The notes under the pieces: model-generated
What the model saw: only the letters and a program-made list of their open reading frames with translations
The model's database searches: none
What the model was told of the DNA's origin: nothing
Assembly: GCF_037042905.1 (NCBI RefSeq)
Contig: NC_087250.1
Coordinates: forward strand, 26,104,001 to 26,168,000
Direction of reading: 5' to 3'
Source of the DNA: Lytechinus pictus
Taxonomy: Eukaryota
Length of the DNA stretch: 64,000 nucleotides
Shown here: in pieces, positions 1 to 64,000 of the stretch
Position numbering within the stretch: the stretch's first letter is position 1
Layout of the letters: every line of letters begins with the position of its first letter
Translations under genes and position numbers: made by a program

Positions 1-805
1 AAAAGGGAAATTAATGGAAATAACACGTTGGATTTTTTTTTTTTTGTGGGGGGGGGGGGTGGAGTCGTGATATGTGCAAACGCCGGGATATGTGCAAACA
101 ACGGTATATGTGCAAAATTTTGCCGGGATTTGTACAAACAACGGAATTTGTGCAAACGCCACGCCGGTAAATGTGCAAATCTGTCAAAATTTATCAACGG
201 CATCTGTGCAAACGTGACGACGGGATATGTGCAAATGAACAATTTTCACGGGAAAATTGCAAACCTCCGGAATATGTGCAAATCACTGCATTTATCCATA
301 TAAAGGCTATTTCTCATGAAATGTTTCAGTCATAAAAAAAAATTGTTAAAAATGAGAAACATGCCTGCATAAGGGAGAAGCTACAATGACATCGGCAATG
401 AAACGCTTTTCAGAAAGGCGGCGGGGGGGGGGGGCACCAACCTTAAATTGAAGACCCACTATCGTTTGGAATAACATGGATGTAGAGTGTAGTCTTTTAA
501 TGCTCCAGACCCGGTCATTTAATCATTTGAAGATCCTTCTGAACTAAGATCCTGTACTAAAGCATGCATAAGGAGCATAGCCATTCAAAAATAATAAAAA
601 AAACTGCAACACCTCACCGTCTACCAAATTAAGACCTTGTAGAAATGAATATAGAATGTAGTCTTTACCCTAGACCTTGTTGTGTCAATAACAAAAAAAA
701 ATCAAATACAATACCTCACCGTCTAATTCCTATCGAATAAGTTGTTGTTGCTGTTGTTGTTTTAGCTTATACGGCGCGCGTCATTCATTAGTGAATATTT
801 GCGCC

Positions 806-812
806 AAAAAAA
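806..812 (-). terminator. Pol III oligo-T terminator of the tRNA-Tyr gene
   Basis: T7 run on the minus strand, 5 nt after the discriminator base. Confidence 0.7.
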
Positions 813-817
813 CCACA

Positions 818-903
818 TCCACCGAGCCGGATTCGAACCAGCGACATAAGGTTAATCATCAATCATCTACAGTCCTCCGCTCTACCAACTGAGCTATCGG
901 TGG
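818..903 (-). tRNA. tRNA-Tyr: tRNA-Tyr(GUA) with 13-nt intron (variant or possible pseudogene)
   Basis: The reverse complement reads CCACCGATAGCTCAGTTGGTAGAGCGGAGGACTGTAG-atgattgatgatt-AACCTTATGTCGCTGGTTCGAATCCGGCTCGGTGGA. It has a perfect 7-bp acceptor stem, A and B boxes, a GTA anticodon and an intron at 37/38. There is an A-A mismatch at the base of the anticodon stem. Confidence 0.9.
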
Positions 904-1908
904 TTACTAGGTTTAAAGTGTAGTTTTTGCTCCAGACCGGGTGATTAAAAAAATTCTAAACTATTTAAGCCCCGCCATCTTCCACTACTAAGACTCTGTT
1001 ATGAAGAACGTGTATATAACGTATTCTCAATTCTCCAGACCCGTTTATTTAAACAAATTTTCAAGACCCCACAGTCTCATTCCTGTGAAAAAGATGGATA
1101 TAAAGCGTTGTGTTTTCTCCAGACCTTTGATTAAAAAACCTTCAGAATTAAGACCCAAGACTAATGGGGCGTTGCAAGAAATTTACGTTGCAATTGATTG
1201 CAAATCGACTGCAACTTTGCAGCCGATTCCGATCGACTGCAACTAGCAATCAATCGCCAATTTGCGTTGCAAGAAAAAGGCTTGCGATTGAACGCAAGTT
1301 GCAGCTGATCTGCAGACGATTTGCAGCTGTAAACAGGGTCTGCAGCACAAGACTAGCCGAAAAAGCAAAATAATGGCTTGCAACAATCCTGTTTGTGGAA
1401 GAGAGTAAGTAGAAAATATTCATTTTTCAGACAATTCTTTCTCCATTATGTATGTTTTTAGAGAATTTATATATTTTAGACCTATGCCAGTGAAAAAAAA
1501 TTATTTTGAAAAAAGTGAAACTGTATCTTTATCGCCGGTCGAAATTTCACCTTCAACAAATTTTCTACCGTACAATTTCAATCCCAGTCCCACACTTGAC
1601 TTTTTGTGTCGGTAATGCACGGTTGTATCAACAACACGGCAGGTCATTGCCGGTGCAGTGCTGTTAAAAATCACCCAGAAGCAAGTAAATGTGTAGGCTC
1701 TAATTATGTATGAAACATCGAAAATGACCTTCAAAGATTATTTTTGTGCCTATTTGAAATGATTTTTTAAGTTATATCGGTTTCAACGGAGAATAGCCAT
1801 CCAGTAAATAGAAATTAAAGACTTCCATTACAATTTACAGTCTAGACATTTCCACAAAAAAAAAATCCTCTCCATTTGTCTCTCTTTTTTTATGAGTCTG
1901 TCTAACGT

Positions 1909-2418
1909 TACCTCGAGCGAAGTTCGTGCAGGCCCTACTTCACTTCACTACCGCTACACTACGCTCCACCTACCCGAACTTCGAGACTGAACTCTATCTG
2001 ATATTCCGAGTGACAAAGGTGGGATTTTATGGGGGGGGGGGGGAATATAAAATTCATGCAACATCACGATCTTTAAAAACAATTCAAACTAATATTCTTA
2101 CTTTACACCAAGTTTCACTTTTTCATGCTTCTATCAGTCTCAAAATTGGTGATTTAGAGCCAACATGAAGTTCCTCACACAAATAAATAATTTGCTGCCG
2201 TATCGCGCGTGCATGCAATGTTTTGAAATCGGCAGTGAATTATTTATACGTGTGAGGAACTTCATGTTGGCTCTAAATCACCCATTTTTAGACTGATAGA
2301 AGCATGGAAAAGAAGTGAAACTTGGTGTAAAGTAAGAATATTAAATATTAGTATTAAGCGTAGTGTAGCGGTAGTGAAGTGGAGTGGAGTGGAGCCTGCA
2401 CGAACTTCGCTCAAGGTA
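1909..2418. mobile_element. Palindromic MITE with ~9-bp TSD and internal ~250-bp hairpin
   Basis: TIRs TACCTCGAGCGAAGTTCGTGCAGGC / GCCTGCACGAACTTCGCTCAAGGTA. Flanks are GTCTAACGT / GTCTACCGT. 2090-2200 is the near-perfect inverse of 2230-2342. Confidence 0.75.
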
Positions 2419-2900
2419 GTCTACCGTTAACCTCCCTTTTTATGACTTTCCTTGGCTGGCCTGGGATAAAGTGAAAATTTTGCTGTTTCGACTTTGGTCT
2501 TTGGAGGATTAAAAAAAAAAATATTTATTATTATTATTATTTTTTTATTTGGGGGGGGGGGGGGGGGGTTCTCCAGACTTCGTATATCTCGCCAGACAAG
2601 AAAAAAAAAAAAAAAGGTATAGGGGGTCTACATGTGTTGGGCTACTTTTCAGAATCTATTGGCCACATCTGCCACATTCTTGGGAAAGTTTTAACATTGA
2701 ATAGGATGTTGCCTGCCCAGGGCCCTTTTAAATTTCTTACGGGCAGATTGCACAAGAGGTTCTTTGCAAGGACAGTCTATTTGTGTCGTTGATTTGTAAT
2801 GATGTGCCGTCACATTTTTAATATCCATCTCATATAAATATAAAAAGATATACATGTAAATACATTTTATTTTTTAGATTCAATATGTAGATCTACTATG

Positions 2901-3334
2901 CCGGGGGGGGAGGTACTTAGATTTGGTTTGGACAAAGGTGTGTGGCTGAAAGTTTGAAACCCGTACCCATATTTACAGGTCATTTTGGCTAAAAAGGTAC
3001 CCATTATTAGGTATTCATTATAGGGGCGGATCCAGGATTTCGTATAAGGGGGGGGGGGCACATTTTCGCCTGGAAAAACTTGACAAGCAAAAAAAAAAGA
3101 AAAAAAAGGTTATCACCCAAACTGTAAGGTCATTTTGTATTTGCACCTAAGACATTGGAGTAGAATATGGACCCATGTTTAAGGACATTATCTAAAAATT
3201 GGGCCATGCTTAGGGATTTTCCAGCATAAAACCATACGCCATGTTTAGGGATTTCTTCAAAAAAGGCGACCCATTCCTGCGGCATATCCCCATATGCCTT
3301 ATCTCGTGAGTACCCCCTCCCCCCCCCCCCCGGG
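2901..3334. mobile_element. Non-autonomous DNA element with CCGGGG...CCCGGG ends and 8-bp TSD
   Basis: Identical CTACTATG on both sides (2893-2900, 3335-3342). TIR is CCGGG(G)nAGGTACT / AGTACC(C)nCGGG. Confidence 0.75.
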
Positions 3335-6300
3335 CTACTATGTAGCTGACTCTTGATTTTTATGCAAGCACATGAGGTGCTAAATAGATGACATACTTTT
3401 TTTCACTTTAAATTGTTTAATAGATGATTACAATGCTCTTCCAGGTGCTTTCAGTTTAAGGGTGTCTCATATGGTGCATCAGTATTAATATTGTATGCAT
3501 AATCATGATTTTTTACATCCTTTTACATCAAGCACAATACTCGGGGGGGGGGGCATATGGTCCCCCTTGACATTTTTCAGAATAAATCTGCCACTCAAAA
3601 TTTTATTACCGCACCGCTGACTGACGTTTTACTTTCGAGTCTCACACAACTTTTGGTACTAAATTTGCCATTCCCAGGTACAGGGTCAGGAAATTTTGCA
3701 ACATTATGTTTGTTTAAGTACATGTCAGACAAAAACATGATTACATGTAAAAAGTCAATATTCATAACTGGGTAATTTGTTTTTTATTGACAATAGTAAT
3801 TTAATGTCACTGATGAACTTTGTCTTGAAAATAACAATAAAAAGAAAAAATTAAGAAGTTAAGAAAAAAAAAAAACAAACACATGAATTGAAAGGAATTT
3901 ATTTTGATACCAGATTTTTTAAAGTAAAGTTGTTAGGATTGCTCTAGAAAGGAATATGTACACCAAAGTTTGGCATTCTATTACGAGCTTTTTTTAGTAA
4001 ATTAAAGCAAAAGGTATGATTTCATAATTTTTCTAATTGCGCCGCCCATGGCTGAGGAACCATAGTGCCCCTCCCCAGGCCAGAAGTGACTTTAATCAAA
4101 ACACCCTTGGACTACTATAATGATTAACACACTGGCAACTGAGCTTAACTTGTATATTAATTTCATGAATATGTTTTATCTCTTTGCTTTTTGCTTTTAA
4201 TTGCTTACTACAGTTATGACAAAGAAGTCTGGAACCTCAGAACCACCATAACTGTGTCTGCTACAATGTGTGTTCTTGCAACCAGCTGATTGATTCATTT
4301 TATCAACTCTTGAATGGTATAGGTTACATGTAAACTGTATTATTATTAATAATTCACCATGATGCGGATGGGGGTGAAATATGTACACATTGACCCAAGG
4401 ATAATGCAAAATGAAAAAGGCTAACACAAATCTCTATCTTGACTGGACTTCTCAGCAATGGAGACATCCCATTGATGGTGGGGGGGGGGGGAGGGGAGGG
4501 GGTGGCTATGCTCATCCAAGGTGTACTGTATGAAAGTGTGTATTTTGCTTTCATTGATTTAATTTATTGCATATTTTAATTTCCATGATTCTTTTATTTG
4601 GGGAAAAACAATCAGTTCACACTTTTTTAGATTACATCATGGCAAATTGCCAATTACTATGGTCTCAGGAGTAAGCCACTATCCCTCTATCATATCATCA
4701 TTTGGGTGCAAACAACGCCCTTACCAGCAGACATAGGGGCATTTCTGCACAAAAATTGTTTGCTAAGGGCGTTCTTGCACTGAAAGGACAAAATTTGAAC
4801 TAACCCAAGCTATGTATAGTTATGGGCTTGCATTATTTCCCATATTATTTTTTTATGAACAGGTTGATTATCAGAACTGAATTCAGAGCTGATCCTGTCT
4901 GTAGTAACATCATTATAAGAGTGGACTACAGAATGAGGGCGTTGCTTGTTTAAAAACTTCACTCCATGGAGCTCTCCAAATTCATCGCAAATTAGACTGC
5001 TTCTGGAAACCAGATTTGTTCGTTCAAGCAGAGATGCTTGTGGCTTTCCTGACTGGACTTCCATGGATTCTTCATGCCAACCTTAAGAACTGTGGTCTTC
5101 TGCATGATACACATCAATTTCAAACAAGACATTCTGTGGTGAAACACTTGATGCAGATGATATGAAATTTTATTACTGAATCTCAGAAGTGATTCCTTGG
5201 GAGCAAGAAATAATGAAAAATAAAAATAAAAGGTCCATCAATAATGAATGTCTTGAGCAGTGTTCTTTTTTTTGTGCACAGATCAATGGATCTTTTCAAC
5301 TCCAAGCAGGGATGTAGTCAATGCTGACCTCGAGGCAACATTTTGCTGACCTTGGTCCGAGTCACTGTACAGAATCTATGGGAAGTTCTCTCAAGCTGCC
5401 TCATGACTCCGGAAGAATCAGCCTCGACCTCATCCCTGTATGCAAGTGTGATATATATCTACGATGCAATCTCATGATTAAAGAGAGAGAAACAAGAGAG
5501 GTTCAGATTTTGAAGTGTAGCAATCTCCTGAAATGTATGTTTTATTTGAAAAACTTAATTGGGCATGTTATTCATTATGATATGTATGAATGAAAGCATT
5601 TAAGCAATTTAGTGCTCTTGCAAAACATATTCTGAGTTGTATTTACTGCAAACGCTCAGAAATATTGATAAGCATTTGCCAGTGCATGAAGTGTTTTAAT
5701 AAAGAGTGGCTTTTGTGCCTATGGAGAGTCATTATTTCCTCAACATTTCTTCATACAAATAATTTCAGAAATCACAATTTGAATATTCCATGACCTCTGA
5801 TAACAAGAGCAGAATATTTTTGGTGATTGACACACTTTAAAATGATATTAGGAGAGAATGTACTGAAATTGTGTGAAAATAATGGCATAATTGCTGAAGA
5901 GGCCTATAAAGATTGAAAATAACATTATTTCAAGTTTTTCTTGAAAAAAACCCATGGAAAATTGAAAATGGCATAATTTACACAAGTTTTCAAAACAAAA
6001 TACAAAAAAAAAAAAATTGCAGAATGTTTAGTACACAAGCCTATGGACAATCAATTGAACGTAAATCGAACGCAAATTTTGCGCATCCTCCAAAATCTTA
6101 CATAAGTTACGTTCGATTTGCAATCAATTGCAAAGCTTGCGCTTGATCTAAGTTCAATTGATCAAACACAACTTCTTCTTGCAACAGGATTGAACGTAAC
6201 TTGCGTTCAATTGCAGATTTGCGTTTAATCGGAGGACTTACGCTCAATTTTGGGAGTTGCGTTCGATTTGCGTTCAATCGCAAGTTTCTTGCAACACCCC

Positions 6301-7627
6301 ATAAGACTCCGTTATAAAGCAAGGGTACATATCGTAGTCTTTACTCCAGACCCGTTTAAAAAAATTATGTTATAATCTTAGAAAATAAGACCCTGTAAGA
6401 AAGCATGGATATAAGAGCACAGTCTTTACCCCAGACGCTGTTATTAAAAATATTAGGAGATCTTCAATTTGACGACCCCACCGTCTCATATCTGTGGGAA
6501 AAAATGGATATAGAGTATAGTCTTTACTCCAAACCTGGTGATTAAAAAAAAACTTAAATAGTAAGACCCCATCATCTTCCAAACTAATAGTCTATAAGTA
6601 TAACAAAGCACGGGTACCTATAGCATAGCCTTTACTCCATATCCATTTATTAAAAAAACTACACTGTACACCCACTGTATAATTACGCTGTATACCCATG
6701 TGCTACATTACAGGTTCTTAGTATTGAAGATGACGGGATTGAAGTTTCGAAGATTCTTGATTTTTTTTTTCAAATGACTGGGTCTGGAGAAAATGATAAC
6801 TCTATATCCATATGCTTGATGACATGGCAATGGTTTAGAAGATGGTGAGGTTTAAATTGTAAAGTTTATTTCTCTTTTTAACCACCGGGTTTTGAGTAAA
6901 GACTAGGCTTAGCTAGTCCAGGTATAGCGTTAATCCTGTTGTTTGGAAGAATATATGGCCAAGACTGAGTATTATAGAGTAGACTAATAACCTTCATCTT
7001 GTAGGGTAAGGTCGCATTGGGTCTGGAAAAGGAGACTACCAGCATGGGTCGGCAGAGCAAAATTGATAGGGGAGGGGAGGGCACAGCGAAAAAGGGCACT
7101 TCCTCTTTTGAAAAGGGCACTTGAAACAAAAAAACTTTTTTAAAAACAAAATAGCATAATGTACCCAAGTAGGGTAATGAGTAAAATGATTGAGTGGGGC
7201 AAACATGGCGTGTGGGGCAAAAATTCTTTAAAGCTGCGAGCGAGCGAGCAAAATTTTGAAACTTTTAATGCAAAAAAAAACATTTTTGATAGATTTTGAC
7301 ATAGAGAACACTATCATATTTCACCACTTTTCTTTCCTTTTCTTCTTTTCTTTTTCTTGGTATTGAAAAATTTTGGGGTCCATGGAACGAGGTCCATTTA
7401 TTAAGGGGGCAAGTGCCCCCCCCCCCCCTCTCCCTCTGCTCAGATGCCCCTGCATAAAAGAAAGGACGCTAATTGCAAATACATATACCTTATATTAGCA
7501 AATTGGACATTTGAACAAACCAGAAGAGAAGGGGCATTTATCAGAATATTCATATGGGGCACTTGATCAAAGGTGAAAATGTACACACTACAAAATAAGA
7601 ATTTCACTCTAAAAAGGGGCAACTTAA

Positions 7628-8393
7628 CCCTATCTAGGTCGGGGTATTTTTGGAATTCATATGGCCGGGGGAGGGGGGCCTCCCAGGCCCCCCCCCCCCC
7701 CTTGAGATCTCGGCCGTCGACCGCGCAATCGCACCGAAAATTGGCACGCATGTTGTCTGGGATATAATCTACAAAATTGTATAGTAATTTCTTTCATGCA
7801 AATTGTTATTACGTAATTATGCTAATTTATGCGTAATTAGTATGCAAAATCATACTTTTTCCACTAACTCCGTAAATAAAGCTCAAAATGTTCTAATTTT
7901 TGGCATAGAAACCCTTTGTGATGTTCTTAGCAAGTGTACATGAAAAAATTGTGATATCAGATCAATTTCTTATGTATGATATTGTTTTTGCAATTTCTTA
8001 TATGTATTTCTTTGTTTTTTGGACCTTTTGTTTTTCATTGTTTTTTCAATGAAATTCGTTGGGGACTCTTCTAAGATCATAAACAGCATAAAATACATAC
8101 ATTTAGGCGTGCAAAACTAAAAATAATCATACATTTATGATTTTTGGTTGAAAACACAATTTACATTGACTTTGTACACGAAATCACGTTTTTGAGCACT
8201 TACGTAACATTGCGTAACTTCGGAACCGCGTACCCGGGTGACGCAAAATCGGTCTCAAAAGGTGCGGAAGACTTGAAAGTAAAAAGTCAGCGAGCAGCGC
8301 GGTCAAAAAATTTTGCGCGACGAAAATATCGCGCGACTCTTTGAGGGGGGAGGGGGGCCTCCGAGCCCCCCCCCCCCCCCGGCCTAGATAGGG
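7628..8393. mobile_element. piggyBac-like MITE
   Basis: TTAA|CCCTATCTAGG...CCTAGATAGGG|TTAA. Related diverged copies lie at ~25060-25645, ~29370-30092 and (partial, inverted) ~3540-3800. Confidence 0.8.
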
Positions 8394-10027
8394 TTAAAGG
8401 GGCGAGAGGAACATTTTTAAAGGATTTTTATTATTTAAATATGCACTTTTAGAAGGGATAAGAACACGAAATAAGGAAAACGGGCAATGACAGGGCATGA
8501 AAAGAGCGGTTTTAAGGAATGGAAACTTATCTGATACGAGATAGGGCACTTATATTTATAAAAAGATAAAGGGGCACACTTTAACACATAAAACAGGTCC
8601 TTCTAAGATGAAAGGGGCAAAGTTATTGGGTTATAGTTGTTGTAAAATCGAGGTGTATGAATTGCAACCTAAAAATATTTCATTTAGAGAGTAAAGTGCA
8701 TCGCATTTGTGGGTATATAGTTCAAAATTAATGCCTCTTGTTGGTAAAGTGCGCTAGTATGACATGATTGTGTGGGAAAATATTTTTATATACGTTAGTG
8801 GGTACAGTTTTTTTACACATGTGGCTGATATTACACAAGCTTGCGTCACTTTGGGTGTGTTTAAAGAGATAGGAAACAATGTCTTGTTTGAATGTTCATA
8901 GATTCATAAAAAAGTAATATCAAATGGCATAGTAATCAAGACATTTTGGGTTTATAATTAAATTTTAAAGAAATTCGACAACTTCTGATGAAATCTGGAA
9001 ATGAAATCAACAGATAAAGTTCAATGTGTGTATCAGTGGAAATAATGCTTGCCTCTCCCACCCCCTTTAATAATTGCCCCATGCAGTGTTCGAAACAGTA
9101 CTAAATGTCCCTTTAAGGTGACACGACATATACTGCTGCGAAAATTGCGACAATTAATATCTCAGAAGGCATAGGATTAGTGTTAGGATTGTGATAGAGT
9201 TTTTGTTTCAGAATATTGTCATGATTACGATTAGGGTGTATTTAGTTTTTGAGGTTAGCTTTTATGTTTCGCTTAATGTTTAGAATTTCCATCGGAGCAA
9301 TTGTCGCCAGAGCAAATGTCCACTAAGCCTGGTGCCCCCCCCCCCCCCCTCCACTGCCTCTCTAAAAAGCGTTTCATTACCGATGACACTAGCTGTAGCT
9401 TCTCCCTTATGCAGGCATGTTTCTCATTTTAACAGTAATGTTATGAAACATTTCATGATAAATGGATAAAAACAGTAATTTGCACATACCCCGGAGGTTT
9501 GCACTTTTCCCGTGAAAATTGTTCATTTGCACATATCCCGTCGTCACGTTTGAACAGATGCCGTTGATAAATTTTGACAGATTTGCACATTTCCCGGCGT
9601 GGCGTTTGCACAAATTCCGTTGTTTGCACAAATCCCGGCAAAATTTTGCACATATACCGTCGTTTGCACATATCACGGCGTTTGCACATATCACGGCTCC
9701 ACAGGGGGCTAATTATTATTTGCTATATATTTTTCCCCTTTTTACATTGAAACTAAAATGTTTTGAGGGGGTAATTATTTATTTAGCTAGATGTTTGGCA
9801 ACATATACATTGCGCCATCCAAATAATTGCATTAGTAAATTGGGTCTTAATCACACGACTATACTACAAACATTAATGCATTATGGGTAAGGCACCTGGC
9901 AAGTTTTCAGGAGTTGATTATTGTTTATTTTGAGTAGTGATGTACAAGGCCTTCAGTTGGAATTTGCTTTAAATTGAGAGGTGTGCAGTTTAAGACATAA
10001 GCCCACCAAGAAATGAAGAAGACATAC

Positions 10028-10079
10028 CTGCATTCAACGCTATTGCAGGTGTGTAGACCACAGATCCCAAATAGAACAG
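10028..10079 (-). CDS. SLC5A8-like: SLC5 symporter, third coding exon (52 nt)
   Basis: tacag|LFYLGSVVYTPAIALNA G|gtatgt, the equivalent of the LYxGxVxYAPALALN exon. The next exon was not found in 1-10027. Confidence 0.9.
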
Positions 10080-10199
10080 CTGTACCGTGACAAGTATGGT
10101 AAGGCGAAAATCAAAATGAGCGTATGATTACACAATAGTATTGATGATCTTACCAACAAAGTGAAATATAAAGAGGGAAATTGAAAAATAATAACTCTT

Positions 10200-10243
<44 letters not shown>

Positions 10244-10440
10244 ATAATAATAATAATAATAACGATAATGATAACAATAATGATAATAGCAAAAAAATGA
10301 TAATAATAATAATAATAATAGCAAAAATAATGATAGTAATGATAAAACAATAATAATTACAGTATAAACAATAGTGATTATAATAGTAATAATAATGAAA
10401 ATAATAATACTGACAGTAATATTAACAATGGTGATGATAA
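10200..10440. repeat. (CTA)n/(TAA)n trinucleotide microsatellite
   Basis: Directly visible. It explains the low-complexity ORFs here. Confidence 0.9.
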
Positions 10441-11140
10441 TAGTGGCAAATTGTTGAGCGCACACTGATCGCCAGAGATCCCGATGGGTGCTAGTTCCAA
10501 TGGCGTATGCTGGGGAAACGTGCCACCTCCCGCTGTGGCAGAGGAGTTCCGACACTAGCAAACACAACAAAATTTGTATCAATTTTTCTGTTTTCAACAG
10601 CTGATTTTCCAAACTTTAGTTTCATCCCCCTATAAAGATGGGTCTCCCCTCACCATACTACTTTAGATACACCTCGGCATGATGTGCACCTCTCCATGCT
10701 CAAACAAGCCTACGCCCTTGAACCCAGGAACGATGTTCTCTCGTTCACATACCTTCCGAAAACAATTAATGTGTAAAACATAAATATGTTACACTTCGTC
10801 AGCAAACCCAAGCAAAAGGCGAACTAAGAAAAAAAAATAATACAAAAAAATAGCATAAAGCATTTCTTACCCGTATTCTGCACTTTTCACATTTTTAAAG
10901 GCATGAACCTTGTATTAATGTAGCTATTGCTTTCCAAATTATTGACCCATAATCATTGTTTCTATATGCTTTGCATGTTCGATGATGTTGTAAATATTTA
11001 TTGTAGCCTAAATTAATTGTAAATATCATGTGTAAACTCATACACCTAGAGCTGGTCGATATAGAAGATAAAATTGTACGTTATCTTATCTCATAAACGA
11101 GCTTCAGATATAGAACAAAGTCATATAATTTTCAAAAATT

Positions 11141-11715
11141 GGGCTTGCAACGTTTACTCACGTCACGACGCGCTACCACGTTCGATTACCTTCATAAAAA
11201 CGCGTCGTCTATTGCACAGGAGGAAGGGTCTACACTTTGATATTTTGCACGCCGGTTAATCACGAAATATATAGCTTGTTAGTAAAAGACTATCACGACG
11301 CCACTCACCAAAATACACCCGCAGAAAGCTCGCAATGTATGTTGGCAACCAAACATGCAACTTTGGCCTATGTCATCATCCTTTAAATAAACTTTCATAA
11401 TTTTATTCTTATTTCACATACTGGTAACCTATGAAGCAGTTCAATCTCAGATCATAATGTGCCTTGCATGTGTTGGTAACTGTTTATGGTTTACAGAATC
11501 GAATCCGAAAAGAACCTGTGCAGGGCGGTCGGTCGGATACAGCGCCGAGGGTGTTGGACTGTTCTCAATGACAATAAACTTGTATTGTGCTAACGAAACG
11601 TGATGTTTACGTGAGGATGATGCATATCCTAACGCTTCGTAGATTAGAGGGATTTTAAAAAACAAATTTACGCAGCGAGCTGCGGCGTGATTACGTGAGT
11701 AAACGTTGAAAGCCT
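11141..11715. mobile_element. MITE in SLC5 intron
   Basis: GGCTTGCAACGTTTACTCACGT at 11142 is the inverse of ACGTGAGTAAACGTTGAAAGCC ending at 11714. Confidence 0.6.
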
Positions 11716-11827
11716 AACGTGTGAGGCTTGGGACGTGCGAACAATCTTCGCCGGGCTGATGCTATACGGTCTGTGCTACTCTACTGCCAATCAAGGTTAA
11801 CTAAACTTTTATGAAGTGTACACATAC

Positions 11828-11893
11828 CGTAAAAGATGAAAAAGCTATGTTTGTTATCAGTCGTAAGGCTTTGTTGAAACGCATTTCAAAAAA
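11828..11893 (-). CDS. SLC5A8-like: SLC5 symporter, second coding exon (66 nt)
   Basis: ttctcacag|FFEMRFNKALRLITNIAFSSFT|gtatgt, the equivalent of the YLELRF exon. Not in the ORF track. Confidence 0.9.
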
Positions 11894-12390
11894 CTGTGAG
11901 AAAGAAAGATATTAACATGAATAATTGTTTCTTTTACTACCTTTATTTTCTGAGGGAAATATAAAATAAACGTACAACCATAACACTGCATTTGTCTTGT
12001 CAATTAAGACAATTTAGATTGAGAAGAACCTAAATTAAAACCATTTACAAAAAAAGTCTTTGAAAATACCAGTTTCTTAATTGTAAGCGCTCTATGAATA
12101 GGGACTGACGATAAAGTATTTTTCTCCTCTCATTTTCGTCTTTGTATCGGTATTATTTTATTTATTTTTTTTTTTTTTTTTGGGGGGGTGGGTTCTTCAC
12201 TTTCTTCTTCTTCGTCGTCGTTATCATCTTCTTCTTCTCCTCCTTTTTCATCATCTTTTTTTTTTCTTCTTCTTCTCCTCCTCCTCCTTTTTCTTCTTTC
12301 AATCTCCCCCCCCCCCTCCTCTCCGTCACTATACAATTTCAACACCATAAGAAAGATAACAATTTATCGATCGTGTCGATGGTTGCTCAC

Positions 12391-12750
12391 CTCATAAATA
12401 CTAATGACGTTTATTCTAAGGAAAGTAGGCAGGAAAAGGCGACAAAACAAGACATCTCCTAGGGCATCTGTCACCATTATCCAGGAAAACATAGTCCCGT
12501 ATACATAGATCTCACCAGGCATTGATATTACAGCTATTGCAGATATATAGCTCACCGCCAGGGACATCGCAACAGGGAAAATACCCATTTTTCGATTACC
12601 CACTAGGAATTCGTCGGCCGTCTTTTGCTTGCCGCCGGAGCAAGCGGAGTACACACCGATAGACGCGGAAACAAAAAGCATCGCGCCGAAGACGACGTAG
12701 TCCCACATGCTGAAATAGCGGGGGCCTGAATCGAGTCCTTGTTGGTCCAT
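12391..12750 (-). CDS. SLC5A8-like: SLC5 sodium/solute symporter (SMCT/NIS/SMVT group), first coding exon
   Basis: MDQQ...WDYVVFGAMLFVSASIGVY...GGKQKTADEFLVGNRKMGIFPVAMSLAVSYISA...PGEIYVYGTMF...SIYE matches the SLC5A5/6/8/12 N-terminus. It ends at the conserved YE|GTGAG phase-0 donor. Confidence 0.93.
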
Positions 12751-13962
12751 GATGATGACTGTGGATGTAATGATTAAAATGAGCTATGGGAATGTTTCTT
12801 TAAACAAACTTAGGCAGTTCTAAACATTAATGATAATACTATAAATTGCATGTCTGAATAAATTGTCACTGTTTTACCCTCCTTTGGATGACTGAGAGAA
12901 AAGGGGAAATATAGTTAAAAAGTGTGGCCAAATATGAGTGTGAAACGGGCCTTATTTTCTTGTTGGCATTCATGCCCAAAATATCATAAGCCATAGTCAA
13001 GGGTTATAATGATTAAGCTGTTCCATTGCGTTTCTGGTATACTTTCGACCATATTTGGACATGATAACTATAATATGCAAAGCTTCCATTGGCATAGTAG
13101 CATTACATTTACTTCAGAGAGTTTGATTCTTTTCTATTGAAAAAAAGTGTGGAAAAACTAGAAAAATGCTGTTAACAATCACGCATTGAAAATACATCAT
13201 TTTTTGCAATATCCGCAGCATAATCACATATCATAATGAGTTACATCGGAATCAGAACAATATAATTGAGCCAACATCTAAGCCAAGACCCCCCCCCCCA
13301 ACTCTTGCCTCTGAGATAGTAAAAACGGCAGGAAATATAGCAGGAGCAAATGTCTTGTCGCACCAGAAAGTCCAATACTGCACCTTTCTTTCGCTCTTTA
13401 CACCCGAAATTACCCATTGCTGCTATGGTCGCATCCTCTTTTTCACTATCTTAGTTGGATTTTGCTTTTCGTTAATGATGCAAATTTGTAATTCTCTTAA
13501 AAGATACAACGATGAATGCACCCCAAAATGGTGTAGTGAAGTTTTAGCTATGGATGTACAACGACCCCACTGTATAACAGTGGAAGGGTGTCAATCTAAC
13601 CTTTATTTATTTAATAGTACACAGGCCCTTTTATATTTTAAGTCTAAACTGATGTGGGTTAATTATGGCTAAAACACAATGAAACGCATTTCTAATTAGG
13701 TCTGTTGACCTGGATATCACAAGCATACTGAAAAAGAAACACAAAAAATAAGACCGAAGATGCATTTCTTTTTTCATTCTAAAACATGAAAATTAATGAT
13801 CCTCTTTCAGTTTAAAACAATGATTAAGACTAACCTGAAATTAGAGGGGAAATTCAAGACAAAAAAAGATTAGAAATCATTATGTATTTTTCTCTGTAGG
13901 CGTATCCCGCCACAAGCCTAAGCTTTTAGGGTATACGCCTTCTTCTTTAAACCCAACATATA

Positions 13963-14771
13963 CAGTGCGTCCCACAAAAAACAAAACCGAGATTTATCGA
14001 TGATTTATCATAACTTAATCATAAATACAATAGACAAATGACCTACCATTTTAAAGCTCAGAATCTCTTCTTTCATTTGAAATTAGTTATATTATTTCTC
14101 ATTCACGCATAAGTGAGTAAAAACAATTTGAAGAGGGGATACCAAAAAGTCATTTGGCGAGCTGTATCTGGGTTTCAAATAGAAAACCACATTTTTTAAA
14201 AGTTCAATATCTGCTCTTTAATTTGATACCTCAATTACAGAAAATGGTAAAAAAATAACAAAGTTCTGGTTATTTGAAATAAGGCTTGAATTTCAATAAT
14301 TTCATAAAATGAAGAGGTTTTACAGGCTAGCGTTCAAACTCACTCGACGCTCCGTTTTGTTTACGATCAGCCATGCATTAAGTCTTTTGTTAACCATGCG
14401 ATAGCTTCTGTGGGAAACCGGTGAAAAAACGTTATTTAATAAAATTATGGAAATACAAGCATTGTTTCGAGGGACCATAACTTTTTTACTTCTTGACCAT
14501 TTTTTGTGATTAAGGTATCAAATAAAAGAACAGATATTGAACTTCTTAGGCATGTGATTTTCTTTTTGAAATTCAGATACCCCCCGCCAAATGAGTTTTT
14601 GGTATCCTTTCTTCAAATTGTTTTTGAATGAATGAGGAATAATCTTCGTGATATCAGCTGAAAGAGGAGATTCTGAGCTTTAAAATGGTAGGTCATTTGT
14701 CTATTGTATTTGTGATTAAGTTATGATAAATCATCGTTTAATCTCGGTTTCGTTTTTTCTGGGACGCACTG
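13963..14771. mobile_element. Tc1/mariner-type palindromic MITE
   Basis: TA|CAGTGCGTCCCA...TGGGACGCACTG|TA, with arms inverted over >300 bp. A related end starts at 38118. Confidence 0.85.
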
Positions 14772-14898
14772 TATATATACTGTATATTTTTTTCATAACA
14801 AATTGATTTTTGTAGCTTTTATTGATGCTTACGAAAAATGTAATGAAATGGAAGAAAATAAATGTTTATTTGAAATGAATTGAATTCAATTGAATTCA

Positions 14899-14899
<1 letters not shown>

Positions 14900-14966
<67 letters not shown>
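14900..14966. repeat. (TA)n microsatellite
   Basis: Directly visible. Another lies at ~54395-54450. Confidence 0.95.
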
Positions 14967-16161
14967 CACAGCGCATTATGTCACTGTGGAAACGAATAGA
15001 AGATACGCATCAACGCAAATCAAATCGAATCTTCTTACTCTTTTATAAAAACAACTGAAGATAAGTATTCTCAATTTGATGTTCTTCTTACCTTATTGCG
15101 GTTGTCGTTGCATAGAGAGTGATGGATTTATTATGCATCCAAATCCACTGTGTCGAGGGTTTTTTAAGGACTTATTCATGTTATTGTTATCATATACCAC
15201 GTGACCGCTTACGTGATATGATAACACGTTTGTCCCATATGTATCATAGCATCTGCAAAGTGATCAAAAATTTGATATAAAAAATTATACTATGTATACA
15301 TAAACTTAAGTTCAACCTTCTTATATTTGCATTCATGGGGCGTGGATGATATAAACATAACATAAAACGTGTTTATGATGTATTACTTTGTAATTTCGAT
15401 ACATAATTACAATAGATAGTTTTTGCAAATCCAACCCTAGCACGCAGCAAATGCACTGACAATCTAAGTCAAATCACAATGAAAAGGTTGGAGGTCTTTG
15501 TCAAACATTTAAGAATCGGAACAACAATTTCGTCCTACGTTTCCGAGCTGACAAAAAAAACGCAATGCCGTTTGTCCAAAGTCACGGACGAAACCGTTGT
15601 ATCAATTCACAAACCTTCGACAAAGACATCATTGTCATGAATGGCATTTTATATCACATTCTCTATGTTTCAGAAGGTGTCCTACTTAGTATTTACGAGA
15701 ATGTCCTAATGTATTATACTGTAGAAGCCTACGTTGCAAACTCAGAGCCCTGAGAACGATTGTTTTTTTTACTGGGGGTGCTGATGTAATTTTGACAAGC
15801 AAAAAAAAGGAGGTTTTACTGCAAAATATAAGTCATTTTCCTTTCATTTATCCAATTTGAACACCTGCCATATTTGAGTGGGTACTGCCAGTGGAGAATA
15901 ATACGAAGGAAATCTTGGGGGTGCTTCATCTCCCCAGCACCCCCGCTTCCCAGGGTCATGCGCAAAGCCTTGGTCTGGCTTTACTGTATGGCAAACAAAA
16001 TTAATGCGAGGAAGCAACGAGAGTGACAGATCATGACAAAATTCTCCTTCTGGTACCTGGTGTGGTTAAGTCTTATTTACCGTATGAAAATTACAAAACA
16101 AAATGAAAGTGTACAAAAGTGGATGATTGCTACAAAATGTGAACATAATGCCTATTCTTAA

Positions 16162-16592
16162 AGCCCCCATCACACTTATTCCGAATCAAGCAGAATTGGC
16201 CTGAATGAAAGGACTATTGTTTGACCACCAGTTGGTCATTTCAATCTACTTCGAACACCGTTCGAAAATATCCCTCGAATGTTTTGAACATGACCAAAAC
16301 CTTCAGGACGGCCAAAAGAAATGACAAAAAATATTTCGAATGAACTCAGAATGCAGTCAGGATATTTAAAATGCCCCTAGAATGTCCAAGAACGTAGCAC
16401 GAATTATCAATCTGACTCCATTGCGGTTCATTTTGACTAGTGTATGATGATACACCTGGTCAATTTACTGAATTTCAACTCCAGTTTGGTAAATTCATAA
16501 GTTCCTCCCAAAAATGTCTAGATTTTTTGAATATTTTTGCTTTCCAGCTTCTGCTTGATTCCTGCTGATTCCGAATAAGTGTGATGGGGGCT
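16162..16592. mobile_element. Tourist/Harbinger-like MITE
   Basis: AGCCCCCATCACACTTATTCCGAATCA / TGATTCCGAATAAGTGTGATGGGGGCT, with flanks TAA/AAA. Confidence 0.7.
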
Positions 16593-17130
16593 AAAACAAA
16601 AACAATACTGAACGATGACGCTTCTCTGCGCCATTGATTTCATGGTTCTGTTCTTCCTATAGAGGTTCTTTCAATATAACAGAATAAATAACATACGGAT
16701 ACAATTCTCAATTTTAAATAAACCTGACAATGGTGCCGTGACCTGGAGACCTTGCTGTACAGTCCTATAGACGAAACCGACTCCAGAAAAAGGCCTTGGG
16801 AAGCAGGGTTACAGGGGGTGCTGAAGCACCAGAATTTCCTTTGGGATGCTGCGTGCATTATTTTTCATAGGCAGCATCCCCGAGTATTCTGGAAGATGTG
16901 TCGAATTTGGAAAGGGTAATCAAAATGAAGTTCACTTTGCAGTGAAACTTCTTTTTTTTTTTTGGGGGGGGGGGGTTGATATTACTCTGAACCGATTTGA
17001 CCTCAATTTTGTAGTGAGAACCCTTTTCCCCCAATTTCTTTATGAACCAATTTGAAATCCATGTAGTAGTAAGAAACCTTTTTTTATTCTTTTTTTTCTA
17101 CAGCATCCCGAGTTAAAATATTATTCCCAG

Positions 17131-19727
17131 CATGGGTGTCGATCACGGGGGGGATGGGGGGGATATATCCCCCCCCCAATATTTCAAGTGGGGGGGATGG
17201 CCTGTATTATCATCCCCAGTGAGCAGAAGGATGCCACTGCCAGACTTGAGAGGTGTGTCCGAGATGTAATTAATTGGTCAACTGATAATGGACTGAAACT
17301 TAATTGTAATAAAACTGCAGTGCTTCATCTCACTAGTAAATTTAGAAATAGTAGACAGATAGAAGGAATAGAACTTGATAATACCTATGTTAAATGTGTA
17401 GAAACTGTAAGAAATCTTGGTGTACAACTGGATAGAAAACTTAGTATGAAAGCTCAAATAAACAATGTATGTAAAACTAGTTCATTTGCCTTGTATAACA
17501 TTGGGAAAATTCGCAAGTTTTTAACAACAGAAGCCACAAAGAAATTGGTTCACGCTCTTGTAATATCACGCATTGATTTTTGTAATAGCATTTTGTATCG
17601 CCTCCCTGATAATCAAATTCATAAACTTCAAAGGATCCAAAACTCGGCAGCGAGACTCATAACAAGAACGAGGCGCAGCGAACACATAACACCCATACTA
17701 CAAGAATTACACTGGCTTCCTGTAAAATCCCGTATTGAATACAAGATATTACTCCTAACATACCAATGCTTACAAGGTCAATCGTCATTCTATCTCAAAG
17801 AACTCATTGAACTGTATGTACCCCAAAGAAAATTAAGGTCAAACAACAAATCTCTCCTTGTAGTTCCCAAAATTAACACTCAATTCTACGGCGCTCGTTC
17901 ATTTAAAATGTCCTCTGCTGAACTTTGGAATAAATTACCTGATATTGTTAAACAAGCTAATACTGTAGAATCCTTTAAGTCCCTTTTGAAGACATTCCTT
18001 TTTGTAAAATAAGATATACATGTACCTATTAATTGATATTATATATTTGCTCCTCTGTGAACAGGCTTTTTTTTCTTCTCCATTCTTTCTATTCTTCTTT
18101 CTAAAGCGCATAGAGACATGATTTTATCGTCGTTATATGCGCTATATAAGCAATGTTTTATTATTATTATTATTATTATTATCCCCCCAATAATTTAGGG
18201 TAGAAAAATTATAATAATGATGATGAAAAAATGAAAAGTTTGATCATGATGATTATAGTGATGATTATAGTATGCCATCAATCAGTTTGTTTCCCTCGCA
18301 ATTTGTGTATATTGTTATTAAATGAAAACATTCTTTTTCAGGACTATTAAACAGATGGGTGGAAGTTCAAGATGAAAAAGAATGAAATGTTTATGTATAT
18401 GATATTTTTTAACACATGACATAAAAGGACCCCAACGAAAAACAACTTTTGTTGATAGGGTGTTCCATCCCTCCAGTGGTGAATGAATTAATTTTAATAA
18501 ATCAATGATTTCAAAAGGGTGGAAAAACAAACGGGAGTAAAAGGGTGGCAAGATAAATCGTCTAAGGAATGACCATATAGCTATTAGAGTAATAGCCCCA
18601 CCAATGAAAATATTTGGGGGGAACATATCGTTTTGCCCCCCTCCCAATAATTCTGCATGTGCAACTAAAAATAAAATAAGATTGTAATGCTACACTGAAA
18701 CCAGCAAGCGAGATTAAGATACCAACTCGATTTTGATCTAAAATCGTGCTCAAAATGTCTGCTTTTCAGATCGGAATATAAAAATTTTCAGCTCGCGCTT
18801 CGCGCTCGCATCATTTCTTTACCAAAACCCCATACTTTTCATGATTAAATAGGTGAATAGAATGTCTCGTTTTCAGTTCTATACCTCAAAAGAACTCCCG
18901 CTTCGATTTGCAATAATCTTTTGTTGGATATATATCTTGTTCTTTATTAAAAGCGTCCATTAAATTGTCTTTTTGTCCAGATCGAAATATTAAAATTTTC
19001 AGCTGACGCTTTGCGCTCGCATCTATTGTTCTTCTAGATACCCATCTTAATCATTGGTACCAAAAGTGCTTAGAATATCAAGCTTTCACGTCAGAATATA
19101 AAGAAATTTTAGCTCGCTCTCTAGTGAGATACATGTATCTATGCTCCTCATGAGTTACTACAAGCAAACCTAAACAGGTACATTTTTCCTGTTTTCATGT
19201 CATACTAAAAATTTTCAGCTCGCGCTTTGCGCTCGCATTGTTGGTGAGGTTGAGATATGTGTCTCTTTCTCATGATTCATATATATATATATATAAAATA
19301 TAGGCCTATGTGTGGGGGTGTAGGGGTGTGTGGGTGAGTTTGTTCGTTTTATATGATCGAGCGTCTTTGGAACGTTGATTCATGATTTTGCCCCCCCCCC
19401 CCAATCTGAAAAATGGATCGATGCCCCTGTGTATACATCATGCTCAATCAACAGATCACTATGTACATGTTCCAGATAATTTTTGTCATTTTTTCTTTCG
19501 TATGAGTTTAGAATAGGCTTACTTGTAACACAAATTGAATTAAAAAAAAAATTATATAAGTACAGTACACTACAACAATGAAGGAATTTCCAAGAACACC
19601 ATGCATATCAATCACTCGAAAATGTCCTAACTTGTGATTTTAGTGGGGGTAATGTTGAAAGATCCCCATCCACAAGAACTTTTGGGTCATCATCCCCCCC
19701 AACCAAGAATACTGATCGACACCCATG
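17131..19727. mobile_element. hAT-like non-autonomous element with 8-bp TSD, inserted in the end of an older element (~16789-19742)
   Basis: Perfect TIR CATGGGTGTCGATCA / TGATCGACACCCATG and TSD ATTCCCAG (17123-17130, 19728-19735). Internal GCTCGCGCTTCGCGCTCGCA motifs recur. Confidence 0.85.
17218..18180 (+). mobile_element. 5'-truncated L2/CR1-group LINE (RT C-terminal region, 3'UTR, (TAT)n tail)
   Basis: The ORF ending at 18012 contains WSTDNGLKLNCNKT...VRNLGVQLD...SRIDFCNS...LQRIQNSAARL...HITPILQELHWLPV...LWNKLP...FKSLLKTFLF. The 3' end has AAGCGC...GCGCTATATAAG and a TAT tail. ATCCCC is duplicated at the junctions. Confidence 0.92.
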
Positions 19728-20619
19728 ATTCCCAGGGCCTTGCTTCAGACCGACCGAAATTCTTTACGTAACATTTCCAAAGAGGAGACATTGGTCGGTG
19801 TCGGTTTGGAGTCCGTGTTGTCAATATTGGGATTGTTTGTAACATTTTTATTAGTATCTTCTTTTAGTTTCAGGGTATCAATGAAGCGTGATGTAGTTAG
19901 TCTGGTGTAATGCACTGAATTTAAGGGGGTCTGAATGTAGTATAGAGCCTACAAAGCATTGCGAAAAGAAGCTCATCTCGCTGTCGCTAGAACTGAAACA
20001 GAAAAATTGTATTTGAGCTGTGCTTGTCTGGCGTCTACTTGCTGATTAAAGTTTTAATCAGGGTCTGCGCTCGCAGACTATTAAGCGCAAGTGATCGTGT
20101 AAACATTATTGTTATTTATTACCATTTGATTGGTGATACTTTCAACAAAGAATTTGAAAGTAGTAAACATAAATAAAACCATACATCTGGTCATTGAACA
20201 AGCTATGCGTATCATCATGACAGCTATTAATTTTATCTTTACACTTTGATTAGTATTTGATATGTAATCTTGCAATTTATTGCCCTCAACGATGACATCC
20301 AAATCAACCCATGACAAACCTTGTTCCTAATAAAATGCATACATATATATATGTACATGTAAGTCTTTGAAGAAAGTCTGTTGCCAGGGGTGCTTGGGAC
20401 AGCCTCCGCTTTCCTTCTTCCATCAGGTTACCAGGATATTGCATTTTTAAGAACATAATAATTCTTGAGACATGTAATGCAAATCTCCTCCTCCTCTCTG
20501 TTAGTCTGGCTAAGAGGTTTAGTATCTAACTGCATATAGTTTTATTACTGTCATTTTCAATATTTGTGATTTTCAGGCAGGGAAATAAATAAAGAAATTA
20601 AAGAGGGAAGTAAGGAAAT

Positions 20620-20920
<301 letters not shown>

Positions 20921-22503
20921 AAAGAAACGGACAAGAAAGTAGGTCTAGATTCTATAAATATCTTATTCATTAAAGATAAAGATATGTCACGTTTAACTCA
21001 TTTTGCCCCACCCTTCTCAAGATATCTTCTTTGCTACCCTGGTGATCCTTTATTGTGGTAAATGATATATTGGAGATGGTTTAGCACGTAAGAAAGGATC
21101 TCCACGTAAGAAAGGATCTCCACGCAAGCGTCCGTATCGTGGGTGAAGAACAATAGAAAACAAGAGTAAACATCGGGCAAGTCTCTTCCGTCTATTCATG
21201 ATATTTTCCTCAATTTTTTGATGAATTCTTGTCTAGAAATAAAATCCATGGCGTAGAAATGTCGGAAATGAAGTTGTATCCCATGTACATGATTTAGGGC
21301 TAATCTTTTAGAAAGAAAGTAGAAATCTCGGGGGCGAAAGTTTCAGGTTTTTTGGTGGTACACGCAAAAGTATAGGAAGGAAGACCTGGCTTCGTATGAG
21401 AGTAACCTTACGTTAGTAAATGATTTTTACTCTCTAGAAGCCTCCTGGCTAGGGAGCTCCAGGCCGGAGCTCCCTTGGTTAGCTCAGCTCTGGAGAAGCG
21501 ATGCATGACAAAGCCGCCAAAGTAGTCAGACTTTCAACCACAATTGTGCAAAATTCAAGAAAATTTTATTCTTTATTTATACCTTAGTTTGATATGATTT
21601 TTTTAGTATAAATTAAAGTAACTCAACTGCACAAACAGCATCACTTAATAATGGGCATGTTGCCTTTGAGGCTGTGTTGTTATTGCCTTGTTGGGTAAAT
21701 TTAGTGAATGGGAAAACACTTCCTATAAACTGTGTCTAGTCATTGTTAATTGTTTGTAGATCCTGTCTATAATAATAGTGTTCGCATTTTTTTTTTTCAA
21801 AATTTATTTATTCAGATCCAACTGGAGAAATGTTGGAACTAGATCTAGCCTCGGCTCGAGGACGAGGACTCTGTGATGATATTTTTAAAATTTTGAGTTG
21901 ACAGTGTCTTATCATTATGGAGCCGGAGCACGCGCTAGGCTAGGGCAGGCCTGCGTAGGGTTGTGTCAGTGTGTGTCGAAGAAGTTGGTAAAATTGTCAA
22001 TGATGAATGATGGAATCCCCTTCAATATCCACATCACTGCCAATTGGTTAGAATACACTGAATGGAATTAATTTAAATTGTATACCTTTTTACCACCTAA
22101 ACTAAAGCATATAAAAGGAATAACAAATATTATGTAGGGCCTAAATATAATAAAAACATGAAAAATTAGAGGTTTCTTACCAGACCGATCTAGTGACTAG
22201 TGGCCATTGCAAAATTTTGCCATCCCTTGCTCACCCTGCGTAATACATAGGCTTGACTCAGTTTGTTTATATGATGTAGCTACAATACGATGATCTACGT
22301 TATGAAGCGCCATTCTATAAAACAATTCATTGAATTAATTATTTTAGCAAATGATATTATGAATTTACATTTTGGTTGGAAATACTATCATTTAATCTAG
22401 CAGATTTGAGAGATGTTGAATTATGTCCATTATATTAAAAAAAAAGTAATTTCATGTAGATCTACAGGTCTGTACTTTTTTTATTTCCGCAGTAAATTTT
22501 CGA

Positions 22504-24025
22504 ATGGATGAAAACATCTTACAACATGTGCAGGCTGTCCTGAAGAATGAAGGAGGATTGTTAGAGAGGTATGTTTATTTTTTTCTATATGGACTATTGT
22601 CTATTTTCTTTTTTTTTTCTTTGTCACCATCTAAAAAAAATAATCATAAAATTGGTTTCATGATAAAGAAGCATGTATTTTGATCAATTTCAAACTTGGT
22701 TGACGTACACATCTGACAGTTACTGAACTAATCTTAATTCTGTGTCACATGATCAATGGTCATAGAGTACTAGACCAAAGGCTTCAGTCTCTGTATTTTG
22801 GTTGTTCCGCTGAACTGCGTAAAGGATTATAGTGAAATGTCAGAAATTGTTAAGGAAATCCCCAGAAACGACGGTTATTCCTGTCTAATAGAGTACATGC
22901 CTAAATGTCAAAAATTTTGTAGATCCAGTTGATCAATTTAAATTTATGAGAATGACAATGTGATTAGGTTGGCAAAATAAGGAATTCATAAGTCAACTGA
23001 CCAAATATGCAGATTTCTCAAAAGGTAGGCCAATAAATTTCGACAATATGCAGTAAAGGTAGTTAATACATAGTTGTTGTTTATTCAATGTTGTTTAAAT
23101 ATTTTCTTTTGCTTCTTACTCTATTCTAACTCACTAGGAATATGCCAACCAGAACTGCAATTAGGAGTCATTGACAGGAGGAACCTTTGTGACTTGTACG
23201 AGGATGAAGCTTTCAAGCACCACACGCTACCTTATCAACATGCTTGAAGATGATCTGAGCCTGAGGAGGGACAAAGGGCCTAGTGATCGACTACCTTTGT
23301 ATCTGCAAATATCGACAATTCTGCGTTTGTATGCGGTAAGTATTTCTTTTATAAGAAAGTTATGACATAAACATCTCAAGACAAGCCTAGTGTATGCAAA
23401 TATTAGTGATGTTGCTGTAAAAAGAACTCAATGTAAAAAGTGATAATAAATTTTGGCAACTGCCTGTTTTTAATTCACAATGAACTGAGCCTATGATTAT
23501 TATTTTATATTTTTGAAAAAAATAGAAAATACAATCAGAAATGTAAATTCGAACTAAGAGTTTTGTCATCCATTGTCGACAGATTCTTCCAAAATCCATA
23601 CTTTACATTTAGGTTGTATAATTATCTTGGTTATTTTAAAAAAGTATTGTATCTGCTTTGCTCAATGTATGTTTGTCACACAATTGTTTATGGGGTTGGG
23701 AAAAGTTTAGCCTTAAGACCAGTAAAGTAATGTTAAACTGAGTTCTATGATATTTAAAGGATTCCATATGGGATCAAAAATGATTTTTTTTTAATCTTTA
23801 AATGTAAAGACAATGAAATAGTTATTTCTTGTTTTCTCTTTGTCATCTGAAAAAATAAAATCACAGAGTAATGTGCAACTTCTGGCAATAAATCTTCATT
23901 TACAGGATAATTTCAGGGAATACATGGTGATGAGACATCAGCTGTTGAGTGATCAAAGATGTTTCGCAAGCCATAGCAAGAAGAAAGGTTTTGTGAGAAC
24001 TTCAACAACCAGAGGAGATTGAGGC
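22504..24025 (+). pseudogene. Decayed, intron-containing Harbinger/HARBI1-type transposase (N-terminal part)
   Basis: Exon-like segments are 22504-22568 (MDENILQHV...), 23138-23335 (IDRRNLCDLYEDEAFK / TTRYLINMLEDDL...LPLYLQISTILRLYA) and 23906-24025 (G*FQGIHGD / VIKDVSQAIARRK / FVRTSTT). Together they match the Harbinger motif series DxYDDxxF...YLxxLLxxDL...LQxxxxLRFYATGxFQ...GD, with frameshifts and a stop. Confidence 0.7.
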
Positions 24026-24039
24026 TACCCAACAACAAC

Positions 24040-24297
24040 TGTATGGCCCAGTGGATTAGTCTCCTGGACCTTGAAACAGAGGGTCGTGGGTTCGAATCCC
24101 AGCCATGGCGTAATTTCCTTCAACAAGAAACTGATCCACACGGTGCTGCACTCAACCTAGGTGAGGTAAAAGGGCACCGGTGGGAAGTAATTCCTCAAGA
24201 AGCTATGAACGCCTAGCTTAGCCGGGTAATATAGGAGCGCCTTGAGCACCCAATAAGGTGGATATGTGCGCAATATAAATACCCTATATTATTATTT
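24040..24297 (+). mobile_element. tRNA-derived SINE with L2-like 3' tail
   Basis: A box TGGCCCAGTGG, B box GGTTCGAATCC, central GCTGCACTCAACCTAGGTGAGGTAA block, tail GAGCGCCTTGAGCACC...GTGCGCAATATAAAT. A 3' fragment of the same family lies at ~37962-38110. Confidence 0.85.
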
Positions 24298-24407
24298 TGA
24301 GTACCAGTACTACAGGAATTCAATAGTCATAGGTGTGATCGATGGGACCCATGTCTATATAAGATAATAAGAATTCCTGGAGGAACACAAGCTTTGTACT
24401 TTTTTGA

Positions 24408-24995
24408 AGGGCAAGTCCACCCCAACAAAGAGTTTCTTTGATATAATAGAGAAAAGTCCAATGAGCATAACACTGAAACTTTCATTAAAATTTGATAAAA
24501 TGAGAAAGTTCTGACATTTTGAAGTTTTGCTTATAAGTTATTTTCACAAAACATCTGTGCACATCCTGGTCATTATGCAAATGAGCGACCAAGTGACGTT
24601 CGCCATTCACCGTTTCTTTTGAAATATATCATTAAATATGATTTTTTTTTCGCCTCATAATGTGTAATACAGGTGTACCGGTATGCTTTGATTTCTCCCT
24701 GAAATTTGTGTAAAAAGCCATTGTGGCAACCTGAACTCAATTCAATGAAGACTTATAATTGTGAATTCTGTAAAAATTCAAGTTTTATAATATATTTCAT
24801 ATCTTGATATGCAAAAGAAAGACTGTGACATAGACTTAATTGCATATCACCTGTTTTGTGCATATAAGTGATTTGTGTGAATCTTTGATATGTCATTACT
24901 TATTTTACATCATATTTTGATGTTGTCAGTGTCATGCATGTTTTATTTTTATCTATCCATTCAAATAAACTTTTTGTTGTACAGTGGATTTGCTC
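24408..24995. mobile_element. Old Kolobok-like MITE
   Basis: AGGGCAAGTCCAC start and GTGGATTTGCTCT end, with degenerate TTAA flanks. It resembles the element at 32935. Confidence 0.5.
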
Positions 24996-27900
24996 TAGAA
25001 CAGGTATTTTTGTATGTACATGTAAGAATTTCATTATTTATTTGTGTCTTTTCTTTTAACGCTTTTTTACTGGGGGTTGAAGCAACTTCCCTTGAGATCT
25101 TGGCCAATGATCACGTAAACGCCTTGAAAATTGGTATGATAATAGTGGGGGATGTAATGTGCAATGAAATATGGTTATTTTTTCCGAAATTGTCAGATCT
25201 TTTATATGAATTATGCTAATTTATGTGTAAATTATACTTTTATACCATAATATTGCTATAAAATGCTAACAATCAAATATATAAAAAAAAAACCTAGTTT
25301 GAAAATGAATTTCTTTTGTATTGTATTGTTTTATGAATTTCCTATGTATATCTTTGTTTTTCAACCTTTTGGTTTTCTTTATTAAGAAGATGAGAAAACT
25401 CAACATTGACCTTTTACACAAAATCCCATTTTGGAGCAATTTTGGGTCTGACATGCACTTATGTAATGTTGAGTAATTTTCCAACCGCATACCAGGCATC
25501 GTAAATTTGGTCTCAAAAGATGTGCAAGACTTCAAAATAAAATGTTGGCGAGCGGCACGGTCGTATAATTTATCACAGTGGAATGGTCGTGGAAAATGTC
25601 GAGGGGGGGTTGATTCAACCCCCCCCCCCCGCGGTTTTAGGGTTGAAATAGCACATGATTTTTGAGAATTTCACATGAATACAAAGGAAATTATCTAATC
25701 TATTTCTTTTTTAAGTATTTGAAATTAACTTTTATCAGATTTAGTTTCTTTCACAGACTACATGTATCTTCAATGATTTTTAAATTTAAACAGTTTGTTA
25801 AAAAAAAACACTATCTAATCACGAAGCATTAAATGTAAATTCCTCATTTACTTTTTCATGTAAAATATTCTCACATATTTCAAATTGTATTTTTCAAATG
25901 TTTAGAACTTTGATAGCTCCCAGAAAGTTTATTGCATGCTCCAAAATATGCATATGTGTCCATGAGGATGATGAGGTCAAGGGTCATCAATTTAGATTGC
26001 TCTAATTTCTTTGTTTTTGCATTAGTTGTGTTCACATTTTGCACAGATAACCATTGGGTATTAAATACCACATGTACATGTATGTCCAAGAGGATGATAA
26101 GGTCAAAAGATCATATTGCATAGTTTATTGATCGTGATATCAGGCGAGACACGTGGTTCACCATGTTTTTTTGTTGAAATGTATTATTTTCATGTGTCCA
26201 CAGGGCAACAGCCTATCTGAGCCTTATGAATAGAGCTCGACTCGGGCAACTGGGATAACACTAGCTTGGCCTGGCACATGCACATTTAGGGGGCATGAAT
26301 GAAACAAAAGGGCAATTGATGTATTTTCTTGGAAAAAATATAATTTCAATTGACCCCCCAAGGATAACCTGATGGCCTAGTTGAGGAAACCAGGCAGCCT
26401 AACGAGTAGAGCTTGACTCGGTCAACCAGAAAAACACCAGCTAATAATGAACACTAATGATTATTCATATAGGCCATTATTGTATTGTAATACAAGAATG
26501 TGGTAAGACATCAAAACCTGGAATAAGTATTTATTTATTTCACAAATATTTGTAATTTTACAATATGTTATAAAATGCCAATTGAGTATTAGATTTTCAG
26601 TGTGTTATATTTTTATGTAATTTCCTGATGTGATTTTCCAAGGTACCAGGTGACTTCATGCAAATTAAAGATATACAGAAAAGATACAAGAGTAGTCTTA
26701 ATTCCCTTTTCCTGATTTGGACGAAATAATCATGAAGATGATCAAGATGACTTTGGTGGTGATGAGGATTTTAATGGTGTTGTTGCTGCTGATGGTGTGA
26801 TGATGAAGTTAGTGGTGACGAGTGGTGGTGGTGATGATGGTAATGGTCATACATGTGATGGTAATGGTGATGTTGGTGGTGATGATTGGTTGGTGATGAT
26901 GATGAGGTTGGTGATGACGATAAGATGATAGCAATGGTGATGTTAGTGTTGATGGTAATGATGTTGACGATAGTAATGATCATCCCCCTTTCATCTCCAT
27001 CCGCCTTTTATCTCCAGCACTCTTATCTATATATATCCCTCTCATCGACATCCCTCCTCTGATCATCTCCCTTCCTCCTCACCATCTCCATCCCTCCTCT
27101 CACCATCTCCATCACTCTATCCTCTCATCTCCATCCTCCGATCCCCTCCATCCCTCATCTCCACCCCCGTCTCAATCACCCTCATCACCTCCATCCCTCC
27201 CATTATCTCCATCACCATCTCTTTCCTCTCAACATTTCCATCCCTCTCAGCATCTCCATTTTTCTTATCTCCATTTGTCTCAGGAAAATGCCTATACACA
27301 AGATAGAATTCAACAGTCAAAATATTTCTTTTGAAATATAATATCCCTTAGTAAAGTGGGTTTTATTATTTACCATATAAATTTGATTAATTACATAGTA
27401 AACACTGTATACTTAACCGAATTTGCATTTTTGAAAGTGAAAGTGAATTTTTTCATGCACACTTTCAGTGGATATGAAAATCTTAAGTAAAATTGAATTA
27501 TTAAAAATTCCAGGGGGGGGGGCAACTGCTGCGTACCAAGCCGGCCCCATGTATATTTTCCCTTAATACTCAAACAGCCACGTAATAAGCATATAACTCA
27601 TTCTAAGGCTAAGCTGTACACCAGGGGAAAAAAATATAAAAAAGCAATATATTATTCATTAAGCTGCAAGAAAAGTTAAAGAAAATAAATCAGGGGAAAA
27701 CAAAGAATTGAAAGGGGCAAAATTAGATCAATTTATCCATGTTATTTTAAATTCTGTAAAAGAATGCTAAGTCCCCTATTTTTTTATTTTATTGATCGCT
27801 TCCTAATTCGGCCCGGCATGGCCACACCATATTTCGGGGGCCGGGGCGAAAACGCCCCCCCCCCCCCTGCAGCCTCGGCATGCGTACGTTATTAAATATT

Positions 27901-30900
27901 AGTACTACATTTCATCATCATCATAGGAAGAAGGCGGTGGCCTGTAATTCCCGGTCACTCCATCTATGGTTTTAGTCTGGTGAATTTATTACTGTACGCA
28001 TGCTGAGGAGTGGGGATTTAATTTTAGCCTGAATCGAACATCCACAAGTCAAAGAAATTGAAGCCTATTATTACTTAAACTAAGCTATACACCATTGAAA
28101 ATAAATATACATAAACAAATTCATTTATTTAAAAATTTAGAAGGGCAGAGCCTACGATGTCAAATTAAGCTTCACTCAGCTCAGCTCGGCTCTTTACACG
28201 CCCACTTCCGTTGAAGATATTCGGGGCGGAAGCGCCCCGGCAGCTACGGGGGCCGAGCTACGCAGTATTGCGATGAAAAGCACCGAATCGTTCATCCGAT
28301 TTTCGCTACTCACGATCAGAGAGAAAAGATGACAAACCTCAACAATCGTGCATCTACAGTGAATGTTACTCTCTCTAAGAAGAAATTGAGTTAAGGGAAT
28401 ACAAGAAAGTCTATCTTCTGCGACAAAAGTGAAGAAAATGAATTATGATCACAAAATTAAGTCAGTTCTTGAGCCGGGGCCGAGTCAAGTACCAATACGG
28501 TACAGCAGCTAAATAAACGCGGGCCGGCAACATGGGAATCGCGAGATAGCTAGAAGCGCATACAATTACACTTTTTTTTATATTTCACCGAAAAGTTGTA
28601 GTAAGTGAAGAATCAGACCATATTACCAGTGCTATTTGTTGAATGCGCGATCAATTAAAAAAAAAGTTACTCTAATTCCATGCCCTTGTGTATACATTTG
28701 AACTTTTACTGGCAAAAAAACACATATAGCTGAGGTGGAAAAAACAGGTTTAAGAAAGGGTGGGGGAAACAATGGAGAACTGCAATATTGTCATTTAACC
28801 GCGCGCAGCGCGGAAGCAAAATTCATATATAAATTTAGAGCAAGAGTGAAGGAGTTTCTCTTTTGAGAAAAAAAAATAAAGAATAAAAAGAAAAAACCCA
28901 CAAAGCTACCCTTCTTCCCTTTCCTCCCTTCGCTTTTTCTTTTCTCCTCTCTTTTTTTTTCTTTTTGGGGACGTTTTTTTTTTTTTTTTTTTTTTTTTTT
29001 TGGGGGGGGGCAACCGCCCCCACCGCCCCCACCGCCCCCCCCCCTGGCTACGCGCCTGCCTAAACGGAGATCGATCTATGGTCTGTATTAGCTTAAGGTG
29101 GTTCTCCCTGATAAACTAAAATCAAATCCCTATTAAACCCTATCGTAACTAGGAAAGCACTCATAAAAATGTTAATATATGAGTGCATAAAGCATATGAA
29201 GTAAAATATTCCTGTTACAAAAGAGAACTTCCTGTGTATTTGCAATAGACTGATATTTCCAACACTTGTATAAAATATGGCATTCACCTGACTGGGATGT
29301 AAGTAATATTCCTAACACATGTACAAACCATAACCGGGGTCGAAATATTTCCAACACATGAACTATCTTTAACCGTAAAAAGACTGGGCCATTTCGAAGC
29401 CTAAGAAGACAGAGGGGGTAGGGGGGGGGGGCTGATTCAGCCCCCCCCCCCCATATGATCTCGGCCGTCAATCACGCTATCGCAACGAAAATTGGCACGC
29501 ACGTTACCCATGGCATAATCTACAAAATTATGAGATCAACTTCTGAGAAAAATCTCATTGCTAATTAATTGTGCTAATGTATGCGTAAAATCAACAGTTT
29601 GCTCTAATTAACTAAATAATGACCCTAAAATGCTAAATATTGTTTCACAGACTCGTTATATGAATCTGATCACATTTATTGTAAAAAATCAACATCACAT
29701 TTATTTTCGTATATATTTTATTATTATTCTAAATTTAAATGTATTTCTTAGTTTTTCGACTTTTTGTTTTTTATTGTTACCATAGACAATATGAAATTAA
29801 TTGATTTAAGCAGTGAAAGGAAATATAATGATACATTCATGAATTTCGGCTCAAAACACTATTTGCATTGGATTTGTACACACATTCATGTTTTCGAGCA
29901 ATTTTGTGTCTGCATGCACTGAGAAAATGTTGCGTAATTTTGGAACCGCGCATCCGGGGGTTGCAATTTTGGTGTCAAAAGTTGCACGAGACTTGAAAGT
30001 AAAAAAAATCAGCGAACGACGCGGTCAAAAAATTTTGCGCGGCAGATTTATCACAAAAAATGTCAAGGAGGGACCCCAGTTTTATTAGGGCTAAGTCAGA
30101 ACATGTGTCTAATCAAAGGAATTAAATTTCTTCCCAGCATTCATTTGGCGCACAATCTGTTTTGGTTTATTTTTTTTTATTCCGTCTTTCAAATCGGAAG
30201 AGACCAATTCTTTTGTACTGCAATATAATTCCTAGATATTTTATGTACAAATACAAAGAATAATTGATTTTAAAATTGATATAATGATTTTGTGGTTATA
30301 ACAATGATTGGGACGAAATAGATGAAAATGATGTATAAAACAAGAAATCAGAAAAACTACAGAGAATTTTCATTTCGAAGATGCTTTTATTTCAAGTAAA
30401 TTTGTTCAATATAGTACAACTACAAAAAGTAAGTTGCCCACAATACACATTCAAAGTAACAAGTAAAACGTCCCGTTTTCAACGGCCAGGCAATATCAGC
30501 ACATTCAGTAAAAAGGGTATAACAATTTCATGGGAAGGGTAGAAGCTTCACATTTTCATTACGATACAACATTTGAGACATCATTTAGTTTAGGGAATAA
30601 ACATTATAGAATATTTATTTAGGGTACTGTAAGATGGGCAAATTAAGAGGGAAATTCTGGGGAAGTCTGTGCTCGAGCATGATGTCTAACTGCTAATAAC
30701 AGTGACCCCAACACATTTTCTCGTGTTTTCTGACACCCCTGGCCTTTCATACAAATAACCATCATTTCATCTAATAAGAGTTTAGAGCCTAGTAGATTCT
30801 CCATTACTCCATGGATACTAAGACTGATCTGATGGTCCGTGATCCTATTTTGAGTTCTCTTTGCTCATATCATAAACTTCTAGGATTCTTTCTCGTATAT

Positions 30901-32934
30901 TCTGACACTCCTCGCCTTCCATACAAATAACCATCATGACATCTAACAGTTCAGATCCTAGGAGATACTCCATGGATACTATGACTGATCCAATTGTCCA
31001 TGATCTTATCATAAATTATCTTTGTTTGTACCATAAATAATTATAATTCTTTATCCCATATTTTTTCACTGGTTGCCATTAAAAACTCTCTGAATTTATC
31101 TACTCCATTGGCCGATCATGGAAAATATATATATGAATGTATACTAATTTCAACTGTCCCCAACCCCTCGATTCCTACGCTCCCTCTGGCGTAAATTATT
31201 GTTTCACTCCTATTGCAGGAGAGGGGGGGGGGGGATTAGGAATATTGTTATATCGAAAACTTGCAAACAGTGTACCGGACATGTAAAAACATAGCAGACG
31301 ACGTTTGCAGACCTCGCGATCATCGTATGACTAGTGGTGCAAAATGTTCCATTGCGGCTTTATGGGGGAAATAGCATTACGGAGGGATAAAATGTATAAA
31401 CAAATAATGTTTCAGCGTAGTTTTTTGTGTCAATTTCATAAATTATCGTTGTTTGAACATTTAAAACGTCATTATAAAGTAAAAGGAATAAGCAAAACTT
31501 AATTTCCAGACTTACCTATGCAGTGGTAAGCTAGGATGCACCCCTCGTATACATAATTGACCCGTCACAATATCCAGAGACATATCCAACTTTCACAGAA
31601 TAAAATTGATTTTTGTTGGCAAAAATAATGGTATCTGATATATTCATATCCATAGTTCGGACTGACAAGGTATATATATTTATATATTCCTAATAAAATG
31701 TTCAGCACTGCAATGGAAAGAGCTAGAAAACCGCTGTGACTCGAACAACACACCGACGAACACAAAAGCTCTGTCCAGCCCTATATGTTAAATGAACGTC
31801 GAGTGTAGGTTTGCTCTTCAGACATCACTATCACAAAGAAAATATCCTCTGATTTGATGATAAAAGTGCCCTATTTCCTTATTAACTAATCTCCATGGCT
31901 TATTCATGAGTATTTGCCTTACAATGTGCCCTTTATTATGATCTGGGCGAAAATTCTTGATATTATCACCTACCGATGTGACGACGGATGTAATCCACCC
32001 GGGTACTATAAAAATGTCCCCCTAACCATTATTCCAATACATATTCCTGACTATGGATGGTTTTGAGTGACTTTAATGTAATATTTCCCACCAACTGAAT
32101 GTAAAAAAAATTATGGTCATATGATAGAAGAAGTTGTTAACATTCATTTTAGGGGGGCGGAAATTCTATCTGAATCAAAGATTGTCCTTGATACACATAT
32201 GTTTGTGAAAAAAAGGGTATGATGCAAGGGAATTATGCGTGTTATAAGGGTGTGCGCGTGCAGCGAGGACCTTCTGTCCGCTAGTTTTCCATATGGCGGC
32301 CATCATTTCGACCTGAAGAGCATGCCGTCATGAATTCACGCCCGTGAAAAGAGATTAAAAGGTTTCCTACATACGTATATTCAGTGGTTAGGTATGATAC
32401 TTAAACATTTATATTTATTTGTTTTAACTACCGCCCTCATCTTATCAGTTGAGAAAATATAGACACTGAATCGCGCGAGCAAGTATTAATTTGTTAATTA
32501 ATCACATATACATTTACCTCAGGTGCCAATAAAAAGAAGAAAAAAAGTTGGTATGATAGCATCTATTTGCTGGACTATCACCTTTTATTGGCAGAACTAA
32601 TTGAAAAAACTTAATTTTCAATGTTATCATGGTATTTGAAATTCCGGCAACAGTTGCTTACATCATGAACATAACAATTATTTATTAAATTGGGGGCCTG
32701 CTTTCTACCGCCCACCCCCTTCCCGACAGTGGCAAACCTAGGGGGGGAGTGAGATCCACCCCCCTCCCCCCCCCCCAAAAAAAAAAAAAAAAAAAAAAAA
32801 ATAGAGAGAAGGGGGATCAAAGTACAACATTCCCTTCCCTGCTGCCGAGGGTAGGTCAATCAGAGGAGGATCCAAGAGGGGAGGGGGTTCCTAGCTCAAA
32901 TTGGCCAGACCAACTGGTCAAATCACCGTCTTAA

Positions 32935-33950
32935 AGGGGAATCCAACCCAAATGGAACCTTTTTTTTTATAAGGAAAAGAAAAATCAGGCAAGTTGATAG
33001 GCGAAAGTTTGAACAATATTGGACAAACAACTAGAAATTTATGAATTTTTAAAATGAATATTGGTTATCACTTTACCCATGAAGACTTCAAATTGGCCGC
33101 ATATGGAATCATACTGATGTAAGGCAAGGACTGCTCTTCCATGTACTTCAATACATATTTGATTTAATTTGATACAAATTGATATAATGATTTTGTGGTT
33201 ATAACAATGATTGGGACGAAATAGATGAAAATGATGTATAAAACAAGAAATCAGAAAAACTACAGAGAATTTTCATTTCGAAGATGCTTTTATTTCAAGT
33301 AAATTTGTTCAATATAGTACAACTACAAAAAGTAAGTTGCCCACAATACACATTCAAAGTAACAAGTAAAACGTCCCGTTTTCAACGGCCAGGCAATATC
33401 AGCACATTCAGTAAAAAGGGTATAACAATTTCATGGGAAGGGTAGAAGCTTCACATTTTCATTACGATACAACATTTGAGACATCATTTAGTTTAGGGAA
33501 TAAACATTATAGAATATATAATGAAGACTTCAAATTGGCCGCATATGGAATCATACTGATGTAAGGCAAGGACTGCTCTTCCATGTACTTCAATACATAT
33601 TATGGCTAAAATTGCATTTTCCCCCAAAGTTTTATATCAAATTATATTTTTCTTTCATGAGGACATAAAACAATACACTACATGTACCTGGGTTATATTT
33701 AGATTACTGCCCTAGGGGAATGGGTACTTAGGAGAAACCCACAAATCCCTGATTATTAGGTACATGGCCTATGGGAAAGTTGTCTATGCCCCTCGTCATA
33801 ATTTGCTTATTAAATTTGAAATGTACATAGTGATCTCAATTTTTAAGCAGTTATTGCTTGTCCGATATTTTTTTCAAACTTTCACCAGTCTGTTTAATTT
33901 ATTTTTCTCCTTCCCAACACAACATTTTATGGCCAAGGGTGGATTCCCCT
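32935..33950. mobile_element. Kolobok-like MITE containing a templated insertion
   Basis: TTAA|AGGGGAATCCAACC...GGGTGGATTCCCCT|TTAC. Confidence 0.7.
33176..33517 (+). repeat. 342-bp direct copy of 30273-30614, flanked by an 81-bp direct duplication (33079-33159 / 33521-33601)
   Basis: The two 342-bp sequences read identical by eye, as do the two 81-bp flanks. Confidence 0.9.
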
Positions 33951-33955
33951 TTACT

Positions 33956-33986
<31 letters not shown>

Positions 33987-34619
33987 CAGTCAAGCCCCCC
34001 CCCCCCTCCTCCCTCCCATTCCCTTTTCTCTCTCCTCCATTCTCTCGTGTACACAAATACACAATCATGACCATCTTGATGTCCTGTTGTTTGTGTTAAT
34101 CTTTCTCCCTTTCTTTCCTTTCTCTCCTTCTTCTACTTTTTCTTCTACTTCTTCTCCCCCTTTGTCGTCTTATTCTTCTTCTCCTCCTCCTACTTCATCG
34201 TCTTCTCTATGTTCAACTCCTCCTCCTCCTTCTTCTTCGTTTCCATCTCTTTCTTTTAATATCAACTTTCTTCTCCTTATTGCCATCTTTCTTTATTTTT
34301 TTTCATCTTTATTCCATTCGTCGACCATAGCTTAACTGAAGTTCAAACTGAATGACTTGCTGATTAAAAAATTGAAGCTACATATAAATCTTTGTTGTAT
34401 TTTTTTTATTGTTAGATGCTGAGGATGCTATGGGATGAACATTTCATACATTATAGCAATTTGTAAATCTTCTACACCAGAATGAGTTACTTGTTAAACT
34501 ATGCTACGAAAAAAAATCTACGATCGATCCAGGTTCGTTAATAATCAGTGATAATAGGGACACTGTCAATGAATGGGCATGCATGCCGATATAATAATAG
34601 TCTAATAACATATCCGTTT

Positions 34620-36306
34620 TTTTGTTTGACATTTAATTTCGTTTATGCTGACAAAATTTCTTGATTATAAAAATACATGATTATTTGTGCATTAAAAATC
34701 ACCCTCCTTATCACCACGATGATGACCTCAAAATACATCCTGCAAAGATTCCGATTAATTGATAACATTTTATTTGGTGTTAATATTAGTGTGTATTCGT
34801 GTGTATTCATATGATTGACAAACTTATCTCGATAAGTAAATGTACTTAATTACCATAATCAGTGTAATAACGTTCCCTTTCTACTTACACATGACTATTT
34901 TCTGCTCGCAAGTTAAAATCATTTCGTCATGATTAAAGTTCATACATCCCCTAACTTTTTTCTATTCAACAGCAAGTGTTAGTAATATACAACAAAACAT
35001 AATGAAAATATATTTTATTAATCACAAAACGTATACTTTCTACTCATTTTGCAATATACGCTTAAAATTATATGCCATTACATCATAATAATTTTTTACA
35101 TTAAGTCATAATAGAAATGTGCACTATTTACATGAGTTTTTCTAGTTTTATGAAGCGAATTGTAATCAGCTGTATAAAAGCAAACAACAAATATTGAGCA
35201 AAAAAAAAAAAACAATATCGGATTGTCAAGAGTTTCATTTGACAGTTCGCATAGTAACATCGCTTCTCAGGCAATCACAAACAAGAAAAGTCGTTAGATC
35301 TGACACATCGCCGAAAGAAAATGTTGATATATAGCACTTTCTCCCGTTCCATTTTTTATGTTTTTAGGAACAAATTTCGAATAACCTATGTGAATCCCTT
35401 ATGATCAGAAGAAAACAATCGTTTTCATCTTTAGAAAATTCACTTTAGCTAATGCCTCTGGCATAGTCTTCCTGTTTACACACTAAACACAATTTAAAAT
35501 GGAAACGAAATAAACAAATGAATTGAATTGAATTAAATATTATATCAACATGAAACCTCGAGCAAAAGCTACATTATGTGCAGTTATTTGACACATTTTC
35601 TAGTTCTGTCTGATATATATTCTTGTTATATTTATTTACAGCACATTACGATCAACCAGTATCGGATGTTTTTATTTTTATGTTTATAATGAAATTAATT
35701 TGACTTGATTTCATGATGTTGATAAACATCACTGAACGTAGTAGGCGCAAACACATTATTACAGTACGTCAATACAAATAATTAAAAAATTATAAAAATA
35801 AAAATGTTTCAACTCCATATGATACTTTAGATTCACGTAGCCAATGTGTAAGATGAATAACCCGATCAATGTTAGGAGAATAACATCGAATGAAATTGAA
35901 TGAAATGTCGTTTAGTAAATTATCGGGTTAAGTTCAGACAAGTAAATTATTAACACGTTCAATGCTGAATTCAGCCATTCTAAAAGACTTTCTGCAATAA
36001 CCATCTGGTTAAAGTAAGAAATTCGTGAACACATTTGTATTTATTTTGTTCAGGTTACGAGTAAACTATTCATTTTGGATCGGAAGACATTCACTACAGA
36101 CCTAAATCGAGACGGATGAATATTAGCAACAACTTCCTATATGGATTGATACAACATTACACACCATGACCATGTGTATATGAATGAAGTCACGTACATA
36201 CTAGCTAGAAGGATGTAAATTTTAAATGGAAGCAAAAGTGAAAACAAATCTCTGGTCTTTATTTCTCTTAAAAATCCGATTTCATTCCTTTGAAAGTCTA
36301 GATGAT
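34620..36306 (-). repeat. Segmental duplication: 3' flank or 3'UTR of propeller-gene copy C, paralogous to ~44300-47340
   Basis: Colinear blocks such as TATGCTGACAAAATT-CTTGATTA-AAAAT-ACATGATTATTTGTGCATTAAA (34645 / 44331) and GCGAATTGTAATCAGCTGTATAA (35155 / 44854). Confidence 0.85.
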
Positions 36307-37860
36307 TTACAAGATAAATTTCTTCTTGTAAATAAGAAGTTTGTCTTTATCACATCCTACAATGTTACCAGAAGGAGTAACGAGACAAGGGCTGATGTAG
36401 CGAGGGCTATCTGATTTCACGTATTCCACGATCCTCCTTGCCTGGATTATACCATCACGTGACACCTGGTCAACTGCGTAGGTCTTACGCGCTCTATCCC
36501 GGTGCGTGACATAGAGTGTGTCTGTCAGTTTGTCAACTCGACACTCGGACCAGTCCCACTCATCACAATGTATGACAGCCTTCTCTTCTCCTGATCGTGA
36601 GATGACAGTGTATTTATTATCATCTGTACTCACAACGATATCACCTGATGACAAGGCTTGTATCTCACCCACCACCTTCTTACCCTGCATCGTAATAGTG
36701 TTTACTCTCTTACCATTAGCAGGATTGATGACGTAGATATTAGACTGAGCTAACTGAGCAGCGATGATCATCCCATCCCTGTCAACATCAACACACACAC
36801 TCTCCTCTCCAATCATCGGTTTGCTGATGTCTCTAATCACCTTCCATTGTCTGTCATAGAGAGTCACGATTCCATAAAACGTGGAACTCTCGTCATGATA
36901 CCTCTGAATACCACATACTATTCTGTTACTGTCTATCGGCGCACATGATGCAATGCACGTGTTACTATTTCCAACCATTACTTTATTTGTATCATGAGTA
37001 CTGATGTTTGCAACATACCAGTCATTGCTATCTTCGTCTTGCACACATATCTCATTATCACTGACCAAATCACACACAGATTGGGGATTAACAACCAATG
37101 AACCAATTTCGATTGACTTGGCAAGTTCCCATTCACCGACATATCCACCAATTCTACCATAGTATTCTCCACCTACTTCCCCCTCTACAAACTTCACTCT
37201 CTATTCGGTCAAGACAGTCGCTAACATCTTGATGAACATTAAAACTTAAATTTTCATCAATAGATGCAAGTACTTGAGGAGCTTCATTCACCAATGCTTC
37301 ATCATGTTGGTTTATACGTGTGATGGTTGATTCAATATCCTTCATTGCATGCTGAATCTTACTATTAAGATCGCTTATCTTCTCGGAAACTATTTTGCTG
37401 ATTTTATCTGTGTCTGATAAGCATGATGACAATTTTGTTGTTTTGTCTTGTAAAAATGTCCGTTCCAATTCCATCTTGACATTATGATGTTCAATCTGTT
37501 TTTGTCGCATTTCATTTATACCTTGTATTTTCTTATCTGCCTCCTCGTTTATATCACGAATACATTTCTTATGTTCCAGTGTTATTAAATTTAACTGTAA
37601 TTGTGTACCTTCCAATGCGTATTTTATACTATCTTTAATCGTTTCAAGATGCTTACTTGATGAATTTGAAACGGCATCTATCTTGCGTCTTTGTTTTGTG
37701 TCCTCTAACATGACCCGTTTCTCCTTCAGCTTCTTCCTTATCTCATCTAGCTCAGGTTGTTTGTGGTCGTTGCCTTCGGTAGTGTTCGGGCTATTAGAAG
37801 ACATTTTGACATTGCGTTGCTCCCCTGTTACATCTGTTTCAGGTTGGGACACAGAGCAAC
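36307..37860 (-). pseudogene. Coiled-coil + beta-propeller exon, copy C, frameshifted by a 14-nt deletion at ~37200
   Basis: Phase-1 acceptor gatatag|GTTGC at 37860. The ORFs at 37154-37852 and 36307-37197 are the two halves of the protein encoded at 47341-48932. CAGAATGAAGTTGA is missing relative to copy A. Confidence 0.85.
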
Positions 37861-39104
37861 CTATATCGTAAATAATGATTAAAAATTTTTCAATTATGAA
37901 TGGTTAAGTTTTTGTAGTGTTATATTTGATGATAATGATAATAATGACCCTTTTACCCATACTGGGCTGCACTCAACCCAGGTGAGGTAAGTGGGTACCA
38001 ACAGGAAGTAATTCCTCAAAAAGCTGACAGCACCGAAATCGTTGGACTAGCTTAGCAGAGTGTAGGAGGAGAGCTTGAGCACCTAATAAGGTTGATACGC
38101 GCTCTATACCATGTATACAGTGCGTCCCAGGAAAAAAACTGGAATTCATTTTAATTTTTGCCATCATCATTATATATTTTCTTCTTGAGATGAACATCAT
38201 TAAAAAGATACGCTATCCCTCTTTCATTTTAAAGCTCATATCAACGTTATAGTGCTAGCTTGACTGAGTTAGAACAAAGTGGTGCTAGCAAATTTCATTA
38301 TGCACGAGCAAATTACGAATTGAGATGACCTTTGCTGGCTTTTACTGCTATGTAATTGGAAAAATAAAAGTTCTCATCGTTTATATTAATCTTTCATCTT
38401 TCATATGAGACCCTGTGCATGAAATATGATCGACGCATTGTCGAAAAGAAGATGCATGAAAACATGTTTGATTTTTACCATTTCATCAATTAGGAAAACG
38501 AGCATTTTCAACAAGCGACAGACAACGCAACGGGCTACGGGTAAATGCACGGTGAATGTGATTTTATTGCTAGCTTGAAAGTGATGTTTGAATTCTTTTT
38601 GTAAAACTTGTAAAAATATGCTTCATATGACAAGACGAGTTAGGGTGGTGTGGAATATTGGAAAGGGGGGCGGGGGAAGGGGTGACTCACTTAAAGGAAA
38701 CCAAGAAAATTAGTTACTCCCCTTCAATTGTAAAAAGTGATGTACCCCTTTTCTGCTGCGCCCCACCCCGTTCAAACATATTCTGCCGCCCATGTGATGT
38801 GGAGCAACGAATGAGACGAATGAGAAAAGTTTGAGATAAAACTTATCGTAATTATTACAATTGTAACATTGAATTATCGTAACCATATACTCCAGTCCGC
38901 AACAATAACAGGGGCCGCGGAACGGTTTTCAAGGGGGGGGGGGGGGTAGGGCTGAGTGGCTGACCATGCAACAAATCACAATCATATGGTCATTTTTACG
39001 TTTTTTGTGCACTTATTATTGAAATAGATAGCAGTTAAAACCAGCAAAAACTCACTCAAAAATCATAATTTTGTCGTGCCAATGGAAATGTGGTACCACG
39101 ACGT

Positions 39105-39560
39105 TTCGGTTTACTGACGGATGGACTATTGTCACTTGGTCTAATCATCAGATGGGCTAACAACATTCGGGTTAAACCAACTTAGTCATATTCTCTTTTG
39201 GTCTAATGACCCCTTGGTCTAATAGCCAATTAGTCTAATGACCACGCGGTCTATTAGCCACTTGGTCTAATGACCATTTGGTCTAATAGCCAATTGGTCT
39301 AATGACCACTTGGTCGAATAGCCGCTTGGTCTCTTGCCCAGTTGGGCTAATCGTCACTTGGTCTAATACTAGTTGGTCTAATCCTCACTTGGTCCATTAT
39401 TCATTTGGTCTATATCGCAGTTAGTCTAATGTGCAGTTGGTCTAATCCTCACTTGGTCCATTATTCAGTTGGTCTAGTTTCCATTTCGGCCAATTTCCAC
39501 TTGGTCTAATTTCCAGATAGTCTAACATTAATTTCGTCTACATGCCATTTGGTCTAATTT
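39105..39560. repeat. ~20-bp minisatellite (CACTTGGTCTAAT core), possibly a lone foldback-element arm
   Basis: ~20 degenerate TTGGTCTAAT units. No inverted partner was seen in the window. Confidence 0.8.
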
Positions 39561-41049
39561 GTAAAGTCTGCATGGTGACTTGTTTTCATTTTTTTTGTGT
39601 GAAATTTTTAAAGTTACTTTCCGCGCGCCGGCTTCGAATCTTCACACGCGCGCCCCTCGAAATTGGAGTACAGTTAGAGTGACGTATATTTCGTCCTCAG
39701 CTGGATTTTGAAAATATGGGGATTTTCGAAAGCCTGTGGGGACGAAAAAAATATGGGGATTAAACAAACTTTGGGAATTTTTTTTGGTCTGTTTCAGGGG
39801 ATTTTTGAAGGTTTTGGTGAAAAACAATCAAATTTGCTATTTTTCTGTAAAATAACGCTAATATAGCGGTGGACAAAAAATATGATATTTATTTATCCTC
39901 CTCTATGTATACGATCTACTGTAGATAGTTAACGCTGGCTTAACCCAATCATGGTTCCCAACTTTTCAAGCAAACAAAAATCCCTGATTTTTCTCTGATG
40001 AAGTTTAAAAATTCCCGAATTATTTAAACCCAATTCCAGTTTATCATGTCTTCTAAATTGTTGCAGTGAAATACAGGTATTATTATTTTTTTAATTATGC
40101 ATCTATAATGTACCAGTAGGCCTATTGTAGTAAGAGAGGCTACACGAAAAAAAAAACATAACATGTCATTCAATGAATGCTGTTTTAATATACAACAAAA
40201 TATAACAGAGTCTGAATGACTATCGTGCTTTCGACTTTTGGGCCGATCAAAATTACCTGATTTTGCCCTCAAATGAGGCATTTTCCCCGGATTGAGGCAA
40301 TATCTGATTGTAGGAACGTTTAAAAAATCATAAATTTCCTTGATTTCCCTGATGGGGTGGGAACCTTGCCAATCCATTTTAAGGAGGAGGCGAAGAAGAA
40401 GAACACAAAACAGAATGAGAAGATACATAAGATAAAATACTACTGATAAAGGTGTGCAAGCGTAGACTATACTGTGTTATTACACGTCAGAATGAAGTGG
40501 CTGCTACCAAAATGGTCGCAGTGATGTTGTTGCATATAACCCGATAGACCTGTATAGTGTTATCAAACTTTATTTAACTGGTCTGTTATTTGCCTCCAAA
40601 CTAACTATTGAAATAACTAAACAAAATATTCATAACGAAATTACATAAACTAATGGCTTTGCAGTTTTGGAATCCCCCAAACTGCATAACTAGGCCATCA
40701 AGTTCAAGTATCGTCCATAATGATGCATCACAATTATTTAAAAGAGGCATAAACATGTTTACCAAATACGTATCCACACAATCAATTACATCATTTTTGT
40801 TCCTTTCTTCATAATAGTTTTATTCTGATGAAACCCCGCCATTTGACCATTATAAGCTACAAGGTCCCCAACTTATTGTTCTGTAAATGTGCATGCGGCG
40901 ATGTAATGATTATGAGTATGATTTAATTTTCATCATCATCTTATAATCGATATACAGGCCTAATTATAAGATTTATTTGATTAGAATAATTCATTTGATG
41001 AGCGACAATCTCATCATCGATAGTCCTTCACGGTGAGGTTTTGCGCCCA

Positions 41050-41900
41050 CCATGCAGCCCTACTAGGCAAAGAGCATTAGGTTTAACATGGAAATTTCTG
41101 GTAACAAGCTGATTTTTTTTAGGATAGGTCCTGCAATGTGTCTAGAATAACATACTAAAAGTCCCCATAAATCCTCCGTGGGGGTTTTCCGCAATCCAAG
41201 ATGGCGTCCAAAATGGCCGCCATCCACAGAAAATGCGCATAACTCACTCATTATTCACACTAGACATTACATTTCAGTGCATATTTCATGGTTAAAAGAG
41301 GTAAAAAATATATAGTGATATAGGTTAGAGTGGAAATAAGCATACCAGGGTACCTAAAAATCCAATATGGCGTCCAAAATGGCTGCCAAAGCCTAAAAAT
41401 CCACTATTTATCTATTACTTACTATAACGTCTTTAATTTGGTCTCTATTTAATGGTTTTAAGTAATGGTTTTTCAAGTAATAAATTAGGACAAGTTACAA
41501 GGACAGTCAGTGGTCAAGTATGTCTGAAAATGCAAGATGGCTTCCAAAAATGGAGTCCAAAATTGCCGTTTTTACTTGCAAATGGATTTGAGTTTGGTGT
41601 CTAAACCATGGTTAGAAAGGTAAAATAATACATTTAAAAACGCTAAAAGGCCATTCAGTGGTCCAGTTTGTCCAAAAATCCAAGATGGCTTCCAAAAATG
41701 GACTCTAAATTGACTGCTGTTACTAAAAAATTGGCATACTTCATTAAAAAATCCACCTGAGATATATAATATTGGTGTCTAAACCATGGTTTGAAAAGTC
41801 AAATAATACATTTGGACAAGTTAAAGGGACATTCAGCGGTCAGGTATGTCCCAAAATCAAAGATGGCTTCCAAAAACGGAGTGTAAGTTGACTGCTGTTA
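41050..41900. repeat. Repeat with ~150-180-bp periodic CAAGATGGC(G/T)TCCAAAA(A)TGG motifs, likely a DNA transposon subterminal array
   Basis: Motif at ~41195, 41361, 41532, 41680 and 41857. Confidence 0.65.
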
Positions 41901-42357
41901 CTGATTTTTTTTTAAATTGCTGTATATTTGCTACGGATGGTTAAGTGCAGTGCATACATGTAGATTGTTTAGAGTAACACCCATATGTTACCACAATGTG
42001 CCACAAAATATACCTTTTATAGGGAAAATAAATCTATCAAATCACCTGTGACATTTAGTCTTCAATAAGAGTTATATAAATATCTAATCATCCAACATTA
42101 TATTACATCCATATTAACTATAAATTCGTTCGAATTTACAATCTCGATTTACAATTTCGCGATGTTTAGGCCCCTACAGTCAATGAAAACTTTTGCACTG
42201 TTACTTTACAATTACATGTATTACCAATTCTCACCTTAGCTTTAAACAATATTAAAACGTCTCTATTAGGTCAGTATACCTGGCAACTGGGCGCGCTTCG
42301 AGCGCTCACTAAGTGACTCAAATTTTTTGCTGGTGCCCCCCCCCCCCCCCCCCCCAC

Positions 42358-42645
42358 TGGCAGCAATGATCATCCCATCACTGTCAACATAAACATACAC
42401 ACTACTAACATGAGTAATCCGGAAACCAGTCATTGGTATGCTGATGTTTCTAATCACCTGTCATTGTCTGTCATAGAGATAGATGCATCCATTCAACATG
42501 CGTCTCTTACCACATACTATTACATTACTGTCTATGGGCGCATACGATGTAATCAACTTACCTCCGCCAATGAGTTTCTCTTTGTGTTGAGTATTGATGT
42601 TTGTAACTTACCTGTCTTTGTTACGTACGTCTTGCACACATATCT
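42358..42645 (-). pseudogene. Beta-propeller fragment, copy B
   Basis: Translates ICVQDVRNKDR*VTNINTQHKEKLIGGGKLITSYAPIDSNVIVCGKRRMLNGCIYLYDRQ*QVIRNISIPMTGFRITHVSSVYVYVDSDGMIIAA. It is homologous to copies A and C and carries two stops. Confidence 0.85.
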
Positions 42646-42669
42646 ATGAGGCGCCGATTGTACCAATAT

Positions 42670-42985
42670 TATATAGAACAATTATTTGTTATATAATCAT
42701 TATTTATTGAATAATAACTATTATTTATATATAATTTACATTTTATTTGTAAATAATTACTATTATATAAAATAACATTTCTAATTATTTATATATAATT
42801 CCAAGTAATACTTCATTATTTGTAAATAATAATAGTTCGACATTCCATTATTTATAAATAATGATTATTTGTCTTTCATTATTTATAAATAATGATTATT
42901 TGATTTTCATTATTTATAAATGATGATTATTTGTTTTTCATTATTTATGAATAATGATTATTTGATTTTCATTATTTATAAATAA
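42670..42985. repeat. AT-rich ~31-bp minisatellite (CATTATTTATAAATAATGATTATTTG...)
   Basis: Tandem units are clear at 42845-42985. The array occupies the place of the deleted coiled-coil region of copy B. Confidence 0.8.
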
Positions 42986-43013
42986 ACAAGATTTTTACAC
43001 TTTTTCTTCTTAC

Positions 43014-43180
43014 TTGAAGGAAAGAGTTCATCAGCCAGTCGAATTTGACCAGCTTTCTTCAGAGCAGTCTTCAGACCTTCTCTCTCTTTAGCAATTTTCT
43101 GACCTTTACGCCATTCCTGGAGCATTTGAAGAGTTCCATCCCAAGTAATGATATGTGTTTTGTGATTAGTTGCTTTATAA
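43014..43180 (-). pseudogene. 5'-truncated DEATH-domain exon, copy B
   Basis: YKATNHKTHIITWDGTLQMLQEWRKGQKIAKEREGLKTALKKAGQIRLADELFPS A|gtaaga, paralogous to 49523-49799. The 5' half is replaced by CTCCAGACCCGGT repeats. Confidence 0.88.
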
Positions 43181-46100
43181 CTCTTTTCTCCAGACCCGGT
43201 TATTTAAAAAAAATGAATTAAAAAAACTTCAACAGTTCAAATCTAAGACCAATCTTCAAAAGTTACACCCTTACTGGGTGTAAAAATATGTATTTACTCC
43301 GCACCCAGGCCATTTTTTTTAAAATAATACTAAGACCCCTACAAAACATTGTAATAACGCATGGGTAAAGCAAACATCCTTTCTCCAGACTTGGTTATTA
43401 TTTGAAAAAAAAGATAGTTTTTACAAATATTGCTTTGTTTAAAGGGAGTCGGTATTTAGCTTATTGAAGTTATCAAATGAAGGTAATGTAGACTTCCCAC
43501 GGCTTCTAATTTTAAATGATTTAATGTCTGAAACCACATCTTCATCAAGTGCTTCAATGTGAGTGTAATACAGGATTGAGGGAGCGCCATCTTTCGACGT
43601 AGAATGAATAAGAATAAGAAAGCAGTTTCCCAAAAGAGAGAAATTAAATAAATTTTCCGTCCATCTAGCTTGTAACTGTGCTGATATTGTCTGGTTATAC
43701 ACAAAGCGTAAGGGCGTTTAGATCTACCCCCCCCCCTCTCCCTCTCTTTCTACTTCTTTTACTCTTGCTTGCTATCTCCATCCTCTTTCTCTCTTATCCC
43801 CATGTTTCCATCTCCTTAATCTAATCTTTCCTGGCAAGCCTAGTTATGTCTTCTTTAACTTAATTTTCACGAAACCAGTTCAATATACGGAGTTCAAATT
43901 CATCTGTTTTTTCACTTTTGTTATGAATTCCCATGATTGACAGGCTTTGTGATATATTTCACTTTACAATGATTATTAGATTACTTTGTTTTGAGAACAG
44001 AAAACAATGCTATACCCGTCTATTATATCATTCTTTATCACCATTTTCTCTCGATATCATTTTAATACTTCCTCTCCCCCTCTATCTCTCTCTCTCCCTT
44101 TATCTTAAGTTCTATTTCTCTTTCTCCGCCTTTAATCTCGTTGTCTCTCTTTATCCTTTCTTTCTTTCTCTATCTTTCTCTTTTCTCTACTTCCCCTTCG
44201 TCTGTCAACATCATTTTATTACTTTCGACCATTCATGCATGTCCTATATACTCATTTCCAGATCAAAAAAATTAACTGAATATACAGCTTTTTATTAATC
44301 AACACTTTTTTTTCAAATTTACTTCATTTATGCTGACAAAATTACTTGATTACAAAATTACATGATTATTTGTGCATTAAAGACACCCTCCTCATCAACA
44401 TGATGATGACACCCTGCAAAGTTTCCGATCAATTTACAATCTTAGATATTTTATTCAGAACGGTTGATAGTTGGGTTTTTAGATCAGTAATGTGCATACA
44501 ACTGGTTGTGGATTGGCTAACCTTTCTCGAAATGTACTAAATTACCATAATCTATATAGTAAAGATATTTACTTTCTATTTCTACATGACTATTTTCATC
44601 TCACAAGTAGGTTAAAATAATTTCGTCTTGATTAAAGTCTACACATCCCAAAACATTGGCGTTTTTAACTTTTCAAAAGTGCCAGTAATTCACAACAAAG
44701 TATAATGAACATATTTATAATAAAAACTAAACGTATACTCCCCACTCATATTGTAATATACACTTGAAAATAACAGATCATGATCATAGTAAATCATCAC
44801 ATTGTATCATAATAGAAATGTTCATTATGTACATTAATTTTCCTAGTTTATAGAGCGAATTGTAATCAGCTGTATAAGAGCAATAATATTGAGCATATCA
44901 AACAAAGATTGGATTTTCAGGTGTTTCGATGGATAGTTAACATAGTAACAACGCTTCTCAGCCAATCAAAATCAATAATAGTCGTAAGATCTGACTAATT
45001 GTCAGGAGAAATTTATTTATAGAACTCTCTCCCGCTCTCTCTTTGGGAGCGAATTTTTAATAAGCAATGATATAGATAATAACAAGCTATTGAATTGATA
45101 CTTTAAATAAAACATAAACCCTTTATCATTACAATTTTAATTATTATTATTGATCATTACAAATTTGATTATTGTAAGAATACATTCGGTAGGATTCCTT
45201 TGTATAAATGACACATTTCTACATTAACACAACACACCTTAGACAATACAAATTTATAAACAACGCATTGGAGCAACATATGCCATATACAGTACAAACT
45301 GTTTACAAACTTGACGCAGTATTAAATGATAATGAAAAAAAAATTAATTGAATATTATACAGCCTCCTTAATATGAAACCACGAACATAAGCTATGATAT
45401 GTACAGTTGTTTGTCAAATTATCTTACTCTGTGTGTTACACAGCAAATATATTCCTGTTTTATTTATTTACAGCATGGTACGTTCGACTACCAGATGTTT
45501 ATATGTCCATGTGGAAGTTACTGAACGTAGCGGGCGTCAATACATCATTACAGTCGTTAACAAAAAAAACAACTAAAAAATCTGTCAACAATCCAAAGGC
45601 TTGCTACTTGAGATTCCATAGCCAGGTAGTAAGTGTAATATGATATAATAGATTAAACATGTGGTACAAGAAATCTTAATTAATCTTTGTTGAAAATATA
45701 AAGCCGATATATGAGGATAAAGTAAACGGTGTAGAGACGAAAGTAAATGAACTGATTGAAATAAGCGATATGATGTAATACTTTTATGAATATATTAAAT
45801 ATGGAGTGTGCTGAGTCATTTTGAGATGGACGTCAGATGTTTCTACAGAGTGAGAATATTCAATTGGTGTAAAGAGAATTATGGGGGAACCATATTCATT
45901 TCTGTCTATCTTCATCATATCCATTGTGATATGTATGTTGACTGAACAAGGATTCTATTACACAAAATGAGTTTTTCTCTTATTTTCTGTTAACATTCAT
46001 GAGAGGGATTACGTACACTAAAAAATTTAATGATAATAATAATAGTTCGCTTTTATATAGCTCTTAATACATCTGAACGACGTGTCAAAGCGCTTTGCAT

Positions 46101-46404
46101 ATCATTACCCCAGTGGATGTTTCATGAAAGTTTTCAGCACGGATTAATTTGTAAGCACTGACAATTTCAGTGAGATCCTTGGTTTTGATTGGCTCAGAGG
46201 CTCAGGTTCTGACTGCTGCTATGGTAATTGTCGAAAAAGACAACTTGTCAATGCTGACAAGTTTCATGAAACGGTCGCCAGGTCACCGGATTTAATCAGT
46301 CATTCCCGCTCACAAATTCATGCATCCTCGATTCCCCAATAATCTGAATGCTCAGCGCCAGCTGAAATATGATTCATAACTGAGTATTTCATTTGATACC
46401 ACTA

Positions 46405-46758
46405 ATAATGATGATAATCCGCTTTTATATAACGCTTAATACATCGGAACGGTGTGTCTGAGCAATTTACATGTATACTACTACCCCGGTCATCGCATTC
46501 AATCAGTCATTCCCGCACACAATGTGAGCACATCATCCACACCCTGGGGAGTATTCCAGTCAGTCGCCGATGAGGCGCATACAGTACTGGACAAGCTGCA
46601 ATGCCTTTCCCATCCTACCGGGTACCCATTTAGCACCTGGCTCGAGAGTGGCAAAGTGTGGATTAACACCTTGCCAAAGGACGCCAGGCCTCGTTGAAAT
46701 TCGATCACACGACCCTTTGTTTACAAGGTGATAGTCAGAAACATTATACCACGGTTCC
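46405..46758 (-). mobile_element. tRNA-derived SINE; a second 3' fragment at ~46030-46340 is split by a MITE (~46110-46280)
   Basis: The minus strand has a tRNA-like head GGAACCGTGGTATAATG...GGGTCGTGTGATCGAATTTC, a central CCTTTGGCAAGG...CCAGGTGCTAAATGGGTACC block and a tail TATTAAGCGTTATATAAAAGCGG(ATT/ATC)n. Confidence 0.8.
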
Positions 46759-47340
46759 TACACTTGTACTTCACATCACTTTTTTCCCTCTCATTTTAAT
46801 ACAATTTTATTTTACCTCACCTTGCTTGCAACAGAATAAAACATGAAATCAACCTGATGGATAGATTTGATTCAAAGAACCGATAAAGTTAAGAGCAAAT
46901 TTAATCCAAGGGGTAAAGCCATCACTGTTAGGAGAATAATACCGAATAACATTGAACGAAATAGGGTTTGGTAAATGATCGGGTTCCGCTTACATGCACA
47001 ACTTAGTAATTAATTCGTCATATGTCATGCATGCTGGGTTCAGCCATTCCTATAGACGTTCTACAGGGAACATGACAAGTAGGCGATTGATTAACCAATT
47101 TATATTAGTTTTATTTGTTTATGAGTAAACTATACATTTCAAAGCGTAAATCTAGACGGGTGAATCTTAGACACTGCATTTTGTAAGACATACATTGCAC
47201 CTGTATACTGGTACAACATTCACATCGTGCATTGTGAATGTAGTTATGTTGGAGGACATGAATTAAAATGAAAATGAAGCTGAAAATAAGTATCTCGTCT
47301 ATAATTCTTTTAAAAATCATTCCTTGAAATACTTGATGAT

Positions 47341-48932
47341 TTACAAGATGAATGTCTTCTTGTAGATATGAAGTTTGTGTCCATCACATCCTACGAGGTT
47401 ACCAGAAGAAGTAACAAGAAAAGGGTTGACGTCTTTGGGAGAGTAATTTGATCGCACGTATTCCACGATCCTCCTTGCTTGGACGATACCATCAGGTGAC
47501 ACCTGATCAGCTGTGATGATCTTATGCGCTCTATCCCAGTATTTGACGTAGAGTGTGTCTGTCAGTTTGTCAACGCGACACTCTGACAATGCCCACCACC
47601 CCTTACGGTATATGAGAGCCTTCTCTTCACCTGATCGTGAGATGACATGGTGTACGCTAGAAGCTCCATAACCTGCAATCACGATATCACCTGATGACAA
47701 GGTTTGTATCGCACCCCACACCGCCTGATCCCCATTAATAGTGTTTACTATCTCACCATCAGCAGGATTGATGACGTAGATATTATACTGACAGTACTGA
47801 GCAGCGATGATCATCCCATCCTTGTCAACATCAAAGTACACCTCATCATGCTCTCCAATCCTTGGTATGCTGATGTCTCTAATCACCTTCCATTGTCTGT
47901 CAAAGAGAGTGATGCATCTACCTACAAAGTCGTCCGAGTAGTCAATTCCCCTAATACCACTTACTATTACGGTACTGCCTATGGGCACACATGATGTAAT
48001 CAACCCAGTACCATCAATGACTTTCTCTGTGTGTTGCGTTTTGAAGTTTGTAACATACACGGCAAAGTTATTTCGATCCTGAACACATATTTCATCATCA
48101 CTGACCAAACCTCCCACATGCGGTTCTTTAACAACCGATGAAATGTTGATTGACTTGACAAGTTCCCATTTACCGATATACCCATCAATTCTACCATAGT
48201 ATTTTCCATCTACTTCCCCCTCTACAAACTTCACTCTCTCAACTTCATTCTGTATTTGGTCAAGGCAGTCGCTAACATCTTGATGAACATTCAAACTTAA
48301 ATTTTCATCAATGGATGCAAGTACTTGAGGAGCTTCATTCACCAATGTTTCATCATGTTGGTTATCCTTTATAGCATCCGGAATCTTACCAGTAAGATCC
48401 ATTATCTTGTCGGAAACTATTTCGCTGATTTTATCTGTGTCTGACAAGCATGGTAACAATTTAGCTTGTTTGTCTTCGCTTATTTTTTGTTCCCGTGCTA
48501 TCTCACCTTTATAGGCTTCGATCTGTTTTTGTCGCCTTTCTTTTATTGCTCGTATTTCCTTATCTGCCTCCTTGTCAATATCCCTAATCAATTTATTTTT
48601 TTCCCGTTTTATATCATTAAAATTACCTTTAATATCTTCCAATGTCTCTTGTATATCACCCTTAATTGTATCGAGATGCTTACTTGATGAATTCGAAAGG
48701 TCCGTAAGTTTCGATTCAACTATCTTGCGCGGTTGTTTAATTTTCTCTAACATGGCCCGTTTCTCATCATGGTCCATGTTCTCATCGACTTGCTTCCTCA
48801 TGTCGTCTCCAGTGTCGTCTCGGTCACGTTGTTTTTGGTCGTCTTCTTTGACACTCGGAGAAGGAATTTCGACTTTGCGTCGCTTTGCTTTGACATCTCT
48901 GTCATGTATTTTAGTCTGAGATACAGAGTAAC
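47341..48932 (-). CDS. DEATH-coiled coil-beta-propeller protein, copy A, coding exon 2 (linker, coiled coil, NHL-like/6-bladed propeller)
   Basis: The acceptor ttttttccgatgtag|GTTAC at 48932 is phase 1 and open in frame into the 486-aa ORF. A charged heptad-rich helical region is followed by repeated beta-strand blocks (ITLFDRQWKVIRDI, DVDKDGMIIAA, IYVINPADGEIVNTI), as in the C-termini of invertebrate TRIM-NHL-like proteins. Confidence 0.85.
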
Positions 48933-49522
48933 CTACATCGGAAAAAATAACAAGAATATTAAATTTAATACTTAAATGTGATTGTTTTAGCCTCTGATTT
49001 CCCAGCGGTCGCCAATTAGGGGATGTGCTTTTATCTTCTCAAAGACGTTACTCTCTTGATAAGAAGAAAGAAGGGCCATTTTTTTTAAACACTCAATCTA
49101 TTTTGACTTCTAACAGTCTAAGGCGGGTGCTCGACAACTACACCTCTCTAACCGGATGTCTTAAGATTAAATCATTACAAAAAAATCGAATTATTCGAAA
49201 AGTTAGAAAATGATAATTTTTATTGAGAATTAAACAGAATTACGAAGGGAAGTTAGGAAAATAAATTATTTTCTTTCTTCAAGGATCAATAGTAGAAGAG
49301 GCCCGTCGTTGGCGGAGCAAAGAAAAGGGGAACGAAGAGAAAAAAGGGTGAAGAAAAGAAGGGACTGAGAAGAAGAAGAAGAGAAGGAGGAAGAAGAAGA
49401 AGGAGAACAATAAATTAGCACGGTGTACTAATACCAAAATACCAGGAAATGAATTTTTAAAAGCGGCCTGAAACTTTTTATCAGAATAAATAAGATTTGT
49501 ACACTTTATTTTTTTTTCTTAC

Positions 49523-49799
49523 TTAGAGGAAAGAGTTCATCAGCCAGATGAATTTGACCTGCTTTCTTCAGAGCAGTCTTCAGACCTTCTCTCTCTGTTG
49601 CAATTTCTTGACTTTTACGCCAATCCCGGAGCATGTTAAGAGTTCCATCCCAAGTAACGTTCTGTGTTTTGTGATTAGTTGCTATATGACGTTGAACATC
49701 GGTAGGAGTAAATCCAAGCTCTCTTCCCAATGTGTCGATTTCCGAGTTTAGGAAGACTTGTTTAGCCACTTTAATCAGGAGATTATCAAATTCCGTCAT
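49523..49799 (-). CDS. DEATH-coiled coil-beta-propeller protein, copy A, coding exon 1 (DEATH domain)
   Basis: MTEFDNLLIKVAKQV...IDTLGRELGFTPTDVQRH...TLNMLRDWRK...EGLKTALKKAGQIHLADELF follows the death-domain pattern (LGRxLG, MLxxW, LxxAL, LADxL). The acceptor is at 49823, an in-frame stop lies upstream of GCCATG, and the donor A|GTAAGA at 49523 is phase 1. Confidence 0.88.
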
Positions 49800-50016
49800 G
49801 GCTTCTGCCTACTTTGGGGTTACCTGTAGAAGGAACAATTAAAAATCAAACTTAATGCCATTAGTAATAATCATGGGTGTCGATCCTGAGCGGATGGGGG
49901 AGGGGGGATAAATCCTTAAAAAAAAAATCAAGTGGGGATGACCTTTACAGTCACCCCCCCCCCTCCCCTAAATAAGGGCATGGACAAAAGAAACGGTATA
50001 TCTCCAGAAAATAATC

Positions 50017-53000
50017 GATACATTTATTCAAATACATTATCAATAAAAAATGACAACACAGATTAACAAAAAAAAAAATAAAATAAAACAATTCTCAAAA
50101 TCAGTTAATCCTTTTTTTCTAAAGTTGACAAGTCTGTTTTGAAAGCAGTTAACTCACTCATCTCTCATGTCTGTAGGTGAATTTGAATATATCGGGTTAT
50201 TTTATGAGCCATGAATAAATTCATCTGTATAGGCCTCTCTATAAAAGCAAGGTTTCGTTTTATACCCGTTCTTATTAATTTAACATAAGTTACAGAGGTT
50301 GGATATATATAGCTATTACGTTTAAAACTTTGAATGAACATGCGGATTGAAGGGCAATCCGCATGTACAATGTACATGTACAATGTACAATGGGCGCTGT
50401 TTTTGCTGCTGCTGCCTTCATTTTTGCTCTCCAAAATCTCACATTTTTCAACTGTTTTGTCAGTGCATTGGGATATCATTTCTATGTCAACTGTTTCAAG
50501 TGGAATCACTGATTCTGGTGAACTACTTTGCATTCTGGATTGGTACCTACTTTTCTCAGAATTTTGAGAGAAAATTTCTGCTCAACTGCTTGGTTTTGAG
50601 AAACCTAAGTGTAGCTGGATATAGCTCTTATGCACAGAGTCAATGTGGACTTTCAGCCCTTTGTTATTGTGAAACCAGCCCAGATGGGAACAATGGAAAG
50701 TGATCCTGCCTGTGGACTGTGTCTATTGTGAAAGGATTATAATCAATGGTAGAAGAGATTATCATTGACTTTCACAGTGTTAATGATGCCCAGGTCAGCC
50801 TTTCAATATAGCAGTGCTGAGCTTCATTCACTGAGACATGCATGTGGTACCAAACATGTTGATGCACATGTGTTTCAGACTTTAAAAGAACTTAACTTGC
50901 TTCATCTTCGTAGTCGACGGGCTGGATCTCACTTACATAAACATCATCGGGAGAGGCCCCACGTATCAGCAAGAACACATAGGTCTACATCTCGACCTGT
51001 GAACCAAAGGAATATCTGCCCAACAGTGTATCCTTTTAAAACTCAAGCAAAGTTCTGCTCTATCAATTCTCAGTCACTGCGAAATAAAACAACAGAATTT
51101 ATTGAATTTGTGTTAGACAATAAACTTGATATCGTGGCCATTTGTGAAACCTGGCTCAAGACTGGAGACGATATTGTCATCGGAGACATCACGCCAACGG
51201 GTTATACGTTCAAGCATTTTCCACGCACAAACAACAAACGAGGTGGAGGCCTTGCTCTCTTATACAAATCTACTCTGAATGTGCGTTTTCCTGAATCTAT
51301 CGCTAACCCCAAGGCTTTTGAGGTTTTCTCAGCTGAAATTGTCAGTTCAACATTATCACTCCTACTTGTTGTAGTGTACCGCCCACCAACTAGATCAACA
51401 GGTTCTTCCTTCGATGCGTTCACTGCAGAGTTTGAGTCACTTATTGAAGATGTATGTTTGAATCAAATGCCTATTATCATCACAGGTGATTTTAATGTTC
51501 ATGTCGACTCAGCGTCAAATGCAAATGCTTGTGCCTTCAAGAATCTCCTCTCTAGCCACAACCTTAGACAAAGTGTTACCTGTCCTACGCATAGAAAAGG
51601 TCACACTCTGGACTTACTGATCACCAGGGAATCAGACCCAACCTTTTTTGATGATCTGCATGTCATCGACGGGATAGCTGATCATTCAGCAATAACCATC
51701 AAGCTGTATCTTGAGCGCCCTCAGAACCAGAAGGTTGAAGTAAAAACAAGGAATGTATCAGCCATCAGTAAGGAGGCTCTCTGTGATGATATAAAGTCTT
51801 CCAAGCTTTCCAGTACAGAGTTGAAACTTAACTCATTGTCATCACAAGCTGAGCAGTATAACACCATCCTTGAAAATATTTTTGATAGTCATGCTCCAAT
51901 GAAGACACGTACAGTGGTTCTGAGACCCCATTCTCCATGGTTCAAGAGCAGCTTTCATACTGAAAAGCGGGAAAGACGTCGCCTAGAGACCTTGTGGAGA
52001 AACTCTGGACTTGAGATTCATCGGCAGATGTATACATCGCAGAAGCAGAAGGTCAATCGACTCATTCGTCAATCAAAGTCAACATACTACAATGACCTGT
52101 TCACAGAGAATGCAAAAGACCAGAGACGACTCTTCAGTATTGCTGATAAAGTCCTTCATCGCAAGAGCAAGTCTCCTCTCCCACAGCACCAGTCAAAGGA
52201 ACAGCTATCCAAAGAATTGTGTAAGTTCTTTGATGAAAAGATCTCAAACATCCGCCAAGGATGCCAGATTGCTGATGACCTAAGCCTTCCTTCTGCTGGA
52301 ATATTGTCATCACCTAGTAACTTGTCGGTATTCAAAGAGGTAACAGAGGATGAGGTACGACGCATTGTATTATCTTCACCACCAAAATCATGTGATCTGG
52401 ATCCTATCCCAACTCTGTTGCTCAAATCCTGTTCTTCTACTGTGATCCCTATTGTGACATCAATCATTAATACCTCTTTACAATCTGGAGAAGTCCCAGA
52501 AGTTCTGAAAGTTGCACAAGTTAATCCAGTGCTGAAGAAGTCAAAACTCGATCCAGAGAACATGAGCAACTATCGCCCGATCTCCAACCTCAGCTTCTTG
52601 AGTAAGACACTGGAGCGCGTCGCGATGAACCAGTTGAGTTCCTACATCACAGATAATTCTCTCCATGATACATTCCAGTCTGCCTATCGTGCCAATCATA
52701 GTGTCGAGACAGCAATCCTCAGAGTCCAGAATGATCTACTTTCCGGCATGGATCAAAAGAAGATATCGCTTCTAGTCCTACTGGATCTTTCAGCAGCGTT
52801 CGACACTGTCGACCATGATATTCTTCTCCATCGACTTAGTGACCTATATGGAATCAGCGGAGTCGCACTACAGTGGTTTCGATCGTACCTGACAGGAAGG
52901 ACGAGCTATGTTTCCGTTGACGGTGCCAGATCCGACTCATCAACGCTGAAGTATGGCGTTCCTCAAGGCTCTGTCCTCGGCCCGCAGTTGTTCAGCATGT

Positions 53001-54074
53001 ACACTTCGCCCATATCTCACATCATCAAGAGGCACGGACTCCAGTATCACCGATATGCAGATGATACACATATTTACTGTACCGTCAACTCATCTCAAAC
53101 TGAGGTCAATTTAGGACTTCAGCGCATTGAATCCTGTGTAGCTGACCTCCAGGAATGGCTGTCTAATAACTATCTTAAGATGAATAAGGACAAGACGGAA
53201 TTCCTTATTGTGGGATCTCGTCAACAACGAGCCAAAGTTACAATAAACCATCTAAGAATTGGCAACTCTTTAATCAAGCCTTCTGATCAAGTGAGAAACC
53301 TTGGAGTAGTGTTTGATTCCTCACTTACAATGGAGCAGCATGTCACAGGCACTTCCAAGGCTGCCTGTATATATATCCGTAATCTTGGAAGGATCCGCAA
53401 GCATGTAACTAAGAAAGTTGCTGAACTCCTTGTTCATGCCTTTGTAACAACCCGACTGGACATTTGCAACTCAATTTTGACTGGTTTGACTCAACATCAA
53501 CTGCACAGACTTCAGCGTCTGCAGAACATGGCCGCACGTCTTGTATCCCTTCAAAGAAAGAGAGTCCACATTACTCCAATTCTGCGTGACCTACATTGGC
53601 TGCCTGTCAACCAGAGAATATCCTATAAACTTGGGGTCCTCGTATTTAAAGCGCTTAACGATAAATCTCCACCCTACATATCAGAGCTCTTATCTCAGCA
53701 TAGACCAACACGCAGTCTCAGATCAGCAGATCAAGCATTGCTGACAGAATCTCTCAGCCACACAACTTGGGGTGACAGAGCCTTCTACATCTCTGGACCA
53801 AAGCTGTGGAATAGCCTTCCTCAATTTATCAGGAGAGCAGAGACCCAATCAACTTTTGAGTCTTACCTGAAGACTTTTCTGTTCCCCACTCCAACATTAT
53901 TGCAAGAATAACTCAATTGTAGCATTACTAGGACAGTACTTGAACTGAATGATGATCCTAAGCACTGTTTAAAGACATTGAAATTTGTGAGATATTTCCT
54001 ATTTTTGAGCAAGCGCCATGAGCGCCCAGCTGAGGCGGATACCGGCGCTATACAAGAACCCATCATCATCAACA
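50017..54074 (+). mobile_element. Apparently intact single-ORF L2/CR1-group LINE
   Basis: Uninterrupted EN-RT ORF, 3'UTR stem-loop AAGCGCCATGAGCGCC...GGCGCTATACAAG and (CAT)n tail. Candidate 11-bp TSD AGAAAATAATC (50006-50016, 54075-54085). The 5' boundary is tentative. Confidence 0.85.
50765..53911 (+). CDS. LINE ORF2 protein: APE-type endonuclease + reverse transcriptase
   Basis: EN motifs NSQSLRNK, ICETWL, GGGLAL, VYRPP, GDFNVH, TLDLLI and DH. RT motifs NYRPISNL, DLSAAFDTVDH, GVPQGSVLGP and YADD. C-terminal HITPILRDLHWLPV. The first ATG is at ~50783. Confidence 0.97.
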   Translation: MTFTVLMMPRSAFQYSSAELHSLRHACGTKHVDAHVFQTLKELNLLHLRSRRAGSHLHKHHRERPHVSARTHRSTSRPVNQRNICPTVYPFKTQAKFCSINSQSLRNKTTEFIEFVLDNKLDIVAICETWLKTGDDIVIGDITPTGYTFKHFPRTNNKRGGGLALLYKSTLNVRFPESIANPKAFEVFSAEIVSSTLSLLLVVVYRPPTRSTGSSFDAFTAEFESLIEDVCLNQMPIIITGDFNVHVDSASNANACAFKNLLSSHNLRQSVTCPTHRKGHTLDLLITRESDPTFFDDLHVIDGIADHSAITIKLYLERPQNQKVEVKTRNVSAISKEALCDDIKSSKLSSTELKLNSLSSQAEQYNTILENIFDSHAPMKTRTVVLRPHSPWFKSSFHTEKRERRRLETLWRNSGLEIHRQMYTSQKQKVNRLIRQSKSTYYNDLFTENAKDQRRLFSIADKVLHRKSKSPLPQHQSKEQLSKELCKFFDEKISNIRQGCQIADDLSLPSAGILSSPSNLSVFKEVTEDEVRRIVLSSPPKSCDLDPIPTLLLKSCSSTVIPIVTSIINTSLQSGEVPEVLKVAQVNPVLKKSKLDPENMSNYRPISNLSFLSKTLERVAMNQLSSYITDNSLHDTFQSAYRANHSVETAILRVQNDLLSGMDQKKISLLVLLDLSAAFDTVDHDILLHRLSDLYGISGVALQWFRSYLTGRTSYVSVDGARSDSSTLKYGVPQGSVLGPQLFSMYTSPISHIIKRHGLQYHRYADDTHIYCTVNSSQTEVNLGLQRIESCVADLQEWLSNNYLKMNKDKTEFLIVGSRQQRAKVTINHLRIGNSLIKPSDQVRNLGVVFDSSLTMEQHVTGTSKAACIYIRNLGRIRKHVTKKVAELLVHAFVTTRLDICNSILTGLTQHQLHRLQRLQNMAARLVSLQRKRVHITPILRDLHWLPVNQRISYKLGVLVFKALNDKSPPYISELLSQHRPTRSLRSADQALLTESLSHTTWGDRAFYISGPKLWNSLPQFIRRAETQSTFESYLKTFLFPTPTLLQE

Positions 54075-54392
54075 AGAAAATAATCAAAAATCGTAAAAAA
54101 GTATTACGCAGCCTCAAATTTCAGGCGACTCATTAAAATGTGAGCTTATACGTTTTAACCTCTTCCAAGAAGATGATATATAGGCCCTAAGTTTCACACA
54201 TATATTTGACTTCTAGATGAACTGTTTGAAAAATTTTGAACTTTGATGGTACTACTATATTTCCTTTTTTAACAATTGCGTTAGAATCTTACACTAGATT
54301 AAAAAAAAACCATGTAGTTATCTCATAGAACTGACATTTTGACCTTACACAAAACTGTATTTTCATGTTTTACCTTATACAAGGGGCTAACA

Positions 54393-54447
<55 letters not shown>

Positions 54448-57073
54448 TATCTACAGGGTGTTTCTGAAAAAATGTAACCGAATGTCAAAGGTCAGTTATA
54501 TCTCGGATAAGTTAGTGTCCAGTGAAATTTTGAGAGAGACAAGTGTTAGCTTTATTGAAGAATAAGTCAGGTGCTTAACTATTTAAATAGTTTAAATTGA
54601 GTTAGAACATGCATCTGAACACTAATTGCATATCATGTGAATTAATCACAGCGGGGAACTTGCATTATAATATGCAGCATTCATATCGCGCTTAATACAA
54701 ATGATTCTAAGCGCTCCATACTATTACCCCGGCTCTAAAATAACATGTGCTCGTATAAAGCCATTGTAGTTTGAAATCCCATCGAGGCAACAAGTTTATA
54801 GCTTTCGCTTCAGAAATTCAGAAATTTGTCCGTCTATCCAACACTAAGTGCCACAGAGACTGGGAAGAGAAGAGTGAAGAGAGCTACATATAAATCAATT
54901 TGAGGGGGTAGAATGGCTAAATAATAAGAATTACAACTAGAATGGTGTTGTAGATGGCAAATCATAGTTAAGCACTAATATAATTTGGGGGCTAGTCTGA
55001 TCCTCTTGGAATTGGACCCATTAGCCATGGGTCGGGACGGTAATGGAGAAACATCCAATTTGAATTTGTTTCTTTAGCCGAAATGTCACATTTTTTTATT
55101 GATTGATGAAATTCGGAATTGGAGGTTTTGGGGTGTGTCCCATCAACAGTGCGGTCCAAATGTGTCCAATTTAACAACTTCTCTTGAGTAAGCTTAGCTA
55201 AAATAAACCTAATTTACTTTGACTACAATTGGATAAACATGATTTTGTCGGATGAAACGTCCGACATGGCCTTTCATGAGACATTCCTTGAGGTACCCAT
55301 TTCAATCAAATGGCTGTTCTGTAACCCAACTTGCCATTCACAGAACCAACTATAACTCTCGCAAGAGATAGCATTTATTTGTTTGAATAAAGGTCAGATA
55401 TCATAATTTGGATCTCTGTAAGGCCTCGAATGTGGTCATAGAATTGGAATACATGTAACATGGTTCAGGCTAGAGATCATTTGCAAAATACATGAGTGCA
55501 ATATAATCAATCCAATTATTCACCGGGTAGGACAGTGGTCTGTGGTTCGGTGGTGGAGCAAGTCTCGGTCGCACCTACCATAACACAGGTGGGCCATAAG
55601 GGAATTTCTCCAGCATAACCCCTCCAAGTGAGGAGGCACTGCCATTGCGTCATGTTGGTTTTTGCCCTTATCTCCTCCGTGCCCCAGTGCCACGTGTCCT
55701 CCCATTGCGGCGGACATTTGTCCGCCGATTCCCCCACTTTCCATGTTATTGGGGATGCACCTAGGGTGATTACCACCCTATCTATTCTAGGATAAATGAA
55801 GCAAATATGTCTTAGCCCAAATGTCCACTAACCACTGGATATTACCAGTGAAATGAAAAAAAAAGAAAACAAAAACAAAAACAAACAACAGAATCAGAAG
55901 TCGCAAGGCGCGGCTGTCCCTGTGGTGACATGCATAATACAAAAAGAAAGAAAAAGTGGACTTCTACTAAGACAGGAGAACAAAATACACTGTTTTTGGA
56001 CTTATCTTTTGAGAGGATACTGATTTTCTTGGAAGAATTTCGCTCCTAAAGGCTGCATGAAAACGATTGTGAATGGTGTGTTAAGCCTTTTCCAAGCTAT
56101 TTTGTTCAGTTCCTCCGAATTTACTACATGTATTTAATCCTGAGATAATTGTATCAGGTGGAATTTGTTTATGTTAACTTAGATGGAATGTTCTCTTACA
56201 AGCCGTTTGCATTAATGCATAGGGCACTCCTGTAAATTTATGTTTGAATACGGGGAGCTGGGATAAAGCAGCTCCATGCCAATATATTGGGCAGCTTTAT
56301 TTGCAAACATTACAAATTGATGTATATGCCTCAAATTCCTGTAACATACAAAGGGGCAAAAAAAAAAGGGGGTGGAAGGTTTGTGTTCAGAAACAAATTG
56401 TTTGAAACCTGACAGATCACCAATATTAATACCAAAGTATATGCTCCAAAGATGTTGATTACCAAGATTTAGGGGAAATACCCATGGGAACTACCATCCT
56501 GCGGGTGGGTCACGTGATCAACATCCCCAGGGAGGAGTTACTACCCTCATGGCGTTCACGTGACCATATCTTTCAGTATGCCGCGCCACAGTTCTAATGC
56601 ATATGTAGTCTTTTGTTATGTCTCACGACATTATTCAGATTGTGTTGATGTTCATTACCTTTTATGTTATTTAGGCATATTGCCTACGTGTTTTGATGCC
56701 TCGTATGGAATTAAATGGCAAGCAATGGCAAATTATTTGTAGGGGAAGGCGGGGTAAGTTGAGCATAGGGGCAAGTTGAGCCACCACCCCCAGGCTAATA
56801 ATGAATGAGTCAGACATTGTGGTGGTGTCATTTATTGATGACCCATTGCATAACCCTCAACCCCACCAGATTGTTTTCAAGTTTGAAGCAAAAAGTACTT
56901 TTTAGAGGGAAAAATACAAATTTCAGCCAAAAAAGTAAAAAAGGGTGTAAAATAGATAAGTGCTTTTTACCCACAAACGTCTCTAAATATATTTTTGAAA
57001 TAAGAACAATATTGTTAGTACAGGTATGGATTCTCACTCTTGTCATAGTCTTTTACATGATGGATGCATAAGA

Positions 57074-60000
57074 GGTGACCCGACAATTGCTCCGCCGACA
57101 TCTGCTCCGCCGACAATTGATACGCAAAATACGACAACTGCTCCGACGACAATTGCTCCGGACAGTTGCTCCGCCGACAGTTGCTCCGTCGACACTTGCT
57201 CCGCCGATATTTGCTCCGTCGACATCTGCTCCGCCGATATTTGCTCCGCCGACAATTGCTCCACCGATAATTGCTCCGCCGACATCTGCTCCGATTATAC
57301 GACAATTGCTCCGCCGATATTTGCTCCGCCAAAATCTGCTCCGTCAATATTTGCTCCGCCGACTTCTGCTCCGCCGTAAATTGCTCCGATAATGCGACAT
57401 TTATTTATTCATCTATTCGTACTTTCATGCGCGTAACAATTGTAGCACAGGATGAAGACGTCAATGCAAATTAAACTTAAACTATGCTTGCATGATATAT
57501 TACATGACACACACAGGGGGCGCGGAACGGTTTTCAAAGTGGGGGCTGACCATGCTAAAAATCACAATCATATGGGAATTTTTACGTTTTTGTACACGGT
57601 TTTGGAAAAAAAAATTGGGGCTGAAGCCCCCCAGCTCCCGGCCCCTGATACATAACATAGAAAGAAGTAGAAAAAATGGATAAGCACAACGGAGGGATAG
57701 ATATTCTTAATTTCTTATTCCTTGGGGGCATTTGTTTAAGTTTTATTACGTGCCTGGTGATTAAAATGAAAAAAAATTACGCGTGTTCATGTAATTATTA
57801 TGACAGTACAAAGAAAACTTCTTAGCGTCAAAATCGCTCTGGCGAAATATGCTCCGAAGTGGAGATATTTGCTCCAGGTGAAATTCAATAGATATGCTTT
57901 ATGTTTACAATAAAAAAAAAAGTGCGTATAAATGTCCCATTTCCAGGTTGATAACAGCTCGCGCTTCGTGCTCGCATTATACATTCAGTGCGATGCGTTA
58001 TCGGGTTTCATGAATATGTAACTATATTATTACTGGTATGTATATATATTATTTCTTTTAAAAACAACATTATTTGTTTATACGTTATGAGAGATATACA
58101 TACATATATTCATTTATTGAAATATATTTATATTGTTGCTATTGCACAGAATAGAAAAAAATACAACCGAAGTCTCGTCTTATAATAACTCACCAGTAGC
58201 GTAATGAGCCAAACAAAAAATGGAGGGGGCCAGACAAGGATGACATTTAGTTTCCTTTCCTTTATTCTTTTTTTTTAATTGGTAGGGAGAATGGGGGGGA
58301 TCCGTGACCCCTAGCACGCCCCTCCCCTATCTGTACGCCAGTGATGATCATGCTTTCGTTTGAATGAAAAAATGTGCAAGGGTAGATAAAGCCCAAGACG
58401 TATTAAAAAATATTGATAAAAATATTAATAATTATAATGCTGATAAATGTAAAATAAATCAAGCGGTAACCAATGAAAATAAATAGTGTGAAAGAACAAA
58501 ACGAGAAAGAGGGAGAGAGAGAGAGGGACGCGCGCGAATGTATGGTGTATAAGTTGCTGGAAAGCAGAAGAGCAGGGGCGGATCCAGCCTTCGCCAATAG
58601 GGGGGGGGGGCGGGGTTTTTAAAAACCATATTTTCCCCGATCGGCCGCTCGATGATGATTTTGGTCTCTTTGAAGGGGTAGTCCTAATAATCACTTCTTA
58701 GCTTCATTATAAATCAACATAAATATTTAATATCATAATCCTTATTCATATAATGCGAGCACAAAGCGCGAGCTAAATTTTTAAGGAAATTTTATGTATT
58801 TTTCCTAAAATTTGAACATTCTGGTCAATGTTTGTTATCCTGAAAAAGATGTGTATGCAACTAAATAATTACTACGAACGCGAAGCGCGAGCAGAAATGA
58901 ACTGATGGAAAAGGTACCTGTTAAATATTGCTTGCAGTTAGCCATGAAGACGTTAAATACTTTAAAAATCAAATAATGCAAGCGCGAGATTTAGACCTAC
59001 TGAACGAGACACTCTATGTTTTGTAAATCATGAAAAGGATGAGTAATTGGGGATATTCCTTACATTAATAATGCGAGCCCAAAGCGCAAGCAGAAAAAGT
59101 TTTATATGTATACATTTTAATGTGATCGAAAGGTACCTGTTAAGGACTGCTTGCACTTAGCCATGAATACGCTACATATTTCAACAATCAAATAATGCGA
59201 GCGCGAAGCGCGAGCTGAAACATTTTGAAATTTCTACATAAAGAATGGACATTTTTTTAATCAATTTTTGTAATCGTAAACAGGATGGCTATATAACTAA
59301 CCAATTTATACGAGCGCGAAGCGCGAGCGGAAAAAATCGAGATATAGACCTAAAACGGGACACTCTATTCATGTTTTGTAAATCATGAAAAGAATGAGTA
59401 ATATGGGATCTTCCTAACTTGATAATGCGAGCACAAAGCGCGAGCAGAAAATTCTTGATATTGTGATCTGAAACTGGATAATGATTTAAATAGATTAAAC
59501 TTTTTGATATTCCGACTAAAAATAGAGTCAATTTCAAGCAATTTGTAGGGAAATTGTGAGGTGGATATGGATTGCATTTAATATAGAGCTGATATGTTCT
59601 ATTATTACTTTGAGTTTTGACATATAGGACCGGGACATCCTTAGGACATGCCATCATATGAAAATGATGACTATTTTCCTATTTCTCTTGCTAAGCGCGA
59701 GACAAAACAAAAGGGACAATTTAATTTCTAAATTAATATCTTACTCATTAATGCCTAATGACAGTACGAAATCTGATGATATAATGGCCTGAAAACTGGA
59801 CATTTCAAGCACTTTTGTAGTCATGAATAGGATGCATCAGTTAATATATTTTTAACCATTAATGCAAGCGCAAATCGCGAGCCAACTTTTTTGATAAACT
59901 GTCATTAAATGGGGATTTTAAGCAGTTTATTTGTATATTCAATATTGAGACATACATAACTCTCCACTCAAATGCGAGTGCAGCGCTAGCTGATACGTTT

Positions 60001-61081
60001 TGACAATCAGACCTGAAAAGGGATATTTTGAAAACTTTACAGAATACACGAAAATAATAGGTACCTGATATATCAAAATTTGCGAGTGCGCAGCGCGATT
60101 AGAAAATATTAAAATTCAGACCATAAAACTGACATTTTTACAGAGCACTTTTTAAAAATCAATTTGTAAATCACACAAAATAATGAAAGTTCGATTCCCG
60201 AGGTGAAATATGTTTTATATATTGACTTCCAAACTTGATATTTGAACTCCATAATTATTGAACAAGATATGAAAATCCCCTAACAGGCAATTTTATACAG
60301 TGACATGAAAGATTCTTTTCATTTTCTAAGTCTTTCCCTCATCTTATTTTATTTACTCGTCTTCCTCCTCTTCTTGTTACTCTACTCTTTTCCATCTTTT
60401 TTTTTTCGCTCCGCCAATAGTTTGGGGGGGGGGCGGGCCCCTCGGCCCCTCCCCTGGATCCGCCTATGGAAGAGATATTGTGTCCAGCACCCCCCCCCCC
60501 CCATTCTCTCCCCGCTCAAGTCCGGATTGAAACCAATGATAATAATATATGAACAAAAATCCAAATTCACAACTTCAATAGGGAGGGTGTCATTCCCCTT
60601 CTGCGTTACAATTTGTCAAGTGGCGGCGGCAGGGAGAACATTTTTTTTTAAGCAGAAAGCTGTGATGATAGGGGAGAAATAAATAAATAAATAAAACATT
60701 AACGAATAATAAGAAGAAAAAAAACAACAAAACAATTTGTATAAGATGTTCATGCAATTGTATTATCGGAGCACATGACGGCGGAGCAATTATCGGCGGA
60801 GCAGATTTTGGCGGAGCAAATATCGGCGGAGCAATTGTCGTATAATCGGAGCAGATGTCGGCGGAGCAATTGTCGGCGGAGCAAATATCGGCGGAGCAGA
60901 TGTCGACGGAGCAAATATCGGCGGAGCAAGTGTCGACGGAGCAAATATCGGCGGAGCAAGTGTCGACGGAGCAACTGTCGGCGGAGCAACTGTCCGGAGC
61001 AATTGTCGGCGGAGCAGTTGTCGTATTTTGCGTAGCAATTGTCGGCGGAGCAGATGTCGGCGGAGCAATTGTCATGGAACC
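57074..61081. mobile_element. Foldback-type element with ~320-bp TIRs made of 15-bp tandem units, 8-bp TSD
   Basis: GACAATTGCTCCGCC units at 57082-57390 and inverted at ~60765-61075. GG...CC termini. TSD GCATAAGA (57066-57073, 61082-61089). Confidence 0.9.
58573..60468. mobile_element. hAT-like non-autonomous element with 6-bp TSD
   Basis: CAGGGGCGGATCCAG / CTGGATCCGCCTATG with GAAGAG on both sides (58567-58572, 60469-60474). Internal periodic TGCGAGCGCGAAGCGCGAGC. Confidence 0.8.
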
Positions 61082-62918
61082 GCATAAGAAACGTGTGGAT
61101 GTGAAAATATCACAAAAAGTTCGGACGGGGCTAAGTTAAGCCAACCAACATTGGGCAAGTTGAGCCATGGTAATTCTTATGGTAATATATAGTAAAAAAA
61201 ATAAAAAACATAAAAAGCCATTGATATGCAGGCAGAAAGGAGCAAATTCACATGACAGTTCTTTTACTTTTAGAAGATGTTAGTATTTATAGAGAATTAG
61301 CAAGTGAAAAGACTTTAAATGAAAAATTGGCATCCTGGTTCTCCCGCATACATTTTGCACATAGTTTTTGTGGCTCAATTTACCCCAGACGGTGGCACAA
61401 CTTACCCCACTTATGGGACAAGTTGAGCCATTTGACATCAGTTTTTTCAAAGGTCACAACGAATTTCAGCGTGGGGATAGAAATTTGTATATAGGTGAAA
61501 AATATTTCCCAAGAATCAAATTTAAAGGCAAGGTACTTATTTTTACAATATTACTAGTCATATCAATTCTAACATGCAAAATGTAAAAAGTGTCACAACT
61601 TACCCCGCCTTCCCCTACACTTGTTTTCTTCTCAAAAGTGGTTTCTGTACCCTTCGCCTTCGATGGACTATGACTCTGTGCAAGGTAGGTGTCAAATCAA
61701 CATTAACGAGTTAGCAAATTACGAAGCTGGCATTTAAACTTTGGTAACATTGTTTGGAAACACCTTGTGTATTATATCACATTATAGGAAATATATTTCC
61801 ATAACTTTATGAATCATAATTTGCTTAGGACCTATGAGTTCACCATTCCTGGTGCTCATATTATCTGTTTAATGATATATATAATCATGTTGTACTAAAA
61901 GTCCCGTTTTCAAGTCAATATAAACCAAACATATTTAATTGTTTATTGTTTTATGTAGTTACACATGCTTCTTTTTCATGACTACTTAAAGTCATTGCCC
62001 CCCCCCCCCCCCATTAAGGTCTAATTATAGAAAATTCACAGTCCGTGCTTACGTTCGTATTAGTCTCGTTAGTGGATTGGTGAGATATGTCCGCTTTTCA
62101 TGAATTAAACAAACTGTCCTTAAAAACGTCCCTTTTCTGGTATTTATATCAGAAATTTCCCGATAGCGCTTCGCGTTCAAATTATTCGGTTCACGTATTC
62201 CTACAAACAAACCCTAGGGTGTTGTATTTTGTTTATGTTAATGTTATAATTGAATTAGTTTTACTTTGTTTTACTATATTAATATTAAAAGCGAATAAAG
62301 AACTATATACTATATGTGCTTAACTAAAATCATCTGTTATCATTATTATTAAAATGCCCTTTTCTATGTCTGAATTTCGCGCTCGGAATAGATTATTGAG
62401 ATACGTATCACGTTCGTGATTACAATGACTGCAAAAGTGTTTCATGTGTTTAGGTGTAATTTCGCATATCAATTTCTTAAAAAGTCCCTATCGTGGGAGG
62501 GGGATATCCCCTCCCACCCCCCCCCCCCCACCCTCATCGGTCGCTTTACTCCCTCGCCGAGACTCAGGCACTATTCATCCCCAAATCATCACAAGAAATC
62601 GACACCTAAGGTAAAAAAAAAACACAGTGCTATCAATCCAGACCGATCAGGATTGGTTATCACGTTATTTGCAATGATATTCCGACGGTTTGTTTTATAC
62701 GTTATTTACTATGACATATTTTGGTTTGTTGAAATTACCCTGTTAAAAGTATATTTGGAAAATAACATAAAAGAAATATGCCTATTAAAATATATTGCCG
62801 AAGGTTTGAGATAAATCAATCTGCGAGATACGTTATGAAGAAAAAAAAATCCCCCTATACGAGAAATCAAGGGCAGGCCACGTACTAGCAAAACATTTTG
62901 TGCAGATGTCCCAGAATA

Positions 62919-63366
62919 GACCAGTTCGTAGTTACGTATGGACAATTTTGGTCAAATGACCTTTCATTTCTTTCATTATGATAGGCAGATTTCAAAGCAA
63001 GATATTACGTAAGCTTGCCTTACCTAGCAGGATGAAGAAATTGAATAGACCAGGTGACTAGAATAGCACACTAATGAACACTTTATAAAGGTATTTGTTG
63101 CGTTCCTATTTTGAATGCACATCATAGCATGTTGCACAATGTACTTGGCAAACTGTGAAATACCAGTCGTTCGTGGACGCATTGTTGTTTTTTGTGGATG
63201 TAAATGAAAACCACAATTCAAAAGAATACATGAATAATCAAGACATCAAAGTTGGTGCTTATCTCATTAGATTTTAAACCACCATGTCACTTTAGTACAA
63301 ATGACCTTCCTCTGATCATGCGTAGAATCTTTTGATCATGCGCAGAAAGGAAGTACGAACTGGCTT
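62919..63366. mobile_element. MITE
   Basis: GACCAGTTCGTAGTT at ~62920 is the inverse of AAGTACGAACTGGC at ~63351-63364. Confidence 0.55.
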
Positions 63367-64000
63367 AATAAGCACACTTTAAGAGATTTCATTCATTATC
63401 AGGAAAAAATATCCCCAAGCATGGGATCTTTCCTTTTTTGCAAGATTTGTTTTTGTCAGTACTAAGAGGAAATTAGACGAGCTACATGTGTTGTAGGGAT
63501 GACGTCATTAAAAGGGTTTTTTTTTTCAGAAAGACTCGGTATGACATTTGTTTTTAAGCACAGTCCAAAACAATAGCCAAGTTATAGTAAAGTAGATCAA
63601 ACATATTTAATGTAGGTTATCAAAGTCACGTTCTTTACTATTTTCACAAACAATATATTTCCAAAGCTACATACCGATAAGTTCAAGTATACACGCTCTT
63701 TCAACAATCTCTGCACACTGTGTGAATGAATGCGAATACAACTGAGTTAGACATGCAGTGTGTATTGAAACATATTGGGGATTTTCCACATCATGGATCA
63801 GTGCACAAATCAAACAAAATATCCAATGTTGGATATTGATACAAATTCCATCTTTCGACAACTACAAGTTTAATGTGGCTTACGGTATAGCAATGGCGTA
63901 CAGTAATGATTGGTGTAGTAATAACTGAAACGCAGGCGCGGATCCAGGGGGAGGGGGTCAGGGGGCACGTGCCTCCCCTTTTGAGAAGCAAAATTAATAT

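Follow-up and report, generated by a model that had tools for sequence, protein, structure and literature searches.

Three neighbouring copies of a gene, one intact (copy A) and two broken (copies B and C), lie within a 64,000-nt stretch of Lytechinus pictus DNA (the window), and they fall into a large family of RING-less TRIM-like proteins in sea urchins (96 matches). Sequence comparison supports diversifying selection on one face of the propeller of these proteins, a pattern that has also been shaped by recombination between paralogs. With a propeller that evolves fast on one face, the family is a good candidate for intracellular immune sensors, and we infer that the variable face may recognize pathogens. 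We think it probable that this tandemly expanded family consists of polymorphic cytosolic sensors or restriction factors, which would be dimeric and use the propeller as their binding end.

One intact gene and two broken copies

Copy A is transcribed and spliced, as seen from contigs of runs X3 and X5 in which a joint skips 590 nt, none of the listed runs being recorded as RNA; the roughly 6% of raw RNA run X19 that was looked at gave five reads, none at 99% likeness. Long contig pieces of runs X1, X3 and X5 held no differences in the copy A propeller. The first exon is the same as the N-terminus of LOC135154569, and its DEATH domain, which falls below the Pfam Death cut-off (E 0.001), resembles an echinoderm NACHT-protein cluster in Atlas features (0.91) and in structure (TM 0.91). 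Pfam scans and the full-length model contained no NACHT or NB-ARC NTPase, and tblastn located no TIR or B-box exon within the window. AF2 predicts helices at residues 147-283 and 286-325, and the family profile matches the B-box/coiled coil of TRIM25 (E 6e-5) and TRIM5 (E 7e-4). Across the hinge (~48186-48363), the DNA of copies A and C is ~95% identical.

Copy C spans 36307-37861, and its coiled coil groups with the DEATH/TIR-headed coiled-coil clade; in the assembly sequence, a 14-nt deletion at the junction of coiled coil and propeller shifts the frame and leads to a stop after 235 residues. Copy B lacks both ends, and the 5' half of the second DEATH exon was not found in the window. The preliminary description of this locus mentions neither the copy C frameshift nor the copy B stops. 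Copies B and C would be dead remnants left by birth-and-death turnover, and they may still donate sequence.

Table 1. Features of the locus (positions within the window)
Feature	Position	Strand	Basis or remark
Copy A, whole gene	47341-49799	-	intact and spliced; combines DEATH, a coiled coil and a six-bladed NHL-like propeller
Copy A exon 1: DEATH domain, ATG at 49799	49523..49799	-	Pfam, Atlas, LOC135154569 N-terminus
Copy A phase-1 GT..AG intron, 590 nt	48933..49522	-	590-nt-skipping joint; splice sites read
Copy A exon 2, first part: linker, TRIM-like coiled coil, conserved hinge	48235..48932	-	AF2, family profile, DNA alignment
Copy A six-bladed NHL-like beta-propeller, intact	47341..48234	-	AF2 pLDDT 88
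Copy A top-face loops, first six	48124-48144, 48061-48075, 48004-48015, 47929-47949, 47842-47862, 47791-47796	-	
Copy A top-face loops, last six	47710-47718, 47656-47673, 47584-47607, 47521-47532, 47422-47454, 47377-47385	-	
Copy A 3' flank, homologous to 35860-36306	46915..47340	-	35% of aligned sites unlike
Copy A distal 3' flank blocks, homologous to 34620-35349 and 35472-35683	44306..45512	-	self-blastn; 23-26% difference
Second DEATH exon, 3' half and splice donor	43012..43170	-	tblastn, DNA alignment
Copy B: propeller fragment, blades 1-3, in-frame stops, pseudogene	42356..42660	-	tblastn, alignment
Copy C coiled coil and hinge, downstream of AG acceptor	37203..37861	-	14-nt deletion at 37202/37203
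Copy C propeller: an open frame, but not that of its coiled coil	36307..37202	-	best family match 73%

Variation and selection on the propeller

The best structural matches of the copy A propeller are the NHL domains of Mei-P26, Brat, NHL-2 and TRIM2 (Z 21-24); the top six VIA matches are all TRIM-NHL domains (Z 20.6-23.8, rmsd 3.1-3.4, 244-259 aligned), and other six-bladed propellers rank next (Z about 19-20). A WD40/WDR5 identity was rejected on the basis of E values of at least 0.1 and the seven blades of WDR5.

The preliminary description had reported invariant blocks alternating with hypervariable segments and had inferred diversifying selection on one ligand-binding face. All quoted blocks and segments were found, with seven of the eight blocks letter-identical in A and C and the eighth (SGNLVGCD/SGNIVGCD) differing only where an x had been written; every conserved block runs across a turn on the bottom face of the predicted propeller, and the variable segments are top-face loops in five of five cases. 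The one-sidedness holds across 88 other family members, in which hypervariable positions number 41/143 in the top half versus 2/130 in the bottom half (Fisher p 5e-11) and, among loop positions, 31/67 versus 0/49. The clustering recurs in each of three species' assemblies, with the same positions variable across them (rho 0.47-0.62). Sixteen paralog pairs with N-termini at least 95% identical share 93% of the bottom and 61% of the top loops, and within the expanded clade the 17 best L. variegatus-L. pictus pairs show 41% difference in the top versus 11% in the bottom.

The dN/dS estimates are pairwise and come from the single pair A versus C, of which C is a frameshifted pseudogene. Top-loop dN/dS was about 2-4 and that of the bottom half 0.8, and maximum likelihood gave a top-loop omega of 4.4 (p 0.004). 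Omega stayed above 1 under three neutral yardsticks, at 1.95-3.6 when flank or coiled-coil values were taken as the fixed neutral rate; at the rate of the most diverged flank (0.48) it was 1.95 (p 8e-5), which places loop divergence above that of the neutral flanks. For the whole top half, omega was 1.69 away from indels (p 0.10) and 1.22 at the harshest neutral rate (p 0.085). On hypervariable sites alone, the maximum-likelihood omega was unbounded because dS went to 0, and only fixed-rate and shared-rate fits were used there. Omega was ~1.0 outside these sites and 0.77 for the coiled coil; constraint is thus weak everywhere in the A/C pair. The 3' flanks do align, as described before, yet their divergence (JC 0.27-0.48) is at least that of propeller synonymous sites (dS ~0.22-0.23). 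Taken together, none of the three outcomes named in advance as contrary to selection on one face (omega of 1 or less, scatter over both faces, flank-level divergence) was observed.

We give little credence to the reading that positive selection is absent and that unconstrained top loops, combined with gene conversion that homogenizes the framework and lowers dS, mimic an omega above 1. Four-fold sites of the hinge, pre-propeller segment and bottom turns would fit it: 4/38 are unlike, whereas the proximal flank shows 35% (p 0.001), the far flank 23% (p 0.11) and the coiled coil 7/23 (p 0.08). So would the almost uncorrelated top-loop identities of different blade pairs (rho 0.07-0.27) and the pseudogene status of copy C. 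However, top-loop omega remains elevated at the fixed flank and coiled-coil rates, the bottom loops show no drift, and variability falls on the same positions in all three species. In addition, top loops are kept in conserved relatives: LOC129258572 and its L. variegatus counterparts are unlike at 1-3/56 top-loop and 7-12/129 bottom sites, so that loop tolerance alone does not explain the variability of the top face.

Heads, hinge and predicted dimer across the family

Most of the 96 proteins bear a B-box head (80/83 at E<=0.001 and 8/13 of the others), which in most begins near residue 25, and a few bear DEATH or TIR; the window's own copies lack a B-box and have DEATH in its place. Neither RING nor filamin matched in any of the 96 proteins, nor did Pfam NHL in these relatives or in the window copies. 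The DEATH and TIR heads are borne out by Atlas and occur in only six records, all from L. pictus, some probably being one gene in two assemblies. Fusions within the family involve DEATH, TIR and ZU5 (ZU5-DEATH), and the B-box-headed members contain no recognised effector domain. Propellers have been swapped between genes near the conserved hinge: LOC135154569 and LOC135154580 show 4 differences in the first 313 residues and then about 40%. The propeller tree (FastTree) has low support. A metagenome scan yielded no relatives among 218 pattern matches, and our literature search found no paper on a sea-urchin RING-less TRIM-like propeller family.

No membrane-length hydrophobic stretch occurs in any of the four members tested; a secreted lectin was likewise rejected, the B-box forms having no signal-like or membrane stretch. 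A homodimer model scored 0.57, against 0.00 for the best of three controls, a score that may reflect structures already known to the predictor, since TRIM25 and TRIM5 dimers are solved; at least 47% of the modelled contacts agree between runs, with pLDDT of at least 71 and contacts symmetric about residue 219. The mark for this score was reached by 21/30 solved pairs and 0/23 single chains from microbes, and by 7/16 animal pairs.

Family members thus join a head (mostly B-box, and in a few Lytechinus genes DEATH, TIR or both) to a coiled coil and a six-bladed propeller, the top face of which diversifies through substitutions, indels in the loops and the swapping of propeller stretches among paralogs. 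An antiparallel coiled-coil dimer would display two propellers, whose top faces may bind a rapidly changing target inside the cell. This target would most likely be a protein or surface belonging to a virus, another intracellular microbe or a mobile element. If the target is repeated, the heads would cluster on it; clustered B-box forms might then cage it or block it, and forms with DEATH or TIR, copy A among them, might trigger death-fold signalling.

Possible binding partners and known systems

Selection may be real and its target something other than a pathogen, such as endogenous mobile elements, germ-line conflict or a polymorphic self protein; we consider this unlikely. Sequence data reveal a fast-changing binding face rather than its partner, and TRIM-NHL relatives function in germ line and development, according to the portions of the literature available. 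The DEATH, TIR and ZU5 fusions, in contrast, indicate immunity, as does coelomocyte expression of relatives, and the cytosolic appearance disfavours gamete or cell-surface recognition. As for that expression, ten S. purpuratus members were compared with the marker lists of coelomocyte clusters in the PMC13043383 supplements, and 8 of them appear there. These lists run to thousands of genes for each cluster and contain the conserved relative LOC100888063, so that this evidence is weak; several members have near-zero counts.

Less likely still, the propellers would be sequence-specific RNA binders like Brat, Mei-P26 and TRIM56, each paralog with a different RNA. The nearest folds are RNA-binding NHL domains, the variable face corresponds to the RNA face of Brat (PMC4015489, in part), viral RNA is bound by the NHL-like domain of TRIM56 (PMC11768893, in part), and Arg, Lys, Tyr and Trp are frequent at variable sites. 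However, TRIM-NHL top faces are described as positive in the available part of PMC4015489, whereas the top-half net charge here, a residue count and not a surface potential, ranges from -16 to +9 (mean -2.3, 92 sequences; copy A 0).

A sensor role, which we favour, has partial parallels. Brat is RING-less through RING loss, and in Pyrin/TRIM20 a TRIM coiled coil without RING links a death-fold head to a binding domain at the C-terminus; that head is PYD and that domain B30.2, whereas copy A has DEATH, no B-box and a propeller, and belongs to a large variable family. TRIM-NHL proteins (Brat, Mei-P26, NHL-2, TRIM2/3, TRIM71, TRIM56) share the plan of B-box, coiled coil and six-bladed NHL-type propeller, with the top face as the ligand face, as proposed for the urchin proteins, and Brat is counted among TRIM-like genes in the accessible text of PMC3503706. 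The urchin proteins nevertheless have only 12-17% identity to them, lack Pfam NHL, RING and filamin, number dozens rather than a few, and have a hypervariable top face that is not uniformly basic by residue count and, in some, DEATH or TIR heads. TRIM5alpha and finTRIM are expanded or fast-evolving TRIMs with recombination and with selection in the loops of the C-terminal binding domain (PMC2657112, in part); positive selection similarly appears concentrated on putative ligand-binding loops in the urchin family (pairwise only), but the binding domain is a propeller instead of B30.2/SPRY, and the lack of RING leaves no ubiquitin ligase of its own. Branchiostoma DED-TRADD-N-WD40 proteins have likewise expanded in a marine invertebrate; they combine a death-fold head with variable propellers, diversify by recombination and are proposed to recognize invaders (available part of PMC8195603), yet their WD40 repeats vary in number, TRADD-N is present, the TRIM coiled coil is absent and the scaffold is unrelated. 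Echinoderm DEATH-NACHT-LRR receptors (NLRs) share the head-scaffold-sensor logic of copy A, whose DEATH domain is structurally nearest to a cluster of echinoderm NACHT proteins and to a mollusc COR-DEATH cluster (TM 0.91-0.92); copy A has no NTPase switch, and a coiled coil and propeller replace NACHT and LRR. The available part of an acorn-worm antiviral paper (PMC10210618) holds no TRIM passage.

The family has been invisible to annotation, nearly all members being named 'uncharacterized' and the propeller having no Pfam match; a recent coelomocyte study filed one member as uncharacterized. The large innate receptor families of sea urchins comprise TLRs, NLRs and SRCRs. It is possible, though we hold this tentatively, that sea urchins have an undescribed fourth one, made up of dimers in the cytosol that bear a hypervariable, antibody-like face on their propellers. 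A conserved hinge would be the point at which its sensor modules are shuffled among scaffolds of different output (B-box caging, DEATH, TIR and ZU5-DEATH). If so, recombination could rewire a new specificity to a new signalling output. The family displays the TRIM5/finTRIM selection pattern on a different fold in a laboratory model urchin. Its small soluble propeller, variable on one face, makes ligand searches direct, as the swap pair, in which one DEATH and coiled coil carry two different propellers, does for output tests, and the family bears on how invertebrates without antibodies may recognize intracellular invaders.

One-faced variability of the propeller

The propeller of this RING-less TRIM-like sea urchin family was modelled as six four-stranded blades with an N-terminal strand as closure (AlphaFold2, 92-sequence alignment, pLDDT 88), and structurally it is closest to the NHL domains of Mei-P26 (Z 23.8), Brat (23.3), NHL-2 (22.2) and TRIM2 (21.2), at 12-17% identity. 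PMC4015489 defines the top face of an NHL propeller, which binds RNA in Brat, as the one built from the b-c and d-a loops; we assigned top and bottom from the strand list of the model by this rule, splitting each strand at its middle. Entropy was calculated from 88 family members, omitting copies A and C (two of the three neighbouring propeller genes), the two most distant matches and six long or fused records. The 43 hypervariable positions (>=2 bits) comprised 41 of the 143 in the top half versus 2 of the 130 in the bottom half (p 5e-11), and this bias was kept inside single assemblies (41 vs 1, 40 vs 2 and 40 vs 3, from 15, 19 and 10 sequences), in agreement with the preliminary description, which had inferred diversifying selection on one face. 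Among loop positions, 31 of 67 were hypervariable on top and none of 49 on the bottom. Loop length varies on top as well: from blade 2 to blade 3 the connecting d-a loop has 3 to 25 residues. Every bottom turn keeps one and the same length in no fewer than 88 of 90 sequences.

Within the expanded clade, the 17 best pairs between species diverge by 41% in the top loops, against 11% in the bottom half. LOC129258572 of L. pictus, a distant and conserved relative, showed 1-3 differences at 56 top-loop sites and 7-12 at 129 bottom sites when compared with two L. variegatus records, and six more 90%-clusters of distant relatives, selected by similarity, showed little or no top excess. Among 198 columns that are conserved in the family, copy A itself deviates at 38, against a family median of 14, and these deviations are concentrated on top (22/69, versus 13/111 on the bottom; p 0.002); thus, the face of copy A has been reshaped in its own way.

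Probable selection and exchange in copies A and C

For the single pair A and C, the counting method gave dN 0.76 and dS 0.32 in the top loops, 0.98 and 0.35 at the family-defined hypervariable sites (bootstrap p 0.0075), and 0.13 and 0.18 in the bottom half. By codon maximum likelihood, omega was 4.4 in the top loops (p 0.004), 2.1 in the top half (p 0.011), 1.69 in the top half more than two codons away from indels (p 0.10), 1.41 across the whole propeller (p 0.09), 1.0 at non-hypervariable sites, 0.80 in the bottom half and 0.77 in the coiled coil. The neutral yardsticks were three flank distances (JC 0.48, 0.27 and 0.32) and the coiled-coil dS of 0.42. Fixing the neutral rate to 0.27, 0.42 or 0.48 gave omega values of 3.6, 2.2 or 1.95 in the top loops (largest p 8e-5) and 2.2, 1.4 or 1.22 in the whole top half (last p 0.085). 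The proposed excess of dN over dS in the loops, and their divergence beyond the neutral flanks, therefore held for this pair, and the pattern of variable loops against invariant blocks is real, one-faced and greater than neutral change.

Synonymous differences between A and C are few in the hinge (the conserved stretch between coiled coil and propeller) and bottom turns, where 4 of 38 four-fold sites differ (p 0.001, 0.11 and 0.08, depending on which of three yardsticks is used). This scarcity suggests gene conversion; the pair may thus have no single age. The earlier argument that alignable 3' flanks make the duplication not ancient consequently stands for the flanks, but not for the whole pair. 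Copy A and LOC135154580 show 4 differences in the first 313 residues and about 40% beyond, the switch lying inside the hinge, and nearest neighbours differ from blade pair to blade pair.

The three copies and their surroundings

One of the three copies is intact, since B is a fragment with stops and C, through a 14-nt deletion, has its propeller out of frame with its own coiled coil. Copy A has two coding exons, and its propeller is a 100% match to L. pictus LOC135154569 in the protein search. The 590-nt GT..AG intron is skipped by a joint in contigs of X3 and X5 (two of four sequencing runs, none recorded as RNA), and contig pieces of X1, X3 and X5 match the propeller with zero differences. 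The uncovered stretch in X1 could reflect an individual with the propeller on a different scaffold, or a filtering hole. Elsewhere, a 345-bp direct duplicate represents either a recent duplication or an assembly artefact.

Features around the propeller copies
Feature	Position	Strand	Remark
Copy A	47.3-49.8 kb	-	intact
Copy A exon 1	49799-49523	-	DEATH
Copy A exon 2	48932-47341	-	coiled coil and propeller
Uncovered in X1	48407-49563		coiled coil and intron
Copy B	42.4-42.7 kb	-	stop-carrying fragment
Half DEATH exon	43012-43170	-	ahead of copy B
Copy C	36.3-37.9 kb	-	frameshifted
Copy C deletion	37202/37203		14 nt
LINE-type ORF	50753-53911	+	open, 1052 aa; endonuclease and reverse transcriptase; ~1 kb upstream of copy A DEATH exon
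Fragment, looks related to LINE-type ORF	17056-18012		no Pfam match
Sodium:solute symporter exon	12364-12783	-	Pfam SSF
Direct duplicate	30273-30617 and 33176-33520		99.7% identical
Degenerate tandem array	39198-39540		16-bp unit; between copies B and C

Family composition and proposed mode of action

A search with the copy A propeller, restricted to proteins of 521-2000 residues (2475 candidates), gave 96 matches, of which all 85 named ones are from sea urchins (L. pictus, L. variegatus and Strongylocentrotus purpuratus) and 18 lie on one and the same L. pictus contig (28.5 Mb). Searching the 50%-identity representatives with a profile yielded 86 matches at E<=1e-30; among the 30 representatives checked, every named propeller match was a sea urchin, Diadema included, and named non-urchin proteins matched in the B-box/coiled-coil part only. 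Pfam scanning of all 96 found a B-box in 80 of 83 family members and 8 of the remaining 13, and zero RING, NHL or filamin matches. The variants are DEATH-coil-propeller (copy A), DEATH-TIR-coil-propeller (LOC135154451), TIR-coil-propeller and forms with a ZU5 tail, TIR being assigned from Pfam (E 0.005) and Atlas matches. The DEATH-TIR head as query retrieved six records, all from L. pictus. The DEATH/TIR forms, copy C and one L. variegatus record share one coiled-coil clade (FastTree support 1.0), and their propellers are scattered in the tree.

LOC135154580 and LOC121416823 carry a ZU5-containing tail C-terminal to the propeller, with, in the former, a further death-like region at its end, judged by eye; these tails could be real fusions or gene-model joins. 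The TIR domain of the DEATH-TIR form, P0040 (residues 105-265), has unnamed clusters and bacterial TIR proteins as closest Atlas feature matches, and its sequence places a glutamate in a helix at what is presumably the TIR NADase position. Six LOC ids occur in both of two L. pictus annotations, and the records that share an id disagree at 16-28 of roughly 63 top-loop sites, as very divergent alleles or re-assigned paralogs.

Expression in S. purpuratus offers weak support: in the accessible portions of PMC13043383, at least eight of ten expanded-clade genes checked appear in phagocyte or colourless-cell cluster marker lists, as does the conserved relative LOC100888063; LOC115926785 is a strong marker of cluster 0 (adjusted p 6e-172). 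The same portions give near-zero bulk counts for several members, count 140 annotated TRIM genes and contain no B-box or NHL mention that we could find.

In a two-copy model of residues 135-622, the coiled coil was antiparallel, with residue 219 as its centre of symmetry (score 0.57 versus 0.00 for the best of three controls; contact agreement at least 47%, pLDDT at least 71); because similar TRIM dimers are already solved, the model demonstrates likeness only. The TRIM5 lattice model serves as template for placing heads and propellers on the rod. By this analogy, the rod would carry heads at its ends and propellers closer to its middle, and the heads would be brought together when propellers bind a repeated target, a putative path from binding to output. 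Because Asn, Arg, Asp, Tyr, Lys and Trp are abundant at the variable sites (13% Tyr+Trp, versus 6% for the propeller as a whole) and charge counts of the top half range from -16 to +9, varied proteins would fit better than RNA as candidate ligands.

Literature searches aimed at the family, with most subscription journals and probably the classic urchin immune-repertoire papers outside their scope, found no paper on it. Positive selection on finTRIM loops is described in the part of PMC2657112 available. The urchin family falls outside canonical TRIM and NLR proteins, and outside TRIM-NHL on sequence and charge. A RING-less TRIM-like family combining a hypervariable NHL-type propeller with exchangeable heads thus appears to be undescribed, and we infer that it works like TRIM5/finTRIM or NLR proteins.
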